Shown: piece by piece, positions 1-64,000 of the stretch
How positions within the stretch are numbered: position 1 is the stretch's first letter
Layout of the letters: every line of letters starts with the position of its first letter
Source of the DNA: Acidimicrobiia bacterium
GTDB taxonomy: Bacteria > Actinomycetota > Acidimicrobiia > IMCC26256 > JAMXLJ01
NCBI GenBank assembly: GCA_024281095.1
Contig: JAMXLJ010000157.1
Span: 20,183-84,182, forward strand
DNA length: 64,000 nucleotides
Reading direction: 5' to 3'
Notes under the pieces: model-generated
Seen by the model: the letters and a program-made list of their open reading frames with translations, nothing else
Told to the model about the DNA's origin: nothing
Databases searched by the model: none
Program-made: the position numbers and the translations under genes

Positions 1-55
1 CGTCGACGGTGGTGTCGGCGCGAAGTTCCCCTATCCGATGGGCGACCTCTGACCC

Positions 56-685
56 GTGGCCGGCGCGCCCGTTCCGTTCACGGTCTGGTCCGACTTCTTG
101 TGACCGTGGTGCTACGTCGCGGCGGTCCGCCTCGATCGATTGCAGGAACGAGCCGGTGATCTGGTGTCGATCGAGTGGAAGGCGTTCCTGCTCCGGCCGC
201 ACCCCGAGCCCCGCCCGCTCGAGCAGTTCCGCGCGTACACGAAGCGCTGGGAGCGACCGGCCGCTATGGAGCCGGGATGCGAATTCCACCCGTGGACGAG
301 CGACACACCGCCGCCGACGCACAGCGTGCCCGCCGCGGTCGCGGCGCGGGTTGCGCGTCGCTTCGGAGCTGATGCCGCCCACCGCTACGACGGCGCGCTC
401 TTCCGCGCGTATTTCACCGAGAACCGCACCGTGTCGGCGCGAGGCGTCCTCGTGGAGATCGCGGCCCAGATCGGCCTGGATCCCGAAGCCTTCGACGGCG
501 CGCTCACCCGCCACGGCGAGGAGGAACAGCGCGCGGTGTTCGCCGCCTACCACGAGGCGGTCGAGCTCGGGATCCACGCCGTGCCCGCGGTCGTGGTCGA
601 CGGCCGCTTCCTCGTGCAGGGTGCCGTGGAGGTCGACGACTACCTGCGGGTCGTCGACCGGGCGCGCGAGCGCCGCGACGAGTAG
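56..685 (+). CDS. DsbA/FrnE-family thiol:disulfide oxidoreductase with an in-frame TGA (101-103) at the first position of the CxxC motif; candidate Sec-containing (UxxC) protein or disrupted gene
   Basis: Frame-2 translation from GTG56 reads VAGAPVPFTVWSDFL-TGA-PWCYVAAVRLDRLQERAGDLVSIEWKAFLLRP and continues without a stop to 685. WSDFxCPWCY is the family N-terminal redox motif. The ORF track only reports 140..685 (TTG start), which lacks the redox motif. An upstream same-frame ORF ends at TGA 50-52. Confidence 0.6.
116..136 (+). other. SECIS-like stem-loop 13 nt downstream of the in-frame TGA
   Basis: 117-123 (UCGCGGC) pairs with 129-135 (GCCUCGA) with one C/U mismatch, plus a G-U pair at 116/136. 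Apical loop GGUCC at 124-128 starts about 23 nt after the U of UGA. Confidence 0.35.
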
Positions 686-724
686 GCGCGCGCATCTGGC
701 CGCGTCCCGAAAGGTCGCGACAAA

Positions 725-1507
725 ATGACGGTTCCGAGCGCTGAGGAGGGCACGTCTGTGGGACGTTACGACGGTCGGGTCGTCATCGTGACCGGCGCCG
801 GCTCCGGCATCGGCCGCGCCACCGCGCTGCGGCTCGCGCAGGAAGGCGCTTCGGTCGCGTGCCTCGACGTCGTGGACGACGCCAACAAGGCGACCGCGAC
901 CGAGGCCAGCGCGTTGGGTTCCGACAGCCGCGCGCTGCACTGCGACGTGAGCGACGAGCACGCGGTGTCGGCCGTCATCGGCACGGTCACGGCCGAGCTG
1001 GGCCGGCCCTGGCTCCTGTGCAACATCGCGGGTATCGGCCGGTTCGCGCACACGCACGAGATGTCGCTCGCGGACTGGGCCCGCATCATCGCGGTGAACC
1101 TCACCGGCACGTTCCTCATGACCCGCGCGTGCATCCCGCTCCTGCTCGAGACGGGAGGCAGCATCGTCAACATCGCGTCGGTCGCGGGAATCAAGGGCCA
1201 GCCGTACAGCGCCGCATACTCCGCGTCGAAGGGCGGTGTCGCACTGTTCACACGCGCGCTCGCGGTGGAGTACGCGTTGCAGGGGTTGCGCGCCAACGCG
1301 CTCGCGCCCGGCGGTATCGACACCGCCATCACCGGGAGCTTCGAGTTCCCCGAAGGCGCGTCGATGGCGCTGATGTCGCGGATCATGCCGTACCGCTCGA
1401 TGGGGAGGCCCGAGGACTGCGCCGCGCTCATCGCGTTCCTCGGGTCCGACGAGGCCCGATACATCAGCGGGGCGATCATTCCCGTCGACGCCGCCGTCAC
1501 TGCCTGA
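725..1507 (+). CDS. SDR family oxidoreductase (FabG-like)
   Basis: 260 aa with TGAGSGIG Rossmann motif and YSASK catalytic motif. Confidence 0.85.
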   Translation: MTVPSAEEGTSVGRYDGRVVIVTGAGSGIGRATALRLAQEGASVACLDVVDDANKATATEASALGSDSRALHCDVSDEHAVSAVIGTVTAELGRPWLLCNIAGIGRFAHTHEMSLADWARIIAVNLTGTFLMTRACIPLLLETGGSIVNIASVAGIKGQPYSAAYSASKGGVALFTRALAVEYALQGLRANALAPGGIDTAITGSFEFPEGASMALMSRIMPYRSMGRPEDCAALIAFLGSDEARYISGAIIPVDAAVTA

Positions 1508-1517
1508 GGAGGAACCC

Positions 1518-1976
1518 GTGGGTGTCAAGCAGCGTGACGTCATCAAGATGACGCAAGAGGAGATCGACGAATTCCTGCAGGGCCGACACTCGATGTCGAT
1601 CGCCACGATGAACCACGATGGCTCCATCCATCTCGTGGCGATGTGGTACGGATTCCTCGAAGGCGCGGTCGCGATCGAGACGAAGGCCAAGAGCCAGAAG
1701 GTGTTGAACCTCCGCCGGGACCCGCGCATGAGTGCGCTCGTCGAGGACGGCGAGTCCTACGAGGAGCTGCGCGGCGTCGAGCTCGTCGGACGGGGCGAGA
1801 TCGTCGACGACCCCGAGCGCATGTTCCAGCTGGGCATCAGTGTCTTCGAGCGGTACCAAGGAGGGGAATACACCGAGGAGATGCGTCCGTTCGTCGAGGT
1901 GATGTTGAACAAGCGCGTGGTCGTGAAGCTCCACGTCGACCGGGTGGTCAGCTGGGACCACCGCAAGCTCGCATGA
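1518..1976 (+). CDS. PPOX-class (pyridoxamine 5'-phosphate oxidase-like) probable F420-dependent oxidoreductase
   Basis: 152 aa. Contains ...EIDEFLQGRHSMSIATMNHDGSIHLVAMWY..., typical of the split-barrel PPOX family. Confidence 0.7.
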   Translation: MGVKQRDVIKMTQEEIDEFLQGRHSMSIATMNHDGSIHLVAMWYGFLEGAVAIETKAKSQKVLNLRRDPRMSALVEDGESYEELRGVELVGRGEIVDDPERMFQLGISVFERYQGGEYTEEMRPFVEVMLNKRVVVKLHVDRVVSWDHRKLA

Positions 1977-2755
1977 TCCGTCGGCCGGTGCCGACGGCGC
2001 CCCTCGTGGCGCTGCCGGCCGCGGTGGCGGCCGGTGTGGCGACGCTCGGCGCCGAGGCGGTGTACGCGGTGCGTCGCAGCCTTCCCAGCGTGACGGGCCA
2101 TGATCCCTCGGGCGTGATCGGTGGCCAGTCCCGACCCGAGGTGACGGTGCTGCTCCTGGGTGACAGCACGATCACGGGATCCGGCCTGGAATCGCCGGAC
2201 GACATCTGGATCCGTCAGGTCGCGTCGCGTCTCGGCGACCGGTGGCGGTTCCGGCTGGTGAGCCTGGCCCGCGGTGGTGCCCGCACGCACGAGGTGCTGG
2301 CCGAGCAGCTGCCCGAGGCGTTGAAGCATCGCGCCGATCTCGTCATGGTGTCGGCCGGCGCGAACGACGTGCTGTTCGTGACGCCCTTGAAGCGGGTCGT
2401 GCGGGCCCTGACGGAGATCGTCGACGCGCTCGGAGAGGTCGCGCCCGAAGTGCTGCTGACCGGCGTCGGCGATCTCGGCAACGTGCCGCGCGTGCCGTTC
2501 CCGCTCCGCCTGCTCGCCTCCTCACGTTCGCGTGCGGTCGACCGCATCCACGCGCTCGTTGCCAACCGGTTCGAGTACGCCGGCAAGGTGAGCGCGGGCG
2601 CGATGAACAGCAGGTTCACCCGGGACCTGAGCCTGTTCTCGTCGGACTGGTTCCACCCGAGCCGGGCCGGCCACGAGATCTGGGCCGACGCGGTCGCGCC
2701 GATGGTCGAAGCCGCGCTCGAGCGGGCCACGACCGAGCAGCGTGCCCACGCCTGA
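1973..2755 (+). CDS. SGNH/GDSL hydrolase family protein with N-terminal hydrophobic segment
   Basis: ATG1973 overlaps the upstream stop (ATGA). Has the LLLGDSTITG block I motif and a C-terminal DWFHPS (DxxH) motif. The upstream part of ORF 1643..2755 overlaps the PPOX gene and is spurious. Confidence 0.75.
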   Translation: MIRRPVPTAPLVALPAAVAAGVATLGAEAVYAVRRSLPSVTGHDPSGVIGGQSRPEVTVLLLGDSTITGSGLESPDDIWIRQVASRLGDRWRFRLVSLARGGARTHEVLAEQLPEALKHRADLVMVSAGANDVLFVTPLKRVVRALTEIVDALGEVAPEVLLTGVGDLGNVPRVPFPLRLLASSRSRAVDRIHALVANRFEYAGKVSAGAMNSRFTRDLSLFSSDWFHPSRAGHEIWADAVAPMVEAALERATTEQRAHA

Positions 2756-3926
2756 CGACGAGGCCGGCGGCTTCGCGGCCGAGGTGCGAGCCGCCCTCTC
2801 CGAGCGGCTGGAGTTGCGCACCGCGGCCGACCCGGTCGTCGTGCTCGGTGCCGGCAACGACGACCTCGAGCCGGGCCGGGCATACCTCCGCGCGCTCTCG
2901 GACGGCGGCTGGGCCGTGCCGACCTGGCCGCGAGAGCACGGCGGAATGGGTCTCGAGGCGCGCGGTGCCGCCGTGGTCAACCGCGAGCTCGCGAGGTTCC
3001 GTGTGCCCGATCTCTACCCCTTCATGGTCGGCATCGCGCTGGTCGGTCCGACGCTGATGGCCCACGCGACCGCGGAGCAGTGTGCGGAGTGGCTGCCGCC
3101 GATTCGCCGCGGCGAGCAGATCTGGTGCCAGTTGTTCTCGGAGCCCGACGCCGGCTCCGACCTCGCCGGGCTCACCAGTCGCGCGACGCGTGACGGCGAC
3201 GAGTGGCGCGTCACGGGTCAGAAGGTCTGGTCGAGCCGCGCGCACTACTCCGAGTGGGGCCTGTTGCTCGCGCGAAGCGACCCCGCAGTGCCGAAGCACG
3301 CCGGCATCACCGCGTTCGCGCTGCGGATGGATCAGCCGGGTGTCGTCGTGCGTCCGCTTCGCCAGATGAACGGCGACGCGCACTTCAACGAGGTGTTCCT
3401 CGACGGCGCGGTCGTGCCCGATCGTCACCGTATCGGCGGCGTGGGTGAGGGATGGGCCGTCGCGCTCACGTGCCTGGCCCACGAACGGGGCGCGCTGAGC
3501 GGGGGCGGCCCGGGGCTCTCCTTCGAGCGTCTCGTCGGGCTCGCGCGAGGTCGCGCCCGTGCCGGCGATCCGGCGGTGCGCGACGCGCTCGTGCACACCT
3601 ACATCGCGCTCGAGGTCGCACGGCTCAGCGGCAAGCGGGCGCGGGATCTCGCCAAGGCGGGCCGTCCGGGGCCCGAAGGCTCCGGCATGAAACTGCGGGC
3701 GACGACGATGTTCCGCACCTATGCCGACGCAGCGATGCGCATCCTCGGCGCCGAGGGTGTGGCCTCGGAGGGGGAGTGGCAGACGCTCTTCCTCACCGCG
3801 CCGTCGATGTCGATCCGCGGCGGCACCGACGAGATCCAGCGCAACATCGTCGGCGAACGTGTGCTCGGCCTCCCCGGTGACGTCAGGGTCGACCGCGACG
3901 TCCCCTTCGACCAGATCCCACGCTGA
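2742..3926 (+). CDS. acyl-CoA dehydrogenase (class with the WCQLFSEPxAGSDLA motif)
   Basis: 394 aa. ACAD N, middle and C-terminal domains are recognisable, ending ...IRGGTDEIQRNIVGERVLGLP. Confidence 0.85.
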   Translation: MPTPDDEAGGFAAEVRAALSERLELRTAADPVVVLGAGNDDLEPGRAYLRALSDGGWAVPTWPREHGGMGLEARGAAVVNRELARFRVPDLYPFMVGIALVGPTLMAHATAEQCAEWLPPIRRGEQIWCQLFSEPDAGSDLAGLTSRATRDGDEWRVTGQKVWSSRAHYSEWGLLLARSDPAVPKHAGITAFALRMDQPGVVVRPLRQMNGDAHFNEVFLDGAVVPDRHRIGGVGEGWAVALTCLAHERGALSGGGPGLSFERLVGLARGRARAGDPAVRDALVHTYIALEVARLSGKRARDLAKAGRPGPEGSGMKLRATTMFRTYADAAMRILGAEGVASEGEWQTLFLTAPSMSIRGGTDEIQRNIVGERVLGLPGDVRVDRDVPFDQIPR

Positions 3927-3936
3927 CCCCCGTCTG

Positions 3937-3983
3937 TTCCGGCGTCACTTTGCGCGCACTATGCGCGTCAAACGACGCCGGAA
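3937..3983. terminator. long imperfect hairpin between convergent genes (ACAD + / thiolase -)
   Basis: 3937-3946 pairs with 3974-3983 (10 bp). Inner stems are 3949-3952/3969-3972 and 3953-3958/3962-3967, with loop CTA. No U-tract. Confidence 0.5.
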
Positions 3984-4031
3984 GCGGGGGCCAACGCGCC
4001 GCTGACGCGCTCGCTCATCTCGAGGCGCGAG

Positions 4032-5237
4032 CTACTTCAGACGCTCGACGATCATGGCCATTCCCTGGCCGCCGCCGACACACATCGTCTCGAGCCCGAA
4101 CGTCTTGTCGGCGTCTTCGAGGCCGTTGAGCAACGTGGTCATGATGCGCGCGCCCGTCATGCCGAACGGGTGGCCCAGCGCGATCGAACCGCCGTTGACG
4201 TTGAGCTTCTCCCACGGCACACCGAGGTGCTTCGCCGAGGGAACCACCTGTGCCGCGAAGGCCTCGTTGATCTCGACGAGGTCGATGTCGTCGATGGTCA
4301 TGCCGGCGCGCTTCAGGGCCTGACGGCTCGCCTCGATCGGGCCGAGCCCCATGATCTCCGGGTTCAGCGCCGACACGCCGCTCGCCACCACACGGGCCAA
4401 AGGCGTGATCCCGAGCTCGCGGGCCTTCGTGTCGCTCATGACGACGACCGCCGCGGCGCCGTCGTTGAGCGGACAGCTGTTGCCCGCGGTGACCTCGCCG
4501 TCGGGACGGAACACCGGCTTCAGCGCGGCGAGCTTCTCTGCGGTCGTGCCCGCACGCGGCCCGTCGTCCTTCGCGACCACGGTGCCGTCGGGCGTGGTGA
4601 TCGGCGTGATCTCACGGTCGAAGAAGCCGTTCTCCTGTGAGGTCACCGCGCGCTGCTGCGAGAGCGCGGCGAACTCGTCCATCTCCTCGCGGGACACCTT
4701 CTCGAGCTCGCGCACGTTCTCGGCGGTCTGACCCATCGCGATGTAGATGTCGGGGAGGCCGGTCGGAGGTGCCCAGTCGCCCTGGTTGCCCTCACTCCGC
4801 TTCTTCGTGCGCTCGACCGCACCGGCGAACTTCTCGTTCTTCGGCCCGGTGTCGGCCGCGCCGTTCATGAACCGGCTCACCGTCTCCACACCGCCGGCGA
4901 CGAAGACATCACCTTCGCCGGCCTTGATGGCGTGCGCGGCCATGCGGATCGTCTGCAGCGACGACGAGCAGTAGCGGTTGACCGTCGTCCCCGGTGCGTC
5001 GGGCAGGCCGGCCAGGATCGCGGCGACCCGGGCCACGTTGGTGCCCGCCTCGCCCGCCGGCTGGCCGCAGCCCCAGATGACGTCCTCGATGAGGGCCCGG
5101 TCGAGTTGCGGCACCTTCTCGAGCAGGGCGCCGATGATGAACGCCGACATGTCGTCGGGACGGATGTCGACCAGCGAGCCCTTGTTGGCCCGGCCGATGG
5201 GCGTGCGGGCGGTGGCGACGATGACGGCTTCCGGCAT
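4032..5237 (-). CDS. acetyl-CoA C-acyltransferase (degradative thiolase, FadA-like)
   Basis: 401 aa. N-terminus MPEAVIVATARTPIGRANKGSL, nucleophile context NRYCSSSLQ, C-terminal NVNGGSIALGHPFGMTGA and CVGGGQG. Confidence 0.9.
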   Translation of the reverse strand: MPEAVIVATARTPIGRANKGSLVDIRPDDMSAFIIGALLEKVPQLDRALIEDVIWGCGQPAGEAGTNVARVAAILAGLPDAPGTTVNRYCSSSLQTIRMAAHAIKAGEGDVFVAGGVETVSRFMNGAADTGPKNEKFAGAVERTKKRSEGNQGDWAPPTGLPDIYIAMGQTAENVRELEKVSREEMDEFAALSQQRAVTSQENGFFDREITPITTPDGTVVAKDDGPRAGTTAEKLAALKPVFRPDGEVTAGNSCPLNDGAAAVVVMSDTKARELGITPLARVVASGVSALNPEIMGLGPIEASRQALKRAGMTIDDIDLVEINEAFAAQVVPSAKHLGVPWEKLNVNGGSIALGHPFGMTGARIMTTLLNGLEDADKTFGLETMCVGGGQGMAMIVERLK

Positions 5238-5322
5238 GACCTTCGCTCCTACGGGTCTACGGGCGAATCGCGGGGTTCCTGTCTAGCCGGTCACGCCCGC
5301 AGATGGCACCCTGACGCTGACG

Positions 5323-7062
5323 TCAGGAGGAGTTGCGGCCGCCGGGAACCTCCACCGTCTCAGTGTCGCGCCCCGAGCGCAGGACGGTGCCCGCGAGCTC
5401 GCCGGTGAGCGACGTGCCCGTGACGACTTCCACACCGTTCACCAGCACGTGCTCGATTCCCTCGGCCTCCGCGTAGAGGCGGCCCGCGCCGGCCGGGAGG
5501 TCCATGCGGGTGTGCACCGGGCCCGGGCCCACGCGCGACTCGTCGAACAGCACGAGGTCGGCGTTCCACCCTTCCTCGATCCGGCCACGGTCGCGGATGC
5601 CGTAGAGGCGGGCCTGCACGTCGGTGAGCAGGTGCACGGCCTCCTCGAGCGGCATGAGGTCGTGCTCGCGCACGCCGCGCAGCATCGACGTCGCGTACGT
5701 GAACGTCGACAGCATGTCGAGGTGGGCGCCGGCGTCGGAGGCACCAACGACCGCGCGCGGGTCGCGCCACACCGCGGCTCGCATGCGCCAGCTGTCGGAG
5801 TCGCCGCCCGCCATCGGCGGAGACAGCACCGTGGCGAGGTCGTCGGCGATCACGATGTCGAGGAGCGCGTCGAACGGGTCCTTGCCCTGCTCGGCCGCGA
5901 TCTTGCCCACTGTCTCCCCGGCGTACTTCTTGTTCTCCGGCGCGACGGTGTCGACGATGCGCATCCGCTCCCAGTTCGCCATCGCGCGCAGCACGCCGGC
6001 GTCGGGCGAGCTCGCGCCTTCTTTCAGCCGCCGGCGCACCTCGGGATCAGAAAGTGCGTGCTTCTTCTCCTCGGGGGGCAGGGTCATCGTCTCGCTCCAG
6101 CCCGGGAACGCGTCGAGGATGAAGGCAGTCTTGAAGTTGAGGTGCACGATCATCGCGTCGGGAATGGTGAGCGCGAGCACGCGTGCGCCGCGTTCGGTCG
6201 CGTAGTCGCCGGCCTCGAGCAGGCGCTCGTGTTGCTCGGGCCGGGCCGAGTTGATCGCGAGCACGTTCCAGTTCAACGGCCGGTTCGCAGTGAGCGACAT
6301 CTCGGTCATGAGGTCGAGGTGCTCGGGCTCGAAACCACCCACCGCCGGGATGAATTCGAGCGTCGTACCGGGGTGCTCGCGAACAACGCGACACATCGCG
6401 AGCAGCTCGTCGCGCGTCGAGAACCGGGACGGCACCGGGCGCCCGTCGCCACCGTTGTGCGTCGCGGCGAGCGACGACGAGAACCCGAGCCCTCCGGCGC
6501 CGAGCGACTCGTCGAGCACGCGGGCCATCGCCTCGATCTGCTCGGGCGTGGCCTCCTCGCCCACCGCGGCCTCGCGCATGACGAAGCGCCGGATCGCGGA
6601 GTGACCCACGAGGAATCCCGCGTTGACGCCGACGTTGCCCTCGAGCCGGTCGAGGTACTCCCCGAACGTGCGCCAGTCCCACGGCACGCCTTCCGCGAGT
6701 GACTCGAGCGGCATGCCTTCGACGCGGGCAAGCATGCGCATCATGTAGTCGGCTTCGGGCGCGTCGAGCGGCGCGATCGTGAACCCGCAGTTTCCGCCGA
6801 TGATCGTGGTCACGCCGTGCAAGGGCGACGGCGTCGCGGCCGGGTCCCAGAACAATTGCGCGTCGTAGTGGGTGTGGATGTCGATGAAGCCGGGCGACAC
6901 CACGAGCCCGGCCGCGTCGACGGTACGGGCCGCGGGCTCGTCGATCGCGCCCGGTGACGCGATGGCGACGATGCGGCCGTCGCGGATGCCGATGTCGGCC
7001 CGGCGACGGGGGCCGCCGCGTCCATCGATAACGTCACCGCCGGCGACGAGGCAGTCGAGCAT
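5323..7062 (-). CDS. amidohydrolase family protein (N-acyl-D-amino-acid deacylase-like)
   Basis: MLDCLVAGGDVIDGRGG...SPGFIDIHTHYD metal-binding motif. An alternative start lies at 7080. Confidence 0.75.
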   Translation of the reverse strand: MLDCLVAGGDVIDGRGGPRRRADIGIRDGRIVAIASPGAIDEPAARTVDAAGLVVSPGFIDIHTHYDAQLFWDPAATPSPLHGVTTIIGGNCGFTIAPLDAPEADYMMRMLARVEGMPLESLAEGVPWDWRTFGEYLDRLEGNVGVNAGFLVGHSAIRRFVMREAAVGEEATPEQIEAMARVLDESLGAGGLGFSSSLAATHNGGDGRPVPSRFSTRDELLAMCRVVREHPGTTLEFIPAVGGFEPEHLDLMTEMSLTANRPLNWNVLAINSARPEQHERLLEAGDYATERGARVLALTIPDAMIVHLNFKTAFILDAFPGWSETMTLPPEEKKHALSDPEVRRRLKEGASSPDAGVLRAMANWERMRIVDTVAPENKKYAGETVGKIAAEQGKDPFDALLDIVIADDLATVLSPPMAGGDSDSWRMRAAVWRDPRAVVGASDAGAHLDMLSTFTYATSMLRGVREHDLMPLEEAVHLLTDVQARLYGIRDRGRIEEGWNADLVLFDESRVGPGPVHTRMDLPAGAGRLYAEAEGIEHVLVNGVEVVTGTSLTGELAGTVLRSGRDTETVEVPGGRNSS

Positions 7063-7130
7063 CACACACCCCCGATTCATGACGTCGGTGTCAGGCTACT
7101 GCGGTCGGGGACGCAACGCAGGAGGGCACC

Positions 7131-7895
7131 ATGGGCGTGTTCGCGGTGACAGGGTCGAGCGGAGGCATCGGCCGAGCGATCTGCGAGCGGATCTCCAAGG
7201 CGGGCCACCGGGTGATCGGGGTGGATGTCCGGGACGCCGAAGTCGTCGCGGACCTCTCGACGCCGGCCGGGCGCAGTGAGGCGATCGCAGCCGTCGAGGC
7301 CGCGTGTGACGGCGTGCTCGACGGCCTCGTCGCATGCGCGGGCCTGGGCGGCACGGTGAGGCCGGCGTCGCTCGTGGCGAGGGTCAACTATTTCGGGGCG
7401 GTCGCCGTGCTCGACGGGCTCAAGCCCTGTCTCGCGCGCGGCGAGAGCCCGGCCGCGGTCGCGATCTCCTCGAACAGCGCGACGGCGGTGCCGCCCGGCG
7501 ACGACGGCCTGGTCGAGCGCTTCCTCGACGGCGACGAGGACGGCGCGGCTGCGCTCGCGGACGAGAGCGACGGCGAGCTCGTCTACGCGCGGTCGAAGCT
7601 CGCGCTCGCGCGCGCCGTGCGCCGCCGGGTGGCCGAATGGGGACGGAACGGGATCCGGCTCAACGCGGTCGCGCCCGGGCCGGTGCTCACCCCGCTCACC
7701 GAGGCCGCGCTGCAGCATCCCGTCTCCGGGCCGTTGATCAAGGCCTTCCCGGTGCCACTCGACCGCTGGGGCGAACCGAGCGAGATCGCGGAAGCGGTGT
7801 GGTTCCTCCTCGGGCCGCAGGGTTCGTGGATCCACGGCGTCGTGCTCTTCGTCGACGGCGGCACCGACGCGCTGCTCCGGGGCGACGTGTACTGA
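7131..7895 (+). CDS. SDR, 3-alpha-hydroxysteroid dehydrogenase/carbonyl reductase-like
   Basis: 254 aa. GHRVIGVDVRDAEVVADLSTPAGRSEAIAAV closely parallels my recollection of Comamonas HsdA (GHQIVGIDIRDAEVIADLSTAEGRKQAIADV). YARSK catalytic motif present. Confidence 0.75.
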   Translation: MGVFAVTGSSGGIGRAICERISKAGHRVIGVDVRDAEVVADLSTPAGRSEAIAAVEAACDGVLDGLVACAGLGGTVRPASLVARVNYFGAVAVLDGLKPCLARGESPAAVAISSNSATAVPPGDDGLVERFLDGDEDGAAALADESDGELVYARSKLALARAVRRRVAEWGRNGIRLNAVAPGPVLTPLTEAALQHPVSGPLIKAFPVPLDRWGEPSEIAEAVWFLLGPQGSWIHGVVLFVDGGTDALLRGDVY

Positions 7896-8000
7896 CCCCG
7901 CACGGTCGTGGGAACGCGGACGTATGCGTCGCCGAGAGCACACCGGGTGACGTCGCTCGGGATCTGACACGCCGTCAGCACGCTCGTACACTGCCTGGCC

Positions 8001-9170
8001 GTGGATCTGCGCTACACCGCGGAGGAGGAGCGCTTCCGCGCCGAACTGCGCACCTGGCTCGACGATGTGCTCCCGACGCTTCCGCCGGAGCCTGATCGCA
8101 ACGACTGGCCGGCGCGACGCGTGTACGACACGACGTGGCAGCGGATGCTCTTCGACGCCGGCTACGCGGGCATCAACTGGCCGGTCGAGTACGGCGGCCG
8201 GGGCGCGTCCCCGTCACAGCACTTGATCTTCCTCGAGGAGACCGAACGCGTCCACGCGCCCTATGTCGGGGCGAACTTCGTCGGGCTGCTGCACGCCGGC
8301 CCGACGTTGATGGCCGAAGCCACCGACGAGCAGCGAGCGCGTCATCTCCCTCGCATCCTGCGAGGCGAGGAGGTGTGGTGCCAGGGGTTCTCCGAGCCGG
8401 GCGCGGGGTCGGATCTGGCGTCGTTGCACACCCGCGCCGTCCGCGACGGCGACCACTACGTCGTCACGGGCCAGAAGATCTGGACCTCGCACGCCGAGGT
8501 GGCCGACTACTGCGAGCTGCTCGTGCGCACCGACCCGGATGCGCCGAAGCATCGGGGCATCACCTGGCTCATCATGCCGATGGACCTGCCGGGCATCGAG
8601 GTGCGGCCGCTGACGACGATCCAGGGCAGTGACGAATTCGCGGAGCTGTTCCTCGACGAGGTGCGCATCCCGGTCGAGAACCGCGTCGGCGCGGAGAACG
8701 ACGGGTGGCGCGTCGCGATGGTGACGTTCAGCTTCGAGCGCGGCACCGCGTTCGTGAGCGAGATGCTGCAGTCGATCGAGCTGCTCCGGTCGCTGGCGCA
8801 GATCGCCCGCGACACCGGACGCGACGACGCGGGCGTCAAGCGGGAGCTCGGGCATCTGGCCGCCGAGCTCGACGCGTTGTGGGCGCTCACGAAGCGGAAC
8901 GTGTCGCAGGCCGCGCGTACGGGGGTACCCGGCGTCGGCGGATCGGTGTTCAAGTTGCACTACTCCGAGGTGCGTCACCGCCTCGGTGAGCTGTCCATGC
9001 GCGTGCTCGACCGCGCCGGCCTCTCGGTCGCCGACGTCGACGGCTTCGCGAGCGGCGCGCTCGTGTACGGCCAGATCCACGCGCTGTCGCTCACGATCGC
9101 GGCCGGTACGTCGCAGATCCAACGCAACATCGTCGGCGAGCGCGTGCTCGGCCTGCCAAAAGAACGCTGA
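8001..9170 (+). CDS. acyl-CoA dehydrogenase (WCQGFSEPGAGSDLA class)
   Basis: 389 aa with a full ACAD domain set, paralogous to 2742 and 27073. Confidence 0.85.
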   Translation: MDLRYTAEEERFRAELRTWLDDVLPTLPPEPDRNDWPARRVYDTTWQRMLFDAGYAGINWPVEYGGRGASPSQHLIFLEETERVHAPYVGANFVGLLHAGPTLMAEATDEQRARHLPRILRGEEVWCQGFSEPGAGSDLASLHTRAVRDGDHYVVTGQKIWTSHAEVADYCELLVRTDPDAPKHRGITWLIMPMDLPGIEVRPLTTIQGSDEFAELFLDEVRIPVENRVGAENDGWRVAMVTFSFERGTAFVSEMLQSIELLRSLAQIARDTGRDDAGVKRELGHLAAELDALWALTKRNVSQAARTGVPGVGGSVFKLHYSEVRHRLGELSMRVLDRAGLSVADVDGFASGALVYGQIHALSLTIAAGTSQIQRNIVGERVLGLPKER

Positions 9171-9294
9171 CGGCGCGAATCGCAGCGCGGCGACCGGAGC
9201 GACGGAGGAGCGCAGGAAGCTCGCCAGCGAGCGAACGAAGTGGGTGGCACAGGGTGAGGCCGGAGCCCCGTGGCGAGGGAGCGAGCGAAGAGGC

Positions 9295-10266
9295 ATGGAT
9301 TTCGAACTCGACGAGGACGAGGCGGCGCTCCAAGAAGGGGTGCGGAAGCTCTGCGAGGGCCGGTTCCCCATGGAGCGCGTGCGCGCCGCGCAACCGGGCG
9401 CGGGCGTCGACCGTGACGGCTGGCGCGAGCTCGCGGACGCCGGGGTGTTCGCGCTGCGCATGCCCGAAGCCGAGGGTGGGGTCGGTCTCGGGATGACGGA
9501 GGCGGTCCTCGTGTTCGAGGAGCTCGGGCGGGCGCTCGTCCCCGGGCCGCTCGTGGGCTCGCACCTCGCGGCGGGCATCGTCGACGGCGCGGCCGACGGT
9601 TCGCAGGTGGTGGGCGTGGTCGACGGGCGTGACGAGCCCTTGCTCGTCGAGCACCTACCCGGGCTCGACGTGGTGCTGGTGATCGACGACGACGGCATGC
9701 GCGCCCTCGAGCCGCGTGCGCTCGAGGTCGACGAGGTCGCCAAGCCCCTCGATCCGCTCACACCGGTGTACCGGGTGAGGGGGAAACTGCCGGATGGCGA
9801 CCGTGTGGCGGATCCCGACACGGTTGCCGGCATGGAGACGGAGGGCGCGGCGCTCGTCGCGGCACTCCAGTTGGGCATCGCGGAAGCGGTCACCGACCTC
9901 TCGGTCGCGTACGCGAAGGAGCGCCGGCAGTTCGACCGGCCGATCGGCTCGTTCCAGGCCGTGAAGCACCTGTGCGCCGACATGCTCGTGCGCACCGAGG
10001 TCGCACGCGCGGCGGTCTACGCAGCCGGCGTCATCCTCGACGACCCGGGCGTCGGTGACGCGCAACGCGCGGTGCACGCGGCCAAGGTCACCGCGGGCGA
10101 CGCCGCGGTGCGCAACGGCAAAGCTGCGATCCAGGTGCACGGCGGCATGGGGTTCACGTGGGAGGTCGACGCACACCTCTACCTCAAGCGCGCCTGGTGG
10201 CTCGACACGGTGCTCGGGTCACCCGACATCCACGCGACCGCGATCGCGTCCACTCTGACGCGGTAG
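9295..10266 (+). CDS. acyl-CoA dehydrogenase family protein, short beta-subunit type
   Basis: ATG9295 gives 323 aa (MDFELDEDEAALQEG...). Resembles 16836 and 32343. The upstream part of ORF 8986..10266 overlaps the previous gene. Confidence 0.75.
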   Translation: MDFELDEDEAALQEGVRKLCEGRFPMERVRAAQPGAGVDRDGWRELADAGVFALRMPEAEGGVGLGMTEAVLVFEELGRALVPGPLVGSHLAAGIVDGAADGSQVVGVVDGRDEPLLVEHLPGLDVVLVIDDDGMRALEPRALEVDEVAKPLDPLTPVYRVRGKLPDGDRVADPDTVAGMETEGAALVAALQLGIAEAVTDLSVAYAKERRQFDRPIGSFQAVKHLCADMLVRTEVARAAVYAAGVILDDPGVGDAQRAVHAAKVTAGDAAVRNGKAAIQVHGGMGFTWEVDAHLYLKRAWWLDTVLGSPDIHATAIASTLTR

Positions 10267-10275
10267 GTTCCGCCG

Positions 10276-11454
10276 ATGGAGCTCGAGCTCAGCCCTGATC
10301 AGCAGGCTCTGCAGCGCGAGCTGCGCGGCTACTTCGAGGGCCTGATGACGTCGGAGCGCCGGGACCGTCTCGGCACGGGCGCGGAGGCGTTCGGCCCTGC
10401 GTACCGCGATGTCGTGCGCCAGATGGGTCGCGACGGATGGCTCGGCGTCGGCTGGCCGAAGGAGTACGGCGGTCAGGGTCGCTCGCCGCTCGAGCAGTAC
10501 ATCTTCTTCGACGAGGCCCAGCGGGCGGGCGTGCCCGTCCCGTTGGTCACGCTCAACACCGTCGGGCCCACGCTGATGCGTTTCGGGAACGACGAGCAGA
10601 AGGCGTACTTCCTGCCGCGCATCCTGGCCGGCGAGCTGCACTTCGCCATCGGCTACAGCGAGCCCAGCGCGGGCACGGACCTCGCGTCGCTGCGTACACG
10701 GGCCGTTCGCGATGGCGACGAGTACGTGGTCAACGGGAACAAGATCTTCACCACCGGCGCGCACGACGCGGACTGGATCTGGCTCGCGTGCCGCACCGAC
10801 CCCGACGCGCCGAAGCACAAGGGCATCTCGATCCTGCTCGTCGACACGTCGCTGCCCGGGTTCAAGCACTCACCGATCTGGCTGCTGGGCGGCGGGCACA
10901 CCAACGCGACGTACTACGAAGACGTGCGCGTCCCCGCGTCGAATCTCGTCGGCAACGAGAACGAAGGCTGGAAGATGATCACGACCCAGCTCAACCACGA
11001 GCGGGTCGCGCTTGCGCCGGCGGGCCAGACCGCGCGCCACCTCGTCGAGGTGAGCGAGTGGGCCCGGCAGACGGAGCTCGCCGACGGCTCGCGCGTCATC
11101 GACCAGGAGTGGGTGCAGCTGGCACTCGGGCGCGTGCACGCGAAGGTCGAGGTGTTGAAGCTCGCGAACTGGCGGGTCGCCACGAGCCTCGCCGAGGGCG
11201 CGCTGAACCCGGCGGAGGCCTCCGCGATGAAGGTCTTCGGCACCGAGTTGCGCGTCGAGGCCGGCCGGATCCTGATGGAGGTGGTCGGCGCGCCGGCCTA
11301 CCTGAAGGAAGGGTCACCGGGAGCGGTGCTGCGCAGCGAGCTCGAGCGCGCGTACCGGCATGCGCCCGTCGGCACGTTCGGCGGGGGCGTGAACGAGGTG
11401 CAGCGGGAGATCATCGCAATGGCGGGGCTCGACATGCCCCGCGCCCCGCGTTAG
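10276..11454 (+). CDS. acyl-CoA dehydrogenase, alpha-subunit type (GWLGVGWPKEYGG class)
   Basis: 392 aa. Close paralog of 15640, 30153 and 53913. Confidence 0.85.
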   Translation: MELELSPDQQALQRELRGYFEGLMTSERRDRLGTGAEAFGPAYRDVVRQMGRDGWLGVGWPKEYGGQGRSPLEQYIFFDEAQRAGVPVPLVTLNTVGPTLMRFGNDEQKAYFLPRILAGELHFAIGYSEPSAGTDLASLRTRAVRDGDEYVVNGNKIFTTGAHDADWIWLACRTDPDAPKHKGISILLVDTSLPGFKHSPIWLLGGGHTNATYYEDVRVPASNLVGNENEGWKMITTQLNHERVALAPAGQTARHLVEVSEWARQTELADGSRVIDQEWVQLALGRVHAKVEVLKLANWRVATSLAEGALNPAEASAMKVFGTELRVEAGRILMEVVGAPAYLKEGSPGAVLRSELERAYRHAPVGTFGGGVNEVQREIIAMAGLDMPRAPR

Positions 11455-11458
11455 CGGC

Positions 11459-12373
11459 TCAGCCGATGGCGATCGGGTTCACCGGGCTGCCGGTGCCGCC
11501 GACGACGGGCAGCGGCGCGACGACGAACAGCGACTCGTAGCAACGGTCGGCTGCCATCTCGGCCAGCATGAGGTGCTCGATCAGCGGCAGGCCCAGCTTC
11601 ACGAGCAGCTCGATGTGGACGCCGAGGAAGCGGTTGTCGTCGAACGGGATCGCCTCGACCGCGCTGTTGTCGGAGCCGACCGCGGCGACGTCGAGCTGCG
11701 CGATCGTGCGGCACGCGTCGAGGCCGATGCCCGGTTGGAGCAGCAGCGCATCGTCGCCGCCGCGTGCCGCCGCGTCGAGATACCCGTCGATCCAGCCCGT
11801 GCGCACGAGAAGGATGTCGCCGGCCCGGATCTCGACGCCCTCGTGGCGCGCGCATTCCAGCAGCTCGTCACCCGTGAAGATGCGGGGCGCCTCCACCCGC
11901 TCGACGCCGAGGAACGACGGCATGTCGAGCAACACGGCGCGTCCCACGATCGACTGCACCTTGTCGATGCCGAGCCTCGTCGCGCCGGCCGCCGCGCTCA
12001 CGGTCTCGGCCGGGAAGCCGTTGTAGAGCTGCCGCTCGGAGAAGACGTGGCACAACGCGTCCATGTGCGTCTCGTTGTGCGACGCCATGACGATGACGTC
12101 CTCGTTCGCACCCACGTGGTCGGGCGCGCCGTACGCCTCGAACATGCCGACGTCGCTCTGGTGCGTGAGCGCGAGACGCATGGGCGCGCCGCGGTAGTCG
12201 AGGAGCGGCACCCCCTGACGCTGAATCGGCAGAGCGAGGCTGTACGTCTTCCCCGTCTTGCACGCTCCGGCCGCGGCAAGCACGCGCTCGGGCGTCAGCA
12301 GGTTGAGCGTGCCACGCTCGTCGTCGTCGCCCCAACGCCCCCAGTTCCCGACTCGCTCGCGAGTCGGTGTCAT
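11459..12373 (-). CDS. cyclase family protein (kynurenine formamidase-like fold)
   Basis: MTPTRERVGNWGRWGDDDERGTLNLL... with an HxGTHxD-like segment (NETHMDALCH). Its ATG overlaps the P450 stop (ATGA). Confidence 0.65.
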   Translation of the reverse strand: MTPTRERVGNWGRWGDDDERGTLNLLTPERVLAAAGACKTGKTYSLALPIQRQGVPLLDYRGAPMRLALTHQSDVGMFEAYGAPDHVGANEDVIVMASHNETHMDALCHVFSERQLYNGFPAETVSAAAGATRLGIDKVQSIVGRAVLLDMPSFLGVERVEAPRIFTGDELLECARHEGVEIRAGDILLVRTGWIDGYLDAAARGGDDALLLQPGIGLDACRTIAQLDVAAVGSDNSAVEAIPFDDNRFLGVHIELLVKLGLPLIEHLMLAEMAADRCYESLFVVAPLPVVGGTGSPVNPIAIG

Positions 12374-13587
12374 CGCTTCACGTCGAATTTGATCGGGAGG
12401 TGCTTGATGCCGTTGATGAAGTTGGAGCGGAGACGCTTCGGCTCGTCGGTGAGCTCGATGTCGTCGAGGCGGTCGAGCACCGCGTCGAACATGACACGAA
12501 TCTCGAGGCGGGCCAGGTTGGAGCCGAGGCAGAAGTGCGGGCCGCCGCCACCGAACGCGACGTGCTCGTTGGGCGTCCGCGTGATGTCGAACGTGTAGGG
12601 GTCGCTGAACACGGACTCGTCGCGGTTGGCGGAGATGTACCAGATGACGACCTTGTCGTTCTCCTTGACAGGGTGACCGCAGACGTCGGTATCGCGCGTC
12701 GCGGTGCGCCGGAAATGCATCACCGGGGTGCCCCACCGCAGCATCTCGTCGACCGCACCCGGCATGAGCGAGCGGTCGTCGCGAAGCTTCTTCATCTGAT
12801 CGGGATGCTCGATCAGGGCCAGCATTCCGTGTGCGATGAGGTTGCGCGTCGTCTCGTTGCCCGCGACTGCGAGGAGCATGAAGAACATGTCGAGCTCGAG
12901 CTCAGTGAGCTTGTCGCCGTCGATCTCGACCTGGTTGAGCACGCTGAAGACGTCGTCGTGCGGGTTGACGCGCTTCTCGGCGGCGAGCTCGTGCGCGTAC
13001 GTGAAGAGCTCCATTGCGGCCTGCTGCGGCGCGTCGACGGCAACCTGGTACTCGGGGTCTTCGGAGCCGATCATCCGGTTGCTCCAGTCGAACACCTTGT
13101 GACGGTCTTCCTGGGGCACGCCCATGACGTCGGCGATCACTTGGAGCGGCAGCTCGGCCGCGACCTCGGTCACGAAGTCGCACGCGCCCTTGTCGGCGAC
13201 TTCGTCGATGATGCGTGCACAACGCTCACGCATCTGCTCCTCGAGCTTACCGACCATGCGCGGCGTGAAGCCCTTGTTGACGAGGAGCCGATACCGCGTG
13301 TGCATCGGAGGGTCCATGTTGAGCATCATCATCCGCTGCTGCGCGAGGTCTTCCTCTGGCATCTCGGTGATGAGCGCGGATCGACGTGCGGAGGAGAATC
13401 GCTCGATGTCGCGGTTCACCTCCACGACGCCCTCGTAGTTCGTGACGGCCCAGAAGCCGTTGCCGCCCGGCTCGTCTTCCTCGTGCCAGAACACCGGGGC
13501 CTCGCGGCGCAGGGTGTCGAAGATCTCGAAGGGCACCCGGGGCACGTACTGGTCGCGTTCGACGAGGTTGATGTCGCTGAGTCGCAT
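12370..13587 (-). CDS. cytochrome P450 (CYP125/CYP124-like)
   Basis: Start MRLSDINLV with GGAGG 9 nt upstream. Heme loop FGGGGPHFCLGSNLAR. The N-terminal 65 aa of ORF 12370..13782 are discounted. Confidence 0.85.
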   Translation of the reverse strand: MRLSDINLVERDQYVPRVPFEIFDTLRREAPVFWHEEDEPGGNGFWAVTNYEGVVEVNRDIERFSSARRSALITEMPEEDLAQQRMMMLNMDPPMHTRYRLLVNKGFTPRMVGKLEEQMRERCARIIDEVADKGACDFVTEVAAELPLQVIADVMGVPQEDRHKVFDWSNRMIGSEDPEYQVAVDAPQQAAMELFTYAHELAAEKRVNPHDDVFSVLNQVEIDGDKLTELELDMFFMLLAVAGNETTRNLIAHGMLALIEHPDQMKKLRDDRSLMPGAVDEMLRWGTPVMHFRRTATRDTDVCGHPVKENDKVVIWYISANRDESVFSDPYTFDITRTPNEHVAFGGGGPHFCLGSNLARLEIRVMFDAVLDRLDDIELTDEPKRLRSNFINGIKHLPIKFDVKR

Positions 13588-13640
13588 GTGCGCTTCCTCC
13601 AGAGGGGCGGTGTCGAGCGGTCGCGTGCCGCGCCGACGGT

Positions 13641-14741
13641 TCAGGCGAAGGCCGGCAGGACGTGCCTTCCCAGAAGCTCGATGGATTGCATCACCTTCTC
13701 GTGCGGGATCTTGTACGGGTTCACGAGGCACAGCAGCAGGTCGCAACCCGCGGCCTCGTAACGCTTCGCCGTCTCGATGCACTCGTCGGGATCGCCCACC
13801 ACCGACGCACCCGATTCATGGATGTAGTCGAAGTTGAGATGCTCGAGCGCGCCGGCGCGATGGTGCTCGAGCGGCGCGGCTGCATAGCTGTACGTGCCGA
13901 GGTCGGTGCCCTCGAGCCACTCGGCCACGGACCCGATGAGCCACGAGCCGCGGCGCACGTACCAGACGAAGCTCTCGGCCGCGACTTCGTACGCCTCCTG
14001 CTTCGTGGGCGCGCAGTGCACCATCGTGAAGGTCGCGGCCTGGTCGTTCACGAACTTGCCGACGGGATCCGCGCACTCCGACAGGCCCTGGCGGTACAGC
14101 GCGATGCGCTCGGTGAGCTCCTCGGGCGGCACGCCGACCGTGAAGGAGCAGAGTCCGATGCCGTGCCGTCCGATCTCGCGGTGACCGTCGGGGCTGCTGG
14201 TCGCGCCCCAGATGGGCGGGTGCGGCTTCTGGAGCGGCTTCGGCTGCACTCGGCGCGGCCCGCCCATCCGCCAGTACTTGCCGTCGGCCTGGTACTCCTC
14301 CTCCGTCCACGCCGAGACGATGTGGCGCAATGCCTCGCTCCACATCGCGCGCGTCTCGTGCGGGCTCACGTCGAAGCCCTCGAGCTCGGCGCGCGTCGAC
14401 GAGCGCCCGGTGCCGAACTCGACGCGACCGTCGCTGACGAGGTCGAGCACCGCGACCGACTCGGCGGTGCGGATCGGATGGTTGTAGGGCTTCGGGAGGA
14501 GGCGGACGCCGTAGCCGAGGCGGATGTTCTTCGTCTGCGCGGCGATCGCGCCGTAGAGCACCTCGGGGTTCGAGCAGTGCGAGTACTCCTCGAGGAAGTG
14601 ATGCTCGACGGTCCAGAACGAGTGGAACCCCATCTTGTCGCCGAGGATCGCCTGCTCGATCGTGTTCTTGTACGCCCGGTGCTCGCTCTCCGCGTCCCAT
14701 GGGCGGGCCACGGGAATCTCGTAGAAGAGGGCGAACTTCAT
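13641..14741 (-). CDS. LLM-class flavin/F420-dependent oxidoreductase
   Basis: MKFALFYEIP...FHSFWTVEHHFLEEYSHCSNPEVL is a luciferase-like TIM barrel. The rest of ORF 13641..15302 is antisense to the SDR gene. Confidence 0.8.
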   Translation of the reverse strand: MKFALFYEIPVARPWDAESEHRAYKNTIEQAILGDKMGFHSFWTVEHHFLEEYSHCSNPEVLYGAIAAQTKNIRLGYGVRLLPKPYNHPIRTAESVAVLDLVSDGRVEFGTGRSSTRAELEGFDVSPHETRAMWSEALRHIVSAWTEEEYQADGKYWRMGGPRRVQPKPLQKPHPPIWGATSSPDGHREIGRHGIGLCSFTVGVPPEELTERIALYRQGLSECADPVGKFVNDQAATFTMVHCAPTKQEAYEVAAESFVWYVRRGSWLIGSVAEWLEGTDLGTYSYAAAPLEHHRAGALEHLNFDYIHESGASVVGDPDECIETAKRYEAAGCDLLLCLVNPYKIPHEKVMQSIELLGRHVLPAFA

Positions 14742-14767
14742 GGCAGCGACCCCCGCTCGTTTGACGG

Positions 14768-14781
14768 TAGAACGCGTTTCA
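14768..14781. promoter_or_regulatory. KstR-type operator candidate TAGAACGCGTTTCA
   Basis: Perfect fit to TnnAACnnGTTnnA, in the 85-nt divergent gap between the LLM-P450-cyclase operon (-) and the SDR gene (+). Confidence 0.6.
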
Positions 14782-14826
14782 ATCCAGCATAGGCCCGGCC
14801 GCGACGGGGGTGCATGCGGGTGAGAC

Positions 14827-15591
14827 ATGAGCAGGCTTGACGGGCGGGTTGCCCTGGTGACGGGGGCCGCGTCCGGGCTCGGCCTCGCCTGTGCGACCCG
14901 GTTCGCGGCCGAGGGGGCGCAGGTGTTCGGCGTCGACCTGCACCAGCCCGACGAATGGCCCGGCGCGCGGTTCCACGTCGTCGACGTCGCCGACGAGGAC
15001 GCGGTGGCGCGCACGATCTCCGACGTCGTGCAGGAGCACGGCCGCCTCGACGCGGTCTGCAACGCGGCCGGTGTCGCCGGCGGCGGGCCGGTGCACCTCG
15101 TGCCGCTCGCGGAATGGGAGCGCGTGCTGCGCGTCAACCTCACCGGCACGTTCCTCGTGTGCAAGCACGCAGTCGTCCCGATGATGGACCAGGGCTCGGG
15201 CAGCATCGTCAACTTCGCGAGCATCGAAGGGATCGAAGGCACCGAGGGCGGCAGCGCGTACAACGCGTCGAAGGGCGCGGTCGTGATCCTGACGAAGAAC
15301 ATGGCGATCGACTACGGCCGGCGCGGTGTCCGCGTGAACTGCATCTGCCCGGGGTTCATCGAGACGCCGATGTTCCGGTCGGTGATGGACAACGAGGGCA
15401 TGGCGAAGTATCGGGAGCGCTATCGCGACGAGCACAAGCTCGGCCGCTTCGGGCGCCCCGAGGAGATCGCCGGTGCGGCCCTCTTCCTCGTCTCCGACGA
15501 CGCCAGCTTCGTCACCGGCCACGCGCTCGTGGTCGACGGCGGCTTCACGGCGGGCATGCGGGCCGGGGTGCTGGAGGGCCTGGGCCTCTGA
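14827..15591 (+). CDS. SDR family oxidoreductase
   Basis: 254 aa with TGAASGLG and YNASK motifs. Confidence 0.85.
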   Translation: MSRLDGRVALVTGAASGLGLACATRFAAEGAQVFGVDLHQPDEWPGARFHVVDVADEDAVARTISDVVQEHGRLDAVCNAAGVAGGGPVHLVPLAEWERVLRVNLTGTFLVCKHAVVPMMDQGSGSIVNFASIEGIEGTEGGSAYNASKGAVVILTKNMAIDYGRRGVRVNCICPGFIETPMFRSVMDNEGMAKYRERYRDEHKLGRFGRPEEIAGAALFLVSDDASFVTGHALVVDGGFTAGMRAGVLEGLGL

Positions 15592-15603
15592 GCGCGACGC
15601 CCA

Positions 15604-15617
15604 TGTAACGTGTTTCA
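15604..15617. promoter_or_regulatory. KstR-type operator candidate TGTAACGTGTTTCA
   Basis: Perfect fit to TnnAACnnGTTnnA, ending 22 nt upstream of the ATG15640 of an ACAD pair. Confidence 0.6.
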
Positions 15618-15639
15618 GCCAGGTGCCGAGGAGGACCCG

Positions 15640-16815
15640 ATGCGGATCGGATACACCGACGAGCAGCAGGCGCTGCGAGACGAACTGCGCGCCTACTACG
15701 ACGGGCTGCTCACCCCGGAGGTGCGGGACAAGCTGTCGCACAGCGGCGGCATCGGGCCCGAGATGCGCAAGGTCGTCCGCCAAATGGGCGAAGACGGATG
15801 GCTCGGCGTGGGCTGGCCGAAGGAGTACGGCGGGCGCGGGTTCTCGGCGCTCGAGCAATTCGTGTTCTTCGACGAGTCCATGCGCGCGGGCGCTCCGGTG
15901 CCCATGCTGACGATCAACACCGTCGGGCCGACGATCATGCATTTCGGCACCGAGGAGCAGAAGAACTTCTTCCTGCCGAAGATCGTGAAGGGCGAGATCC
16001 ACTTCTGCATCGGCTACACGGAGCCGGGCGCGGGCACCGACCTCGCGGCCCTGAAGACGAAGGCCGTGCGCGACGGTGACGAGTACATCATCAACGGCCA
16101 GAAGATCTTCACGAGCCTGGCCGGCGACGCCGATTACGTGTGGCTCGCGGTACGCACGAACCCCGAGGTGAAGAAGCACAAGGGCATCTCGCTCTTCGTC
16201 GTACCGATGGACACTCCGGGCATCAAGGTCGTGCCCATGAAGCTCCTCGGCGAGCACGACATCAACCAGGTCTTCTACGAAGACGTGCGCGTACCGGCGA
16301 CCGCGCTCGTCGGAGGCGAGAACAACGGTTGGGGCCTCATCACGAGCCAGCTCAACCGCGAGCGGGTGACGCTGTGCTCGTCCGGCATCATCGAGCGCTC
16401 GCTCGCCGACGTGCGTGAGTGGGCGCAGCAGACGAAGCTCGCCGACGGGCGCCGCGTGATCGACCAGGAGTGGGTGCAGATGCATCTCGCGCGCGTGCAC
16501 GCGAAGCTCGAGTTCCTGCGCCTCGCCAACTGGCAGGTCGCGTGGCAGGCGACCAAGGGCACGCTCGACGTCGCCGCTGCCTCGACCATCAAGGTGTTCG
16601 GCACCGAGTTCTACCTCGAGGCGTTCCGGCTCCTGATGGAGGTCATCGGGCCCCGCTCGTATCTGCGGGAAGGCACGCCCGAATCGGTGCTCAAGAGCCG
16701 CCTCGAGTTGAACTACCGCAGCCTCATCATCCTGACGTTCGGCGGCGGTGTGAACGAGGTGCAGCGCGACCTCATTTCCGTGTTCGGCCTCGGCATGCCG
16801 ATGGCAGCCCGATAG
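15640..16815 (+). CDS. acyl-CoA dehydrogenase, alpha-subunit type
   Basis: ATG15640 is preceded by GAGGAG. Sequence MRIGYTDEQQALRDELRAYYDGLLTPEV...; paralog of 10276, 30153 and 53913. Confidence 0.85.
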   Translation: MRIGYTDEQQALRDELRAYYDGLLTPEVRDKLSHSGGIGPEMRKVVRQMGEDGWLGVGWPKEYGGRGFSALEQFVFFDESMRAGAPVPMLTINTVGPTIMHFGTEEQKNFFLPKIVKGEIHFCIGYTEPGAGTDLAALKTKAVRDGDEYIINGQKIFTSLAGDADYVWLAVRTNPEVKKHKGISLFVVPMDTPGIKVVPMKLLGEHDINQVFYEDVRVPATALVGGENNGWGLITSQLNRERVTLCSSGIIERSLADVREWAQQTKLADGRRVIDQEWVQMHLARVHAKLEFLRLANWQVAWQATKGTLDVAAASTIKVFGTEFYLEAFRLLMEVIGPRSYLREGTPESVLKSRLELNYRSLIILTFGGGVNEVQRDLISVFGLGMPMAAR

Positions 16816-16835
16816 ACGGGAGCGGAGCAAGAGAC

Positions 16836-17957
16836 ATGGATTTCTCCTTTTCCGAAGAGCAGGAAGCGGTTCGGGATCTCGCCAAGCAGATCCTCGAAGG
16901 GCAGGCGACGCACGAGCGGCTCAAGGAGCTCGAGGCGGGCGACGAGCGCTTCGACCGGAAGCTGTGGCAGGAGCTCGCCAACGCGGGTCTGATCGGGATC
17001 GCGTTGCCCGAGGCGGTTGGTGGCGCGGGCCAGAGCTTCCTGGCCGCGGCGCTGTTGCTCGAGCAGGTCGGCCGTACGGTGGCGATGGTCCCCGTGCTGC
17101 CGACGGTGGTGATGGGTGCGATGCCGATCGCGAAGTTCGGCACCGAGGAGCAGCAGCAGCGCTACCTGCCCGGCGTGGCGTCGGGCGACGTCGTGCTCAC
17201 CGCCGCACTCACCGAGTTCGGCACCGATCCGTTGCAGCCGACCACCACGGCCAAGCGGGCCGGCGACGGCTGGAGTCTGGACGGTGTGAAGGAAGAGGTG
17301 GCCGCGGGGCTCATCGCGGATGCCGTCCTCGTGCCCGCGTCCACCGACGACGGCGCCGTCGCCGTCTTCATCGTCGACCCGAAGGCCGGCGGCGTCACGA
17401 TCGAACGCCAGGACACGACGAGCGGCATACCCGAGGCTCGCATCACGCTGTCGGGTGTCACCGTCGGTGCCGGCGACGTGCTCGGCGACGTGACTGGCGG
17501 CGCGTCCGTTCTCGAATGGATCGTCGACCACACCACCGCTGCGTTGTGCGCGACGGCAGTGGGCGTCTGCGAAGAGGCGTTGCGCATGACCGCCGAGTAC
17601 ACGAAGACGCGCGAGCAGTTCGAGCGTCCCATTGCCACGTTCCAGGCGGTGGGTCAGCGCGCGGCCGACGCGTACATCGACACCGAGGCGGTGCGGCTGA
17701 CCGCGTGGCAGGCGGTGTGGCGCCTCGATGCCGGCTTGCCCGCGACGGCCGAGGTCGCGGTGGCGAAGTTCTGGGCGTCGGAAGGTGGCCAGCGCGTCGT
17801 GCACGCGGCGCAGCACCTGCACGGCGGCATGGGCGTCGATCGCGACTACCCATTGCACCGGTACTTCCTGTGGGCGAAGCAGATCGAGCTGACGCTCGGG
17901 AGCGAGACGCCGCAGTTGCGCAAGCTCGGAGCCATGCTCGCAGCCGAACCCGTGTAG
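16836..17957 (+). CDS. acyl-CoA dehydrogenase family protein, beta-subunit type
   Basis: ATG16836 gives 373 aa (MDFSFSEEQEAVRDLAKQILEG...). Near-identical N-terminal pattern to 32343. Confidence 0.8.
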   Translation: MDFSFSEEQEAVRDLAKQILEGQATHERLKELEAGDERFDRKLWQELANAGLIGIALPEAVGGAGQSFLAAALLLEQVGRTVAMVPVLPTVVMGAMPIAKFGTEEQQQRYLPGVASGDVVLTAALTEFGTDPLQPTTTAKRAGDGWSLDGVKEEVAAGLIADAVLVPASTDDGAVAVFIVDPKAGGVTIERQDTTSGIPEARITLSGVTVGAGDVLGDVTGGASVLEWIVDHTTAALCATAVGVCEEALRMTAEYTKTREQFERPIATFQAVGQRAADAYIDTEAVRLTAWQAVWRLDAGLPATAEVAVAKFWASEGGQRVVHAAQHLHGGMGVDRDYPLHRYFLWAKQIELTLGSETPQLRKLGAMLAAEPV

Positions 17958-17968
17958 TCGTACTCCGC

Positions 17969-18841
17969 TTGGATCGACAGCCCCAGCCCATCGTCGTCGA
18001 GCGCGACGGCCTCCACGTCGCCGCGCTCGACTGGGGCGGCGAGGGGCCCGCCCTCCTGTTCCTCCACCCGAACGGCTTTTGCGCGGGGCTGTTCCACCCG
18101 GTCGCGACGCGCGTGCGCGACCGGTTCCGGCCGATCGGCGTCGACCTGCGCGCGCACGGGGGCACCGACGAGCCGCCGACCATCGACGGCTATGCGTTCG
18201 CGCCCATGGCGGCCGATGTGCTCGCCGTGCTCGACGCGCTGGAGGTCGAGTCGGTCGTCGCACTGGGTGAGTCGCTCGGTGGCGGCGTCGCCGTCGTGAT
18301 GGACCGGCTCCGGCCGGGGTTCGTGCGCCGGCTGCTGCTGTGCGAGGCGATCGCGTTCGCACTCGACGAGGTCGCGCGGCCGGCCGGGGAGGGCCCGGGC
18401 GACGGCGGCAACTTCATGGCCGCGATCGCGCGCAAGCGGCGCGCGGTGTGGCCCGACCGCGACGTGATGATCCGGTCGTACGGCAGCCGGCCGCCGCTCG
18501 ACGAGCTCGCGCCGGAAGCCCTCGAGGCGTACGTGCGCTGGGGCACCGTCGAACGTCCCGACGGACAAGTGGAGCTCGCGTGCCGTCCCGAAGCGGAGGC
18601 GACGATCTTCGAGTCCACCGCGGGCCCAGGCGGCGCGCGGGACGCGTGGAACCATCTCGCGTCGCTGCACGCGGAGGCGACGGTTGTCGCGGGCACCCGT
18701 TCGAATCTCCCCCTCGAGTGGTTCGCGGCCCAGTCCGAGCGGGCCGGCTGCCCATTCGTCAAGATCGACGGCGGGCACTTCTTCGTGCAGGAAGACACCG
18801 ATCGCGCCGTCGACCTCGTCGACCGGCACCTCGCTCGTTGA
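17969..18841 (+). CDS. alpha/beta hydrolase
   Basis: LLFLHPNGFCAG and the nucleophile elbow GESLGG. The start is uncertain; TTG17969 is the first candidate after the upstream stop. Confidence 0.7.
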   Translation: MDRQPQPIVVERDGLHVAALDWGGEGPALLFLHPNGFCAGLFHPVATRVRDRFRPIGVDLRAHGGTDEPPTIDGYAFAPMAADVLAVLDALEVESVVALGESLGGGVAVVMDRLRPGFVRRLLLCEAIAFALDEVARPAGEGPGDGGNFMAAIARKRRAVWPDRDVMIRSYGSRPPLDELAPEALEAYVRWGTVERPDGQVELACRPEAEATIFESTAGPGGARDAWNHLASLHAEATVVAGTRSNLPLEWFAAQSERAGCPFVKIDGGHFFVQEDTDRAVDLVDRHLAR

Positions 18842-18858
18842 CCTGAGCGGGTCTCAGG
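18842..18858. terminator. short hairpin spanning convergent stop codons
   Basis: CCTGAG-CGGGT-CTCAGG (6 bp stem, 5 nt loop) between the stop at 18839-41 (+) and the stop at 18854-56 (-). Confidence 0.35.
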
Positions 18859-20050
18859 CGACGACGCCACTCGCTCGGAGCTTCTCGATCTCGTCGACCG
18901 AGACGCCGAGCTCGGCGAGGACCTCGTCCGTGTGCTGCCCCGGGTCGGGCGGCATCGAGCGCGGTGCCCACGGTGTCGCCGAGAAGTCGACCGGTGTCGC
19001 GACCATCGTGGCGGTGCCGCCCTCGTCCGGAACGTCGACGAACCCGCCGCTCGCCCGAACCTGCGGGTCGTCGACGACCTCGTCCAGATCCTGCACGGGA
19101 GCCCACCACACGTTCTCGCGGTCGAACACGTCGCTCCATTCGTCGCGCGTTCGTGTCGCGAAGATCTCGTCGAGCAGCGCACAGAGCTCCGCGCTGTTCT
19201 TGCGCCGGCCACGGGGCGACGCGAACCGTTCGTCGTCGAGCCACTCGGTGCGCCCGACGGCGCGACACAGATCGGGCCAGTGACGTTCGCCCTCGAGCCC
19301 GATCAACCAGAACCAGCGCCCGTCGCGGTCGCGGTAGCTGTTGATCACCGGGTTGCCCATCGTTTCGCGCGTCGCCACGCCGATCGGCACACCGAAGCGC
19401 AACGCCGTGTTGACGTCGAAGCCGATCGTGTAGAGACCCTGACGGAGCAACGACGTCGACACGAACTGGCCCTCGCCGGTTCGGGTGCGCGCCGCGAGCG
19501 CCGCGCACACACCGGCCGCGAGGCTCATCGCCACGGTGTGGTCGCCCATGCCGCCGCGCTGGAACGGCGGCGTGCCACCCGGCGCGGTCAACAGCGCCGC
19601 GACGCCCGAGCGGGCCCAGAAGGCTCCGATGTCGTACGCGGCGCGGTCGCGGTCGGCGCCCTCGAGGCCGTATCCGGTGATCGCGCCGTACACCAGGCCC
19701 GGACACCGCCGCGCGACGGCGTCGTAGCCGAGGCCGGCGCGCTCCAGCCCCGCCAGCCGGACGTTCGTGACGAACACGTCGGCGCCCTCCAGCAACCGGA
19801 AGGCCAGCCCGCGTCCGTCGTCGGTGCCGAGATCGATCACGACGCTGCGCTTGCCCCGGTTGTCCAGCTCGAACGGCGGGTTGAAGGGCAAATCGCCGCC
19901 CAGCATGGAGGCGAAGGACCGGGCGGGGTCGCCGGAGGGCGGCTCGATCTTTACGACGTCGGCGCCCCAATCGGCCAGAATGCCGCCGGCGCCGGGGCCT
20001 GCCACCCAGACGCCGAGCTCCACGACGCGCACCCCGTCCAGCGGTCCCAT
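18854..20050 (-). CDS. CaiB/BaiF family (class III) CoA-transferase
   Basis: MGPLDGVRVVELGVWVAGPGAGGILADWGADVVKIEPP, with AGGAGGG upstream of ATG20050. Confidence 0.85.
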   Translation of the reverse strand: MGPLDGVRVVELGVWVAGPGAGGILADWGADVVKIEPPSGDPARSFASMLGGDLPFNPPFELDNRGKRSVVIDLGTDDGRGLAFRLLEGADVFVTNVRLAGLERAGLGYDAVARRCPGLVYGAITGYGLEGADRDRAAYDIGAFWARSGVAALLTAPGGTPPFQRGGMGDHTVAMSLAAGVCAALAARTRTGEGQFVSTSLLRQGLYTIGFDVNTALRFGVPIGVATRETMGNPVINSYRDRDGRWFWLIGLEGERHWPDLCRAVGRTEWLDDERFASPRGRRKNSAELCALLDEIFATRTRDEWSDVFDRENVWWAPVQDLDEVVDDPQVRASGGFVDVPDEGGTATMVATPVDFSATPWAPRSMPPDPGQHTDEVLAELGVSVDEIEKLRASGVVA

Positions 20051-20058
20051 GCACCCTC

Positions 20059-20098
20059 CTGATGCGGTTCTGATGCCGTCCTGACGCGGCTGACCGCG
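20059..20098. repeat. four direct repeats CTGAYSSSG phased 11/11/9 nt
   Basis: CTGATGCGG (20059), CTGATGCCG (20070), CTGACGCGG (20081) and CTGACCGCG (20090), in the divergent gap between the CoA-transferase and the phosphatase gene. Confidence 0.4.
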
Positions 20099-20157
20099 CG
20101 AGAGGACACTCGAAGCGCGAAGCTTGTCACCACCGGCGCGTCCCGTGCCGGTGCGCA

Positions 20158-20757
20158 ATGTTCGCCCCAATACACTCCCGCGCCATCGCTGCCATCGAAC
20201 CCGTTGACGTTCTCGTGGTCTGCACCGGCAACATCTGCCGTTCACCCATGGGCGAGGCCCTGATGCGCCACCATCTCGCGGCGCGTGGTGTCGCGGCGCG
20301 GGTCCACTCGGCCGGAACGATGCGCTGGCGCGGCGTGGCCACGCCCGAGGCGGTGGAGGCCATGCGTGAGCGGGGCTTCGACGTGTCGTCCCACCAGAGC
20401 CGCAACCTCACGCCGGCGCTGATCGACGCGAGCGATCTCGTGCTGGGAATGACTCGCGCGCACGTCGACTTCGTCGGGAACCATTGTCCGGACGCCAGTG
20501 ACCGCACATTCATGGTTCGCGAGCTCGCGCGTCTCGGCGCGCGCGTCGGTCCGCGGGAACGACACGAGCCCGTGCGGCAGTGGCTGGGACGCGTGGCGGC
20601 GTTGCGCGAGCCGGGACGCCCCGTCGGCCACCCTCAGGACGAGATCGACGATCCCGTCGGCCAGCCGCTCGAGGTGTACCGCGCGACGGCGGCCCGGCTC
20701 GACGACGCGCTGGTGACGATCGCGGATCTTCTCGCCGGCCCGGCGGAGCAGAGCTGA
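20158..20757 (+). CDS. low-molecular-weight protein-tyrosine phosphatase
   Basis: P-loop VVCTGNICRSPMGE (CX5RS) and a DDP loop downstream. Confidence 0.8.
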   Translation: MFAPIHSRAIAAIEPVDVLVVCTGNICRSPMGEALMRHHLAARGVAARVHSAGTMRWRGVATPEAVEAMRERGFDVSSHQSRNLTPALIDASDLVLGMTRAHVDFVGNHCPDASDRTFMVRELARLGARVGPRERHEPVRQWLGRVAALREPGRPVGHPQDEIDDPVGQPLEVYRATAARLDDALVTIADLLAGPAEQS

Positions 20758-20758
20758 C

Positions 20759-22255
20759 ATGGCCCGGCCCCGCCGAGGCATGGCTGCGCCCGGGCTCGGT
20801 GCCGTCCGGGAGCACCTCCCCGGCGGCGCGCTGTGGGACCGCTTCGTGCGGCGGTACCTGATCGCGCTCGCACTGAGCTGCCTCGTGATCGTCGGCGGTC
20901 TCGTCGGCGTCAACATGAACGTCAACAGCAAGCTCGGGCGAATCCACAGCGTGAAGGGACTCAGCCTCGGAAAGGAGCCGAAGGCCCACTCGGGCAACTT
21001 CCTCGTGATCGGTTCCGACTCCCGCGGGTTCGTGCACAACTCGGCCCAAGCCCGAGCGTTCGGCAACGCGCAGCAACAAAGCGGGCAGCGAAGCGACACG
21101 ATCATGATCGCCCACGTCGACGCGTCGCAGAAGCACATCCTCGTCGTGTCGCTGCCGCGCGACACACAGGTCGACATCCCGGGCATGGGGCGCCAGAAGA
21201 TCAACGCCGCGTTCAATGCCGGTCCCCAGCGTCTCATCGACACGATCCAGGCCAACTTCCACGTCACGATCAACCACTACATCGAGGTCGGCTTCGATTC
21301 GTTCTCGGGCATCGTCGACGCGATCGGTCATGTGCCGATCTCGTTTCCTGCCCCGGCCTTCGACGTGTGCACCGGGCTCTACATCCCGTCGGCGGGCACG
21401 GCGCAGCTCGACGGCGTTGCCGCGCTGCAGTACGTGCGCTCCCGGCACCTGCAGTACTACCGGAACGGCGGGTGGCGCGACGCGAGCCCGCGCGCCGACC
21501 TCGACCGTGTCACGCGCCAGCAGGGCTTCATCCGCCAGCTCGCGACGCTCGCGTTCCAGAAGGCGGAGAAGGACATCTTCGCGGCCAACGACATCGCGAA
21601 CAGCGTCGTCGACAAGCTGGGCGTCGACGACTCGCTCGCGCAGAACCACGGCGACCTGCTCGCGTTCGTGCGCATCTTCCGCGACGTGAACCCGTCCGAC
21701 CCCACCGCGTTCGAGACCATCACGCTTCCGGTGCAGGGCGAAGGCACCACGACGCGGCCGTTGGTGCTCCAGCAGCCGCAGGCCGACGAGCTGTTCCAGC
21801 GATTGAAGAAATTCGGCGGGCCGCTGCCGATCTCGCACAACCTGCCGCCCCAGCAGATCCAGGTGCGGGTGCTCAACGGCACGGGCGTTCGGGGCCGGGC
21901 GAGCAGTGTGCAGCAGCAGATGTCCGCGCTCGGCTTCGTGGCCGCCGGGGTCGGCGACGCTCCGCACGCGACCGAGACCGAGGTGCACTACCGGCCCGAG
22001 GCCCTTGCGGGAGCACGGACGGTACAGGGATACCTCGGCGGGGTGGGGCAGCTCGTCGACGACCCGAACCTGCCGAGCGCGGCCGTCGTCGTCGTGCTCG
22101 GTGACGACTTCAAGCAGGTGATGACGCCGGAGCAGCTGCTGCTCAACACGGTCGCCCAGAACGCGACGAGCACCACGACCGGGCCACCCACCACGACCAC
22201 GACCGAGAAGGTCAAGAACCCGCCGCCGCCGAGGGAGTCCTGCCCGCAAACGTAA
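20759..22255 (+). CDS. LCP (LytR-CpsA-Psr) family cell-envelope glycopolymer transferase with LytR_C domain
   Basis: N-terminal TM segment, LVIGSDSR...RSDTIMIAHVD...SLPRD core, and C-terminal IQVRVLNGTGVRGRA. Confidence 0.85.
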   Translation: MARPRRGMAAPGLGAVREHLPGGALWDRFVRRYLIALALSCLVIVGGLVGVNMNVNSKLGRIHSVKGLSLGKEPKAHSGNFLVIGSDSRGFVHNSAQARAFGNAQQQSGQRSDTIMIAHVDASQKHILVVSLPRDTQVDIPGMGRQKINAAFNAGPQRLIDTIQANFHVTINHYIEVGFDSFSGIVDAIGHVPISFPAPAFDVCTGLYIPSAGTAQLDGVAALQYVRSRHLQYYRNGGWRDASPRADLDRVTRQQGFIRQLATLAFQKAEKDIFAANDIANSVVDKLGVDDSLAQNHGDLLAFVRIFRDVNPSDPTAFETITLPVQGEGTTTRPLVLQQPQADELFQRLKKFGGPLPISHNLPPQQIQVRVLNGTGVRGRASSVQQQMSALGFVAAGVGDAPHATETEVHYRPEALAGARTVQGYLGGVGQLVDDPNLPSAAVVVVLGDDFKQVMTPEQLLLNTVAQNATSTTTGPPTTTTTEKVKNPPPPRESCPQT

Positions 22256-22851
22256 TGTTGCGCCCCGTGGCCGTCGACGCGAACGGTGAGACCCTCACCC
22301 GGAACCAGGCCGTGCGGCGCGAGCGCGTCATCAAGGCCGTGATGGAGCTCGCCGCCGAAGGCGGATACGACGCGGTTCAGATGCGCGACGTCGCGGCTCG
22401 CGCGCACGTCGCCCTCGGCACGATCTACCGGTATTTCGCCTCGAAGGATCACCTGCTCGCAGCGACGCTGGTGGAGTTCTCCCATGACATCCAGGGGAGG
22501 CTCGTGCGCCAGCCGCCGCGTGGCGACACGTCCGCCGATCGCATGGTCGACGTCATCCGCCGGGCGATGAAGGCGATCGAGCGACAGCCTCGCCTCGGGA
22601 AGGCGATGGTCACCGCGATCGCGTCGCCCGATCCGGCTGTCGCCGGTTGTCAGGCCGAGATGAGCACGATCATGGTGCAGCTCCTGTCGGAGCCCATGGC
22701 CGACGTCGATCCTGACCGCCGGTTGCGGATCGTCACCGTGCTCTCGCACGTCTGGTTCTCGGCGTTGCTCGGCTGGGTCAACGAGTGGACGAACGTGGGC
22801 AGCGTCGGCGACGAGCTGGAGTCCGCGATTCGGCTGGTGCTTCCCGACTGA
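22255..22851 (+). CDS. kstR: TetR family repressor, KstR-like
   Basis: GGYDAVQMRDVAARAHVALGTIYRYFASKDHLL and C-terminal SHVWFSALLGWV...AIRLVL parallel my recollection of M. tuberculosis KstR (GGYEAVQMRAVADRADVAVGTLYRYFPSKVHLL ... SDVWLSNLLAWL...AVRLLI). Its ATG overlaps the LCP stop (TAATG). Confidence 0.75.
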   Translation: MLRPVAVDANGETLTRNQAVRRERVIKAVMELAAEGGYDAVQMRDVAARAHVALGTIYRYFASKDHLLAATLVEFSHDIQGRLVRQPPRGDTSADRMVDVIRRAMKAIERQPRLGKAMVTAIASPDPAVAGCQAEMSTIMVQLLSEPMADVDPDRRLRIVTVLSHVWFSALLGWVNEWTNVGSVGDELESAIRLVLPD

Positions 22852-22884
22852 CCGGCCCGTTTGCCTCCGGTTGCCGCTCAGAAA

Positions 22885-22898
22885 TGCAATGTGTTCTA
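22885..22898. promoter_or_regulatory. KstR-type operator candidate TGCAATGTGTTCTA (one core mismatch)
   Basis: Fits TnnAACnnGTTnnA except AAT for AAC. Lies between the kstR stop and the first DUF35 gene and overlaps the alternative ATG22884. Confidence 0.5.
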
Positions 22899-22907
22899 CT
22901 CGGGGCC

Positions 22908-23354
22908 GTGACGGAGCTACGCGCGACAACCCATACGATCGAGTTCCCGTACACGCGCACCTTGGGCCCTGTGATCGGGTCGTTCTTCACGGGGCTGCGC
23001 GACCGACGCATCCTCGGCATCAGGGCAGGCGACCGCGTGCTGGTGCCCCCGCTCGAATACGACCCCGAGACGGGCGACGCGCTGAAGCCCGACTTCGTCG
23101 AGGTCGGGCCGGCGGGCACCGTGACGTCGTGGTCGTGGGTCACGAAGCCGACGCGCAAGCACCCGCTCGACCGGCCGTTCGGCTTCGCCCTGATCCGCCT
23201 CGACGGCGCCGACACCGCGATGGTGCACGCGGTCGACGCCGGGTCCATCGACCGCATGCAGACCGGCATGCGCGTCACGCCGCGCTGGCGCGACGAGCGC
23301 AAGGGTCGCATCGACGACATCGAGTGCTTCGTGCCGGAAGGAGGTGCAGCGTGA
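22908..23354 (+). CDS. DUF35 OB-fold protein (N-terminal Zn-ribbon cysteines not evident)
   Basis: ...FPYTRTLGPVIGSFFTGLRDRRILGIRAGDRVLVPPLEYDPETG... The start is GTG22908 or ATG22884. Confidence 0.7.
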   Translation: MTELRATTHTIEFPYTRTLGPVIGSFFTGLRDRRILGIRAGDRVLVPPLEYDPETGDALKPDFVEVGPAGTVTSWSWVTKPTRKHPLDRPFGFALIRLDGADTAMVHAVDAGSIDRMQTGMRVTPRWRDERKGRIDDIECFVPEGGAA

Positions 23355-23920
23355 CCGACACGGCCGGCAACGCCACGACGACGTCCGGCGACGAGCCCGT
23401 GACGATGATGGAGTACTTCATGCAGCTCGAGTACTCCGACGTCGTGAGCGCGCCCGTGATGCGTTTCCGTGACGCGCTCATGGACGCGCGCCTCATCGCC
23501 CAGCAGTGTCCGAAGTGCAAGCTCGTGTACGTGCCACCCAAGGGCTACTGCCCGATCGACACCGTCGAGCTCGACGAGCGCAACGAGATCCAGCTCGCCG
23601 ACCGCGGCGTGGTGACGAACTACACGGTCGTCACGCCGGTGCAGTACTACGGCCAGAAGGAGACCGAGCCGTTCGTGCGGGCGTCGATCCTGCTCGACCC
23701 ACCCGGCGGCATGTTGATCCTGCAGGACGTCCTCGACATTCCGGTCGCCGAGGTCCGCGCCGGCATGCGGGTCGAGGCGGTGTGGGCGCCGAAGGGCGAA
23801 CGCGACGTCGACGAGATCGGCAACCGGTCGGGCAGTGCGCTCGAAGGGTCGTTGCGGGGCTTCCGCCCAACCGGCGAGCCCGACATGCCGGCAGAGGCAT
23901 TCAGCGACAAGGTGTGGTGA
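23351..23920 (+). CDS. Zn-ribbon/OB-fold DUF35 protein
   Basis: GTG23351 overlaps the upstream stop (GTGA). Has CPKC...YCP, a rubredoxin-like knuckle, followed by an OB fold. Confidence 0.7.
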   Translation: MTDTAGNATTTSGDEPVTMMEYFMQLEYSDVVSAPVMRFRDALMDARLIAQQCPKCKLVYVPPKGYCPIDTVELDERNEIQLADRGVVTNYTVVTPVQYYGQKETEPFVRASILLDPPGGMLILQDVLDIPVAEVRAGMRVEAVWAPKGERDVDEIGNRSGSALEGSLRGFRPTGEPDMPAEAFSDKVW

Positions 23921-24984
23921 TGGCTGCGCTCAAGGATGTTGCGATCATCGGCTACGCGCAGGCGCGCAACGAGCGCCAGGCGCAGGCGACCGAGGTACAG
24001 TTCCTGTTCCCGGTCATCAACGAGGCGTTGGAGATGTCGAAGATCCCGCGCCGCGAGATCGGCTTCACGTGCGCGGGCAGTTGTGACTACCTCTCCGGGC
24101 AGACGTTCGCGTTCGTGATGAACCTCGAGGCGGTGGGAGCGTGGCCCCCCATCAGCGAGAGCCACGTCGAGATGGACGGCGCGTGGGCGTTGTACGAAGC
24201 GTGGGTTCGCCTCCAGCACGAGGACATCGACACCGCGTTGGTGTTCGGCTCCGGCAAGTCGTCGCCCGGCAACCCGGCGGAGATCTATCCGCTCCAGATG
24301 GACCCGTACACCCTCACCCCGTTGGGTTTCGACCCGGTGTCGAGCGCGGCGATTCAAGCTCGGGCCCTGCTCGACGCGGGCAAGGTCACCGAGCGTCAGA
24401 TGGCGGAGATCGCGGCCCGGAGCCGGCGCGACGCGATGAAGAACCCCTACGCGCAGGTGACCGGCGAGTTCGACGTCGACGAACTGCTCGCGCAGCCGTA
24501 CGTCACCGCGCCGTTGCGCAAGCACGACCTGCCGCCGATCTCCGACGGCGCGTGCGCGGTCGTGCTCGCCACGGGTGACAAGGCTCGCGAGGTGTGCGAG
24601 CGGCCCGCGTGGATCCGCGGCATCGACCATCGCATCGAGGCGCACCAGCCGGGCATGCGCGATCTCACCACGTCGCGCTCGACGCGGCTCGCGGGCGAGG
24701 CTGCCGGCGTGGGCTCGGCGCCGATCGAGGTGGCCGAGCTGTCGGCGACGTTCACACACCAGGAACCGATCCTGCGCGAGGCGCTCGGGCTCGGCGACCA
24801 GGTCGCGATCAACCCGTCCGGCGGCGCGCTGAGCGCGAACCCGGTGATGGCGGTCGGCTTGGCTCGCATCGCCGAGGCCGCGAAACAGATCGTCGAAGGC
24901 GGCCGCCGCCGCACCCTCGGGCATGCGACCTCGGGGATGTGCCTGCAGCAGAACCTCGTCTGCGTCCTGGAAGGGGAGCAGTAG
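23920..24984 (+). CDS. thiolase-like lipid-transfer protein (Ltp3/Ltp4-like), probably non-thiolytic
   Basis: 354 aa SCP-x-type thiolase fold with C-terminal INPSGGALSANP. By eye there is no Cys at the nucleophile-aligned position (VEMDGAWAL). Confidence 0.75.
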   Translation: MAALKDVAIIGYAQARNERQAQATEVQFLFPVINEALEMSKIPRREIGFTCAGSCDYLSGQTFAFVMNLEAVGAWPPISESHVEMDGAWALYEAWVRLQHEDIDTALVFGSGKSSPGNPAEIYPLQMDPYTLTPLGFDPVSSAAIQARALLDAGKVTERQMAEIAARSRRDAMKNPYAQVTGEFDVDELLAQPYVTAPLRKHDLPPISDGACAVVLATGDKAREVCERPAWIRGIDHRIEAHQPGMRDLTTSRSTRLAGEAAGVGSAPIEVAELSATFTHQEPILREALGLGDQVAINPSGGALSANPVMAVGLARIAEAAKQIVEGGRRRTLGHATSGMCLQQNLVCVLEGEQ

Positions 24985-26150
24985 TGGCTACCGCTCATGA
25001 GCCGTGTGCCATCGTCGGCTTTGGCCAGACCAAGCACAAGAAGCGTCGTGACGATCTCTCGCTCCCGGGCCTCGTGCGCGAGGCGGCGGAGCGAGCGCTC
25101 GACGACGCCGGGATGACGTGGTCCGACATCGAGGCCGTCGTCATCGGCAAGGCGCCCGACCCGTTCGAGGGCGTGATGATGCCCGAGTTGTCGTTGGCCG
25201 ACGCGCTCGCCGCGGTCGGCAAGCCGATGATGCGCGTGCACACGGCCGGCAGCGTGGGCGGCTCGACCTCGATCGTCGCGTCGTCGTTGATCATGGGCCG
25301 CCGGCACCAGCGGGTCCTCACGGTCGCGTACGAGAAGCAGTCGGAGGGCAACGCCCAGTGGGGCCTCGCCGGCGGCCGCAGTGGCGGCATGGGAGCCGGC
25401 GGCATCTTCGCTCCGTGGATGCGGTCGTACATCCGCGGTTCGGGCGCGCCGGAGCACATCGGCTGGAAGGTCGCGGTGAAGGACCGGCTGAACGCGGTCA
25501 AGAACCCGTACGCGCATCTGCAGCTCCCCGACATCACGATCGAGAAGGTGAAGGAGTCGCCCATGTTGTGGGAGCCGATCCACTTCCTCGAGTCGTGCCC
25601 GAGCTCCGATGGTGCTGCCGCGATGGTGCTCACCGACGAGGAGGGTGGACGCGCCGCGTCGAAGCCGCCGGCGTGGGTGCTCGGCACCGCGATGCGAAGC
25701 GAGCTCGGTTCGTTTCCCGGGCGCGACACCGTGCGACCGCAAGCCGGCGTCGAGTGCGCGGAGATGTTGTACAAGGAAGTCGGCATCACCAACCCGCGCG
25801 AGCAGATCGACGTCGCGGAGCTCTACGTTCCGTTCTCGTGGTACGAGCCGATGTGGCTCGAGGGTCACGACATCGCCGGCCCGGGGGAGGGTTGGAAGAT
25901 GGTCGACTCGGGTGAGACCGAGATCACCGGCAGCTTCCCGGTGAACCCGTCCGGTGGTGTGCTGTCGTCGAATCCCATCGGGGCGTCGGGCATGCTGCGC
26001 TTCGGCGAGGCCGCGCAACAGGTCCGCGGTCAGGCGGGCGAGCATCAGGTTCCCGGCGCGAAGGTCGCGCTGGCCCAGGCCTACGGGGGCGCGGCGCAGT
26101 ACTTCGCAATGTGGGTGGTGTCGTCGGAGCTGCAACCCAGTCTCTCGTGA
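24984..26150 (+). CDS. thiolase-like lipid-transfer protein (Ltp3/Ltp4-like), probably non-thiolytic
   Basis: GTG24984 overlaps the upstream TAG. 388 aa with VHTAGSVGGSTS in place of the NNCATGST nucleophile motif, plus VNPSGGVLSSNP. Confidence 0.75.
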   Translation: MATAHEPCAIVGFGQTKHKKRRDDLSLPGLVREAAERALDDAGMTWSDIEAVVIGKAPDPFEGVMMPELSLADALAAVGKPMMRVHTAGSVGGSTSIVASSLIMGRRHQRVLTVAYEKQSEGNAQWGLAGGRSGGMGAGGIFAPWMRSYIRGSGAPEHIGWKVAVKDRLNAVKNPYAHLQLPDITIEKVKESPMLWEPIHFLESCPSSDGAAAMVLTDEEGGRAASKPPAWVLGTAMRSELGSFPGRDTVRPQAGVECAEMLYKEVGITNPREQIDVAELYVPFSWYEPMWLEGHDIAGPGEGWKMVDSGETEITGSFPVNPSGGVLSSNPIGASGMLRFGEAAQQVRGQAGEHQVPGAKVALAQAYGGAAQYFAMWVVSSELQPSLS

Positions 26151-26164
26151 GGTCGTGAGGAGCA

Positions 26165-27076
26165 ATGGCACAGAAGATCTGTGATGGTCGGGTCGTCGTC
26201 GTGACCGGTGCCGGGCGCGGTATCGGTCGTGAGCACGCGCTCGAGTTCGCCCGTCAGGGTGCGAAGGTCGTCGTCAACGATCTCGGCGCCGAGGTCGACG
26301 GCACCGGCGGGTCCACGGGCCCGGCCGGCGAGGTGGTCGAGACCATCCGGGGCATGGGCGGCGAGGCAGTCGCGAACGGCGACGACGTCGCCGACTGGAA
26401 CGGCGCCAAGGCACTGATCGACACGGCCGTCAACACGTTCGGCCGCCTCGACACGCTTGTCAACAACGCAGGCATCCTGCGTGACCGCATGCTCGTCAAC
26501 ATGACCGAAGACGACTGGGACGCGGTCATGCGTGTGCACCTGCGCGGGCACTTCTGCCCCACCCGTCACGCGGCGGCGTACTGGCGGGAGCAGGTGAAGG
26601 CGGGCGAGACCGTGGACGCGCGCATCGTCTGCACCAGCTCCGGCGCGGGCCTCTTCGGCAATATCGGTCAGGCGAACTACGCCGCCGCGAAGTCGGGCAT
26701 CGCGACGTTCGCACGGGTCGCCGCCGCCGAACTGGGCCGGTACGGCGTCACCGCGAACGCGATCGCTCCGATCGCCCGCACGCGGATGACGGAGAATCTG
26801 TTCGCGGGCAGCATGGCCCGGCCGGACGCGGGCGCCTTCGATGCGATGGATCCCGGGAACATCGCGCCGCTCGTCGTCTGGCTCGGGAGCAACGACTCCG
26901 CCGGTGTGTCGGGACACGTGTTCGAGGTGGCCGGCGGCAAGGTCAACATCGCCGACAACTGGCGCACGCTGCCCGGCGTCGACAAGGGCGAACGTTGGGA
27001 GCCGGCCGATCTCGGGCCTGTGGTGCGGGAGCTCGTCGCCAAGGTCGACCCGGTCAAGGTGATCGGCGCGCAGTGA
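26165..27076 (+). CDS. long SDR, Hsd4A / MFE-2 dehydrogenase-domain-like (3-hydroxyacyl-CoA dehydrogenase)
   Basis: 303 aa with VVVTGAGRGIGREHALEFARQGAKVVVNDLG...ANYAAAK. Confidence 0.8.
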   Translation: MAQKICDGRVVVVTGAGRGIGREHALEFARQGAKVVVNDLGAEVDGTGGSTGPAGEVVETIRGMGGEAVANGDDVADWNGAKALIDTAVNTFGRLDTLVNNAGILRDRMLVNMTEDDWDAVMRVHLRGHFCPTRHAAAYWREQVKAGETVDARIVCTSSGAGLFGNIGQANYAAAKSGIATFARVAAAELGRYGVTANAIAPIARTRMTENLFAGSMARPDAGAFDAMDPGNIAPLVVWLGSNDSAGVSGHVFEVAGGKVNIADNWRTLPGVDKGERWEPADLGPVVRELVAKVDPVKVIGAQ

Positions 27077-28362
27077 CGGCAACTGCGGATCGCGACGACC
27101 GCGACCGCGGGACCGCCTGGCCGCCACCGCCGCCGAGCGTCGAAGGCGACACCGAGGAGGACGCGGCATTCCGGGCCGAGGCGCGCGCGTGGCTCGAGGA
27201 GCACGCGAGCCCCCGTGCGGCCGAGAGCGTCTTCAATCGACGGTACGCGTCGGCCGACAACTCGCCCGAGGCCGACGAGGCCCACGTGCAGCGGTGCAAG
27301 GAGTGGCAGCGAACGCTGTTCGAAGGTGGATGGGCGGGCGTCAACGTTCCGCGCGAATACGGCGGACGGGACGGCACCGGGAAACAGGCCCGCATCTTCG
27401 CCCAGGAACAGGCCCGCTTCGACGTCGACACCGGTGTGTTCGCCGTCGGGCACGGCATGGTCATCCCGACGCTGCTCGTGCACGGCACCGACGAGCAGAA
27501 GCAGCGTTACATCCCGCCGCTCCTGCGCGGCGACGAAGTGTGGTGCCAGTTGTTCAGCGAGCCAAGCGCGGGATCGGATCTGGCCGGCCTGCGGACGCGT
27601 GCGGTCCGCGACGGCGACGAGTGGGTCGTGAACGGTCAGAAGGTGTGGAACTCCGGCGCGCACCACAGCGACATGGGGATCTTGCTGGCGCGCACCGACG
27701 TCGACGTGCCGAAGCACCGCGGAATCACGTACTTCCTCGTCGACATGCACACTCGGGGTATCGAGGTGCGGCCCCTCCGCCAGATCAACGGCGTGGCGCA
27801 CTTCAACGAAGTGTTCCTCACCGACGTGCACATCCCGGTTGCCAGCGTGCTCGGTGAGGTCAACGGCGGATGGGGTGTCGCGCAGACCACGCTCGCCAAC
27901 GAACGAACGCTCATCGGCGGCGGCACGGGCATCGGGTTCGGAGACTTCAAGCGCCTGGCCCGTGAATACGGCCGCACCGATGATCCGATCGTCCGTCAGC
28001 AACTGGCCGACGCGTTCATCCGCTTCGAGATCCTGAAGTATCTCGGCGCGCGCGCCCAGGCCGCGATCCGCGCCGGCAAGATGCCCGGACCGGAGAGCTC
28101 GGTCCTGAAGCTCGCGGTGTCCGAGCACGTCGCCCGCAACGGTGATCTCGGCCTCGCGCTCGAGGGTGCGGCGGGAATGCTGATCAACGAGGACACGACC
28201 CAGAACGGCCTCTGGCAGCAGCTGTTCCTCGGCCAGTGGGGCGTCAGGATCGGCGGCGGCACCGAGCAGGTGCAGCGCAACGTGCTCGGAGAGCGGGTGC
28301 TCGGGCTGCCCGGCGAGCCCCGACCCGACAAGGTCCTCCCGTTCCGAGAGCTCCCCGGTTGA
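27073..28362 (+). CDS. acyl-CoA dehydrogenase (WCQLFSEPSAGSDLA class)
   Basis: GTG27073 overlaps the upstream stop (GTGA). 429 aa, paralog of 2742 and 8001. Confidence 0.85.
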   Translation: MTATADRDDRDRGTAWPPPPPSVEGDTEEDAAFRAEARAWLEEHASPRAAESVFNRRYASADNSPEADEAHVQRCKEWQRTLFEGGWAGVNVPREYGGRDGTGKQARIFAQEQARFDVDTGVFAVGHGMVIPTLLVHGTDEQKQRYIPPLLRGDEVWCQLFSEPSAGSDLAGLRTRAVRDGDEWVVNGQKVWNSGAHHSDMGILLARTDVDVPKHRGITYFLVDMHTRGIEVRPLRQINGVAHFNEVFLTDVHIPVASVLGEVNGGWGVAQTTLANERTLIGGGTGIGFGDFKRLAREYGRTDDPIVRQQLADAFIRFEILKYLGARAQAAIRAGKMPGPESSVLKLAVSEHVARNGDLGLALEGAAGMLINEDTTQNGLWQQLFLGQWGVRIGGGTEQVQRNVLGERVLGLPGEPRPDKVLPFRELPG

Positions 28363-28398
28363 GTTCTCGATCGCGTGCGCTCTCGGGCCGCTGAGCCG

Positions 28399-28953
28399 TC
28401 AGTCGCGCTGCGAGAGGCGTTGCACGAGGAGCTCGACGAGCTGACGGTCGACCTCGTCGAGGCGGGCGATGCGACGGGCGAGCGCGGTGCTGCGACTGTC
28501 GGGGGCTCCGGTCGCGCTGACCAGACGCGGCGCCGCCCGACCCAGACGGCCGCGCAGCTCACCGCCCTCGAGCTCCAGTGCGTCCGCCAGCCGCTGCAAC
28601 TCGTCGGCGGTCAGGTTCGGCAGCACGCGTACGCCGCCGTACGCGGTCTGGTATCCGGATTCCAGCGCCTTGAGCGTCGACTCCGGGAGCTTGGCCTTCT
28701 TCGCGGTGGCCCGGCGGTTCAGGCTCAGCTGCTCGCGGCGCTCGGCGACGAAGCGGCCGAAATCCGCCCAGCGCTGTGCCTCGTTGACGCCGTGCATGTT
28801 CCCGGACCGCCGCGGCGGGACGGCCGTGCGCGATTGGTGGTGCAGTGGCGTCACCTCGACGAAGTCGTCGTCGTCTTCGACGGCGTCGTCCTCGGGCAGC
28901 TCCCGCTCCTCGTCTCGAGGGTGCACATCCGCTGCATGGTCGTCATGTTCCAT
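28399..28953 (-). CDS. XRE-type HTH protein with acidic N-terminal region
   Basis: FGRFVAERREQLSLNRRATAKKAKLPESTLKALESG fits the HTH_XRE pattern. N-terminus MEHDDHAADVHPRDEERELPEDDAVEDDDD. Confidence 0.55.
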   Translation of the reverse strand: MEHDDHAADVHPRDEERELPEDDAVEDDDDFVEVTPLHHQSRTAVPPRRSGNMHGVNEAQRWADFGRFVAERREQLSLNRRATAKKAKLPESTLKALESGYQTAYGGVRVLPNLTADELQRLADALELEGGELRGRLGRAAPRLVSATGAPDSRSTALARRIARLDEVDRQLVELLVQRLSQRD

Positions 28954-29677
28954 TGGCGCTCCCGTTGAACGTGAGGCTCAGCGTGCTCCCGGTCTGATCC
29001 GGGATCGACAAGGGTTGGCCGTCGAGTGTGATCGTCACCTGCTTCGCGGCCCCGAGGCGGAGCACCACCGATCCGTTGACGGGGATCTGTTGCGTGTCAC
29101 CTGAGTGCAGCGTCTGCTCGAAGAGCGGTGTACCGGTGTTGTTCGGATCGCTGGCGCGGACCCAACACGAACCAGTTGCCGCGATGGCGAGGGTGTAGGC
29201 CGACCGGTTCACGGCAAAGGTCACCGCGCCGTTCGCCTGGCTCGTGATGGAGGCCTGGGCGACGGGTGGTGGCGGTGCCGTGAGGCTCGTCGTGGCCGTG
29301 GGCGCTGCCGTCGTCGATGCGGAGGTGTGATGCGTCGTCGGTGTGGAGACAGACGCGGCCTGTTTCTGGTTCGTGTTGCGCCCGATCCACCAGATCGCCC
29401 CGACCCCGGCGAGCACGAGGCTGACGGCGAGCGCGACGGCGAGTGGGGCGAGCGAACGCTGCGTACGACTGATGTACGGCATCGGAGCGCTGCGGGCAGG
29501 GCCGGCGGGTACCGCGGCTGGGGCGTCGGAGCGCGAGCGCGATGCGGCGTGTTGGAGCGCGTCGAGCGCGCGCTGCTGGTGTTCGACCGACTCGAGTGGT
29601 GTCGGAGCCTGGCGGTACCAGCGTCGCAGCGCGAAGACCCAGATCAGGGCCAACAGCACCGCGATGACGACGGGCAT
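28943..29677 (-). CDS. membrane protein with DUF4115 (RodZ C-terminal-like) domain
   Basis: ATG29677 is preceded by GGGAGG. Two TM segments, a Thr/Ala/Pro linker, then ...YTLAIAATGSCWVRASDPNN...VVLRLGAAKQVTITLDGQP. The upstream 258 codons of ORF 28943..30451 are discounted. Confidence 0.6.
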   Translation of the reverse strand: MPVVIAVLLALIWVFALRRWYRQAPTPLESVEHQQRALDALQHAASRSRSDAPAAVPAGPARSAPMPYISRTQRSLAPLAVALAVSLVLAGVGAIWWIGRNTNQKQAASVSTPTTHHTSASTTAAPTATTSLTAPPPPVAQASITSQANGAVTFAVNRSAYTLAIAATGSCWVRASDPNNTGTPLFEQTLHSGDTQQIPVNGSVVLRLGAAKQVTITLDGQPLSIPDQTGSTLSLTFNGSANGT

Positions 29678-29842
29678 AGGGCGGGTCCTCCCGGGTCGTG
29701 CCTCGTGCGCCCTGTTCCTTGCCCCCGATCCCGCTCGAACACTCCGCGGGCGACCATCGCGGATCGGGCGGCGTGACTGCAAGGGAACGGGGAAAGAATT
29801 CTGCCGTCTGCGAACACATGGTTTCGCGCGGGCGCGCGGCGG

Positions 29843-29854
29843 GCCGAATTCGGC
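29843..29854. repeat. 12-nt perfect palindrome GCCGAATTCGGC
   Basis: Read directly from the sequence. Shares the GCCGAAT half-site with 29880-29886 and 29928-29960. Confidence 0.7.
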
Positions 29855-29927
29855 GCCGGGCGCAGGGCCGCAGCCGCCCGCCGAATCACGGTCCTCGAAC
29901 GCTCGCACCGCCCCGTCTTTCGGGCCA

Positions 29928-29960
29928 TTCGCGCCGAATCGACGGTCGATTCGGCGCGAA
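29928..29960. repeat. 33-nt perfect palindrome (16-bp arms, 1-nt centre) TTCGCGCCGAATCGAC-G-GTCGATTCGGCGCGAA
   Basis: Every pair from 29928/29960 to 29943/29945 checked as complementary. Lies in the 475-nt divergent intergenic region. Confidence 0.8.
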
Positions 29961-30152
29961 GTGGCGCGCGAACAGGGGTTTCGCACGCCGGGATCCGACG
30001 TTTTTGGCGCGGGCGGCGGCGAGCGGTCCGTGGGCGGAAAGGTGCGGTCGAGCGCGGCGAGCGCGTAGTGGATGACCTCTTCGTACGGCATCGCCGCGGC
30101 GTATGCGGGCCTCTCTGACGTGCTGTTAGATTCGCTGCCCCCGGGAGGTGAC

Positions 30153-31337
30153 ATGTTTCTCGAGTACGCCCGCGAGCAGCGCGAACTGCGCGACACGCTG
30201 CGCGAGTACTTTGCCCGCCTGCTGACGCCGGAAGTCCGCGCGGAGATGGGCTCGCCGGGTGAGGGCAGCCCGTTGTTTCGCACGGTCGTCAAGCAGATGG
30301 GTGCCGACGGCTGGCTCGGGATCGGGTGGCCGAAGGAGTACGGCGGCCAGGGCCGCCCCGCGGTCGAGCAGTTCATCTTCTTCGACGAGGTCCAGCGGGC
30401 CGGAGCACCGTTCCCGTTCGTGACGCTCAACACCGTGGGGCCGACGATCATGCGCTACGGGTCGCAGGAGCAGAAGGACTTCTTCCTCCCCGGCATCCTG
30501 CGCGGCGAGGTCAACTTCGCCATCGGGTACACGGAGCCCGAAGCGGGCACCGACCTTGCGTCCCTTCGCACCCGGGCCGTGCTCGACGGCGACGAGTGGG
30601 TCATCAACGGCAACAAGGTCTTCACGAGCGGAGCGAACCAGGCCGATTACATCTGGCTCGCGTGCCGAACCGATCCGGATGCGCCGAAGCACAAGGGCAT
30701 CTCGATGATCATCGTCCCGACGTCCGTCGACGGGTTCAAGTGCACGCCGATCGTGACGGTGGGCGACGTCGTCACCACGGCCACCTACTACGACGACGTG
30801 CGCGTCCCGAAGGACAACGTCGTCGGCGACGTGAACGCGGGCTGGCGGCTCATCACGAACCAGTTGAACCACGAGCGCGTGGGCCTGGCCGCGCTGGGGG
30901 GCCTCACGCACCGCCTCTGGGACGACGTCGAGCGCTGGTGCCGCGACACCGACTCGGGTCGGGGCGACGGCACGAAGATGATCGACCTGCCCTGGGTTCA
31001 GATGGATCTCGCCCGCACGCACGCCAAGCTCGAGGCGATGAAGCTGCTCAACTGGCGGATGGCGCTCGCGGTGGGCGCCGAGACGCTGAGCCCGGCCGAC
31101 TCTTCCTCGGTGAAGGTCTACGGCACCGAGTGCCTGATCGACGTCTACCGCAGCCTGCTCGGGATCCTCGGGGCCGCCGGCTACCTCAAGGCGGGCTCGC
31201 CGGGTGCGGCGCTGCGGGGCGACGTCGAACGCGCGGCACGGGCCGCACAGATCAACACGTTCGGAGGCGGTGTGAACGAGGTGCAGCGCGAGATCGTCGC
31301 CGCGGTCGGCCTCGGCATGGCGCGCACGGCGCGATAA
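30153..31337 (+). CDS. acyl-CoA dehydrogenase, alpha-subunit type
   Basis: ATG30153 follows GGGAGG. Sequence MFLEYAREQRELRDTLREYFARLLTPEV...; paralog of 10276, 15640 and 53913. Confidence 0.85.
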   Translation: MFLEYAREQRELRDTLREYFARLLTPEVRAEMGSPGEGSPLFRTVVKQMGADGWLGIGWPKEYGGQGRPAVEQFIFFDEVQRAGAPFPFVTLNTVGPTIMRYGSQEQKDFFLPGILRGEVNFAIGYTEPEAGTDLASLRTRAVLDGDEWVINGNKVFTSGANQADYIWLACRTDPDAPKHKGISMIIVPTSVDGFKCTPIVTVGDVVTTATYYDDVRVPKDNVVGDVNAGWRLITNQLNHERVGLAALGGLTHRLWDDVERWCRDTDSGRGDGTKMIDLPWVQMDLARTHAKLEAMKLLNWRMALAVGAETLSPADSSSVKVYGTECLIDVYRSLLGILGAAGYLKAGSPGAALRGDVERAARAAQINTFGGGVNEVQREIVAAVGLGMARTAR

Positions 31338-31350
31338 CGGGGGACGGGCC

Positions 31351-32346
31351 TTGACCACAACGACACCGACGACCGAGGACGAGAAGGCAGCCTTCCTCGC
31401 GAAGCTGAAGGCCTACGAAGGTCGCACGTACGGGCCGCCGATGCGCGGGCCCGATCCCGTGAACCAGGCCATGATCCGCCACTGGGTCGAGGCCATCGGC
31501 GACGAGAACCCCGTCTATGTCGACCCCGACGCGGCGGCGCGTTCCGTGCACGGCGGCATCGTCGCCCCGCCCGTGAGCCTGCAGGCGTGGGTGATGCGGG
31601 GATTCCGTCCGGCCGCATCGGCGACGAGCGACGTGCAGGACGAGATCATGTCGCTCCTCAACGGCGCCGGGTTCACGTCGGTCGTGGCGACGAACTGCGA
31701 GCAGGAGTACTTCAAGGAGCTCCACGTCGGTACGCACCTGTCGACGACGACAACGGTCGAATCGATCTCGGAGGAGAAGGCCACCGGCCTCGGTGTCGGC
31801 CATTTCCTCACGACCCTCGTGCGCTACACGGACGAGCACGACGACCTCGTCGCCACGATGCGCTTCCGAATCCTGAAGTTCAAGCCCGGTACGGGTCGCA
31901 GCGCGACGCAGGCGAAGACCGACGCCGAGCCGGCCACGCGTCCGCCGCGGCCCCGCCCTGCGGTCACGCAGGACAACGCGTTCTTCTTCGAAGGCGCGCA
32001 GCAACACAAGCTCCTGATTCAGCGGTGCAGCAGCTGCGGCCGGTTGCGCCACCCGCCCGGGCCTGCCTGCCCGAGTTGCCGCTCGTACGACTGGGACACC
32101 GTCGAAGCGAGCGGCAAGGCCACCGTCTACAGCTTCGTGGTGAACCACTATCCGCAGGTTCCGTCGTTCGACTACCCGCTCGCCGTCGGTTTGTTCGAGC
32201 TCGAGGAAGGTACGCGCCTCGTCGCGAACTTCGTCGGGGTCGAGCCGGACGCGATCGAGGTGGGCATGCCCGTGCAGGTCGAGTTCGTCGAGCACGACGC
32301 AGAACTCACCCTGCCCGCGTTCCGTCCCGTGCAGGTGACCGCGTGA
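31351..32346 (+). CDS. chsH2: MaoC-N-type hotdog hydratase subunit fused to a C-terminal DUF35 Zn-ribbon/OB-fold (ChsH2 architecture)
   Basis: 331 aa. The N-terminal half has ...NQAMIRHWVEAIGDENPVY.... The C-terminal half has CSSCGRLRHPPGPACPSC plus an OB fold. Confidence 0.7.
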   Translation: MTTTTPTTEDEKAAFLAKLKAYEGRTYGPPMRGPDPVNQAMIRHWVEAIGDENPVYVDPDAAARSVHGGIVAPPVSLQAWVMRGFRPAASATSDVQDEIMSLLNGAGFTSVVATNCEQEYFKELHVGTHLSTTTTVESISEEKATGLGVGHFLTTLVRYTDEHDDLVATMRFRILKFKPGTGRSATQAKTDAEPATRPPRPRPAVTQDNAFFFEGAQQHKLLIQRCSSCGRLRHPPGPACPSCRSYDWDTVEASGKATVYSFVVNHYPQVPSFDYPLAVGLFELEEGTRLVANFVGVEPDAIEVGMPVQVEFVEHDAELTLPAFRPVQVTA

Positions 32347-33455
32347 ACTTCGACTTCACCGAAGAGCAGGAGGCGGTCCGCGATCTCTCCGCGCAGATCC
32401 TCGCCGGGCACGCCACGGTCGAGCGTGTGAAGGCGGTCGAGGCCAGCGACGATCGGATCGATCGCGAGCTGTGGAAGGCACTCGCCGCCGCGAACCTGCT
32501 CGGCATCGCGCTTCCCGACGACGCGGGCGGCAGCGGCTTCGGCATCGTCGAGCTCTGCCTCCTGCTCGAGCAGCAGGGCCGGGTCGTGGCCCCGGTGCCG
32601 CTGTGGGCCACGCTCGTGCTCGGCGCCGCGCCGATCGCCCAGTTCGGCTCGCCCCAACAACGCGAGCGCTGGCTTCCCGGCGTGGTCAACGGCGACACGA
32701 TGCTCACGGCGGCGCTTGCCGAGTCGGGCGCCAACGATCCGATGGTGTCGTCCGTCGTCGCGACGCGCGACGGCACCCGCTTCCGTCTCGACGGAACGAA
32801 GCCGTCGGTGCCTGCCGGGCACGTCGCGGACTGCATGCTCGTGCCGGCGCGAGTTGCCGAACAGGCCGAGACCCTGGGCGTGTTCCTCGTCGAGACCGGC
32901 GCAGACGGAGTCGAGCGCGAACGCGCGATCACGACGAACCGCGAGGTGGTCACACACGTGGAGCTCGACGGAGCTCCGGCGGAGCTGCTGACCACGGGCG
33001 TCGACGCCATCGGTTGGATCGTCGATCGCGCGCTCGTCGGGCTCTGCGCGACCCAGGTCGGTGTCGCCGAAGCCGCGCTGCGCATGGCGGCCGATTACGC
33101 GTCGAACCGGCGCCAGTTCGACAAGCCGTTGTCGACCTTCCAGGGCGTCGCGCTGAAGGCGGCCGACGCGTACATCGACACCGAGGCGATGCGGGTCACG
33201 ATGTGGCAGGCGGCGTGGAAGCTCTCCGAAGGTCGTGACGCCGGCGCCGACGTGCTGGTGGCGAAATGGTGGGCTTCGGAAGGCGGCCAGCGCGTCGTGC
33301 ACACGACCCAACATCTGCACGGCGGGCTCGGCGCCGACGTCGACTATCCGATCCACCGCTACTTCCTCTGGGGAAAGCAGATCGAGGACACGCTCGGGGG
33401 CGCGAGCGCAACGCTCGCACGCCTCGGCACGGTCCTTGCAGGAGCGAAGCGATGA
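32343..33455 (+). CDS. acyl-CoA dehydrogenase family protein, beta-subunit type
   Basis: GTG32343 overlaps the upstream stop (GTGA). Sequence VNFDFTEEQEAVRDLSAQILAG..., 370 aa. Confidence 0.8.
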   Translation: MNFDFTEEQEAVRDLSAQILAGHATVERVKAVEASDDRIDRELWKALAAANLLGIALPDDAGGSGFGIVELCLLLEQQGRVVAPVPLWATLVLGAAPIAQFGSPQQRERWLPGVVNGDTMLTAALAESGANDPMVSSVVATRDGTRFRLDGTKPSVPAGHVADCMLVPARVAEQAETLGVFLVETGADGVERERAITTNREVVTHVELDGAPAELLTTGVDAIGWIVDRALVGLCATQVGVAEAALRMAADYASNRRQFDKPLSTFQGVALKAADAYIDTEAMRVTMWQAAWKLSEGRDAGADVLVAKWWASEGGQRVVHTTQHLHGGLGADVDYPIHRYFLWGKQIEDTLGGASATLARLGTVLAGAKR

Positions 33456-33874
33456 CCTTCAACGCCACCGGGCTGCGATACGACGACGTCGACGTCGGCG
33501 ACGAGCTCCCGCCACTCGACCTGCCGCTGACCCGATCACTCATCGTCGCGACCGCGATTGCGTCGCGCGACTACCAGGACGTGCATCACGATCCCGGCCT
33601 CGCGCAGGAGCGCGGGTCCAAGGACATCTTCATGAACATCCTGTCGACGAATGGCTTCGTCGGTCGCTTCGTCACCGACTGGGCCGGCCCCGACGCCGTC
33701 TTGAAGAAGGTGTCGATCCGGCTTGGGGCGCCGAACTATCCCGGCGACACGATGCGCATGACCGGCAGTGTCACGAAGAAGGCCGACGGTCTCGTCGAGG
33801 TTGCCGTACGGGGCGCCAACGGGCTCGGCGATCACGTGTCGGGCACGGTCACGCTGGAGCTGCCCCGTGACTGA
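33452..33874 (+). CDS. chsH1: MaoC-like (R)-hydratase subunit (ChsH1-like)
   Basis: 140 aa single hotdog fold with ...SRDYQDVHHDPGLAQERGSKDIFMN.... ATGA overlap with the upstream gene. Confidence 0.7.
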   Translation: MTFNATGLRYDDVDVGDELPPLDLPLTRSLIVATAIASRDYQDVHHDPGLAQERGSKDIFMNILSTNGFVGRFVTDWAGPDAVLKKVSIRLGAPNYPGDTMRMTGSVTKKADGLVEVAVRGANGLGDHVSGTVTLELPRD

Positions 33875-35051
33875 GATCAACGGGCTGAAGGACTCGGCCG
33901 CGATCGCGGGCATCGGCGCGACCGAGTTCTCCAAGAGCTCGGGCCGCAGCGAGATGCGTCTGGCGTGCGAGGCGGTGCAGGCCGCGATCGCGGACGCCGG
34001 GCTCCAGCCGAGCCAGATCGACGGCATGGTGACGTTCAGCGCCGACACGAACCCCGAGATCGAGATCGCACGCAACCTCGGCATCGGGGAGCTCAGCTTC
34101 TTCTCCCGCATCCATCACGGCGGCGGAGCGGCGTGCGGCACGATCCAGCAGGCGGTGCTGGCGGTGAACAGCGGGGTCGCCGACTACGTCGTGTGCTACC
34201 GCGCGTTCAACGAACGCTCGGGCCGCCGCTTCGGTACCGGCGTGCAGGATCGTCCGCCCTCACCGACCGCGGAGATGGCTCACTTCAGCTGGTACTCGCC
34301 CTTCGGTCTGCTCACGCCGGCCCAGTGGGTCGCGATGTTCGCCCGTCGCTACATGCACGAGTACGGCGCCACGAGCGAGGACTTCGGCGCGATCGCGGTC
34401 GCGGACCGCAAGCACGCGGCCACCAACCCGAGTGCGTGGTTCTACGAGCAGCCGATCACCCTCGAGGACCACCAGAGCTCACGTTGGATCGTCGAGCCGC
34501 TGCACCTGCTCGATTGCTGCCAGGAGAGCGACGGCGCGCAGGCCATGGTCGTCACCACGCCCGAGCGGGCCCGCGACCTCGCGCAGCCCACGGTCATCGT
34601 GAACAACGCGGCGCAGGGCGCGGGCGTCGACCAGGACATGATGACGAGCTACTACCGCCCGTCCATCACCGGCCTGCCGGAGATGGGTCTCATCGCACGC
34701 CAGCTGTGGAACACCACCGGGCTCGGTCCCGACGACATTCAGACCGCCGTCATCTACGACCACTTCACGCCGCTTGCGCTGCCGCAGCTCGAGGAATTCG
34801 GCTTCTGCGCGCGTGGCGAGGCGAAGGACTTCATCAAGGACGGCGCGATCGAGATCGGCGGCCGGCTGCCGATCAACACCCACGGCGGCCAGCTCGGCGA
34901 GGCGTACATCCACGGCATGAACGGGATTGCCGAAGGCGTGCGCCAGGTCCGCGGCACGTCGGTGAACCAGGTCCCCGGCGTCGAGCACGCGCTGGTCACC
35001 GCGGGCACGATGGTGCCCACCAGCGCCCTGGTTCTCGGAGTCGACCGCTAG
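33867..35051 (+). CDS. ltp2: thiolase-like aldolase/lipid-transfer protein (Ltp2-like)
   Basis: 394 aa with ...IAGIGATEFSK...RIHHGGGAACGT...INTHGGQLGEAYIHGMNG.... The igr-like gene context supports the call. Confidence 0.7.
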   Translation: MTEINGLKDSAAIAGIGATEFSKSSGRSEMRLACEAVQAAIADAGLQPSQIDGMVTFSADTNPEIEIARNLGIGELSFFSRIHHGGGAACGTIQQAVLAVNSGVADYVVCYRAFNERSGRRFGTGVQDRPPSPTAEMAHFSWYSPFGLLTPAQWVAMFARRYMHEYGATSEDFGAIAVADRKHAATNPSAWFYEQPITLEDHQSSRWIVEPLHLLDCCQESDGAQAMVVTTPERARDLAQPTVIVNNAAQGAGVDQDMMTSYYRPSITGLPEMGLIARQLWNTTGLGPDDIQTAVIYDHFTPLALPQLEEFGFCARGEAKDFIKDGAIEIGGRLPINTHGGQLGEAYIHGMNGIAEGVRQVRGTSVNQVPGVEHALVTAGTMVPTSALVLGVDR

Positions 35052-35061
35052 CCTCGCGGGG

Positions 35062-35712
35062 TTGGCCGACTGGACCACGATCTCGTCGCTGGCAACCGCG
35101 GGCGGGACGCTCGTGCTGGCGCTCGCGACCTTCAGCTCCGTACGCTCGGCCAACCGCGCCGCGCGCGTTGCAGAGCGCGCACTGCTCGCCGGGCTCACGC
35201 CGGTGCTCGTCCCGGCGCGCATGGACGATCCGCCGCAGAAGATCAACTGGGTCGACGAGCACTGGACCCGTCTCGAGGGCGGGCTCGCCGCGGTGGAGTT
35301 GGTCGGAGACGTGATCTACCTCGCGATTCCGGTGCGGAACGTGGGGTCGGGCCTTGCCATCTTGCAGGCGTGGCGCCCGGAGACGGACTTCGACGTCGAG
35401 CGGGTGCGGGCACGCCCGAACATGGCGGAGTTCCGGCAGCAGGCGCGCGACATCTACGTGCCGACGGGTGACGCGAGCTTCTGGCAAGGGGCCTTCCGTG
35501 AGGTCGACGATCCGCTGTACGACAGCATGCGTGACACCGTGCTGGCCCGCCGGCGATTCATGATCGACCTCTGCTACAGCGACCACGAAGGCGGTCAGCG
35601 CACGATCACCCGGTTCACCTTGTCGCCGATCGGTGAAGACGAACGCTGGCTTCCGTCGGTCGCCCGGCACTGGACCATCGACCTGCCCGACCCCCGCGGC
35701 GACGGGAGGTGA
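35062..35712 (+). CDS. hypothetical membrane-anchored protein, no domain recognised
   Basis: 216 aa from TTG35062. N-terminal hydrophobic helix ISSLATAGGTLVLALATFSSV, then about 170 aa with no motif I can place. Confidence 0.45.
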   Translation: MADWTTISSLATAGGTLVLALATFSSVRSANRAARVAERALLAGLTPVLVPARMDDPPQKINWVDEHWTRLEGGLAAVELVGDVIYLAIPVRNVGSGLAILQAWRPETDFDVERVRARPNMAEFRQQARDIYVPTGDASFWQGAFREVDDPLYDSMRDTVLARRRFMIDLCYSDHEGGQRTITRFTLSPIGEDERWLPSVARHWTIDLPDPRGDGR

Positions 35713-35719
35713 GCGGTGC

Positions 35720-36676
35720 TCAGTCCGCCGGCGCGGTCACCGACGCCGCACGTGCGTGATAGCTCTCCTGCCACTCCTTCGGCGGCGGGTCCGATCGCTT
35801 CGCGCCGGCGCCGAACATACGCGGGATCTCGTTCACGAGGTCGCCCGCCGTCCACCCGTGGTCATGACGCTCGATCTGCGTGTCGACGTCCCACGAGCGC
35901 ACGTGCTCCACGACCCCGCCGCGCACCTGGAACGTCTGGCCGCTGATCCAACCCGCGGCGGGTGACGCGAGGTACGCGACGAACTCGGCGACGTGGTTCG
36001 GGTCGGTGGGATCGAAGGACGTCTCCCGTTCGCGTGAGCGGTCGATCCGCCATCCGAGCGTCGCGAGCCGCGTCCGGCCCGACGGCATCACCGCGTTGGC
36101 GGTCACGCCGTACGGTGCCATCTCGGTGGCGATCGCCTCGGTGAACGCGACGACGCCGGCCTTCGCCGCGACGTAGTTCGACTGGCCGGCGCCGCCGTAG
36201 AGCAGCAACCCCGTGGACGTGTTGATCACACGGCCGTTCCTCGGCCGTCCCGCCTTGGCCTCGTTGCGCCACCACTGGCACGCGGGCCTGGAGACGCAGA
36301 ACGCGCCGGTGAGGTGCACGCGCACCACCGCGTCCCACTCGTCGTCGCCCATGTTGAAGACCATGTGCGGCCGGCCGAAGCCCGCGTTGTTCACGACGAC
36401 GTCGATTCGGCCCCATTCGTCGAGTGCGGCCTGCACCGCAGCCGCGCCGCCCGCCGGCGACGAGATGTCATGGGTGTCGACGATGGCGGTGCCGCCTGCG
36501 TCGCGGATGGTCGCCACGACTTCTGCTGCCGGTGTGTCGTCGGTGCCGGTGCCGTCGGTTGCGACCCCGAGGTCGTTGACGACCACCGATGCGCCGTACG
36601 CGGCGAGCCGGATCGCCTCGGCCCGTCCGATGCCGCGCCCGGCACCTGTGACCAGCGCGACCTTGCCGTCGAGCAT
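35720..36676 (-). CDS. long SDR, Hsd4A-like
   Basis: MLDGKVALVTGAGRGIGRAEAIRLAAYGASVVVNDLG..., 318 aa. Its ATG overlaps the fadD stop (TGATG). Confidence 0.8.
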   Translation of the reverse strand: MLDGKVALVTGAGRGIGRAEAIRLAAYGASVVVNDLGVATDGTGTDDTPAAEVVATIRDAGGTAIVDTHDISSPAGGAAAVQAALDEWGRIDVVVNNAGFGRPHMVFNMGDDEWDAVVRVHLTGAFCVSRPACQWWRNEAKAGRPRNGRVINTSTGLLLYGGAGQSNYVAAKAGVVAFTEAIATEMAPYGVTANAVMPSGRTRLATLGWRIDRSRERETSFDPTDPNHVAEFVAYLASPAAGWISGQTFQVRGGVVEHVRSWDVDTQIERHDHGWTAGDLVNEIPRMFGAGAKRSDPPPKEWQESYHARAASVTAPAD

Positions 36677-38340
36677 CACACTGCTTCGAGCACGTCGGCC
36701 CGCCCGCGCTGCCGGAACTCTGCCCGCAGCGTGTCGAGGTCGCGCCCCGTCATCAGCTTGTACCCGGCCCGCTTGTCCGGCCGCCACCAGACGTCGTCGG
36801 TGGTCTCCCACCGTTCGCGGCGTAGGGCCCGCTTCAACACCTTGCTCGTCTCCGTGACCGGCAACGCGTCGGTGATCCTCACGAAGCGCGGGCTCCACTT
36901 CGTGCCGAGATCGGTCTGTTCCGTGAGGAAGTCGTCGAATTCTTCGGCGTCGAACGTCGCTCCGGGGCGCAGTTGCAGCGCGGCCATGACCTCGTCGCCG
37001 ACGTCGACGGCCGGCACCGCGTACACCGCGGCGAGCACGACGTCGGGATGGCGACTGATGATGCGCTCGATCGGTGCGGTCGCGAAGTTCTCGCCGTCGA
37101 CGCGGATCCATTCGAAGTCGCGCCCGGCGAAGTAGAACCAGCCCGCCTCGTCGCGGTAGGCGAGGTCGCCGGTCCAGTAGTAGCCGTCGCGAAGACGCGC
37201 CGCGTTGGCCTCGTCGTTCCTCCAGTAGCCCTCGAATCCCGTTGCACCCAGTTTGTTGACGAGCTCGCCGATCGCTTCGTCGGGGTTCAGCAGATGTCCC
37301 TGGTCGTCGAACCTCGCCGGCGCGCACTCTTCGCCGGTCTCGGGATTGAGCACGACGGTGCCCTCCGGAGCCCGCCCGAGCGCGCCCGGAGGCTGGTCGG
37401 GCTGGCGTTGCACCATCGCCCCACCCTCGGTGCTGCCGTAGTTGTCGATGACGACGGTGTTGAACCGTTCGCGGAAGCGCTCGAGGTCGCGTTCCGCGCC
37501 CTCGTTGCCGAAGACGATGCGCAGCGTGTTGTCGCCGTCGTCGGGCTGCTCGGGCGTGGCGAGGATGTACGAGAGCGGCTTTCCCACGTAGTTGAAGTAC
37601 GTGACGTTGTACTTGCGTACGTCGGGGAGGAAGCCGGATGCAGAGAATTTCCGGCGCAGGGCCACCGTGACGCCGTTCGCGATGGCCGCGGCCCAGCCCG
37701 CCATGAGCGCGTTGGAGTGGAACAACGGCATCACTTCGTAGACGACGTCGTCGGCCCCGAGGTCGTATCCCTGGGCCACGTACGTTCCGATACGGGCCAG
37801 GCGGCCCTGCGTGCAGATACAGGCCTTGGGAGCACCGGACGTGCCCGACGTGAACAGCAACACGTAGAGGTCGGCCGGCCCGGCGCGCTCGGCGGGTATC
37901 CGGGCTCCACGGTGCGCCTCCAGCAGTGCTTCGTATTCAGGTGAGTCGACGACGAGGATGCGGTCCTCGTCGACACCGAGGTCGAGGCCGTCGAGGAGCG
38001 GTCGGTGACGCGACTCGGTGACGATGAGTTGGCAATCCGTGTGCCGGATGTCGCGCGCGAGCTCGGCACCACGGCGCGTCGGATTGATCCCGACGATGGT
38101 CGATCGTCCGAACGCGGCCGCGCCGTACCACATCGGGAACTCCGGGATGTTGTCGAGCAGCACGCCGATGTGAAACGGGCCGTCGCGGCGCAACGACGCG
38201 GCGAGCGACGCGCGCGCCGCGGCCGCTTCGACGAGCTGCGCGTACGTGTACGACTCGTCCTCGAACAGCATCGCGGTGTGCGAGTCGCCGGCGCGCCGCG
38301 CGAAGAGCTCGTACATCGTGGGAAGAGGGGGAGCGCTCAT
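36676..38340 (-). CDS. AMP-dependent acyl-CoA synthetase (FadD-like)
   Basis: 554 aa. AMP-binding motif LLFTSGTSGAPK, later YWTGDLAY and a C-terminal TETSKVLK. Confidence 0.85.
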   Translation of the reverse strand: MSAPPLPTMYELFARRAGDSHTAMLFEDESYTYAQLVEAAAARASLAASLRRDGPFHIGVLLDNIPEFPMWYGAAAFGRSTIVGINPTRRGAELARDIRHTDCQLIVTESRHRPLLDGLDLGVDEDRILVVDSPEYEALLEAHRGARIPAERAGPADLYVLLFTSGTSGAPKACICTQGRLARIGTYVAQGYDLGADDVVYEVMPLFHSNALMAGWAAAIANGVTVALRRKFSASGFLPDVRKYNVTYFNYVGKPLSYILATPEQPDDGDNTLRIVFGNEGAERDLERFRERFNTVVIDNYGSTEGGAMVQRQPDQPPGALGRAPEGTVVLNPETGEECAPARFDDQGHLLNPDEAIGELVNKLGATGFEGYWRNDEANAARLRDGYYWTGDLAYRDEAGWFYFAGRDFEWIRVDGENFATAPIERIISRHPDVVLAAVYAVPAVDVGDEVMAALQLRPGATFDAEEFDDFLTEQTDLGTKWSPRFVRITDALPVTETSKVLKRALRRERWETTDDVWWRPDKRAGYKLMTGRDLDTLRAEFRQRGRADVLEAV

Positions 38341-39281
38341 GCGTTGTAGGCGAGGGTCAGACCCGGTCGAGGCCACTCGAACGACACCAGGCGTCCTGTG
38401 CCCGACAGCGTCGCGTACGCGGTGCACATGTCGGGGCCTCCGAAGCAGACGTTCGTGGTGAGCGGATCGGGCAGCGGCGTGTACGCCACGGACTCGCGCT
38501 CGTCGTTGATCGCGCAGAGCCCGTCGGGGAGGGCGGCGACCACGACCGTGCCGTCGGCTTCGACTGCGAGCGAGTCGAAATGCGACCGCGTCGCCGCGAC
38601 GCACCGGCCGCCGTGCCCGCCGCCGTGGCTTCGGATGGTGCCGGGGCCGTCGAGGTCCCAGGCGATGAGGCGACCGGTGTAGCTCTCGGCCACGTAGACC
38701 CGGTCGCCCGACGGCGAGAGGCCCACGCCGTTCGGCCCCCACAGCGGGAACGCCACCTCGACGATGGACGCGCCGTCGGGCCGCGCGTAGTAGAGCCCGC
38801 CGCGGTCGACCTCGCGGGCCCGGGTCTTGCCCAGATCGGTGAACCAGAACCCGCCCGTGTCGTCGAAGACGATGTCGTTGGGGCTGCGAAGCCGATGACC
38901 GTCGCACTCGCGGTAGAGGACCGTCGAGTTCCCGGTGTCGAGGTCGACCCGCTCGATCCATCCTCCGCCGAAGCGCGGCGGCTCGTTGCTGCCGGTCTTC
39001 AGGTCGAGCGGAATGTGGAGGTCACCGAGCCGGGTCCACGTGAACCCGCCGTTGTTGCACACGTAGATCGCGCCGTCGGGTCCGACCGCGGCACCGTTGG
39101 GACCGCCGCCGAGCTCGGCCACCACCTCGACCTTGCCCTCGGGAGTCACCCTGCTCAGCGTGCCCCGCCGGATCTCGACGAGGATCACCGATCCGTCGGC
39201 CATGGCGACGGGACCCTCCGGGAACTGCAGGCCGCTGCAAACCTCGGTGATCGTGACGCGCTCGCCGCTCTCGATGCTCAT
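38337..39281 (-). CDS. SMP-30/gluconolactonase/LRE family protein
   Basis: 314 aa beta-propeller pattern with ...GLQFPEGPVAMADGSVILVE...GGPNGAAVGPDG...PNDIVFDDTGGFWFTD.... Confidence 0.8.
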   Translation of the reverse strand: MSIESGERVTITEVCSGLQFPEGPVAMADGSVILVEIRRGTLSRVTPEGKVEVVAELGGGPNGAAVGPDGAIYVCNNGGFTWTRLGDLHIPLDLKTGSNEPPRFGGGWIERVDLDTGNSTVLYRECDGHRLRSPNDIVFDDTGGFWFTDLGKTRAREVDRGGLYYARPDGASIVEVAFPLWGPNGVGLSPSGDRVYVAESYTGRLIAWDLDGPGTIRSHGGGHGGRCVAATRSHFDSLAVEADGTVVVAALPDGLCAINDERESVAYTPLPDPLTTNVCFGGPDMCTAYATLSGTGRLVSFEWPRPGLTLAYNA

Positions 39282-39388
39282 GCCGCTGTTCTACAGCAGC
39301 CGCCCCGCCGCGCGCCCGCGTGCGTCGGCGCAACGGTACATACCACGCGGCCATACGCTGTCGTCATGTGCTCGAACGGTCGGTTCGT

Positions 39389-40324
39389 ATGAAGGTGTTG
39401 TGCCAGGTCGGTGAGCAGATCGCCGGCACGGTCGAGGCCGCAGTCCCTTCGGCGGAGGTCGTCGTCGTTCCGGGGGACGGTCCCGTGGCCGGCGACGTGC
39501 AGGGCGAAGTGCTCCTCACGACGGCAATGGGAAGCCCCAACCTCGCCTCGGTGCTCGAGCGGGGGGTTCGGTGGGTGCAGACCCTCGGTACGGGCGTCGA
39601 CGCCTTCCCCCTCGAGCTCGTCGGCGACCGCATCCTCACGTGCTCGCGTGGTGCGAGTGCCGTCCCGATCTCCGAATGGGTGCTCGCGACGATGCTCGCC
39701 TTCGAGAAGCGCCTCCCGGACACGTGGATCGAGCAGAAACCGCAGACGTGGAACTTCCCGGCGGGAGGCTCGCTCGGCGCATTGCACGGGCGCACGCTCG
39801 CGCTCGTCGGACTGGGCGGCATCGGTACCGCCGTCGCGCAGCGCGCGCTGCCCTTCGGCATGCGCGTGAAAGCACTCCGTCGCTCTGACGCGCCGTCCCC
39901 ATCTGCGGACGTCGCGATCGTGCGTTCGCTGCCCGAAGTTCTCCGCGATGCCGATCATGTCGTCATCACGGCACCGGCGACACCCGAGACACGCAACCTC
40001 CTCGATGCTTCCGCGTTCTCGGTCATGAAGCCCGGCGTGCATCTCGTGAACATCGCCAGGGGCACACTTGTCGACCAGGAGGCTCTGCGCGAGGCGCTCG
40101 ACCGGGACATCGTCGCGATGGCGTCGCTCGACACCGTGACGCCGGAACCGCTCCCGGAAGGCCACTGGATGTACGGACATCCGAAGGTTCGGCTGAGCCC
40201 GCACGTCTCGTGGAGCATGCCCGATGCACTCGACGCCCTCGTCGACGTGTTCATCGAGAATCTCGGGCGTTACGAGCGGGGCGAACCGCTGCTCGGCCTG
40301 GTCGACGTCGCCGCGGGGTACTGA
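39389..40324 (+). CDS. D-isomer-specific 2-hydroxyacid dehydrogenase family protein
   Basis: NAD-binding site LVGLGGIGTAVA, then ...NIARGTLVDQEAL.... Confidence 0.8.
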   Translation: MKVLCQVGEQIAGTVEAAVPSAEVVVVPGDGPVAGDVQGEVLLTTAMGSPNLASVLERGVRWVQTLGTGVDAFPLELVGDRILTCSRGASAVPISEWVLATMLAFEKRLPDTWIEQKPQTWNFPAGGSLGALHGRTLALVGLGGIGTAVAQRALPFGMRVKALRRSDAPSPSADVAIVRSLPEVLRDADHVVITAPATPETRNLLDASAFSVMKPGVHLVNIARGTLVDQEALREALDRDIVAMASLDTVTPEPLPEGHWMYGHPKVRLSPHVSWSMPDALDALVDVFIENLGRYERGEPLLGLVDVAAGY

Positions 40325-40381
40325 CGCGCCCGAGCGAGGTCACCCTGGCTGATCGAGCCGCAACGGAATAGCGTCCGCCCT

Positions 40382-41464
40382 ATGAAGGCTGCGATTCTCG
40401 AGCACATTCCGGGCGAGCTCGTCGTCGACGACGTCGAGCTCGCGCCACTCGGCTCACGCGAGATCCTCGTGCGCACGGTCGCGGCGGGCCTGTGCCATTC
40501 CGATCTCCATTTCATGGAAGGCAAGTACCCGTGCCCCACGCCCGCGGTGCTCGGTCACGAGTCGGCCGGCGTCGTCGAAGCGGTCGGCTCAGAAGTCTCG
40601 TACGTGCAACCGGGTGACCACGTCATCACCTGCATCAGCGGCTTCTGCGGGGCGTGTGCATGGTGCCTGTCGGGCCGGCCGAACTTGTGCGATCGGGCCG
40701 GGCTGGCGCGCGATGCCGGAGCTACCGCGCGGCTTCGGCGAGGCGGCGAGGACGTGTTCCAGTTCGCCGACCTGTCGAGCTTCGCCGAGCAACTCCTCGT
40801 GCACGAGAACATGGTTGTGAAGGTCCGTCCCGAGATGCCGCTCGACAAGGCCGCGCTCATCGGCTGCGGGGTCACGACCGGCGTCGGCGCGGTGATCAAC
40901 ACTGCGAAGGTGCGCCCGGGGCAGAGCGTCGCCGTCGTCGGCTGTGGCGGGATCGGGCTGAACGCGATTCAGGCCGCCGCGATCGTCGGTGCGGGTCGCA
41001 TCATCGCGGTCGACCGGGTTGCGTCGAAACTGGCCATGGCCGAGGCGTTCGGCGCGACCGACGTCGTCGACGCGTCGGCGACCGATCCGATCCTGGCTGT
41101 GCTCGAGCTCACGGGTGGCGGCGTCGACCATGCGTTCGAGGCGATCGGCTTGAAGGCCACGGCCGAGCAAGCCTTCGGCATGTTGGGCAAGGGCGGCACC
41201 GCCACCGTGATCGGCATGGTGCCGCTCGGCGAGAAGGTCGAGGTCGACGGGTTCCAGCTCTTGCTCGAGAAGCGCCTGCAGGGCACGAACATGGGGTCGA
41301 ACCGCTTTCGTGTCGACATGCCCCTCTACGTCGAGTGGTATCTCGCCGGGAAGCTGAAGCTCGACGAGCTCGTGAGCGCGACCATGCCGCTCGAGAAGAT
41401 CAACGATGGCTTCGCCACGTTGCGAAGTGGCGAGGTCGCGAGGCAGCTCGTCACGTTCGACTGA
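40382..41464 (+). CDS. zinc-dependent alcohol dehydrogenase (MDR family)
   Basis: 360 aa with GLCHSDLH, GHESAGVVEAVG, structural-Zn cysteines CGACAWC and VVGCGGIG. Confidence 0.85.
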   Translation: MKAAILEHIPGELVVDDVELAPLGSREILVRTVAAGLCHSDLHFMEGKYPCPTPAVLGHESAGVVEAVGSEVSYVQPGDHVITCISGFCGACAWCLSGRPNLCDRAGLARDAGATARLRRGGEDVFQFADLSSFAEQLLVHENMVVKVRPEMPLDKAALIGCGVTTGVGAVINTAKVRPGQSVAVVGCGGIGLNAIQAAAIVGAGRIIAVDRVASKLAMAEAFGATDVVDASATDPILAVLELTGGGVDHAFEAIGLKATAEQAFGMLGKGGTATVIGMVPLGEKVEVDGFQLLLEKRLQGTNMGSNRFRVDMPLYVEWYLAGKLKLDELVSATMPLEKINDGFATLRSGEVARQLVTFD

Positions 41465-41473
41465 CCGCTCCGA

Positions 41474-43819
41474 TCACAACCCGACGGGACGCTCGCCGAT
41501 CACCGCGTTCGCGCGCAGTCGTTCGAGATCGTCGTCGGTGAGGTCGAGCAGCTCGCGCAACACTTCGTCGTTGTGCTGCCCGACCGTCGGTGCCGGCCGG
41601 CGCAGCCAGGCGGCGTCGCCGCGGCTCGCGAAGCGGAACGGCACCGACGGCAGCTCATGACGCCCGACCACGGGATGGTCGAGGCTCTCGAACAGCCGCT
41701 GGTGGCGCAGCTGCGGGTGACGAGCGATCTCGCGCGGGTTCACGACTCTCGCAGCGGGCACCCCGGCCGCGACGAGCGCGTCCACCAGGTCGTCGACGGG
41801 CCGGCTCGCGCACCACGAGGCCAGCTCCGCATCGATCGCGTCGTGTGCGGCTCGGCGCCCGGCTTCCGTCTCGAGCGCAGGGTCGCGCGACCACGTGGGC
41901 GCGCTCAGCACGCTCCGCAGCGACCGCCAGTGCTCGTCGGTTGCGACCGCCAGCGCGAGCCACTCCTCTTCGCCCGCGCACGCGTAGAGGTTCTGCGGCG
42001 CGGCCGCGGGGCCGCGGTTTCCGTTGCGGCCGAGCAAGACGCCGTACGCGCTGTGCTCGAGCACCTGCTCGGCGGCGACGTTGAGGGCGGCCTCGACCAT
42101 GGTGACCTCGACGAGGCGGCCTTCGCCGTCGCGTTCGCGTTGTTCCAGCGCGAACAGCAGCGCCAGCACCGCGTGCATGCCGGCGAGCGGGTCGCACGCG
42201 CCTCTTGGGATGAGCGGCGGCCCGTCGCGAAGGCCGGTGACCCAGGCCATCCCGCTGATCTGCTCCATCGTCTGCGCGAACCCGGGCCGGTCCCGCCAGG
42301 GGCCGTCGAGCCCGAAGCCGGGCAGACGGACCATGACGGCCGACGGATTGACGGCGTGGACCGCTTCCCACGTGAGGCCGAAGTTCTCGATCACCCGCGG
42401 CGTGAAGTTCTCGATCACGGCGTCGGACACGGCGATCAAGCGGCGAGCGAGGTCGAGACCCTCCGGGTTGTTCATGTCGAGGGTGATGGCGCGCTTGTTC
42501 GCGTTCGCGCCGTGGAAAACCGGGCCCCACTCCCACCACTGGTCGACGGTCGGTGGACGTGTCGTCGCGAACCGCATCCCGTCCGGGCGCTGGATCGACT
42601 CGATCTTGACGATGTCGGCCCCGAGTGCCGAGAGCATGTGCGTCGCGGCGGGGCCGGCCCAGAAGGCGGTGAAATCGACGATGCGAACGCCGTCGAGCGG
42701 CAGGCGACGCGGGGCAGCACCGTCGTGAGAGCCGTGATCACGCGCCGCCCAATCCACCGCGCCACTGTGCTCCCCGAGCGAGGGCGACGGCCCGAACGGA
42801 CGCGACGGCGATCCACCGATCTTGTACGGCACGCGTGGCTGGACGAAGTCGCGATCGGGATGCGGCACGAACGTGCCCCGCTTCACGAAGTGGTCGAAGG
42901 CGGTGACCGACTCGCCGTTGCCGATCAACGCGACGGGGATCCGCATCAGCGACGCGAGATCGATGATCTCGTCGGTCGTGTGCTTGGTGGTCCACTCGTG
43001 GATGATCTCGAGCGCCTCGTGCATGCGTCGCGTGCGTCCGAGGTGCGACGCGAAGTCCGTGTCGTCGAGGAGGTCGGCCCGCTCGATGAGCACGAGGAAG
43101 TCGCGGAACTGCTGGCCCGTGATGGTGCAGAAGCCGACGTAGCCGTCGGCGGTCGGCTCGATCGAGGGGATCTCGATCGTGCGCGCCGGACCGCGCATCT
43201 CCGGCCAGCCGAGGAACTCGGCGAACACCGTCGTGTACGTGTTCATCGTGACCGACATGCACGCCAGCATCGCCACGTCCACGTGTTCGCCGATGCCGTC
43301 GCGCCGGGCACCGCGCAGCGCAGCCACGGCGCCGACCGCGGCGTACGTGCCGCTGACCCATTCGCCGATGCGGCCGCCGGCGTGCAGCGGCGGCCCGTCG
43401 GGACGCCCGCGCGCTCCGGTGGACCCGCACTCGGCCTGCAGCGTGAACTCGGTAGCAGGACGCTGCGCGTACGGGCCCCATCGACCGTAGGGGGTGATCG
43501 ACACCACGACGAGGTGGGGGAACCGTTCCCGCACATCGACGACGTCGAGGTCGCCGCTCTCCACGACGATGTCGGCGCCGGCGAGGAGCGCGTCGCGTTG
43601 GTCGAGGCCGACGACGGAACGCTTCGAGGTGTGCAGGAACCGGAACAACGCGCCGTCCTCGTCACCGAGGTCCTGGTGCGACGCGGTCCACCGGCGCAAC
43701 TGCTCGCCCGCTTCAGGCTCGGCCTTGACGACGTCGGCGCCCGCGTCTGCGAGCAGCTTCGTGCAATACGCGGGTGGAATCCCGCTGCCGCAGTCGAGGA
43801 CGCGCACCGAGTCGAGCAT
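41474..43819 (-). CDS. tandem (duplicated) class III CoA-transferase fusion protein
   Basis: 781 aa with two CaiB/BaiF N-terminal signatures: VRVLDCGSGIPPAYCTKLLADAGADVVKAEP, and about 390 aa later VRIVDFTAFWAGPAATHMLSALGADIVKIES. Confidence 0.8.
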   Translation of the reverse strand: MLDSVRVLDCGSGIPPAYCTKLLADAGADVVKAEPEAGEQLRRWTASHQDLGDEDGALFRFLHTSKRSVVGLDQRDALLAGADIVVESGDLDVVDVRERFPHLVVVSITPYGRWGPYAQRPATEFTLQAECGSTGARGRPDGPPLHAGGRIGEWVSGTYAAVGAVAALRGARRDGIGEHVDVAMLACMSVTMNTYTTVFAEFLGWPEMRGPARTIEIPSIEPTADGYVGFCTITGQQFRDFLVLIERADLLDDTDFASHLGRTRRMHEALEIIHEWTTKHTTDEIIDLASLMRIPVALIGNGESVTAFDHFVKRGTFVPHPDRDFVQPRVPYKIGGSPSRPFGPSPSLGEHSGAVDWAARDHGSHDGAAPRRLPLDGVRIVDFTAFWAGPAATHMLSALGADIVKIESIQRPDGMRFATTRPPTVDQWWEWGPVFHGANANKRAITLDMNNPEGLDLARRLIAVSDAVIENFTPRVIENFGLTWEAVHAVNPSAVMVRLPGFGLDGPWRDRPGFAQTMEQISGMAWVTGLRDGPPLIPRGACDPLAGMHAVLALLFALEQRERDGEGRLVEVTMVEAALNVAAEQVLEHSAYGVLLGRNGNRGPAAAPQNLYACAGEEEWLALAVATDEHWRSLRSVLSAPTWSRDPALETEAGRRAAHDAIDAELASWCASRPVDDLVDALVAAGVPAARVVNPREIARHPQLRHQRLFESLDHPVVGRHELPSVPFRFASRGDAAWLRRPAPTVGQHNDEVLRELLDLTDDDLERLRANAVIGERPVGL

Positions 43820-43831
43820 CGCGTGCAGACC

Positions 43832-44656
43832 TTACGGGACGGCGCGCTCGCTGCCGTCGAGGTTCTTCACCGGTCGCGCGATTTCGTCGAGGAACGTTTG
43901 CGACAGCACCACCCGGCCGCTGAGCGCGCCGGGCTCACACGTGGCCAGGGCGAGCACCGCCTCGACCAGGACCTCGACCGGCTCGACCAGGTCGGGGCGG
44001 GCGTCCATCAACTCCCCGACGAGGGCCTGCGCGCCGGGCGTGCGCACCGCCGCCACGGGAGCGACGCTGTTGACCGCGATGCCGTCGGCGTAGGTCTCCG
44101 CCGCGAGCCCGGTGGTGAACCGTTCGAGGGCCGCCTTCGACGCGCCGTACATCGTCGCCGCCGCCGTGGGCGGCAAGGCGACGCCTGCCTTCGGATGGCG
44201 TGACGTGACGCTGCTGACGTTGACGATCCAGCCGCGATGCTCACGTCGCATCCGCGGCAGGACCGCGAGGCAGAGGTCGACCGGTGCGTGGACGTTCAAC
44301 TCGAACAACAGCCGGCGCCGCTTCTGCGGGAAGTCGTCGATCGGCAGGTAGAACGCGGCGGCGGCATTGTTGACGAGTACGTCGACCGGCCCGAGCGCGG
44401 CCTCCACCTGCGGCACGATCTCGGCTCGGGCCTCCGTATCGGCGAGGTCGGCCGCGATCGCGGTGGCGCGGCCCCCGCCTCGTTCGATCGCGGCCACCGT
44501 CTCGTGGAGCGACCCCGGAAGCCGCAGATGCTCGTCGAGCGTGCGGGCCGTCACCGCGACCGCCGCGCCTTCGGCCGCGAACCGGGTTGCGATCGCGGCG
44601 CCGATTCCCCGGCTCGCGCCCGTGACGAGCGCGACCTTCCCGTCGAGTGCGCCCAC
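43832..44656 (-). CDS. SDR family oxidoreductase
   Basis: GTG44656 gives VGALDGKVALVTGASRGIGAAIA..., with YGASK. The upstream part of ORF 43832..45070 overlaps the LLM gene. Confidence 0.8.
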   Translation of the reverse strand: MGALDGKVALVTGASRGIGAAIATRFAAEGAAVAVTARTLDEHLRLPGSLHETVAAIERGGGRATAIAADLADTEARAEIVPQVEAALGPVDVLVNNAAAAFYLPIDDFPQKRRRLLFELNVHAPVDLCLAVLPRMRREHRGWIVNVSSVTSRHPKAGVALPPTAAATMYGASKAALERFTTGLAAETYADGIAVNSVAPVAAVRTPGAQALVGELMDARPDLVEPVEVLVEAVLALATCEPGALSGRVVLSQTFLDEIARPVKNLDGSERAVP

Positions 44657-44664
44657 GGCGGCGT

Positions 44665-45807
44665 CTACGCGTACTGCTTCGCGAGGTGCTGTTCGCGCTG
44701 GCGCGTCGTGCTGTGCACGGGATCCTTGTCGTAGTTGGGCAGCACCTGCGCGCCGAACGTCTCGACGGCCTCCACCGCGATCTCGATGGGCATCGTCGTC
44801 GACAACATGCCGAACACCAATTGGTCCGCACCCGCGTCGACGTAGCCCTGCACCGACGCGTTGACCTCTTCCGGTGTGCCGATGCACACGAGGCCGGCCT
44901 TGATGCTCGCGTCGAGTCCGTCGGGCGTCGGCTCCGGAATGAGGTCGGGCCACGTCGGGACGCCGGGCGGCTTCGGGAACGTGTCGAGGTAACGGAAGAC
45001 CAGGCTGTTCTGGTAACCCGACGTCATGTTGCAGGCGATCTCGCGCGCTTTCTGGCCGTCTTCGAGGCACAGCATCTGGCTCGTGACCATGACATTGTTG
45101 TTGACGTACTCACCCACGGGATCGGCGTTCTCGATCTCGGTCTTGTAGACCTCGATCAGCTTCTTCAGCGAGTCGGGTGATCCCATCGTGAAGCACAGCA
45201 CGCCGAGACCCATCCGGGCCGCCTTCTGGAAGGTGCCCGGATTGCCCGCCGCGATCCACATGGGCGGGTGCGGCTTGGTGTACGGCTTCGGCAGCACGTT
45301 GCGCGGCGGCATCGAGAAGAAGCGGCCCTCGAAGCTGTAGTCGGTCTCGCTCCACATGCGTTTGAACTGGGGGAGCACCTCGTCCACCATCTCCTTGGTG
45401 AGCTCCGGGTCCTCGATGCCGAAGCCGCGTTGCTCGGTGGTCGACGAGCCGCGTCCGACTCCGAACTCGAAGCGGCCGCCGCTGAGATGGTCGAGCATCG
45501 CGACGCGCTCCGCGACACGCGCGGGCGGGTTCACCGGCGGCGTGATGTTGATGATCCCCGAGCCGATGTGGATCCGGTTCGTGACGCCGGCGGCGTATGC
45601 CATGAACGACTCGTTGGCCGACAGGTGCGAGTACTCCTCGAGGAAGTGGTGCTCGGTGGCCCACGAGTACTTGAAGCCCGACCGGTCGGCGGCCTTCGTC
45701 CACTCGATCTCGTCCATCAGACGGTTGTGCTCGGCGTGCTCGGGATCCTTGTCGCGCAGCTGATGCGGCAAGTAGAGGCTGTTGAAGATCCCGAACTCCA
45801 TGGTCAT
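44665..45807 (-). CDS. LLM-class flavin/F420-dependent oxidoreductase
   Basis: 380 aa with ...FKYSWATEHHFLEEYSHLSANE.... Paralog of 13641..14741. Confidence 0.8.
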   Translation of the reverse strand: MTMEFGIFNSLYLPHQLRDKDPEHAEHNRLMDEIEWTKAADRSGFKYSWATEHHFLEEYSHLSANESFMAYAAGVTNRIHIGSGIINITPPVNPPARVAERVAMLDHLSGGRFEFGVGRGSSTTEQRGFGIEDPELTKEMVDEVLPQFKRMWSETDYSFEGRFFSMPPRNVLPKPYTKPHPPMWIAAGNPGTFQKAARMGLGVLCFTMGSPDSLKKLIEVYKTEIENADPVGEYVNNNVMVTSQMLCLEDGQKAREIACNMTSGYQNSLVFRYLDTFPKPPGVPTWPDLIPEPTPDGLDASIKAGLVCIGTPEEVNASVQGYVDAGADQLVFGMLSTTMPIEIAVEAVETFGAQVLPNYDKDPVHSTTRQREQHLAKQYA

Positions 45808-45871
45808 CCCCCTGACGGCGTGTCAGAGGAACGTACCGGCCCCGTCCGGATTGCCGCAACGCTGAGGGGCA

Positions 45872-46330
45872 TCACTTCTTCGCGGCGGCCGCCTTCTTCG
45901 CCGCCAGCCAGCCCTTGATCATCTCGCCGAAGTCGTTCGGGTTGTACATGTCTTCCTCGTAGTCGAACAGGCCGTTGCCCGCGTAGTGCAGCTTCGTCCA
46001 GTTCGCCTCTTCGTGCACGCTGCCGTCACCGGGGTCGTCCATCCGGTTCAACACCGAGCAGATCACCCAGCCGCGGTTCTCGTCGATGACGTACCACTCG
46101 ACGGGAAACGAGCGCATGTCCTCGTTGATCGGCTCGTGCATGGTCTTCATGATCCAGTCGAGGATCTGCGTGCGGCCTTCGAAGTGCCCGTAGTGGTGCT
46201 CGTAATAGCGCGCGTTCTCGGTGAAACACTCCGACCACTCGCGCCAGTCGCCGCTCTTCGCGGACCGGTCCGCCGCGTCCTGGAAGTGCTGGAACGCCTG
46301 CTCGATCTCGTCGCGTGCGAACTTCCCCAC
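45872..46330 (-). CDS. NTF2/SnoaL-like family protein
   Basis: GTG46330 follows AGGAGG. About 152 aa with a Lys/Ala-rich tail. Confidence 0.6.
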   Translation of the reverse strand: MGKFARDEIEQAFQHFQDAADRSAKSGDWREWSECFTENARYYEHHYGHFEGRTQILDWIMKTMHEPINEDMRSFPVEWYVIDENRGWVICSVLNRMDDPGDGSVHEEANWTKLHYAGNGLFDYEEDMYNPNDFGEMIKGWLAAKKAAAAKK

Positions 46331-46443
46331 CGTGCCTCCTCGCGTCGTGTGCGGGAGTTCTAGCTTTGGGAGCCGTGTCGGGCAACGGGACAGCGCTGCG
46401 GTGGCGGGGCCCGACTCCCTTCCGGGCGCCATTCGGCACGCGA

Positions 46444-46472
46444 GAAGGGCGCCGGGAGTCCCGGCGCCCTTC
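46444..46472. terminator. perfect 13-bp hairpin downstream of the glycoside hydrolase gene
   Basis: GAAGGGCGCCGGG-AGT-CCCGGCGCCCTTC, 27 nt past the minus-strand stop at 46499. Confidence 0.6.
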
Positions 46473-46498
46473 CTGGTTCCGCTCGTTTCAGTCCGCGA

Positions 46499-47602
46499 CT
46501 ACTGGAGAAGCCACGCGAGCCGGCTGTAGGCGGGCTTGGTGCTGAAGTTGCCACGGAGCAGGCCCATGTACGCCGCCCAGTCGTTGGAGAAGCTCGGCGA
46601 GTAGTCGCGCACGGTGTCGACGAGCAGCGGCCCCGTCCACGGCTTGCCGACCCACCAGCGAAGCCCCTGGTCGAGGTAGTTCGCCTGATCGTTCTCGTTG
46701 ACCACCTTCGGGTCGCTGCTCCCGGTGGGGGCGCCGTATTCGGTGCCCCAGATCTGCTTCCACCCGTCACCGTGCTGCGACATGACGTCGTGCTCCCACT
46801 GGGACTGGAGGAGCGGGTTCCATGTGATGGACCCGGACGTCGGAGAGTTGGGCAGCGGCGGGTACGGGTGCACGCCGAACGCGTCGAAGCTTCCCTGCGC
46901 GCCGGCGGCGTACATCGCGCTGAGGAAGTTGACCGGGTTGCGCGGGTCGTGGGGATCGGCCGCCAGATCACCGTGCGGCGCGAGGCCACCAGAGATGACG
47001 GTGACATGCGAGTCGACCGAATGCGCCGCGCCGTATGCGGCCCTCAGCAGCCCCACATAGTCGCCTGCGTTCGGACCGGCGGCCCACCAGGGGTCCCAGT
47101 TCGGCTCGTTCCAGATCTCGTAGTGGTGAACACCGACCGGCGCGTAACGCGCGACGGTCGCGCTCACGAAGTTGGCGAACCAGCCGTTGTTGGCCGGCGG
47201 GCAATACATCGTGTTCGCACAGGCCCCGCGCCGTGCCCACGGCGGTGAGTACGTGGGCGCCAACACGACGCTCATCCCACGCGCGCGCGCGTTGTTCACG
47301 ACACGATCGGTCCATCGCCAGTCCCATTGGCCTGGCGAGTTCTCGATGGAATTCCAGTCGGCATCGAGGCGAACCCACTTCGCGCCGGAGAACGCCATCA
47401 TGTCGAAGTCACGCTTCAGGTCGGCGTCGCTCTCCCACAGCACGTGTGCACTCGAGAAACCGGCTCGGTACCCGGATATCCCACCTCCGGAGGATGAACG
47501 TGATCCAACGCCTCGCGCACAACCGAGCAACGCGAAGACGAGGACGAGACAGGACGACAAAAGGACAGCACGCGGCTTTCGCCGCACGATTGCATTGACC
47601 AC
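46499..47602 (-). CDS. secreted lipoprotein, TIM-barrel glycoside hydrolase (GH5/GH39-like)
   Basis: Lipobox LLGC after a hydrophobic N-terminus. HHYEIWNEPNW carries the acid/base Glu motif. Confidence 0.7.
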   Translation of the reverse strand: MVNAIVRRKPRAVLLSSCLVLVFALLGCARGVGSRSSSGGGISGYRAGFSSAHVLWESDADLKRDFDMMAFSGAKWVRLDADWNSIENSPGQWDWRWTDRVVNNARARGMSVVLAPTYSPPWARRGACANTMYCPPANNGWFANFVSATVARYAPVGVHHYEIWNEPNWDPWWAAGPNAGDYVGLLRAAYGAAHSVDSHVTVISGGLAPHGDLAADPHDPRNPVNFLSAMYAAGAQGSFDAFGVHPYPPLPNSPTSGSITWNPLLQSQWEHDVMSQHGDGWKQIWGTEYGAPTGSSDPKVVNENDQANYLDQGLRWWVGKPWTGPLLVDTVRDYSPSFSNDWAAYMGLLRGNFSTKPAYSRLAWLLQ

Positions 47603-48241
47603 GATTCGGCACCTGGGGGTTCGAGGGCTTCGGCAGGAGCACGTCGTCTGGGTTGACGGACCCCTACGCTCGGACCGCGCTCGTCGTTGAGCGCCCCCCG
47701 CCCTTCCACGATGGCGTCACGCGGCACGCGACACACGGTGCGGAAGCTCGGAGGATTCCACCGGTGGTACTCCGCCGCACCACTCGGTGGATGGGTAACG
47801 CTAACCGACGGTTTTCTACCCGTTGCCAACTAGAGAGCCAGGTTTTTCGGCCCTTTTTGCATGCGCGCGTCGCGCGCGACGAACGGGCACCGAAACCCCG
47901 CTCCGTCAGATTGGGCAAACAGTGAGATATGGGTGCATCGTTCGCGCGCTCTGTCGGCGATCGTGCATTTGTTCGCCGTGACAGCCGGATTCTGTCGACT
48001 CGCCGTGATAGTGCGCCCGTGACCGGGTACGACTGGCGTGACCGGTGTCTTTCTCCCGGAAGCCACCCATCGTGGAGTACCACTCGAAGTACGCGCGCTA
48101 CGCGCGACGGCGCGAAAATCGCTTCACCGGGTGGGCCGCTCGCCCCATGATCGGGTCACGGCGCACGTCGATCGACAAGATTCGCCTCTTCGGAAAGAGT
48201 GTGCGTTGCCGGCATGAGCGGCGCGCGCAGCGGGGGTTGAC

Positions 48242-48703
48242 ATGAGCGTTCGACGGGTGGTCACCGGCGTCGATGACGAGGGCAAGTCGTACATCGCGGC
48301 GGACGAGGCGGCGCCGTTCCGGGGCGGCTTCTTCGAGTTGTGGTCGACCGACGGTCCTGTTCCCGAGCCACTGCCGGCCGGCCCGCTCGTCACCGGGCTC
48401 GAGCCATCTCCCGGTGGAACGTGGTGGCGCGTCTTCTCGATGCCTCCCGAATCGGTGATCCGCGAGCGCGTCGCGGCGGGCGATCTCCCGGGGATGGACC
48501 CGGACGGCTTCCACACGACGGCGTCCGTCGACTATGTGCTCGTGCTCGACGGGGACGTCACGCTCCAGTTGGACCGCGGCTCGGTGGACCTCCACACCGG
48601 CGACTGTGTGGTGCAACGGGCCACGCGACACGCATGGCACAACGTCACCGAACGCCCGGCGACGATGATGGTCGTCATGGTCAGCTCACTGCCCTTGGCC
48701 TAG
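48242..48703 (+). CDS. cupin domain protein
   Basis: 153 aa with ...VDYVLVLDGDVTLQLDRGSVDLHTGDCVVQRATRHAWHN.... Confidence 0.65.
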   Translation: MSVRRVVTGVDDEGKSYIAADEAAPFRGGFFELWSTDGPVPEPLPAGPLVTGLEPSPGGTWWRVFSMPPESVIRERVAAGDLPGMDPDGFHTTASVDYVLVLDGDVTLQLDRGSVDLHTGDCVVQRATRHAWHNVTERPATMMVVMVSSLPLA

Positions 48704-48750
48704 CGGGACGCCACGTTTCGGCGCAATGCCACCCGGGCAGCGTGACTTCG

Positions 48751-49236
48751 ATGCGCACGCTTGCCGCGCTCGCGTTCGGTGCCCTGGCGCTCGCCGCCTG
48801 CGGATCGTTCAGCGAAAAGCCGGGCCGTCCGCCTGTGGCGCTTCCGGGCCGCGTGAACAACGAGGGCATTCGCGACGCGACGGGGACGACACGCCTCGGG
48901 CTCGAGCTGCGGTCATACGCGTTCAAGCCCACGTTCCTGCGGGCCCAGCCCGGACAGCAACTCACGCTCGATCTCGACAACACGAGCGACGTGGCGCACA
49001 CGTTCAGCGTCGCTAATCAGCCGAACGGCGTCGATGTGGTCGTCGCGCCGCACCACAAGCGGAAGGTGGTGGTCAGCGCGCCGCTCGACGGCTCGCTCGT
49101 GTTCGTGTGCCGGTTTCACGAATCGTCCGGGATGCAAGGCGCGATCTACGTGTTGCCGGGACGGCCCGTCATCGGCGCACCCGGCGGGGTCACGAGCACG
49201 ACACGCACGCCCTTCCCGAGCGGTTGGGGCTCGTAG
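48751..49236 (+). CDS. cupredoxin (plastocyanin/azurin-like) lipoprotein with intact type-1 Cu ligands
   Basis: Lipobox LAAC. Ligand His in DVAHTFSV, then CRFHESSGM (Cys-x2-His-x4-Met). Confidence 0.7.
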   Translation: MRTLAALAFGALALAACGSFSEKPGRPPVALPGRVNNEGIRDATGTTRLGLELRSYAFKPTFLRAQPGQQLTLDLDNTSDVAHTFSVANQPNGVDVVVAPHHKRKVVVSAPLDGSLVFVCRFHESSGMQGAIYVLPGRPVIGAPGGVTSTTRTPFPSGWGS

Positions 49237-49251
49237 CGGCGGCGATACTGG

Positions 49252-49279
49252 GCCCCCGGACGCTCGCTGCTCCGGGCGC
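49252..49279. terminator. hairpin between convergent cupredoxin and dodecin genes
   Basis: CCCGGA (49255-60) pairs with TCCGGG (49271-76) around a 10-nt loop, with two further outer pairs. Confidence 0.35.
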
Positions 49280-49281
49280 AC

Positions 49282-49494
49282 TCATGCTTCGTCCATGCGG
49301 AAGCCGAGCTTCAGCGTCACCTGGAAATGACCGATCACACCGTTTTCGAGGTGTCCTCGGATCTCCGTGACCTCGAACCAGTCGAGGTTGCGCAAGGTCT
49401 GGGCGGCGCGCTCGACCGCGCCGCGGATTGCGTCATCGACGCCGACCGTCGACGAGCCCACGATCTCCGTCACCTTGTACACGCGCTCGCTCAC
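49282..49494 (-). CDS. dodecin family flavin-binding protein
   Basis: 70 aa: MSERVYKVTEIVGSSTVGVDDAIRGAVERAAQTLRNLDWFEVTEIRGHL.... Confidence 0.85.
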   Translation of the reverse strand: MSERVYKVTEIVGSSTVGVDDAIRGAVERAAQTLRNLDWFEVTEIRGHLENGVIGHFQVTLKLGFRMDEA

Positions 49495-49509
49495 GTCGTC
49501 TCCTCGCTG

Positions 49510-50352
49510 TCAATTGTCACGTGATGGTCTCCAGTCGGGATGCAGCGCGCGCTCCAGCGCGAAACGCTGCGCGCTGATGGTCTGCCCGTTCATGCTCGGC
49601 GCGTCGGCGGCGGTAGCAAGCCACGCGACGACGGACGCAGGGACGGACGGCGGTGCTCCGCGGTAGACGCCTTCGAAGCCGTGCTCGCGCTGGTTGACCT
49701 CCATGCGCTCGGTGAGCACGAAGCCGGGCTCGACGTTGAACACGCGGATTCCGCGCCGCCCGAGCTCGAGCCCCAGGATCGGGGCGATTCGGTGGAAGGC
49801 GCCTTTCGACATGGCGTAGGCGACACCCCACCCTCCTTCGCCTGCCGGCGCCGGTGGGTCGGTGACGGCAACTGCCGAGGTCATGTTGATGATCGTTCCG
49901 TCGCGGCGCTCGAGCATGCCGGGCAGGACCGACTTGATGAGCACGACCTGCGCGAGCACGTTCGCCTCGAGCTTCGTCTCCAACATCGCGACGCTCGTGT
50001 CGACGAAGTGACTCATGCTCCCGGGCCCGGTGTGGACAGCGTTGTTGACGAGCACGTCGATGCGGCCCCACTCGTCGAGCGTTCGCTGTACCGCGGCGCC
50101 GAGCGACGCGCGGTCGAGCAGGTCCATCGGTATCGCCAGCGCACGCTGTCCCGCATCCTCGACCTCTGCCGCGGTCGTGTCGAGGCTTCCGGGCACCATG
50201 CGGGCCCGCTCGTCGGAGTCGTCGACGCCTTCGCCCTCGTGCACCGTTCGCGCGGTGATGGCGACGTCGAAGCCCGCTCGCGCGAGGTGGACAGCACACT
50301 CTTTGCCGATACCCCGGCTCGCACCCGTCACGAACGCAACTGAACGGGACAC
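49510..50352 (-). CDS. SDR family oxidoreductase
   Basis: 280 aa with TGASRGIG and YAMSK. Confidence 0.85.
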   Translation of the reverse strand: MSRSVAFVTGASRGIGKECAVHLARAGFDVAITARTVHEGEGVDDSDERARMVPGSLDTTAAEVEDAGQRALAIPMDLLDRASLGAAVQRTLDEWGRIDVLVNNAVHTGPGSMSHFVDTSVAMLETKLEANVLAQVVLIKSVLPGMLERRDGTIINMTSAVAVTDPPAPAGEGGWGVAYAMSKGAFHRIAPILGLELGRRGIRVFNVEPGFVLTERMEVNQREHGFEGVYRGAPPSVPASVVAWLATAADAPSMNGQTISAQRFALERALHPDWRPSRDN

Positions 50353-50458
50353 TCACCTCTCCTCACGTACGAATTCCTGCAAGCGCTACCGTGCCGCCCG
50401 CAAGGCTGTCGAGAAGCTCCGGATGCGGCATCAGGTGCGAGCCCGGCAGCCTCAGGTC

Positions 50459-50472
50459 GAGAACGTATTCGA
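50459..50472. promoter_or_regulatory. weak KstR-box-like palindrome GAGAACGTATTCGA
   Basis: Two deviations from TnnAACnnGTTnnA. Lies in the divergent gap between two SDR genes, ending 28 nt upstream of ATG50501. Confidence 0.25.
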
Positions 50473-50500
50473 TTTCCTCTGTGGCGTCAGGAGGACGCAC

Positions 50501-51412
50501 ATGCTCGAAGGGATGGCAGGAAAGGTCGCGATCGTCACCGGCGCGGGCCGCGGCTTGGGGCGAGCGGAGGCGCTCGAGCTCGCGGGCCAGGGCGTGCGCG
50601 TCGTCGTCAACGACTTCGGCATGTCGCTGGCAGGCGAGAAGGAAGAGAGCCCGGCGGACGCCGTTGTGGCGGAAATCTCCAGCGCGGGCGGAGAAGCGAT
50701 CGCGCACCGCGGCGACGTCGCGGACTGGAACGACGCCGAGTCGCTGATCGATCTCGCGGTCCAGACCTGGGGTGGGCTGGACATCCTCGTGAACAACGCC
50801 GGTTTCCTACGCGACCGCATGATCTTCAACATGAGCGAGGCCGACTTCGACAGCGTCGTTCGAGTTCACCTCAAAGGACACTTCTGCACGATGCGGCACG
50901 CGTGCGCGTACTGGCGCGACGCGTCCAAGTCGGCGGGCGCCCCCGTCTACGGCCGGATCGTCAGCACGACATCCGAGTCGGCACTGCTGTGCAGCCCCGG
51001 CCAGCCGAACTACTCACCCGCGAAGGCCGGGATCATCGCGTTGACGGTGTCGACCGCTCAGGTGATGGCGCGATACGGAGTGACCGCAAACGCGATCGCC
51101 CCGCGCGCCCGTACCCGGATGACCGAGACGATGGAGAGCTTCGGGCGCTCGGACGGCGACTTCGACGTGTTCGCGCCGGCCAACGTCTCTCCGCTCGTCG
51201 CCTATCTCGCGTCACCGGCCGCGGCGAACGTCTCCGGGCAGGTGATGATCGTGTACGGCAAGCACATCGACGTGCTCGAGGGCCCGGGTGTGGTACGAAG
51301 CTTCGAGTCGCCCGCGCCGTGGACACCCGACGACGTTTCCGGCCACCTGTCGCCGTTCTTCCAGACCCGAACGATGATCCGCGACGGCTTCATCATCCGC
51401 ATGCCCGGATAG
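50501..51412 (+). CDS. long SDR, Hsd4A-like
   Basis: ATG50501 follows AGGAGG. Sequence MLEGMAGKVAIVTGAGRGLGRAEALELAGQGVRVVVNDFG..., 303 aa. Confidence 0.8.
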   Translation: MLEGMAGKVAIVTGAGRGLGRAEALELAGQGVRVVVNDFGMSLAGEKEESPADAVVAEISSAGGEAIAHRGDVADWNDAESLIDLAVQTWGGLDILVNNAGFLRDRMIFNMSEADFDSVVRVHLKGHFCTMRHACAYWRDASKSAGAPVYGRIVSTTSESALLCSPGQPNYSPAKAGIIALTVSTAQVMARYGVTANAIAPRARTRMTETMESFGRSDGDFDVFAPANVSPLVAYLASPAAANVSGQVMIVYGKHIDVLEGPGVVRSFESPAPWTPDDVSGHLSPFFQTRTMIRDGFIIRMPG

Positions 51413-51433
51413 TTGCGCGGTAGTTTCCGCGCT

Positions 51434-52594
51434 ATGGCGGACGAGACCCTGCGCATCGAGCCTTTCACCGTCGACGTGCCCGACGACGTGCTCCGCGATC
51501 TCCAGGAGAGGCTCCGGCGCACGCGGTTCCCGGAGCAGATACCCGACGGGGGGTGGGACTACGGCACCGAGCTCGGATATTTGCGGGAGCTCGTCGACTA
51601 CTGGATCCACTCGTACGACTGGCGCAAGCAGGAGGCCCGGCTCAACAGCTTCGACCAGTTCGTCACCGAGATCGAGGATCAGCGGCTCCACTTCCTCCAC
51701 GTCCGCTCACCGGAGCCCGACGCGCTCCCGTTGATCATCACCCACGGCTGGCCGGGATCCATCGTGGAGTTCCTCGACATCATCGGGCCGCTCACCAACC
51801 CGCGCGACCACGGCGGCGATGCCGCGGACGCATTCCACGTCGTGTGTCCGTCGATCCCCGGATATGCCTTCTCGGGCCCCACACACGAGCGCGGTTGGGA
51901 CCCGCAACGGGTGGCACGCGTGTTCGCCAAGCTCATGGCCGGATTGGGATACGAGCGGTACGGCGCGCAAGGGGGTGACTGGGGTTCGATGATCTCGACC
52001 CAGATCGGCCTGACCGACGCGGCGCACGTCGCCGGCGTGCATCTCAACATGGTGATCGCGCTGCCGCCGGAGGGCGAGGACTTCTCCACGCTGACGGAGA
52101 CCGAGATGGCCGGTCTCGCGGCGGCCGCCGACTACATGGAGAACGAGAGCGGCTACGCCAAGATCCAGGCGACCAAGCCGCAGACCATCGGGTATCTGCT
52201 CGACGATTCGCCGGCCGGCCTCGCGGCATGGATCGTCGAGAAGTTTCGCACCTGGAGCGATTGCGATGGGGACCTGGAGCGCCGGTTCAGCAAGGACACG
52301 ATGCTCACGAACGTGATGCTGTACTGGGTCACTGCCACCGGCCATTCCGCGGGCCGCCTCTACTACGAGGCCACCAAGGCCGGTCGCTTCGGGCCCCAGG
52401 GTGCGCGGGTCGAAGTTCCGACGGGCGCGGCGATCTTCCCGAAGGAGATCGTGCGGCCGCCGCGGCGGTGGGCCGAGCAGGCGTACAACATCACGCGCTG
52501 GACCGAGATGCCGTCGGGCGGGCATTTCGCCGCGCTGGAGGAGCCGGTGTTGCTCGTCGACGACATCCGATCGTTCTTCGCGTCGGTGCGGTAG
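51434..52594 (+). CDS. epoxide hydrolase (microsomal-EH-like alpha/beta hydrolase with EHN domain)
   Basis: ...FTVDVPDDVLRDLQERLRRTRFP...LHFLHVRSPEPDALPLIITHGWPGS....GGDWG. An alternative TTG start lies at 51413. Confidence 0.8.
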   Translation: MADETLRIEPFTVDVPDDVLRDLQERLRRTRFPEQIPDGGWDYGTELGYLRELVDYWIHSYDWRKQEARLNSFDQFVTEIEDQRLHFLHVRSPEPDALPLIITHGWPGSIVEFLDIIGPLTNPRDHGGDAADAFHVVCPSIPGYAFSGPTHERGWDPQRVARVFAKLMAGLGYERYGAQGGDWGSMISTQIGLTDAAHVAGVHLNMVIALPPEGEDFSTLTETEMAGLAAAADYMENESGYAKIQATKPQTIGYLLDDSPAGLAAWIVEKFRTWSDCDGDLERRFSKDTMLTNVMLYWVTATGHSAGRLYYEATKAGRFGPQGARVEVPTGAAIFPKEIVRPPRRWAEQAYNITRWTEMPSGGHFAALEEPVLLVDDIRSFFASVR

Positions 52595-52596
52595 CG

Positions 52597-53442
52597 ATGC
52601 GCGAGTTGCGCGGCAAGGTCGCCGTCGTCACGGGCGCAGGGAGCGGCATCGGGCGCGGGCTCGCGTGCCAATTCGCCGCGGAGGGCATGCGCGTCGTCGT
52701 CGCCGACTTCGAGCATGCCGCACTGAGCGAGACGGCACGGCTGCTCTGCGACTCAGTGGCGGCGACGGACGTGTTGGCGGTGCCGACCGACGTTTCCGAC
52801 GCGGACGCGGTGGAATCGCTCGCGACGTTCACGTACGAGCGGTTCGGCGCCGCTCACGTGCTCTGTAACAACGCGGGTGTGTTCCAGGGCGGCCTGTCGT
52901 GGCAGCGCACCGAAGCCGACTGGAACTGGGTCTTCGGCGTCAACGTGTTCGGGATCATCAACGGGATCCGTTCGTTCGTGCCCCGGATGTTGGAGCAGGG
53001 CGGCGAAGGACACGTCGTCAACACGGCGTCGATCGCGGGGCTCGTGACCGGTGCGTACTCCGGCCCCTACAACACCTCCAAGTTCGCCGCGGTCGCGCTG
53101 TCCGAGTCGCTTGCCCACGATCTGCGGGCCTCCGGCTCGTCGATCGGAGTGTCGGTGCTGTGTCCGAGCGCGGTGAACACGCGCATCGCCGAGTCGACCC
53201 GGAACCGGTCCGGCGCGCTTGCGAGTGAAGCCGAGGCTCCCGACGCGCACTTCGTGGAGCAGGCCCTCGCGGACCTTACGGCTGGCGGGCTCGATCCCGC
53301 CACAGTGGCCGGGATCGTGGTCGACGCGATCCGGTGCGATCAGTTCTACATCCCTACCAATGCCAGCTACGACGACCAGGTGCAAAGTCGCTTCGAAGAC
53401 ATGCTTGCCCGCCGCCTTCCACGCGCCGTCGCGTACGACTGA
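52597..53442 (+). CDS. SDR family oxidoreductase
   Basis: MRELRGKVAVVTGAGSGIGRGLA... with YNTSK. Confidence 0.85.
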   Translation: MRELRGKVAVVTGAGSGIGRGLACQFAAEGMRVVVADFEHAALSETARLLCDSVAATDVLAVPTDVSDADAVESLATFTYERFGAAHVLCNNAGVFQGGLSWQRTEADWNWVFGVNVFGIINGIRSFVPRMLEQGGEGHVVNTASIAGLVTGAYSGPYNTSKFAAVALSESLAHDLRASGSSIGVSVLCPSAVNTRIAESTRNRSGALASEAEAPDAHFVEQALADLTAGGLDPATVAGIVVDAIRCDQFYIPTNASYDDQVQSRFEDMLARRLPRAVAYD

Positions 53443-53894
53443 TGACCGACGCGCCCTCGCTGCTCGACATCGCCGATCAGCTCGCGATCCGTGACCTGCT
53501 CGCGGACTTTGGTGACGCGGTGAACCGCATGGTCGCCACCGACGCCGGCGCTCTCTTCACTCCTGACGGTGAGTGGGTCGTGAGCGGATGGGGTGAGCAT
53601 CGTGGCCGCGACGAGATCGTCACGTTCCTCGCCGGCCTGCTCGACCGTTGGGACGTGTTCCTCCATCTCGTGCACAGCGGACGGGTCCACCTCGACGGCG
53701 ACCGTGCCACGGGCCGGTGGTACATCAGCGAGTTCGGGCGGTTGAAGGACGGCACCGAGGTGAAGTTCGCGGGTGTGTACCGCGACGACTACGTGCGGGG
53801 CGACGGCGGCTGGCGCTTCGCACGGCGCCGGTACGACAGCATGTTCCGGCGCCGGGGCGTCGACCTCGAGGTGACCCCGTTCCCATCGCTTTGA
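53442..53894 (+). CDS. NTF2/SnoaL-like family protein
   Basis: 150 aa with ...IRDLLADFGDAVNRM...GRWYISEFGRLKDG.... Its ATG overlaps the upstream stop. Confidence 0.6.
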   Translation: MTDAPSLLDIADQLAIRDLLADFGDAVNRMVATDAGALFTPDGEWVVSGWGEHRGRDEIVTFLAGLLDRWDVFLHLVHSGRVHLDGDRATGRWYISEFGRLKDGTEVKFAGVYRDDYVRGDGGWRFARRRYDSMFRRRGVDLEVTPFPSL

Positions 53895-53912
53895 CCCACG
53901 GGGACGCTGCGA

Positions 53913-55088
53913 TCAGCGCGGCGCTCGCGGCATCCCCATGCCGACCATTGCGATGATGTCGCGCTGGACCTCGTTGGTCCCGCCTCCGAACGTGAGGATC
54001 AGCGTTCCCGCATAGCTGCGCTCGAGCCGGCCGCGCAGGGCCGCGCCCGGCGTGCCCCGCTTGAGATAGCCGGCGGGCCCGAGCACCTCGAGGAGCAGCC
54101 GGTACGCCTCGAGGTAGAGCTCGGTGCCGAACACCTTGGTCACCGACGCATCGGCGGGGTTGATCGCACCGGTGGTCAGTCCCCAAGCCACCTTCCAGTT
54201 CATCAACTTCAGGAACTCGACCCGTGCCGCGACCCGCGCGAGGCTCAGCTGCACCCATTCCTGATCGATGACGCGCGCGCCGTTCGCGAGCGTCGTATCG
54301 GCCGCGAAGCGGCGCACGTCGTGCAGGTGCCGGTACACCACGCCCGCATTGCAAAGAGCGACCCGCTCGTGATTGAGCTGGGTCGTGATGAGCTTCCAGC
54401 CTTCGTTCTCCTCGCCGACACGTGCCGTCACGGGCACGCGCACGTCGTCGTAGAACGTCGCGTTGGTGCGGCCGCCGCCGACGATGTGAATCGGGCTCAA
54501 CGAGAAACCCTCGGCCGCGGTCGGCACGATGAGGATCGAGATGCCCTTGTGCTTGGGCGCGTCCGGATCGGTTCGCACGGCGAGCCACACGTACTCCGAC
54601 TGGTTTGCGAGGCTTGTGAAGATCTTCTGACCGTTGATCACGTACTCGTCGCCGTCGCGGACGGCTCTCGTCTTCAGCGCAGCGAGGTCGGTGCCCGCCC
54701 CCGGCTCGGAGTAGCCGATCGCGAACTGGATCTCACCTTGCAGGATGGGCGGGAGGAAATGCTGCTTCTGCTCTTCGGTGCCGAAGCGCATGAGCGTCGG
54801 TCCGACCGTGTTGATGGTGAGCAACGGCACCGGGGCTCCCGCCCGTGACGCCTCGTCGAAGAAGACGAGTTGCTCGATGGGCGAACGGTTCTGGCCGCCG
54901 TACTGCTTGGGCCATCCGATCCCGAGCCAGCCGTCGGCGCCCATCTTGCGTGCCAGTTCGCGGCTGAGCGGGCCGCCCATCTCGTGCCGGGCCATCTCTT
55001 CCTCGACCTCGGGCGTCATCATCGCCGCGAAGTACTCGCGCAGCTCGGCGCGCAATGCCTCTTGCTCGGATGTGAGAGCGAGCTCCAT
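53913..55088 (-). CDS. acyl-CoA dehydrogenase, alpha-subunit type (no adjacent beta gene)
   Basis: 391 aa: MELALTSEQEALRAELREYFAAMMTPEV.... Paralog of 10276, 15640 and 30153. Confidence 0.85.
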   Translation of the reverse strand: MELALTSEQEALRAELREYFAAMMTPEVEEEMARHEMGGPLSRELARKMGADGWLGIGWPKQYGGQNRSPIEQLVFFDEASRAGAPVPLLTINTVGPTLMRFGTEEQKQHFLPPILQGEIQFAIGYSEPGAGTDLAALKTRAVRDGDEYVINGQKIFTSLANQSEYVWLAVRTDPDAPKHKGISILIVPTAAEGFSLSPIHIVGGGRTNATFYDDVRVPVTARVGEENEGWKLITTQLNHERVALCNAGVVYRHLHDVRRFAADTTLANGARVIDQEWVQLSLARVAARVEFLKLMNWKVAWGLTTGAINPADASVTKVFGTELYLEAYRLLLEVLGPAGYLKRGTPGAALRGRLERSYAGTLILTFGGGTNEVQRDIIAMVGMGMPRAPR

Positions 55089-55158
55089 GAGCGGTGACAG
55101 TACCGGCGCGCGGGTGCGGCCGTCTCCGACGAGGGGCAGGCGAGAGCAGGGGCGCGGA

Positions 55159-56406
55159 TCAGGCCGGAGTGAAGCTCGCCGGCATGCGCTTGATGCCGTG
55201 GATGAAGCTCGACTGGAGCATCGACGGCTCTCCGGTGACCTCGATGTCGGGGAGCCGCCGGAACAGCTCCTCGAACATCACCTTGATCTCGCGGCGGGCC
55301 AGGTTCGCGCCGAGACAGAAATGCGGGCCGCCGCCGCCGAAGCCGAAGTGATCGTTCGGCGAGCGCGTCACGTCGAAACGGTACGGGTCGGCGAACGCGC
55401 GCTCGTCGCGGTTCGCCGAGTTGTAGAACATGACGACCTTGTCGCCTTCTTTGACGCGCTGGCCGCCGATCTCGACGTCGCGCGTGGCGGTGCGCCGGAA
55501 GTTGATGACCGGAGTCGCCCAACGGACGATCTCCTCCACTGCGGACGGCGACACACCCTCGAAGTCCGACTGCCATCGCGCGCGTTCCCCGGGGTTCTTC
55601 GTGAGGGCCAGCATGCCGTGGCTGATGGCGGTTCGGGTGGTCTCGTTGCCTGCAACCACGAGGAGAACGAAGAACGAGCCGAGCTCGCTCGGAGTGAGCC
55701 GCTCGCCGTCGACCTCGGCGTGCATGAGTGTCGAGGTGATGTCGTCGCCCGGAGTGCGCCGCCGCTCCTCGGCCAGGTCGAGGCCGTACTGGTAGAGCTC
55801 GAACCCCGCGGCCATCAATTGCTCGAGGCTCGTCACGTACTCCGGGTCGCCGACACCCAGGACGATGTTGGTCAACTCGAACACTCGTTGCTCGTCGCTC
55901 TCGGGGATTCCGAGCATGTCGCACACGATCTGGAGCGGCATGGGCGCGGCGATCTCGGCGACGAAATCGCACTCGCCCTTCTCGGCGACCGCATCCACGA
56001 CTTTGCGGGCTCGTGCGCGCACGTATTCCTCGAGCTTGCGCACCTGCTTCGGTGTGAAGCCGCGGCTCACGATGTGGCGCAGCTTCGTGTGCCGGGGCGC
56101 GTCCATGTTGATCATCGAGCCGAGGAATTCCGCGAGCTCCTGCGGAATGTCGCCGATGTTGGTTCCCTTGCCCGAGATGAACGTGGTCGCGTCGCGGCTG
56201 ACGCGCACGACGTCGTCGTAGCGGGTGACGGCCCAGAAGCCGCGGCCCGGCGGGATGTTCTGGAACGCGAGCTCGTCGTGGAACGACACTGGCCGCTCGG
56301 CTCGGAGCTTGGCGAAGATGCCCTCGAGGTCGGCGCGCACCCACGTGGCCGGATCACCGAGTCGGATGTCATCGACCGAGAGCTCCGTGGTAGGAGAGGT
56401 ACCCAC
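55159..56406 (-). CDS. cytochrome P450 (CYP124/125/142 clan)
   Basis: 415 aa with heme loop FGFGGGGPHFCLGANLARRE. Confidence 0.85.
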   Translation of the reverse strand: MGTSPTTELSVDDIRLGDPATWVRADLEGIFAKLRAERPVSFHDELAFQNIPPGRGFWAVTRYDDVVRVSRDATTFISGKGTNIGDIPQELAEFLGSMINMDAPRHTKLRHIVSRGFTPKQVRKLEEYVRARARKVVDAVAEKGECDFVAEIAAPMPLQIVCDMLGIPESDEQRVFELTNIVLGVGDPEYVTSLEQLMAAGFELYQYGLDLAEERRRTPGDDITSTLMHAEVDGERLTPSELGSFFVLLVVAGNETTRTAISHGMLALTKNPGERARWQSDFEGVSPSAVEEIVRWATPVINFRRTATRDVEIGGQRVKEGDKVVMFYNSANRDERAFADPYRFDVTRSPNDHFGFGGGGPHFCLGANLARREIKVMFEELFRRLPDIEVTGEPSMLQSSFIHGIKRMPASFTPA

Positions 56407-56484
56407 CGTCCCTCCTTGTCAGGTGTGACGGACACAGCCGACCCCGTAGTCTTGCGCAGCCCACTCGAGGAAGGGAATCTTCAC

Positions 56485-56793
56485 ATGGCCAAGGTGTCGA
56501 TGCTCGCGAAGCTCGTCGTGAAGGACGGCAAGGGTGACGAGCTGATCGCTGCGTTCGAGGACTTGTTCCGTCAGGTCGAAGCAGAGCCCGGTACCGAGGT
56601 CTACGCGATGAACCGGTCCAGCAGCGACCCGGACGTCTTCTGGTTCTACGAGTTGTACGCCGACGCCGACGCGCTCGGCGCTCACGGCGGCAGCGAGGCG
56701 ATGAAGAAGGCGGGGGCCGTGTTCGGGCCGCTCATCGCCGAGAGCGAGCTGATCATGGGTACGCCCGTCAGAGCCAAGGGCGTGAAGGTCTAG
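56485..56793 (+). CDS. antibiotic-biosynthesis-monooxygenase (ABM/Dabb) family protein
   Basis: 102 aa: [28 protein letters not shown]...[16 protein letters not shown]. Confidence 0.7.
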
Positions 56794-56806
56794 CGACCAC
56801 ATCACC

Positions 56807-57757
56807 GTGGCGGTCGAGGCGATGGACACGTCGCGCTACGTCCCGTTCTCTCGCGAGGAATGGGCGCAGCTGCGTGCCGCGACGCCGCTGACGCTCGACG
56901 AGCGCGACCTCGAGCGCATGCGAGGGATCAACGAGCGCATCTCGCTCGACGAGGTCGTCGACGTGTACCTGCCGCTGTCGCGCTTGCTGAACCTCCAGGT
57001 CGCCGCGGCCCGCGGCCTCTCTCAAGCGGTCGACGTGTTCCTCGGCGTGCCGACCGTCAACCGCCCGTACGTCATCGGCATCGCGGGAAGCGTCGCGGTG
57101 GGAAAGAGCACGACCGCGCGAATCCTGCAGGCGCTGTTGTCGCGCTGGCCCGATCACCCACGCGTCGATCTCGTCACCACCGACGGCTTCCTCCACCCCA
57201 ACCATGTGCTGGAGTCGCGCGGGCTCATGAGCCGCAAGGGCTTTCCGGAGAGCTACGACGTGCGCCGGCTGCTCGAGTTCGTGGCCGACGTGAAGGCGGG
57301 AAACCTCGAGGTTTCGGCGCCGGTGTACTCGCACATCACCTACGACGTGCTCGACGACGACATCCAGGTTGTACGCCGGCCGGACATCCTGATCCTCGAG
57401 GGCCTGAACGTGCTGCAGACCCCCGACGTGACGAGCGGGCGGCCGTCGCGTCCGGTCGTGTCCGACTTCTTCGACTTTTCGATCTATGTCGACGCGGAGG
57501 AGCGCGACATCGAACAGTGGTACGTCGAGCGCTTCCTCACGTTGTGCGAGACCGCCTTCCGTGACGACGCCTCGTTCTTCCGCCACTTCGCAGGGTTGTC
57601 GCACGACGAAGCGGTAGGCGTCGCGCGCGGCATCTGGGCCGAGATCAACGCGGTGAACCTGCGCGAGAACATTGCGCCGACCCGTGAGCGGGCCCGCCTG
57701 ATCCTGCACAAGGGCCGGGACCATTCGGTGGAGTCGGTGCGCCTGCGCCGCTTGTAA
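56807..57757 (+). CDS. coaA: type I pantothenate kinase
   Basis: P-loop [16 protein letters not shown], then ...[10 protein letters not shown]...[10 protein letters not shown].... An alternative ATG lies at 56822. Confidence 0.9.
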
Positions 57758-57761
57758 TTCC

Positions 57762-58568
57762 TCAGATCTGCGACGGGGTCTCGATCAGCTCCAGCGCGGT
57801 GCCGTCCGGGTCGAGGAACAACAACGCGCGCAGTCGTGGGAGGCCCGGCCCCATGTCGAGCTCCGCCGGCGCCGACACGCACGTGACGCCACGGACGCGC
57901 AGGGCGTCGTAGTCGGCGTCGATGTCGTCGGTCATGAGCGCCATGCGATACATGCCGAGGTGGTTGGCCACCGGATACGGGGGCGACACCGGCTCGGGGC
58001 TGCGCCACTCGACGAGCTCGACCGCGAACCCACCCGCGCGGTCGCGCAGCCGGGCCGCGGTTCCGCGCGCCGCGCCCGCCACGGCGAGGCGCCGCGGGTC
58101 CGCCTCCTCGGGCTCGAAGCCGACCACGTCGGTGTAGAACGGCAGGGTTCGGCCGAGGTCGGTACAGCCGATCACCACGCCGGCAACGCCGGCGCCCTCG
58201 CCCGGGTCGAGCTGCACGAGCGTGCCGTCGGGGTCGGCGAGCACCGTGCTCGCCTGGACGTCGGGCGAGGTCACCAGCAGCCGGCTGAAACCGGCGGCGA
58301 CGGCGCTCGCGTGGGGACGCCCCGTGAACGCGGGGACCTTCCACTCCAGCAGGTCGACGACGGGCCCGGTGCCGCCCTGCCAGCCCGTCATCATGAACGC
58401 GTCCCACTGTGCCGATTCGAGCCCGAACGCGTCGCCCGGTTGCGGCGCGGTGGGCCGCGTGCGCGCGGCAGGCGAGAGGCCGGCGCGGTCGCGGTAGTAC
58501 TCGACCGAGCGCTCGAGGTCCGAGCAGTTCACATTGACGTGGAACACCCGCCTCGCGGAGATCGGCAT
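57762..58568 (-). CDS. VOC (glyoxalase/bleomycin-resistance/dioxygenase) family protein, two-domain
   Basis: 268 aa from MPISARRVFHVNVNCSDLERSVEYY, with a second repeat ...GVVIGCTDLGRTLPFY.... Confidence 0.65.
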   Translation of the reverse strand: MPISARRVFHVNVNCSDLERSVEYYRDRAGLSPAARTRPTAPQPGDAFGLESAQWDAFMMTGWQGGTGPVVDLLEWKVPAFTGRPHASAVAAGFSRLLVTSPDVQASTVLADPDGTLVQLDPGEGAGVAGVVIGCTDLGRTLPFYTDVVGFEPEEADPRRLAVAGAARGTAARLRDRAGGFAVELVEWRSPEPVSPPYPVANHLGMYRMALMTDDIDADYDALRVRGVTCVSAPAELDMGPGLPRLRALLFLDPDGTALELIETPSQI

Positions 58569-58592
58569 CGGCGTGACGGTATCGTCTCGGCC

Positions 58593-59024
58593 GTGGACGC
58601 GGCAGACGCGGTGAGCAAGCTGATCTACGAGTACGCGGCCCGCATCGACGCCGGCGACTTCGACGGCGTGGCACAGCTGTTCGCGCACGGGACGTTCCTC
58701 GACTTCCAGGGCGCGGACGCCGTGCGGAAGTGCTTCGAGCGCATGGTCGTGCGCTACGACGACGGAACGCCACGTACGAAGCACGTGACGACCAACCTGA
58801 TCGTCGACGTCGACGAAGCGCGCGGCACCGCGACCGCCGGGTCGTACTTCACCGTGCTGCAGAGCGTCGCCGGCTCACCGCTCCAGATCGTGATTGCGGG
58901 GCGCTACGCCGACACGTTCCACCGTCTCGACGGCGAATGGTGGTTCGACCGGCGAATGGTCCATTCGGATCTGATCGGGGACCTGAGCCGGCACCTGCAG
59001 GTCGACCCGTTCGCCGAACGCTAG
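58593..59024 (+). CDS. NTF2/SnoaL-like family protein
   Basis: ...AVSKLIYEYAARIDAGDFDGVAQLF...DGEWWFDRR.... The GTG58593 start is uncertain. Confidence 0.55.
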   Translation: MDAADAVSKLIYEYAARIDAGDFDGVAQLFAHGTFLDFQGADAVRKCFERMVVRYDDGTPRTKHVTTNLIVDVDEARGTATAGSYFTVLQSVAGSPLQIVIAGRYADTFHRLDGEWWFDRRMVHSDLIGDLSRHLQVDPFAER

Positions 59025-59737
59025 AGGACGCGGCCGGTCTTCAGCGGGTTGAGCTCGGAGTCGACGAGCAGCTTCGCCCGCCAGTCGATCGCAACCCCCT
59101 CGGATCGCCGGCGCCATCGGGCGACGCTCGCGTCGTCGTCGTACGCAGCTTCGATCTCGGCCCAACGCTCCCAGGTCTCGATCGCCCAGATGACGATCAC
59201 CTCGGAGTCGTTGACCATCGCGGTGCGGTACGCGCCGACGAGCTGGAGGCCGATGCGACCGGCGATCGGCATCCAGTCCTGTTCGAGCATCGCGAGGTAC
59301 GTCTTGGCGTGGCCCGGCGCGACCTGCACGGTCTCGTGCGAGTACACCTCGCCGCGAACGCCGCGCTCCATCGCCTCCTCGAGTGTGGGGCTGTACTGCG
59401 CGGGGACGAGGATCCGGTCGTAGCCGCCGCTGCGGAAATTCGCGGCTTCGGCCCACCAATGCTCGAGCGACGGATCCTGCAGCGTCGGGCTCTCGAACTC
59501 GTGCCGGAAGTTCGCGGCGAGACCTTGCCACCCGTCGAGCTCCCACAGGTTGACCGTCTGGGGCCACCGCTCCGTGCTCCCAACCGTCGCCCACACCCCC
59601 ACGCAGAGCATGTTGCGTTCGCTGCGGCCGATCGGCCCCCAGTTCGCGGTCATGTGGTGCATGTACTTGGCTCGGTTCTGGCCCACGATGTCGACGAGCT
59701 CGTGGATGTAGACCTTGCTGTTCGCCACGACCGGCAA
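59021..59737 (-). CDS. duplicated dimeric alpha/beta-barrel (NIPSNAP-like) protein
   Basis: 238 aa with two internal repeats beginning VYIHELVDIVGQNRAKYMHHM and VYSHETVQVAPGHAKTYLAML. Confidence 0.45.
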   Translation of the reverse strand: MPVVANSKVYIHELVDIVGQNRAKYMHHMTANWGPIGRSERNMLCVGVWATVGSTERWPQTVNLWELDGWQGLAANFRHEFESPTLQDPSLEHWWAEAANFRSGGYDRILVPAQYSPTLEEAMERGVRGEVYSHETVQVAPGHAKTYLAMLEQDWMPIAGRIGLQLVGAYRTAMVNDSEVIVIWAIETWERWAEIEAAYDDDASVARWRRRSEGVAIDWRAKLLVDSELNPLKTGRVL

Positions 59738-59760
59738 AGTACCTCTGCCAGACTGTCCCA

Positions 59761-60558
59761 GTGCTGCAGGTCGAGGATCAGGACCGGGTTCGCCTGCTGA
59801 GGCTGGACCGGCCGGAGGCGCTCAACGCGTTCTCCGATGCGCTGTACCACGCGGTCGACGACGCGCTCACCGACGCCGCGACACGTGACGACATCGCCGT
59901 GGTCGTCATCACCGGCGCCGGCCGGGCCTTCAGCGCGGGCCAGGATCTCGGCGAGATGGCCCGTCTCGCGCCGGCGGCTGACCGCACGCGCACCTCATCC
60001 GACGACGGCCGCGGTCACGGGTTCGTCCCGTTCATCAACTCGTTGGCGACGTTTCCCAAGCCGTTGATCGCAGCAGTCAACGGGGTCGCCGTGGGCCTCG
60101 GCCTCACCATGCTTGCTCACTGCGACCTCGTGCTCGTCGCCGACGGCGCACGGTTGCGTGCGCCGTTCGTGAGCCTCGGTGTGGTGCCCGAGGCCGCGAG
60201 CAGCGCGCTGCTCCCTGCCGTGATGGGATGGCAGGCCGCCGCGCATGCCTTGTTCACGGCGTCGTGGATCGACGCGCAGCAGGCGGTCGACACCGGGATC
60301 GCCTGGGCCCGGTTCCCGAACGACAAGCTCCTCGACGAGGCGCTCGAGCTGGCCCGGACGATCGCGGCCATGCCGCTCGTGTCGCTCGTGCGGACGAAGG
60401 CGTTGATCCGCGGCGCGCGCGGCTCGATGGTGCACGACGCGCTCGAGCGCGAGCAGGCCGAGTTCGCCCGCCTCACGGGTGGCCCCGCCAACCGTGAGGC
60501 GCTCGCCGCGTTCCTCGAGAAGCGGGACCCCGACTTCACGAGGCTTCCGGCCGAGTAG
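59761..60558 (+). CDS. enoyl-CoA hydratase/isomerase (crotonase) family
   Basis: 265 aa with ...VVVITGAGRAFSAGQDLGEM...AAVNGVAVGLGLTM.... Confidence 0.85.
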   Translation: MLQVEDQDRVRLLRLDRPEALNAFSDALYHAVDDALTDAATRDDIAVVVITGAGRAFSAGQDLGEMARLAPAADRTRTSSDDGRGHGFVPFINSLATFPKPLIAAVNGVAVGLGLTMLAHCDLVLVADGARLRAPFVSLGVVPEAASSALLPAVMGWQAAAHALFTASWIDAQQAVDTGIAWARFPNDKLLDEALELARTIAAMPLVSLVRTKALIRGARGSMVHDALEREQAEFARLTGGPANREALAAFLEKRDPDFTRLPAE

Positions 60559-61242
60559 TCAGCGGCTCGGGTAGCGGGGGAGTCGCCGCCGCCGCGGAAG
60601 GAACTCCTCGCGACGACGGCGGGCACGCTCGATCGCCAGCGAGGTGTGGCGGTCCACCTGGAACGCTGCGACGGCCGGCCGCTTGCGCACGAGGCCCGCA
60701 CCGAGCACTAGGAGCACGGTGGCCACCGTGGCGAGGATCCAGTCGCTCGTACCCGTGAAGGCCATCGTGGGACCTCCGGCGCGGTTGCCCGGCGCCGCAG
60801 CGGGCGGAGCCGTCGATGCCGCCGCGCCCGCGCCTGGCGTCGTGGGCGTGACGGTGGGGACGCTTGCCGCCTGCAGCGAGCCGTTCACGACCGTGATCGT
60901 GCCCGTGGCGTTGCTGTGGATGTCGCGATACGAGACGCTGCCGAGCGCGGTGAACTGGTACGAGAACGTGCCGCCGGGAACGACGTCGTCGGAGGCGAAC
61001 GTGCCGTCGACCGCCGTGACCGTGTGGGGCCCGCGGTCCTTGTTCGTCCAGACGACCTCAGTGCCCACCGGAACCGAGAGTGTGACGGGGTCGAAGCCCG
61101 AGTCGACGATGGCGACACCGACGGTTGCCGGGGCCGGGGATGTATCCCGCTGCGGACCGGACGTCGCGTGAGCCGGGCTCGCGAACGCCAGCACCGCGAC
61201 GCACGCCCAGATCCACGCGCTCACTCGAGCCAGCCCGCGCAT
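60559..61242 (-). CDS. secreted cupredoxin-fold protein with degenerate Cu site and an LAxTG-like (MAFTG) C-terminal anchor region
   Basis: Signal peptide ...AFASPAHA. Cupredoxin core GTEVVWTNKDRGPHTVTA, but YRDIHSNATGTI replaces Y-C-x-x-H-x-x-M. MAFTG is followed by a hydrophobic helix, RKR and then a 39-aa basic tail. Confidence 0.6.
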   Translation of the reverse strand: MRGLARVSAWIWACVAVLAFASPAHATSGPQRDTSPAPATVGVAIVDSGFDPVTLSVPVGTEVVWTNKDRGPHTVTAVDGTFASDDVVPGGTFSYQFTALGSVSYRDIHSNATGTITVVNGSLQAASVPTVTPTTPGAGAAASTAPPAAAPGNRAGGPTMAFTGTSDWILATVATVLLVLGAGLVRKRPAVAAFQVDRHTSLAIERARRRREEFLPRRRRLPRYPSR

Positions 61243-61383
61243 CCGGCCCTCCCTCCCGAGCCAATCGGAAGGTAGCGCCGCCATCCGCGGAAGCGAGGGA
61301 CCCTCAGCGAGCGTTCACGCCCGTCAGGCCGTATCCTGGCCCCCGGCGCGCGCCGTTGCCGGGTGCGGCAGACGTCCCAAGGG

Positions 61384-61435
61384 GGCATCCCGTGCGGGAT
61401 GCCGGGCAGAAGGAGAACACCGGTCGAACCGGTGT
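61384..61435. promoter_or_regulatory. two inverted repeats upstream of the LacI-family gene
   Basis: GGCATCCCG-TG-CGGGATGCC (61384-61403) and ACACCGGT-CGA-ACCGGTGT (61417-61435). Confidence 0.35.
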
Positions 61436-61478
61436 GACGAAGGGACGTACCGATGAATTCCAGGGCGGGGGTTCGACG

Positions 61479-62522
61479 GTGGATGCCGCGCGCGGGCGGT
61501 TGACGTCACTCGCCGACGTCGCGCGTCGAGCGGGAGTCTCGATCACGACGGCGTCGCGGGTGATGAGTGCGAGTCCGCATCCGGTTGCCGCGGACACGCG
61601 TCGCCGTGTGCTGCAGGCGGCCGACGAGCTCGACTTCGAGCCGAATCTCGTCGCGCGTGGCCTCGTCGCCCATCGCACGAGCATGGTGGCGATCCTGGTC
61701 GACGACCTCACTGATCCCGCGGCGGCGCTCGTTGCGCGCGGTGTCGAGGATGACGCGTTCGAACATGGCTTCTCGGTCGTCGTGGGCGACACCGACGGCG
61801 ACACCGCGAAACAGGTCGCGTACGTCCGCAAGCTGCGTGCGATGCGCGCCGATGCGGTCCTGCTCGCGACCGCGGCAGCGGATGGCGGCGCGAACCGCGA
61901 GGATCTGATGCGTCAGTTGCGTCAGGTCGAAGGGGGTGGAGGCGTGATCGTGCGCCTCGGGCCGAACGGCGCGACCCCCTCCGATGTCGCGTGGTCCCGC
62001 CGTGACGTCTTCGATCTCGCGGTCGGCCACCTGCACGCACTCGGTCACCGCCGCATCGCGCTCCTTGCCGGTCACGGGCGGGGCGGGCACACGGCCGCGG
62101 TGGACGCGTGCCGGTCTGCGATCGAGGCGCTCGGCCTGGCGTTGCCACCGAAGCACGTCGTGACGATGGGCGCGGCGGACAGCGCGGCGGCCATGGCGCA
62201 GGCGATCGACGCGCTCACGCCGGAGGTGACCGCCCTCATCGCGACGAGTGATGCGAGCGCGGCCGCGTTGATGGCCGCACTCCAGGCGCGGGGCCGTCGC
62301 ATCCCGGCCGAGCTGTCGATCTGCGGTCTCGGTGACCTCCCGGTCGCGTCGATGGTGTCGCCGGCGCTGACGACGGTGCGCCTGCCGCTGCGTGAGTCGG
62401 GCCGTGTCGGGATGCTGCGCGCGCGCGAGGTCCTCGACGGCGGTGTCTCGGTCAAGCGGACCGAGCTGCCGGTGGAGCTCGTGGTGCGCGACTCGACCGC
62501 GCCTGTGCGCGAGGCGTTCTGA
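61479..62522 (+). CDS. LacI family transcriptional regulator
   Basis: HTH LTSLADVARRAGVSITTASRVMS plus a periplasmic-binding-protein-like core. Start is GTG61479, with alternative GTG61434. Confidence 0.8.
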   Translation: MDAARGRLTSLADVARRAGVSITTASRVMSASPHPVAADTRRRVLQAADELDFEPNLVARGLVAHRTSMVAILVDDLTDPAAALVARGVEDDAFEHGFSVVVGDTDGDTAKQVAYVRKLRAMRADAVLLATAAADGGANREDLMRQLRQVEGGGGVIVRLGPNGATPSDVAWSRRDVFDLAVGHLHALGHRRIALLAGHGRGGHTAAVDACRSAIEALGLALPPKHVVTMGAADSAAAMAQAIDALTPEVTALIATSDASAAALMAALQARGRRIPAELSICGLGDLPVASMVSPALTTVRLPLRESGRVGMLRAREVLDGGVSVKRTELPVELVVRDSTAPVREAF

Positions 62523-62549
62523 CCCGTGCCCCTCAGGTGTCTCCCCGCG

Positions 62550-63512
62550 TCAGGACGCGCGGAGGCCGGGCACGGGAACGTCGCCGGGACGTGGGTCGCC
62601 GTGGCGGTCGACGCCGCACAGGTGCTGCCAGGGCCGCGGGACGCGGCCCGCGTCGATCACGCCGGTCGAGAGCAGCGTCGCGAGGATCGGGCGTGTCGCC
62701 GTGTGCCGCAGCGCCACGCGGCTCGGTGAGCGCCGGACCGCCTTCCACGTCTCCCAGCCGGGGAGACCGGCGGCCCGGTAGACGCCGGGGTGGACCATCG
62801 TGTCGAACAGCACCTGGATGATCCGCGGCGCGAGCCACCGGATACGTCGCCGTTCACGCGGCGGTGCCTCGGCCCAGAGCTCGGGTAGCACCGTGCGTGC
62901 GAACGAGAGGTGACGTGCCTCCTCCTGACGGTGATAGCGGTTCACCGCCGCCAGCAGGGGATCGGTGTCGGGGTGCTCCGACGCGATGCGCTGCAACAGG
63001 TCGGGAATCTCCTCGCCCCCGAGGATCAGGACGGTGAGGAGCGCGGGCTGGCTGACGGCCCACCGCATCATCCGGTGACCGAACCAGCCGGCCGGCCCCC
63101 GCTCGAACGGATTGCGCGCAGTAGGCGCGAGCTCGTGGATGAGGCGCACGAACGCGCGCGAGTGACGCGTCTCCTCGCCGATCTCGTGGAACATGTAGAC
63201 GATCCGCGGGTCGGTGACGTCAGGCGCCTCGGCGATCTGCAGCGCGAAGCCCGCGGTGAGCGCGGCCTCGAAGCGCACGCCCGCGTCGAGCATCGACGCA
63301 ACCTGCTCGCGTGACAGGCGGTCGAGCTCCTCCTCGGAGAGGTCGAGGTCGAGATCGTGCACGGACAGCAGCTCGCGACCGATCACCGCCCCCGGACGCA
63401 TCGAGCCCCATTCGAAGCTCTCCGGGTCGATGACCCGGCGGGACGACACGGCATTCAGCTGTGAGATCCGCCCGTCTGCCGGGCGGGTGTCCGCGGCCAG
63501 CGTCGCGCTCAT
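62550..63512 (-). CDS. ferritin-like diiron oxygenase (AurF-like family)
   Basis: 320 aa from ATG63512 (GGGAGG upstream). ExxH motifs: EIGEETRH and QEEARH. Confidence 0.55.
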   Translation of the reverse strand: MSATLAADTRPADGRISQLNAVSSRRVIDPESFEWGSMRPGAVIGRELLSVHDLDLDLSEEELDRLSREQVASMLDAGVRFEAALTAGFALQIAEAPDVTDPRIVYMFHEIGEETRHSRAFVRLIHELAPTARNPFERGPAGWFGHRMMRWAVSQPALLTVLILGGEEIPDLLQRIASEHPDTDPLLAAVNRYHRQEEARHLSFARTVLPELWAEAPPRERRRIRWLAPRIIQVLFDTMVHPGVYRAAGLPGWETWKAVRRSPSRVALRHTATRPILATLLSTGVIDAGRVPRPWQHLCGVDRHGDPRPGDVPVPGLRAS

Positions 63513-63585
63513 GGCTGCCTCCCTCGCCTGCCTTCGGGCCCGCGCTCCGGGCCGGTGCGTTCCCCATGACGTACCCCGGCGAGTG

Positions 63586-63627
63586 ACGAATCTAAACACC
63601 AAGAAGAATCTTCAGATTTTTGATTCC
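63586..63627. promoter_or_regulatory. AT-rich divergent promoter/operator region with GAATC/GATTC repeats
   Basis: ACGAATCTAAACACCAAGAAGAATCTTCAGATTTTTGATTCC. GAATC occurs at 63588 and 63606, and GATTC at 63622. Imperfect inverted repeat AGAATCT-TC-AGATTTT. Confidence 0.4.
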
Positions 63628-63651
63628 CCTGGTGAACGGTAAGCTGCGTCG

Positions 63652-64000
63652 GTGCTGCAGGAGCGGCCAGAGCCGGACGGATTGCCGGAGACGAAGGGCG
63701 AACGGACCCGGGCCCGGCTGCTCGAGCTGGCGATCCGGCGATTCGCAGCCGAGGGGTTCCGCCGCACGTCGGTGTCGGACATCGCACGCGATGCCGGGCT
63801 CACGCCCGCCGCCGTCTACGCCTACTTCGCCGGCAAGGAGGCGCTCTTCGAAGCCGCGGTCGACGCGGACGCGGCCGCGCTCATCGACGACGCCCGTGCC
63901 GCCTCGACCGGAGGCGGCATCCTCGACCGTGAGGTCGACTTCGTGGGGGCCCTGATGCAACGGGTCGAGGAACACCCGCTCGCCCGGCGCGTCCTCGCCG
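63652..64000 (+). CDS. TetR family transcriptional regulator (3' end outside the window)
   Basis: Translation from GTG63652 reads VLQERPEPDGLPETKGERTRARLLELAIRRFAAEGFRRTSVSDIARDAGLTPAAVYAYFAGKEALFEAAV.... It is absent from the ORF track because no stop lies in the window. Confidence 0.75.
   Translation, partial: MLQERPEPDGLPETKGERTRARLLELAIRRFAAEGFRRTSVSDIARDAGLTPAAVYAYFAGKEALFEAAVDADAAALIDDARAASTGGGILDREVDFVGALMQRVEEHPLARRVLA

Follow-up and report, generated by a model that had tools for sequence, protein, structure and literature searches.

At the start of a 64,000-nt stretch (the window) from the genome of an Acidimicrobiia bacterium, a reading frame for a DsbA/FrnE-like protein is interrupted by a TGA at the codon of a catalytic residue. 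The question is whether this codon is read as selenocysteine (Sec), as the initial annotation proposed, or marks a damaged gene, a sequence error or a protein that starts further downstream. Judged from comparative sequence data, positions 56-685 very probably encode a DsbA/FrnE-like oxidoreductase of the COG2761 type with Sec at residue 16 (U16), the UGA being recoded with the help of a hairpin at 116-136 (Table 1). Our analysis reproduced every coordinate first reported for the start codon GTG56, the TGA at 101-103, the stop at 683-685 and the hairpin with its GGUCC loop.

Table 1. Positions of the gene, its predicted Sec elements and related features. Coordinates are those of the window unless a related locus (L) is named; counts for base pairs are among Sec-type sequences.
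Feature	Position	Strand	Remarks
3' end of upstream gene (short-chain dehydrogenase)	2..52	+	ends at TGA 50-52, in frame with the DsbA-like gene
Predicted DsbA/FrnE-like selenoprotein CDS	56..685	+	209 residues; active site U16-P-W-C19
GTG start codon	56..58	+	3 nt past the stop of the upstream gene
Predicted UGA selenocysteine codon	101..103	+	replaces the N-terminal catalytic Cys of CxxC
TGC codon, resolving Cys C19 of U-P-W-C	110..112	+	PWC invariant in all Sec-type sequences
Candidate bacterial SECIS hairpin	116..136	+	stem 116-123 / 129-136; best-supported core 118-123 / 129-134
Hairpin pair	118-134		kept 114/118; CG 93, UG 21
Hairpin pair	119-133		kept 118/118; GC 101, GU 17
Hairpin pair	121-131		kept 117/118; GC 102, CG 14, UA 1
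Hairpin pair	122-130		kept 118/118; GC 55, GU 24, AU 38, UA 1
Hairpin pair	123-129		kept 117/118; CG 117
V176-P177 codons, cis-proline loop facing the active site	581..586	+	assigned by homology
AhpC/TSA genes with TGA (nine loci)	L066, L073, L127, L128, L138, L141, L143, L144, L159
AhpC/TSA examples	L144 9072-9821; L159 4615-5346	-	reverse-complement locus coordinates, counted from the far end
Redoxin-family protein with ASW-TGA-GC	L043 1889-2995; L115 7351-8496	+	365-380 residues; Pfam E = 2e-11

The gene and its active site

After the TGA (codon 16), frame 2 stays open until the TAG at 683-685, and translation from GTG56 gives VAGAPVPFTVWSDFL*PWCYVAAVRLD..., the asterisk being the TGA. No start codon other than GTG56 lies between the stop of the upstream gene and the conserved N-terminal strand, and its place directly after that stop suggests that the two genes are translationally coupled. 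On a contig that is 98% identical to the window (L161), the upstream counterpart is a 266-aa adh_short protein ending just before the DsbA-like gene. A longer N-terminus is excluded by the in-frame stop at 50-52. Only nine residues (MAGAPVPFT) precede the first strand of the window protein; they leave no room for a signal peptide, from which we infer a cytoplasmic location.

With U read as C, the product matches the Pfam family DSBA (PF01323) at 92 bits (E = 5e-26), well above the curated cut-off of 25.6, and the match covers residues 10-196, corresponding to profile positions 4-186 of 191. Among relatives of solved structure, the closest is FrnE of D. radiodurans (5cnw; E = 2e-12 over residues 8-197), whose WSDIACPWCY aligns with WSDFL-U-PWCY of the window protein, placing the TGA opposite the first Cys of CPWC, and about 40 full-length Cys homologues with 44-55% identity read FTVWSDFLCPWCYVAAVRLD at the motif. 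From these alignments it follows that the TGA stands at the attacking, N-terminal Cys of the CxxC dyad; both this placement and the assignment to DsbA/FrnE-like proteins had been made in the initial annotation and hold. V176 and P177, invariant in our alignment A1, lie opposite GVP of FrnE. Having a CxxC-type dyad as well as a cis-Pro loop, the predicted protein is, by its sequence, a member of the DsbA-like thioredoxin-fold family. NCBIfam has no equivalog model for the DsbA-like subfamily, and the best match there, at 41 bits against a cut-off of 190, was to a different selenoprotein family.

The TGA is shared by relatives of the gene, as was suggested as a check when the locus was first described. 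Locus scans seeded with peptide patterns from the Sec-type alignment, which overstate the share of the Sec form, gave 164 loci (window included), of which 157 have TGA and 7 a Cys codon at the homologous position; with one genome taken per GTDB species, 75 of the 80 best loci have TGA. Among the metagenome loci with the motif, 77 of 79 had TGA and the other 2 had TGC at the same codon. Protein identities among the 157 TGA loci range from 40 to 98%, and TGA also stands in all of four Logan contigs (4/4), which come from four different sequencing runs and match window positions 1-1114 at 98% DNA identity. The TGA-bearing GTDB loci, the closest of which are 72-77% identical, come mostly from Acidimicrobiia/Acidimicrobiales and Rubrobacteraceae MAGs. 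The TGA form is thus widely carried in Acidimicrobiia and Rubrobacteraceae genomes, and the expectation that Sec is rare in Actinobacteria fails for the members of these groups that have the gene (75/80 best GTDB loci, in a Sec-seeded scan). Cys forms are many in the wider family, at 44-55% identity. The Sec clade appears to be both large and old.

One locus with a conflicting label (L083; CAZJSY010000107.1, 'uncultured Burkholderiales bacterium') has 80% DNA identity to window positions 2-1600 and carries a Sec-type gene with 77% protein identity; it is probably mis-binned, as all other close relatives are Acidimicrobiia.

The hairpin downstream of the TGA codon

The stem of the hairpin contains the pairs 117-135, 118-134, 119-133, 121-131, 122-130 and 123-129, with one mismatch, C120/U132, which is C/U in the window and G/U in most relatives. 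Its apical loop, GGUCC at 124-128, starts 23 nt after U101 and includes the conserved G125 and U126. Folded by itself, 116-136 reaches -9.4 kcal/mol. When positions 101-160 were folded together, the minimum-energy structure differed from the hairpin (z = -0.34), and on the single sequence the hairpin does not stand out from chance. Single-sequence folding is uninformative here because the DNA is so rich in GC (69-70% in the window), and the significance of the hairpin is therefore drawn solely from comparative data.

Across 118 distinct Sec-type sequences, the core pairs are kept almost without exception (Table 1), and the loop follows the pattern N-G-U-N-Y, the last position being a pyrimidine, in 117 of them. 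The compensatory changes link third positions, where they are synonymous, to first positions, where they alter the amino acid: the Gly codons GGG, GGC and GGT pair with Leu CTC, Val GTC and Ile ATC, while Ala GCN, Thr ACN and Ser TCN pair with Arg CGC/CGT, CGT and CGA, respectively. These codon associations are perfect or nearly so (P = 1e-18 and 1e-13, Fisher tests ignoring shared ancestry). RNAalifold recovered the same core from an alignment of 58 sequences (A2), in which 90.7% of the cells were paired in comparison with 37-44% after sliding the partners by 1-3 columns; none of the 500 shuffles reached the observed covariation score.

The stem is maintained in the Sec-type genes and not in the Cys-type genes. 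Of 119 Sec-type sequences, 113 have all five core pairs intact; of 14 Cys-type ones, only 3 do (P = 1e-9, a Fisher test that ignores phylogeny). The difference persists where the encoded peptide, VAAVRL, is identical: in the Sec forms the stem codons GTC, GCG, CGC and CTC are fixed in 10 of 10 sequences and the third positions facing the loop vary, whereas in the Cys forms the stem codons are variable and the stem is kept in 2 of 8. This pattern indicates selection on the stem at the RNA level, and only where the codon is TGA.

The element also agrees with the published consensus of bacterial SECIS elements (PMC13188914, Fig. 2A), which has a loop of 3-9 nt, a stem of 4-16 bp, a distance of 16-37 nt between UGA and loop, a G within the first two loop positions that is followed by G or U, and a minimum free energy of -7.5 kcal/mol or lower. 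In the window, the loop is 5 nt long (3 nt if G124 and C128 pair), the stem has 6-8 bp with one mismatch, 20 nt separate the UGA from the loop, G occupies the first two loop positions and U comes next, and the energy is -9.4. The early description of the hairpin as SECIS-like is thereby borne out, by covariation as well as by fit to the consensus. Rfam gave no match in the window at gathering thresholds; the only permissive match, to SECIS_3 at 76-118, scored 11 bits (E = 9) where gathering needs 63, and was rejected as noise. RNA covariation is superimposed on a coding sequence with unusual clarity in this alignment, which could seed a covariance model for a class of bacterial SECIS that is absent from Rfam.

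Decoding of the TGA codon

In the mechanism that we propose, the hairpin would fold in the mRNA while the ribosome is decoding the start of the gene, with its loop 20 nt past the UGA. SelB carrying Sec-tRNA(Sec) would dock on the apical loop at G125-U126, assuming that the organism depends on SelB and tRNA(Sec), and the tethered SelB would bring Sec to the UGA, competing there with release factor 2 and allowing translation to run to 683-685. Given selenium incorporation at U16, the selenolate of this residue would attack substrate disulfides and C19 would resolve the intermediate. The product may thus cycle between a selenolate/thiol and a selenenylsulfide (U16-C19) form, and exchange, reduce or isomerise cytoplasmic disulfides. 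Sec enzymes usually have faster kinetics.

The Sec machinery was searched for with ARAGORN (window and 120 loci), Pfam (50 predicted proteins of the window) and tblastn with E. coli SelA, SelB and SelD (window and 1.58 Mb of related loci). Neither the 64-kb window nor the 1.58 Mb of related loci held selA, selB, selD or a gene for tRNA-Sec, and ARAGORN found no tRNA gene in the window. Within the sequences searched, no sel gene is linked to the DsbA-like gene. A Sec machinery has indirect support: all 84 complete genomes of Actinomarina (Actinomarinales, Acidimicrobiia) are reported in a 2026 preprint to have selA, selB, selC and selD, five selenoproteins are listed for Rubrobacter xylanophilus (PMC1794560), and related loci have further selenoprotein genes next to the DsbA-like one, as described below. 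The source genome is probably that of a selenium user. ARAGORN also predicted long tRNAs near the DsbA-like gene in loci of marine Acidimicrobiales, namely an 87-nt 'tRNA-Arg acg' (L091 8081-8167 and L022 1081-1167) and a 97-nt 'tRNA-Val gac' (L147 2667-2763); none is a tRNA-Sec, none matches an Rfam family at gathering score, and they are likely false positives.

With the sel genes unseen in these sequences, and with Cys tolerated at position 16 in homologues, the codon might be read through by other means than SelB and Sec, such as a reassigned UGA, a near-cognate Trp or Cys tRNA or Cys-tRNA(Sec), and residue 16 would then not be Sec. We regard this as improbable, although it is the likeliest of the alternatives. 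A general reassignment is at odds with stop usage, as TGA is the commonest stop of the window, ending 31 of its 50 predicted genes including the one immediately upstream, and no other credible in-frame TGA was found within the window. Moreover, the conserved hairpin, the G-U in its loop and the SECIS spacing are what recognition by SelB requires, the DsbA-like family is listed as a selenoprotein family, and related genomes carry further UxxC genes with TGA. The only other candidate with coding signal on both sides, a TGA at 29328 (+), was rejected as antisense to an ORF on the minus strand (28943-30451); this ORF has 502 residues, and the GC3-based gene caller predicted nothing there.

Two further genes with TGA were seen in related loci. 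In loci of the Rubrobacteraceae type, an AhpC/TSA-redoxin gene (Pfam E = 9e-35) with FYRGDW-TGA-PYC lies on the opposite strand, just downstream of the DsbA-like gene, and in two loci (L140 and L152) it has TGC in place of TGA. It looks like the known Prx-like UxxC selenoprotein family, and its TGA form is evidence of Sec decoding in those genomes that does not depend on the DsbA-like gene. The second, the redoxin gene with ASW-TGA-GC, is directly upstream of the DsbA-like selenoprotein gene in L043 and 2 kb away from it in L115; in both loci the TGA is followed by a conserved perfect hairpin, CCUGCC-CGGGU-GGCAGG. This is probably another known UxxC redoxin selenoprotein.

A related thought is that the source organism has no canonical selABCD and decodes the UGA with its hairpin in some other way, through a divergent factor or with another residue. 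We give this slightly less credence still, because the loop has the G-U of the SelB type and because the element is spread across lineages that use Sec.

Translation could also begin past the TGA, for instance at TTG140, from which an ORF to 685 is present; the product would be a protein of 181 residues with the DsbA fold and no redox motif, the upstream piece being left untranslated. The automatic gene calls in databases agree with such a start: the 11 closest database proteins (69-97% identity) all start downstream of the motif (11/11) and have 172-184 residues, while the more distant Cys-form proteins are full length. The called starts, however, vary among orthologues and fall within helix 1 of the fold, and the loss of strand 1 and the active site would take away parts that define the fold, as seen from the alignment with FrnE residues 14-212. 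In addition, conservation at the protein level, with variation at third positions, extends over the 15 codons that precede the TGA as well as the PWC that follows. Over the last 10 codons ahead of the TGA, the mean entropy is 0.55 at first, 0.53 at second and 1.40 at third codon positions, with Ser encoded by both TCN and AGC and Leu by both CTN and TTG. Third-position variation of this kind implies that the stretch before the TGA is translated and under purifying selection, and 156 of the 157 Sec-type loci have an in-frame start 10 or more codons ahead of the TGA. A start past the TGA is thus very unlikely.

A further explanation, in part allowed for in the initial annotation, is that TGY was turned into TGA by a recent nonsense mutation, or that the assembly or the base call is wrong, and that the gene is a pseudogene or really encodes CPWC. 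It has practically no chance of being correct: TGC/TGT and TGA are only one base apart and the hairpin is not significant on the single sequence, but the same codon is TGA in 157 loci at 40-98% identity, in 75 GTDB species and in four independent assemblies 98% identical to the window, the codons upstream of it show coding-type selection, and the stem codons are maintained only in TGA forms. Taken together, conservation of the TGA, coding selection upstream of it and the in-frame starts effectively exclude a recent mutation, a sequencing error and a downstream start.

Genomic context and known systems

No neighbouring gene is common to more than 11 of the 80 genome loci; the context thus offers no clue to the function, and the DsbA-like protein looks like a stand-alone redox enzyme. 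The Cys-type genes (L170, L173 and L175; also L098) share a fixed context, being preceded by a gene of about 112 residues and followed directly by one for an EamA-family transporter. In a cluster of 11 genome loci, a similar membrane protein is encoded about 600 nt past the motif. The Sec-type genes have no conserved neighbour. The main Cys clade may therefore form an orthologous group of its own and not consist of recent Sec-to-Cys reversions. Two Cys forms, in L137 and L020, are nested in the Sec clade.

Within the window itself, positions 2742-60558 are dense in genes for lipid or steroid side-chain catabolism. They include at least eight acyl-CoA dehydrogenases, several thiolase or thiolase-like proteins and two ChsH2-type OB-fold proteins, together with two family III CoA-transferases, two cytochromes P450, two luciferase-like monooxygenases, enoyl-CoA hydratase, TetR regulators and short-chain dehydrogenases. 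No link between the catabolism genes of the window and the selenoprotein was found.

The DsbA-like selenoprotein gene is real and usually mis-annotated, and its family has been known since 2005. As gene callers stop at the Sec codon, close homologues are stored in databases in N-truncated form without the active site, and recognising the codon would restore a functional redox enzyme from what is otherwise an annotation failure. Existing knowledge of selenoproteins is unchanged by this, and the gene represents no new kind of biology.

E. coli DsbA shares with the window protein the thioredoxin fold with an inserted helical domain, an active site of CxxC type and the cis-Pro loop (PF01323). It is, however, an exported protein, a periplasmic disulfide oxidase with CPHC, and the window protein has U-P-W-C and no signal peptide; the latter rules out a periplasmic DsbA. 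The window protein is not an orthologue of E. coli DsbA.

A closer likeness is to D. radiodurans FrnE, a cytoplasmic disulfide oxidoreductase/isomerase of the DsbA fold that also has the WSD-x-x-C-P-W-C-Y motif, the cis-Pro loop and no signal peptide, but has Cys where the window protein is predicted to have Sec. FrnE has 260 residues; the extra C-terminal tail of FrnE carries a second CxxxxC motif. At 209 residues, the window protein is 51 shorter and has no C-terminal Cys pair, as no Cys follows C75, its only other Cys. Lacking the C-terminal extension, it does not count as a FrnE in the strict sense.

The SECIS element of E. coli fdhF, the reference for bacteria, resembles that of the window in being a hairpin inside the coding sequence right after the UGA, with GGUC in the apical loop. 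The loop sequence of fdhF given in the initial annotation proved to be right in the K-12 sequence, where GGUC occupies positions 22-25 from the U of the UGA; in the window it is at 24-27, 2 nt further, and the loop G-U is accordingly at 25-26 as opposed to 23-24 in fdhF. The stem sequences of the two hairpins are unrelated, and the bulged U of fdhF has no counterpart that we could find in the window stem, which has the non-Watson-Crick position C/U (G/U in relatives) instead.

The closest known system is the family of DsbA-like (COG2761) UxxC selenoproteins with predicted SECIS elements, described from the Sargasso Sea in 2005 by Zhang, Fomenko & Gladyshev (PMC1088965). It was found in four genomes in 2006 (PMC1794560) and in 41 organisms by 2016 (Peng et al., PMC5029168), and is entered as 'DsbA-like protein form 1' (PF01323, UxxC) in a 2026 review (PMC13188914). 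The window gene shares with this family the Pfam and COG assignment, the UxxC motif with Sec in place of the first Cys, and the downstream SECIS with a small G-containing loop, and many of the related loci are contigs of marine metagenomes, the environment of the first description. Judged by COG and Pfam, motif and habitat, the window gene would belong to this published subfamily, from which we see no difference in kind, and would be a further high-GC member of it.

What the first reader, a model, noticed from the sequence alone, without database searches (positions are those of the whole stretch)
22255..22898. KstR-like repressor with three near-consensus KstR operators in the island's promoter gaps
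The TetR protein at 22255-22851 matches my recollection of M. tuberculosis KstR in both the HTH and the C-terminal helix. The loose KstR operator TnnAACnnGTTnnA is matched perfectly at 14768-14781 (TAGAACGCGTTTCA, divergent LLM-P450-cyclase / SDR promoter). It is matched perfectly again at 15604-15617 (TGTAACGTGTTTCA, upstream of an ACAD alpha/beta pair). A third site with one core mismatch lies at 22885-22898 (TGCAATGTGTTCTA, directly upstream of or overlapping the start of the DUF35-ltp operon). All three fall in the few short intergenic gaps of the island. A weaker palindrome lies at 50459-50472. Together this points to a KstR-type sterol regulon in an organism whose gene order differs from the mycobacterial cluster.
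Basis: partly seen in the sequence, partly recalled or inferred. Interest (0 to 1): 0.6.

Follow-up and report, generated by a model that had tools for sequence, protein, structure and literature searches.

The report
KstR-type sterol repressor in Acidimicrobiia
The window, from an uncultured Acidimicrobiia bacterium, encodes a repressor related to the mycobacterial cholesterol regulator KstR, and three DNA sites of the KstR type sit in front of cholesterol side-chain degradation genes, so a well-known regulatory circuit extends to a little-studied class of Actinobacteria.

Summary
The 198-aa TetR protein (22255-22851) has M. tuberculosis KstR as its closest solved relative by sequence (E = 3e-30). 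An AlphaFold model agrees: the 17 best PDB matches are all KstR. Identity is 38% overall and 73% in the helix-turn-helix. It scores below NCBI's KstR equivalog cut-off (152 vs 280 bits).

All three lie in promoter gaps. About 0.006 such sites are expected in the intergenic DNA; 3 are observed.

The genes they face are orthologues of mycobacterial KstR targets: CYP125, ChsE4-ChsE5 (FadE26/27), and DUF35-Ltp4-Ltp3 (Rv3521-23).

In 80 Acidimicrobiia loci that carry homologues of this TetR, such sites are about 25-fold enriched. Of 112 sites, 92 are intergenic. They recur at orthologous positions, including the AAT variant of site 3.

The palindrome at 50459 is not significant. The repressor gene has no operator of its own and appears to be co-transcribed with a cell-wall gene. 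No ring-opening genes lie in the window.

Verdict: a real but ordinary new member of a known regulon type, in a new taxonomic class.

The parts
22255..22851 (+). KstR-like TetR-family repressor, 198 aa
   Evidence: Pfam TetR_N + TetR_C_20. Best PDB hit is Mtb KstR, E = 3e-30 over residues 5-198. NCBIfam KstR scores 152 bits against a cut-off of 280. AF2 model pLDDT 91.3, with the top 17 Foldseek hits all KstR. Its ATG overlaps the stop codon of the upstream LCP gene.
14768..14781 (.). Operator 1, TAGAACGCGTTTCA, in the divergent gap between LLM-CYP125-cyclase (-) and SDR-ChsE4-ChsE5 (+)
   Evidence: 22.2 bits, the best position in the window. The block TTGACG-N-site-ATCCAGCATA is conserved in the syntenic relative L003.
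15604..15617 (.). Operator 2, TGTAACGTGTTTCA, 23 nt upstream of the ChsE4-like ACAD start
   Evidence: 20.6 bits. Six of the 7 relatives whose ChsE4-like upstream DNA is available have a >=13-bit site within 150 nt upstream. The nearest relative, L003, lacks it.
22885..22898 (.). Operator 3, TGCAATGTGTTCTA, 34 nt after the TetR stop and 10 nt before the GTG at 22908 of the DUF35-Ltp operon
   Evidence: 15.0 bits. The block is conserved in L003. A site in front of the DUF35-Ltp operon is found in at least 10 of the 18 relatives that carry the DUF35 orthologue. The AAT half-site variant recurs in 8 loci.
11459..14741 (-). Predicted target operon 1: luciferase-like monooxygenase (13641-14741), CYP125-family P450 (12370-13587), cyclase (11459-12373)
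   Evidence: Pfam context. The P450's best PDB hits are CYP125 proteins; Mtb steroid C26-monooxygenase gives E = 8e-117.
14857..18841 (+). Predicted target operon 2: SDR (14857-15591), ChsE4-like ACAD (15640-16815), ChsE5-like ACAD (16836-17957), alpha/beta hydrolase (17969-18841)
   Evidence: Best PDB hits are 4x28_A at E = 1.6e-141, then 6wy8_A and 4x28_D. Gene calls.
22908..28362 (+). Predicted target operon 3: DUF35 (22908 or 22884 to 23354), DUF35 (23351-23920), Ltp4-type (23920-24984), Ltp3-type (24984-26150), SDR (26165-27076), ACAD (27073-28362)
   Evidence: Pfam OB_ChsH2_C twice. NCBIfam PRK07937 scores 514 bits (cut-off 419) and PRK08313 scores 599 bits (cut-off 514). PRK07791 SDR scores 462 bits (cut-off 373).
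20158..22255 (+). LMW phosphatase (20158-20757) and LytR-CpsA-Psr (20759-22255) genes, apparently co-transcribed with the repressor
   Evidence: Pfam. Stop and start codons abut or overlap. No KstR-type site upstream; the best score is -13.6 bits.
30072..35051 (+). Further side-chain genes of the island with no recognisable operator: ACAD, ChsH2-like hydratase (31351-32346), ACAD, Ltp2-type thiolase (33768-35051)
   Evidence: ChsH2: 6ok1_B at 1.3e-51 and 4wnb_A at 5e-34. PRK07855 lipid-transfer protein scores 688 bits (cut-off 469). The best site scores in their gaps are -2.7 and -1.0 bits.
50459..50472 (.). Weak palindrome GAGAACGTATTCGA, not part of the system on present evidence
   Evidence: 6.5 bits. 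Nine positions in the window score at least this much, eight of them inside genes.

Best explanation
The gene at 22255-22851 encodes a KstR-type TetR repressor of an uncultured Acidimicrobiia bacterium. As a dimer it most likely binds the 14-bp palindromes at 14768, 15604 and 22885. These lie over or next to the core promoters of three transcription units that encode sterol side-chain catabolism. The units are LLM-CYP125-cyclase and, divergently, SDR-ChsE4-ChsE5-hydrolase; the ChsE4-ChsE5 pair again, from an internal site; and DUF35-DUF35-Ltp4-Ltp3-SDR-ACAD. Binding blocks transcription. By analogy with M. tuberculosis KstR, a CoA thioester of an early side-chain intermediate would release the repressor. 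Shown here: the homology and fold of the protein, the statistical reality of the sites and their promoter location, their conservation at orthologous positions in other Acidimicrobiia, and the orthology of the flanking genes to mycobacterial KstR targets. Inferred: actual binding, repression, the identity of the inducer, and that the natural substrate is a sterol.
For: Protein. The best solved relative is Mtb KstR, E = 3e-30, full length. The best NCBIfam family is KstR. The AF2 model has pLDDT 91.3, and the 17 best PDB matches are all KstR chains, with query-normalised TM-scores of 0.77-0.84. Identity to KstR is 59% in the DNA-binding domain and 73% in the helix-turn-helix. Of the 51 residues invariant in the Acidimicrobiia family, 37 are identical in KstR.

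Sites in the window. They are the top three weight-matrix scores in 64 kb. Expected in the gaps: 0.006. Observed: 3.

Comparative evidence. In 80 Acidimicrobiia loci with TetR homologues there are 112 sites of >=13 bits in 1.26 Mb, against 2-6 in shuffles. Of these, 92 are intergenic, at a median of 13.5 nt from the start codon they face, and 44 lie in divergent gaps. Forty-four of the 80 loci have a site within 1.5 kb of the TetR gene. Sites 1 and 3 are conserved as blocks in the fully syntenic relative L003. Operators precede the ChsE4-like and DUF35-Ltp orthologues in many relatives.

Targets. CYP125, ChsE4 and ChsE5, and Ltp4/Ltp3-type proteins above NCBIfam cut-offs. In M. tuberculosis the intergenic regions Rv3545c/Rv3546, Rv3503c/Rv3504 and Rv3520c/Rv3521 each carry a KstR site (Table 3 of PMC1995591). 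That these flank cyp125, fadE26 and Rv3521-ltp4-ltp3 is my own knowledge of the gene numbering.

Further sites. A fourth strong site lies on the same contig just outside the window. A KshA-like Rieske gene sits behind such a site in relatives L020 and L058.
Against: The protein scores 152 bits against NCBI's KstR equivalog cut-off of 280. The ligand-binding domain is only 28% identical to KstR, so the inducer may differ. There is no operator in front of the repressor's own apparent operon, LMWPc-LCP-TetR, whereas mycobacterial kstR is autoregulated. Site 2 is absent in the closest relative. Site 3 has a core mismatch, and its 15.0 bits alone lie within the range of whole-window shuffles, whose 95th percentile is 16.1. 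No KshA, KstD or Hsa ring-degradation genes are in the window. A subclade of homologues at about 52% identity has no such sites nearby. The consensus promoter scan found no sigma-70-like promoter at the sites. The genome is a metagenome-assembled one, and nothing here is experimental.
Confidence: 0.8

Rival explanations
1. The repressor is a KstR-like paralogue that kept the KstR operator but senses a different acyl-CoA. On this reading the island degrades a non-steroid branched or alicyclic lipid (for example isoprenoid or hopanoid-type side chains), not sterols.
For: The ligand domain is only 28% identical to KstR, and the protein is below the KstR equivalog cut-off. No ring-opening genes are in the window. 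The island also carries enzymes not typical of the mycobacterial cluster: a luciferase-like monooxygenase, cyclases, SnoaL-like proteins and an epoxide hydrolase. CYP124/125-type P450s also oxidise methyl-branched lipids; CYP124 is the next-best family, at E = 5e-108.
Against: ChsE4 matches at 475 bits, and ChsE5, ChsH2 with its DUF35 domain, CYP125, and Ltp2/3/4-type proteins above curated cut-offs are all steroid side-chain specialists. The acyl-CoA synthetase's best family is steroid-22-oyl-CoA synthetase. Thirteen of the 20 family-invariant ligand-domain residues are shared with KstR. A KshA-like gene is under the same motif in relatives.
Confidence: 0.14
2. The palindromes are operators of a different regulator encoded elsewhere in the genome, and their adjacency to this TetR is coincidental.
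For: Only 64 kb of the genome (87 kb of contig) can be seen. The repressor gene has no operator of its own. One MAG carries two paralogues, L043 and L071.
Against: The helix-turn-helix is 73% identical to that of KstR, which binds exactly this motif. Forty-four of 80 loci chosen only for carrying the TetR homologue have a strong site within 1.5 kb of it, several directly upstream (-10 to -115) or directly downstream (+23 to +108).
Confidence: 0.04
3. The three matches are chance occurrences of a loose 8-of-14 pattern in AT-richer intergenic DNA.
For: Site 3 alone (15.0 bits) is within the upper tail of whole-window shuffles. One-mismatch matches also occur inside genes.
Against: Expected 0.07 perfect matches against 2 observed. 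Expected 0.006 sites of >=15 bits in the gaps against 3 observed; none of 2000 shuffles gave three. The sites are conserved at orthologous positions in other genomes.
Confidence: 0.02

Closest known systems
KstR (Rv3574 / MSMEG_6042), the TetR-family repressor of the cholesterol-catabolism regulon in Mycobacterium, Rhodococcus and Nocardia
   Same: Same fold and the same closest family. The operator consensus is the same: the Acidimicrobiia sites symmetrise to T-A/G-G-A-A-C-N-N-G-T-T-C-T/C-A, against TnnAACnnGTTnnA with core TAGAAC(N2)GTTCTA in mycobacteria. The same classes of target gene are involved (cyp125, fadE26/27, DUF35-ltp4-ltp3), with operators in short or divergent promoter gaps.
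   Different: Only 38% identical overall and 28% in the ligand domain, and below the NCBIfam equivalog cut-off. It is not divergent from a fadE34-like gene and has no operator of its own here. Instead it follows an LMW phosphatase and an LCP gene with overlapping stop and start codons. The host is a different class, Acidimicrobiia. The gene order of the island differs, and ring-degradation genes are not adjacent.
KstR2 (Rv3557c), the TetR repressor of the steroid C/D-ring (HIP) regulon
   Same: A TetR-family repressor of steroid catabolism that responds to a CoA thioester.
   Different: No chain named KstR2 is among the 60 best of the 83 solved-structure hits for this protein. As I recall it, the KstR2 operator (AnCAAGnnCTTGnT) is a different palindrome; it was not searched for here.
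RHA1 TetR regulator 3BJB and the acyl-CoA-responsive TetR FadR proteins (Thermus thermophilus 3ANG, Bacillus subtilis 3WHB)
   Same: These are the next-best sequence and structure matches (E = 7.5e-20 and 2.3e-08; TM-scores 0.67-0.80). They are fatty-acyl-CoA-sensing repressors of beta-oxidation genes.
   Different: Much weaker similarity than to KstR. Their operators and regulons are not those seen here.

Membership tests
KstR (NCBIfam NF033703 equivalog) | Whole-protein score at or above the curated cut-off of 280 bits | tested here: not met
   152.3 bits, E = 1.1e-44, covering model positions 4-184 of 185. It is still by far the best family; the next is BetI at 48 bits.
KstR | KstR is the closest characterised relative by sequence and by fold | tested here: met
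   PDB phmmer gives KstR chains E = 3e-30 and the next protein 7.5e-20. The 17 best Foldseek hits for the AF2 model (pLDDT 91.3) are all Mtb KstR.
KstR | 14-bp palindromic operator TnnAACnnGTTnnA in promoter regions of the regulon | tested here: met
   Three sites of 15-22 bits in the gaps of the window, against 0.006 expected. About 25-fold enrichment around homologues in 80 loci, 92 of 112 sites intergenic.
KstR | Operators precede cholesterol-catabolic genes orthologous to known regulon members | tested here: met
   CYP125, ChsE4/ChsE5 and DUF35-Ltp4-Ltp3 types lie behind sites 1-3. The corresponding Mtb intergenic regions carry KstR sites.
KstR | Autoregulation: an operator in its own promoter, with the gene divergent from a fadE34-type ACAD | tested here: not met
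   No site upstream of LMWPc-LCP-TetR in the window or in L003 (best scores -13.6 and -7.6 bits). More distant relatives do have a site-ACAD-TetR operon, or a site 10-115 nt upstream of the TetR gene.
KstR | DNA binding relieved by 3-oxocholest-4-en-26-oyl-CoA or related CoA thioesters | not testable with these tools
   The ligand domain is 28% identical. Thirteen of the 20 family-invariant ligand-domain residues are shared with KstR. The paper listing the contact residues could not be read.
KstR | Physical binding of the protein to the predicted operators | not testable with these tools
   Only indirect support: the helix-turn-helix is 73% identical, and gene and sites co-occur.
TetR family (Pfam) | N-terminal TetR_N helix-turn-helix plus an all-helical C-terminal domain | tested here: met
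   PF00440 scores 58.8 bits and PF17925 (TetR_C_20) 62.0 bits, both above their gathering scores. The AF2 model has nine helices.
Aerobic 9,10-seco steroid catabolic pathway (complete) | Ring-opening genes KshA, KstD and HsaABCD in the same genome | tested here: inconclusive
   None in the 64 kb window, nor in the extra 5.9 kb of the contig that was read. A KshA-like gene (Rieske + KshA_C) lies behind a site in relative L020. The rest of this genome was not available.

The most novel reading that the evidence does not exclude
The KstR repressor, its operator sequence and its link to cyp125, chsE4-chsE5 and DUF35-ltp4-ltp3 may be conserved between Actinomycetes and the deep-branching class Acidimicrobiia. 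If so, the circuit is either ancestral to Actinomycetota or was transferred as a whole. Acidimicrobiia, which are abundant in soil, water and sludge, would then be a large unrecognised guild of sterol degraders. In this lineage the repressor would have lost autoregulation and become part of a cell-envelope operon (LMW phosphatase-LCP-kstR).
Probability: 0.45. Interest if true: 0.5.

Novelty: new member of a known kind. Interest (0 to 1): 0.36.

Why it matters
KstR regulons have been described in Mycobacteriales and a few other Actinomycetes. The two broad surveys of steroid degraders that I could read (PMC4810484 and PMC5790920) do not mention Acidimicrobiia at all, and literature searches found nothing on KstR in this class. 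If the prediction holds, an unchanged operator gives a cheap way to map sterol-catabolic regulons in hundreds of uncultured Acidimicrobiia genomes. It would also point to these common environmental bacteria as sterol consumers. Mechanistically it adds nothing new: it is the known circuit in a new host, with a different arrangement of the repressor gene.

Tried and rejected
- Three exact-protein look-ups for flanking context failed, probably because of the start codons I chose.
- The one-mismatch match at 20195-20208 looked like an autoregulatory site in the CoA-transferase/LMWPc gap. It lies inside the LMWPc coding sequence once the start is corrected to 20158, because the CX5R P-loop is encoded from 20209. 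It scores -1.5 bits. Rejected.
- The palindrome at 50459 (6.5 bits) and the match at 61424 (-4.6 bits) were rejected as not significant.
- The consensus sigma-70 and terminator scans found nothing at sites 1-3. My statement that the operators overlap promoter elements therefore rests only on blocks conserved with L003, on TAnnnT-like hexamers in relatives, and on the short distance to start codons.
- The structural paper listing KstR's DNA and ligand contacts (Ho et al. 2016) is not held, so residue-level tests of the ligand pocket were not possible.
- Two long metagenome contigs, L083 and L084, were too fragmented by frameshifts to help.
- Rfam and tRNA scans of the window found nothing.
Full report
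**Source and gene map**

The window is the reverse of part of contig JBEDUP010000091.1 (87 kb) of assembly GCA_040414785.1. It is 69% G+C. Homologues of the TetR protein come almost entirely from Acidimicrobiia metagenome-assembled genomes, so the host is an uncultured member of that class of Actinomycetota.

The gene map comes from the database calls with Pfam and from my own Pfam scans. It shows an island dense in acyl-CoA dehydrogenases, SCP2-type thiolases, short-chain dehydrogenases, CoA ligases and transferases, and two P450s. Around the finding the order is:
- cyclase (11459-12373, -), P450 (12370-13587, -), luciferase-like monooxygenase (13641-14741, -);
- SDR (14857-15591, +), ACAD (15640-16815), ACAD (16836-17957), alpha/beta hydrolase (17969-18841);
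- CoA-transferase (18854-20050, -);
- LMW phosphatase (20158-20757), LytR-CpsA-Psr (20759-22255), TetR (22255-22851);
- DUF35 (to 23354), DUF35 (23351-23920), two thiolase-like Ltp genes (23920-26150), SDR, ACAD.

**The protein**

The 198-aa product has Pfam TetR_N and TetR_C_20 domains.
- Among all PDB sequences the best matches are the M. tuberculosis KstR entries, at E = 3e-30 over residues 5-198. The next protein, a Rhodococcus RHA1 TetR, is ten orders of magnitude weaker.
- Among NCBIfam models KstR (NF033703) is the best by 100 bits. However, the score of 152 bits is below the equivalog cut-off of 280.
- An AlphaFold2 model built on 28 family members has mean pLDDT 91.3. Its 17 best Foldseek matches in the PDB are all KstR chains, with TM-scores of 0.77-0.84 normalised to the query.
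- Identity to KstR is 38% overall, 59% in the DNA-binding domain, 73% across helices 2-3, and 28% in the ligand domain.
- Of the 51 residues invariant in the Acidimicrobiia family, 37 are identical in KstR: 24 of 31 in the DNA-binding domain and 13 of 20 in the ligand domain.

**The sites in the window**

The strict published core TnnAACnnGTTnnA (Kendall et al. 2007, PMC1995591) occurs exactly twice in 64 kb, at the stated positions, against 0.07 expected.

I built a symmetrised weight matrix from the 47 sites in Table 3 of that paper.

| Position | Sequence | Score (bits) |
|---|---|---|
| 14768 | TAGAACGCGTTTCA | 22.2 |
| 15604 | TGTAACGTGTTTCA | 20.6 |
| 22885 | TGCAATGTGTTCTA | 15.0 |

The training sites score 12.8-26.6 bits. 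The fourth-best position scores 10.6 bits and lies inside a gene.

Whole-window shuffles give a mean maximum of 10.1 bits and never exceed 18.4 bits. Shuffles of the 3.8 kb of intergenic DNA, using its own composition, give 0.006 sites of >=15 bits against 3 observed, and none of 2000 shuffles gave three. Every other gap of the window scores 6.5 bits or less.

The 'weaker palindrome' at 50459 is that 6.5-bit position and is not significant. A one-mismatch match at 20195 lies inside the LMW phosphatase gene once its start is corrected, and it is noise.

**Conservation in other genomes**

One scan of species-representative genomes with the family alignment returned 80 loci, nearly all labelled as Acidimicrobiia or unclassified Actinomycetota MAGs. 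Their TetR homologues are 50-82% identical to the window protein.
- In these 1.26 Mb the mycobacterial matrix finds 112 sites of >=13 bits, against 2-6 in shuffles. Many are the perfect palindrome TAGAACGTGTTCTA.
- By a GC3-based gene call, 92 of the 112 sites are intergenic although 84% of the DNA is coding. Several of the other 20 are evident gene-calling errors.
- The median distance to the start codon a site faces is 13.5 nt, and 44 sites lie in divergent gaps.
- Forty-four of the 80 loci have a site within 1.5 kb of the TetR gene. Recurrent positions are directly downstream of it (+23 to +108), directly upstream (-10 to -115), and about 1.25 kb upstream. The last marks the start of an ACAD-TetR operon.

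The closest relative, L003 (82% identical TetR), is fully syntenic with window 13.6-29.7 kb.
- Site 1 and its flanks are conserved there (TTGACG-N-TAGAAC..GTTTCAATCCAGCATA).
- Site 3 and its flanks are also conserved (GGTTGCCGCTCAGAAATG[C/G]AATGTGTTCTACTCGGGG).
- Site 2 is missing in L003. Even so, six of the seven relatives whose ChsE4-like ACAD has upstream DNA available carry a strong site within 150 nt of it.
- At least ten of the 18 relatives with the DUF35 orthologue have a site in front of the DUF35-Ltp operon.
- The AAT half-site that makes site 3 imperfect recurs in eight loci, so it is a tolerated variant rather than decay.
- The 3' flank of site 3 (GTTCTACTCG) is identical to that of the published Rv3520c/Rv3521 and MSMEG_5920/5921 sites.

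**What the operators control**

- The P450 behind site 1 is a CYP125. The Mtb steroid C26-monooxygenase gives E = 8e-117, and a reconstructed CYP125 ancestor gives 1.6e-170.
- The ACAD pair behind sites 1 and 2 matches 4X28 chains A and D (E = 1.6e-141 and 3.6e-80) and the Thermomonospora curvata Tcur3483/Tcur3481 pair. As I recall it, 4X28 is the ChsE4-ChsE5 (FadE26-FadE27) complex.
- Behind site 3 lie two DUF35 proteins. After them come two lipid-transfer-type thiolases that pass NCBIfam cut-offs: PRK07937 at 514 bits (cut-off 419) and PRK08313 at 599 bits (cut-off 514). This arrangement matches Rv3521-ltp4-ltp3.
- Further along the island are a ChsH2 orthologue with its DUF35 tail, a PRK07855 Ltp2-type thiolase (688 bits, cut-off 469), and a CoA ligase whose best family is steroid-22-oyl-CoA synthetase. 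None of these has a recognisable operator.

In M. tuberculosis the intergenic regions Rv3545c/46, Rv3503c/04 and Rv3520c/21 each carry a KstR site. These are the regions in front of cyp125, fadE26 and Rv3521; the gene numbering is my own knowledge. The regulator-operator-target relationships are therefore conserved unit by unit.

A fourth strong site (TGTAACGCGTTCCA, 20.8 bits) lies on the same contig about 4.3 kb beyond the window's left end, in front of an aldehyde dehydrogenase operon.

**Mechanism**

The sites lie 10-27 nt from the nearest start codon they face. Site 1 is 27 nt from the LLM start and 76 nt from the SDR start. Site 2 is 23 nt from the ACAD ATG, which has a GAGGAGG ribosome-binding sequence. 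Site 3 is 10 nt from the GTG at 22908.

In relatives the last TA of the operator often begins a TAnnnT hexamer, for example TATTGT or TAGTAT. In mycobacteria the operator likewise overlaps the -10 element.

I therefore infer that the bound dimer occludes the -10 region and transcription start of short-leader or leaderless transcripts. The generic sigma-70 scan found no promoter here, so this step remains an inference. No terminator separates the TetR gene from the DUF35 gene. Site 3 could therefore also act as a roadblock to read-through.

**Differences from canonical KstR**

- The repressor gene's ATG overlaps the stop codon of an LCP gene, which itself abuts an LMW phosphatase gene. No KstR-type site precedes that unit in the window or in L003, so autoregulation is not evident.
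- Linkage to the LMW phosphatase recurs in L005-7, L035, L037 and L084.
- No KshA, KstD or Hsa genes are in the window. A KshA-like Rieske gene lies behind a site in L020, and the same arrangement appears in L058.
- A subclade of Acidimicrobiaceae homologues at about 52% identity has no such sites within 10 kb. The family is therefore not uniform.

**Known or new**

The mechanism and the motif are textbook KstR. The two broad surveys of steroid degraders that I could read do not mention Acidimicrobiia. My literature searches found no paper in the held library on KstR or sterol catabolism in this class.

I rate this a new member of a known kind. The finding is real, well supported computationally and modestly interesting for environmental sterol turnover. 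It is not mechanistically surprising.

Noticed in passing
window 20158-20757: The database gene call for the LMW phosphatase starts at 20263. The catalytic CX5R P-loop (VLVVCTGNICRS) is encoded from 20209, in frame with the ATG at 20158, so the annotated start is too far downstream.
   Followed up: partly
window 20158-22851; also L003, L005-L007, L035, L037, L084: The KstR-like gene is repeatedly linked to an LMW phosphatase gene. In this window and in L003 an LCP cell-wall ligase gene lies between them. Here the TetR ATG overlaps the LCP stop codon (TAATG), and no operator precedes the unit. One database protein (P0092, 317 aa) is recorded as a TetR-LMWPc fusion.
   Followed up: partly
L085:19617-19630 (same contig, about 4.3 kb left of window position 1): A fourth strong KstR-type site, TGTAACGCGTTCCA (20.8 bits). 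It lies in the 94-nt gap upstream of an aldehyde dehydrogenase, Zn-ADH, cyclase and SDR gene run and downstream of an acyl-CoA ligase gene.
   Followed up: partly
L044, L052-L057, L060-L082 (mostly uncultured Acidimicrobiaceae): A subclade of TetR homologues, about 52% identical to the window protein and about 38% to Mtb KstR, has no KstR-type site of >=13 bits within 10 kb. It may use a different operator or regulate distant genes.
   Followed up: partly
L020:18209-19285 (-) and L058:16342-17403 (-): In L020 a KshA-like oxygenase (Rieske + KshA_C domains) in an amidohydrolase-KshA pair lies directly behind a KstR-type site. This hints that steroid ring opening is in the regulon in some Acidimicrobiia. 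L058 has the same gene arrangement behind a site, but its genes were not scanned against Pfam.
   Followed up: partly
L043 and L071: Two homologues of the TetR (54% and 52% identical to the window protein) come from one MAG (JAYRFK01), so some genomes carry two paralogues.
   Followed up: no
L018, L020, L058 and about 20 other loci, about 1.25 kb upstream of the TetR gene: In more distant relatives a near-perfect operator precedes an ACAD-TetR two-gene operon. This recalls the fadE34-kstR neighbourhood of mycobacteria, but the genes are co-oriented rather than divergent.
   Followed up: partly
window 47603-48241, 29678-30071, 33456-33767, 61285-61607: Unusually long gaps without a called gene (639, 394, 312 and 323 nt) in an otherwise tightly packed window. 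They contain no Rfam family, tRNA or KstR-type site.
   Followed up: no
window 44665-46432 and 50522-59024: A second set of oxidative genes has no KstR-type sites: a luciferase-like monooxygenase, several SnoaL-like proteins, an epoxide hydrolase, a second P450 (55159-56406), an ABM monooxygenase and a glyoxalase-fold protein. It may belong to another regulon or act on modified substrates.
   Followed up: no
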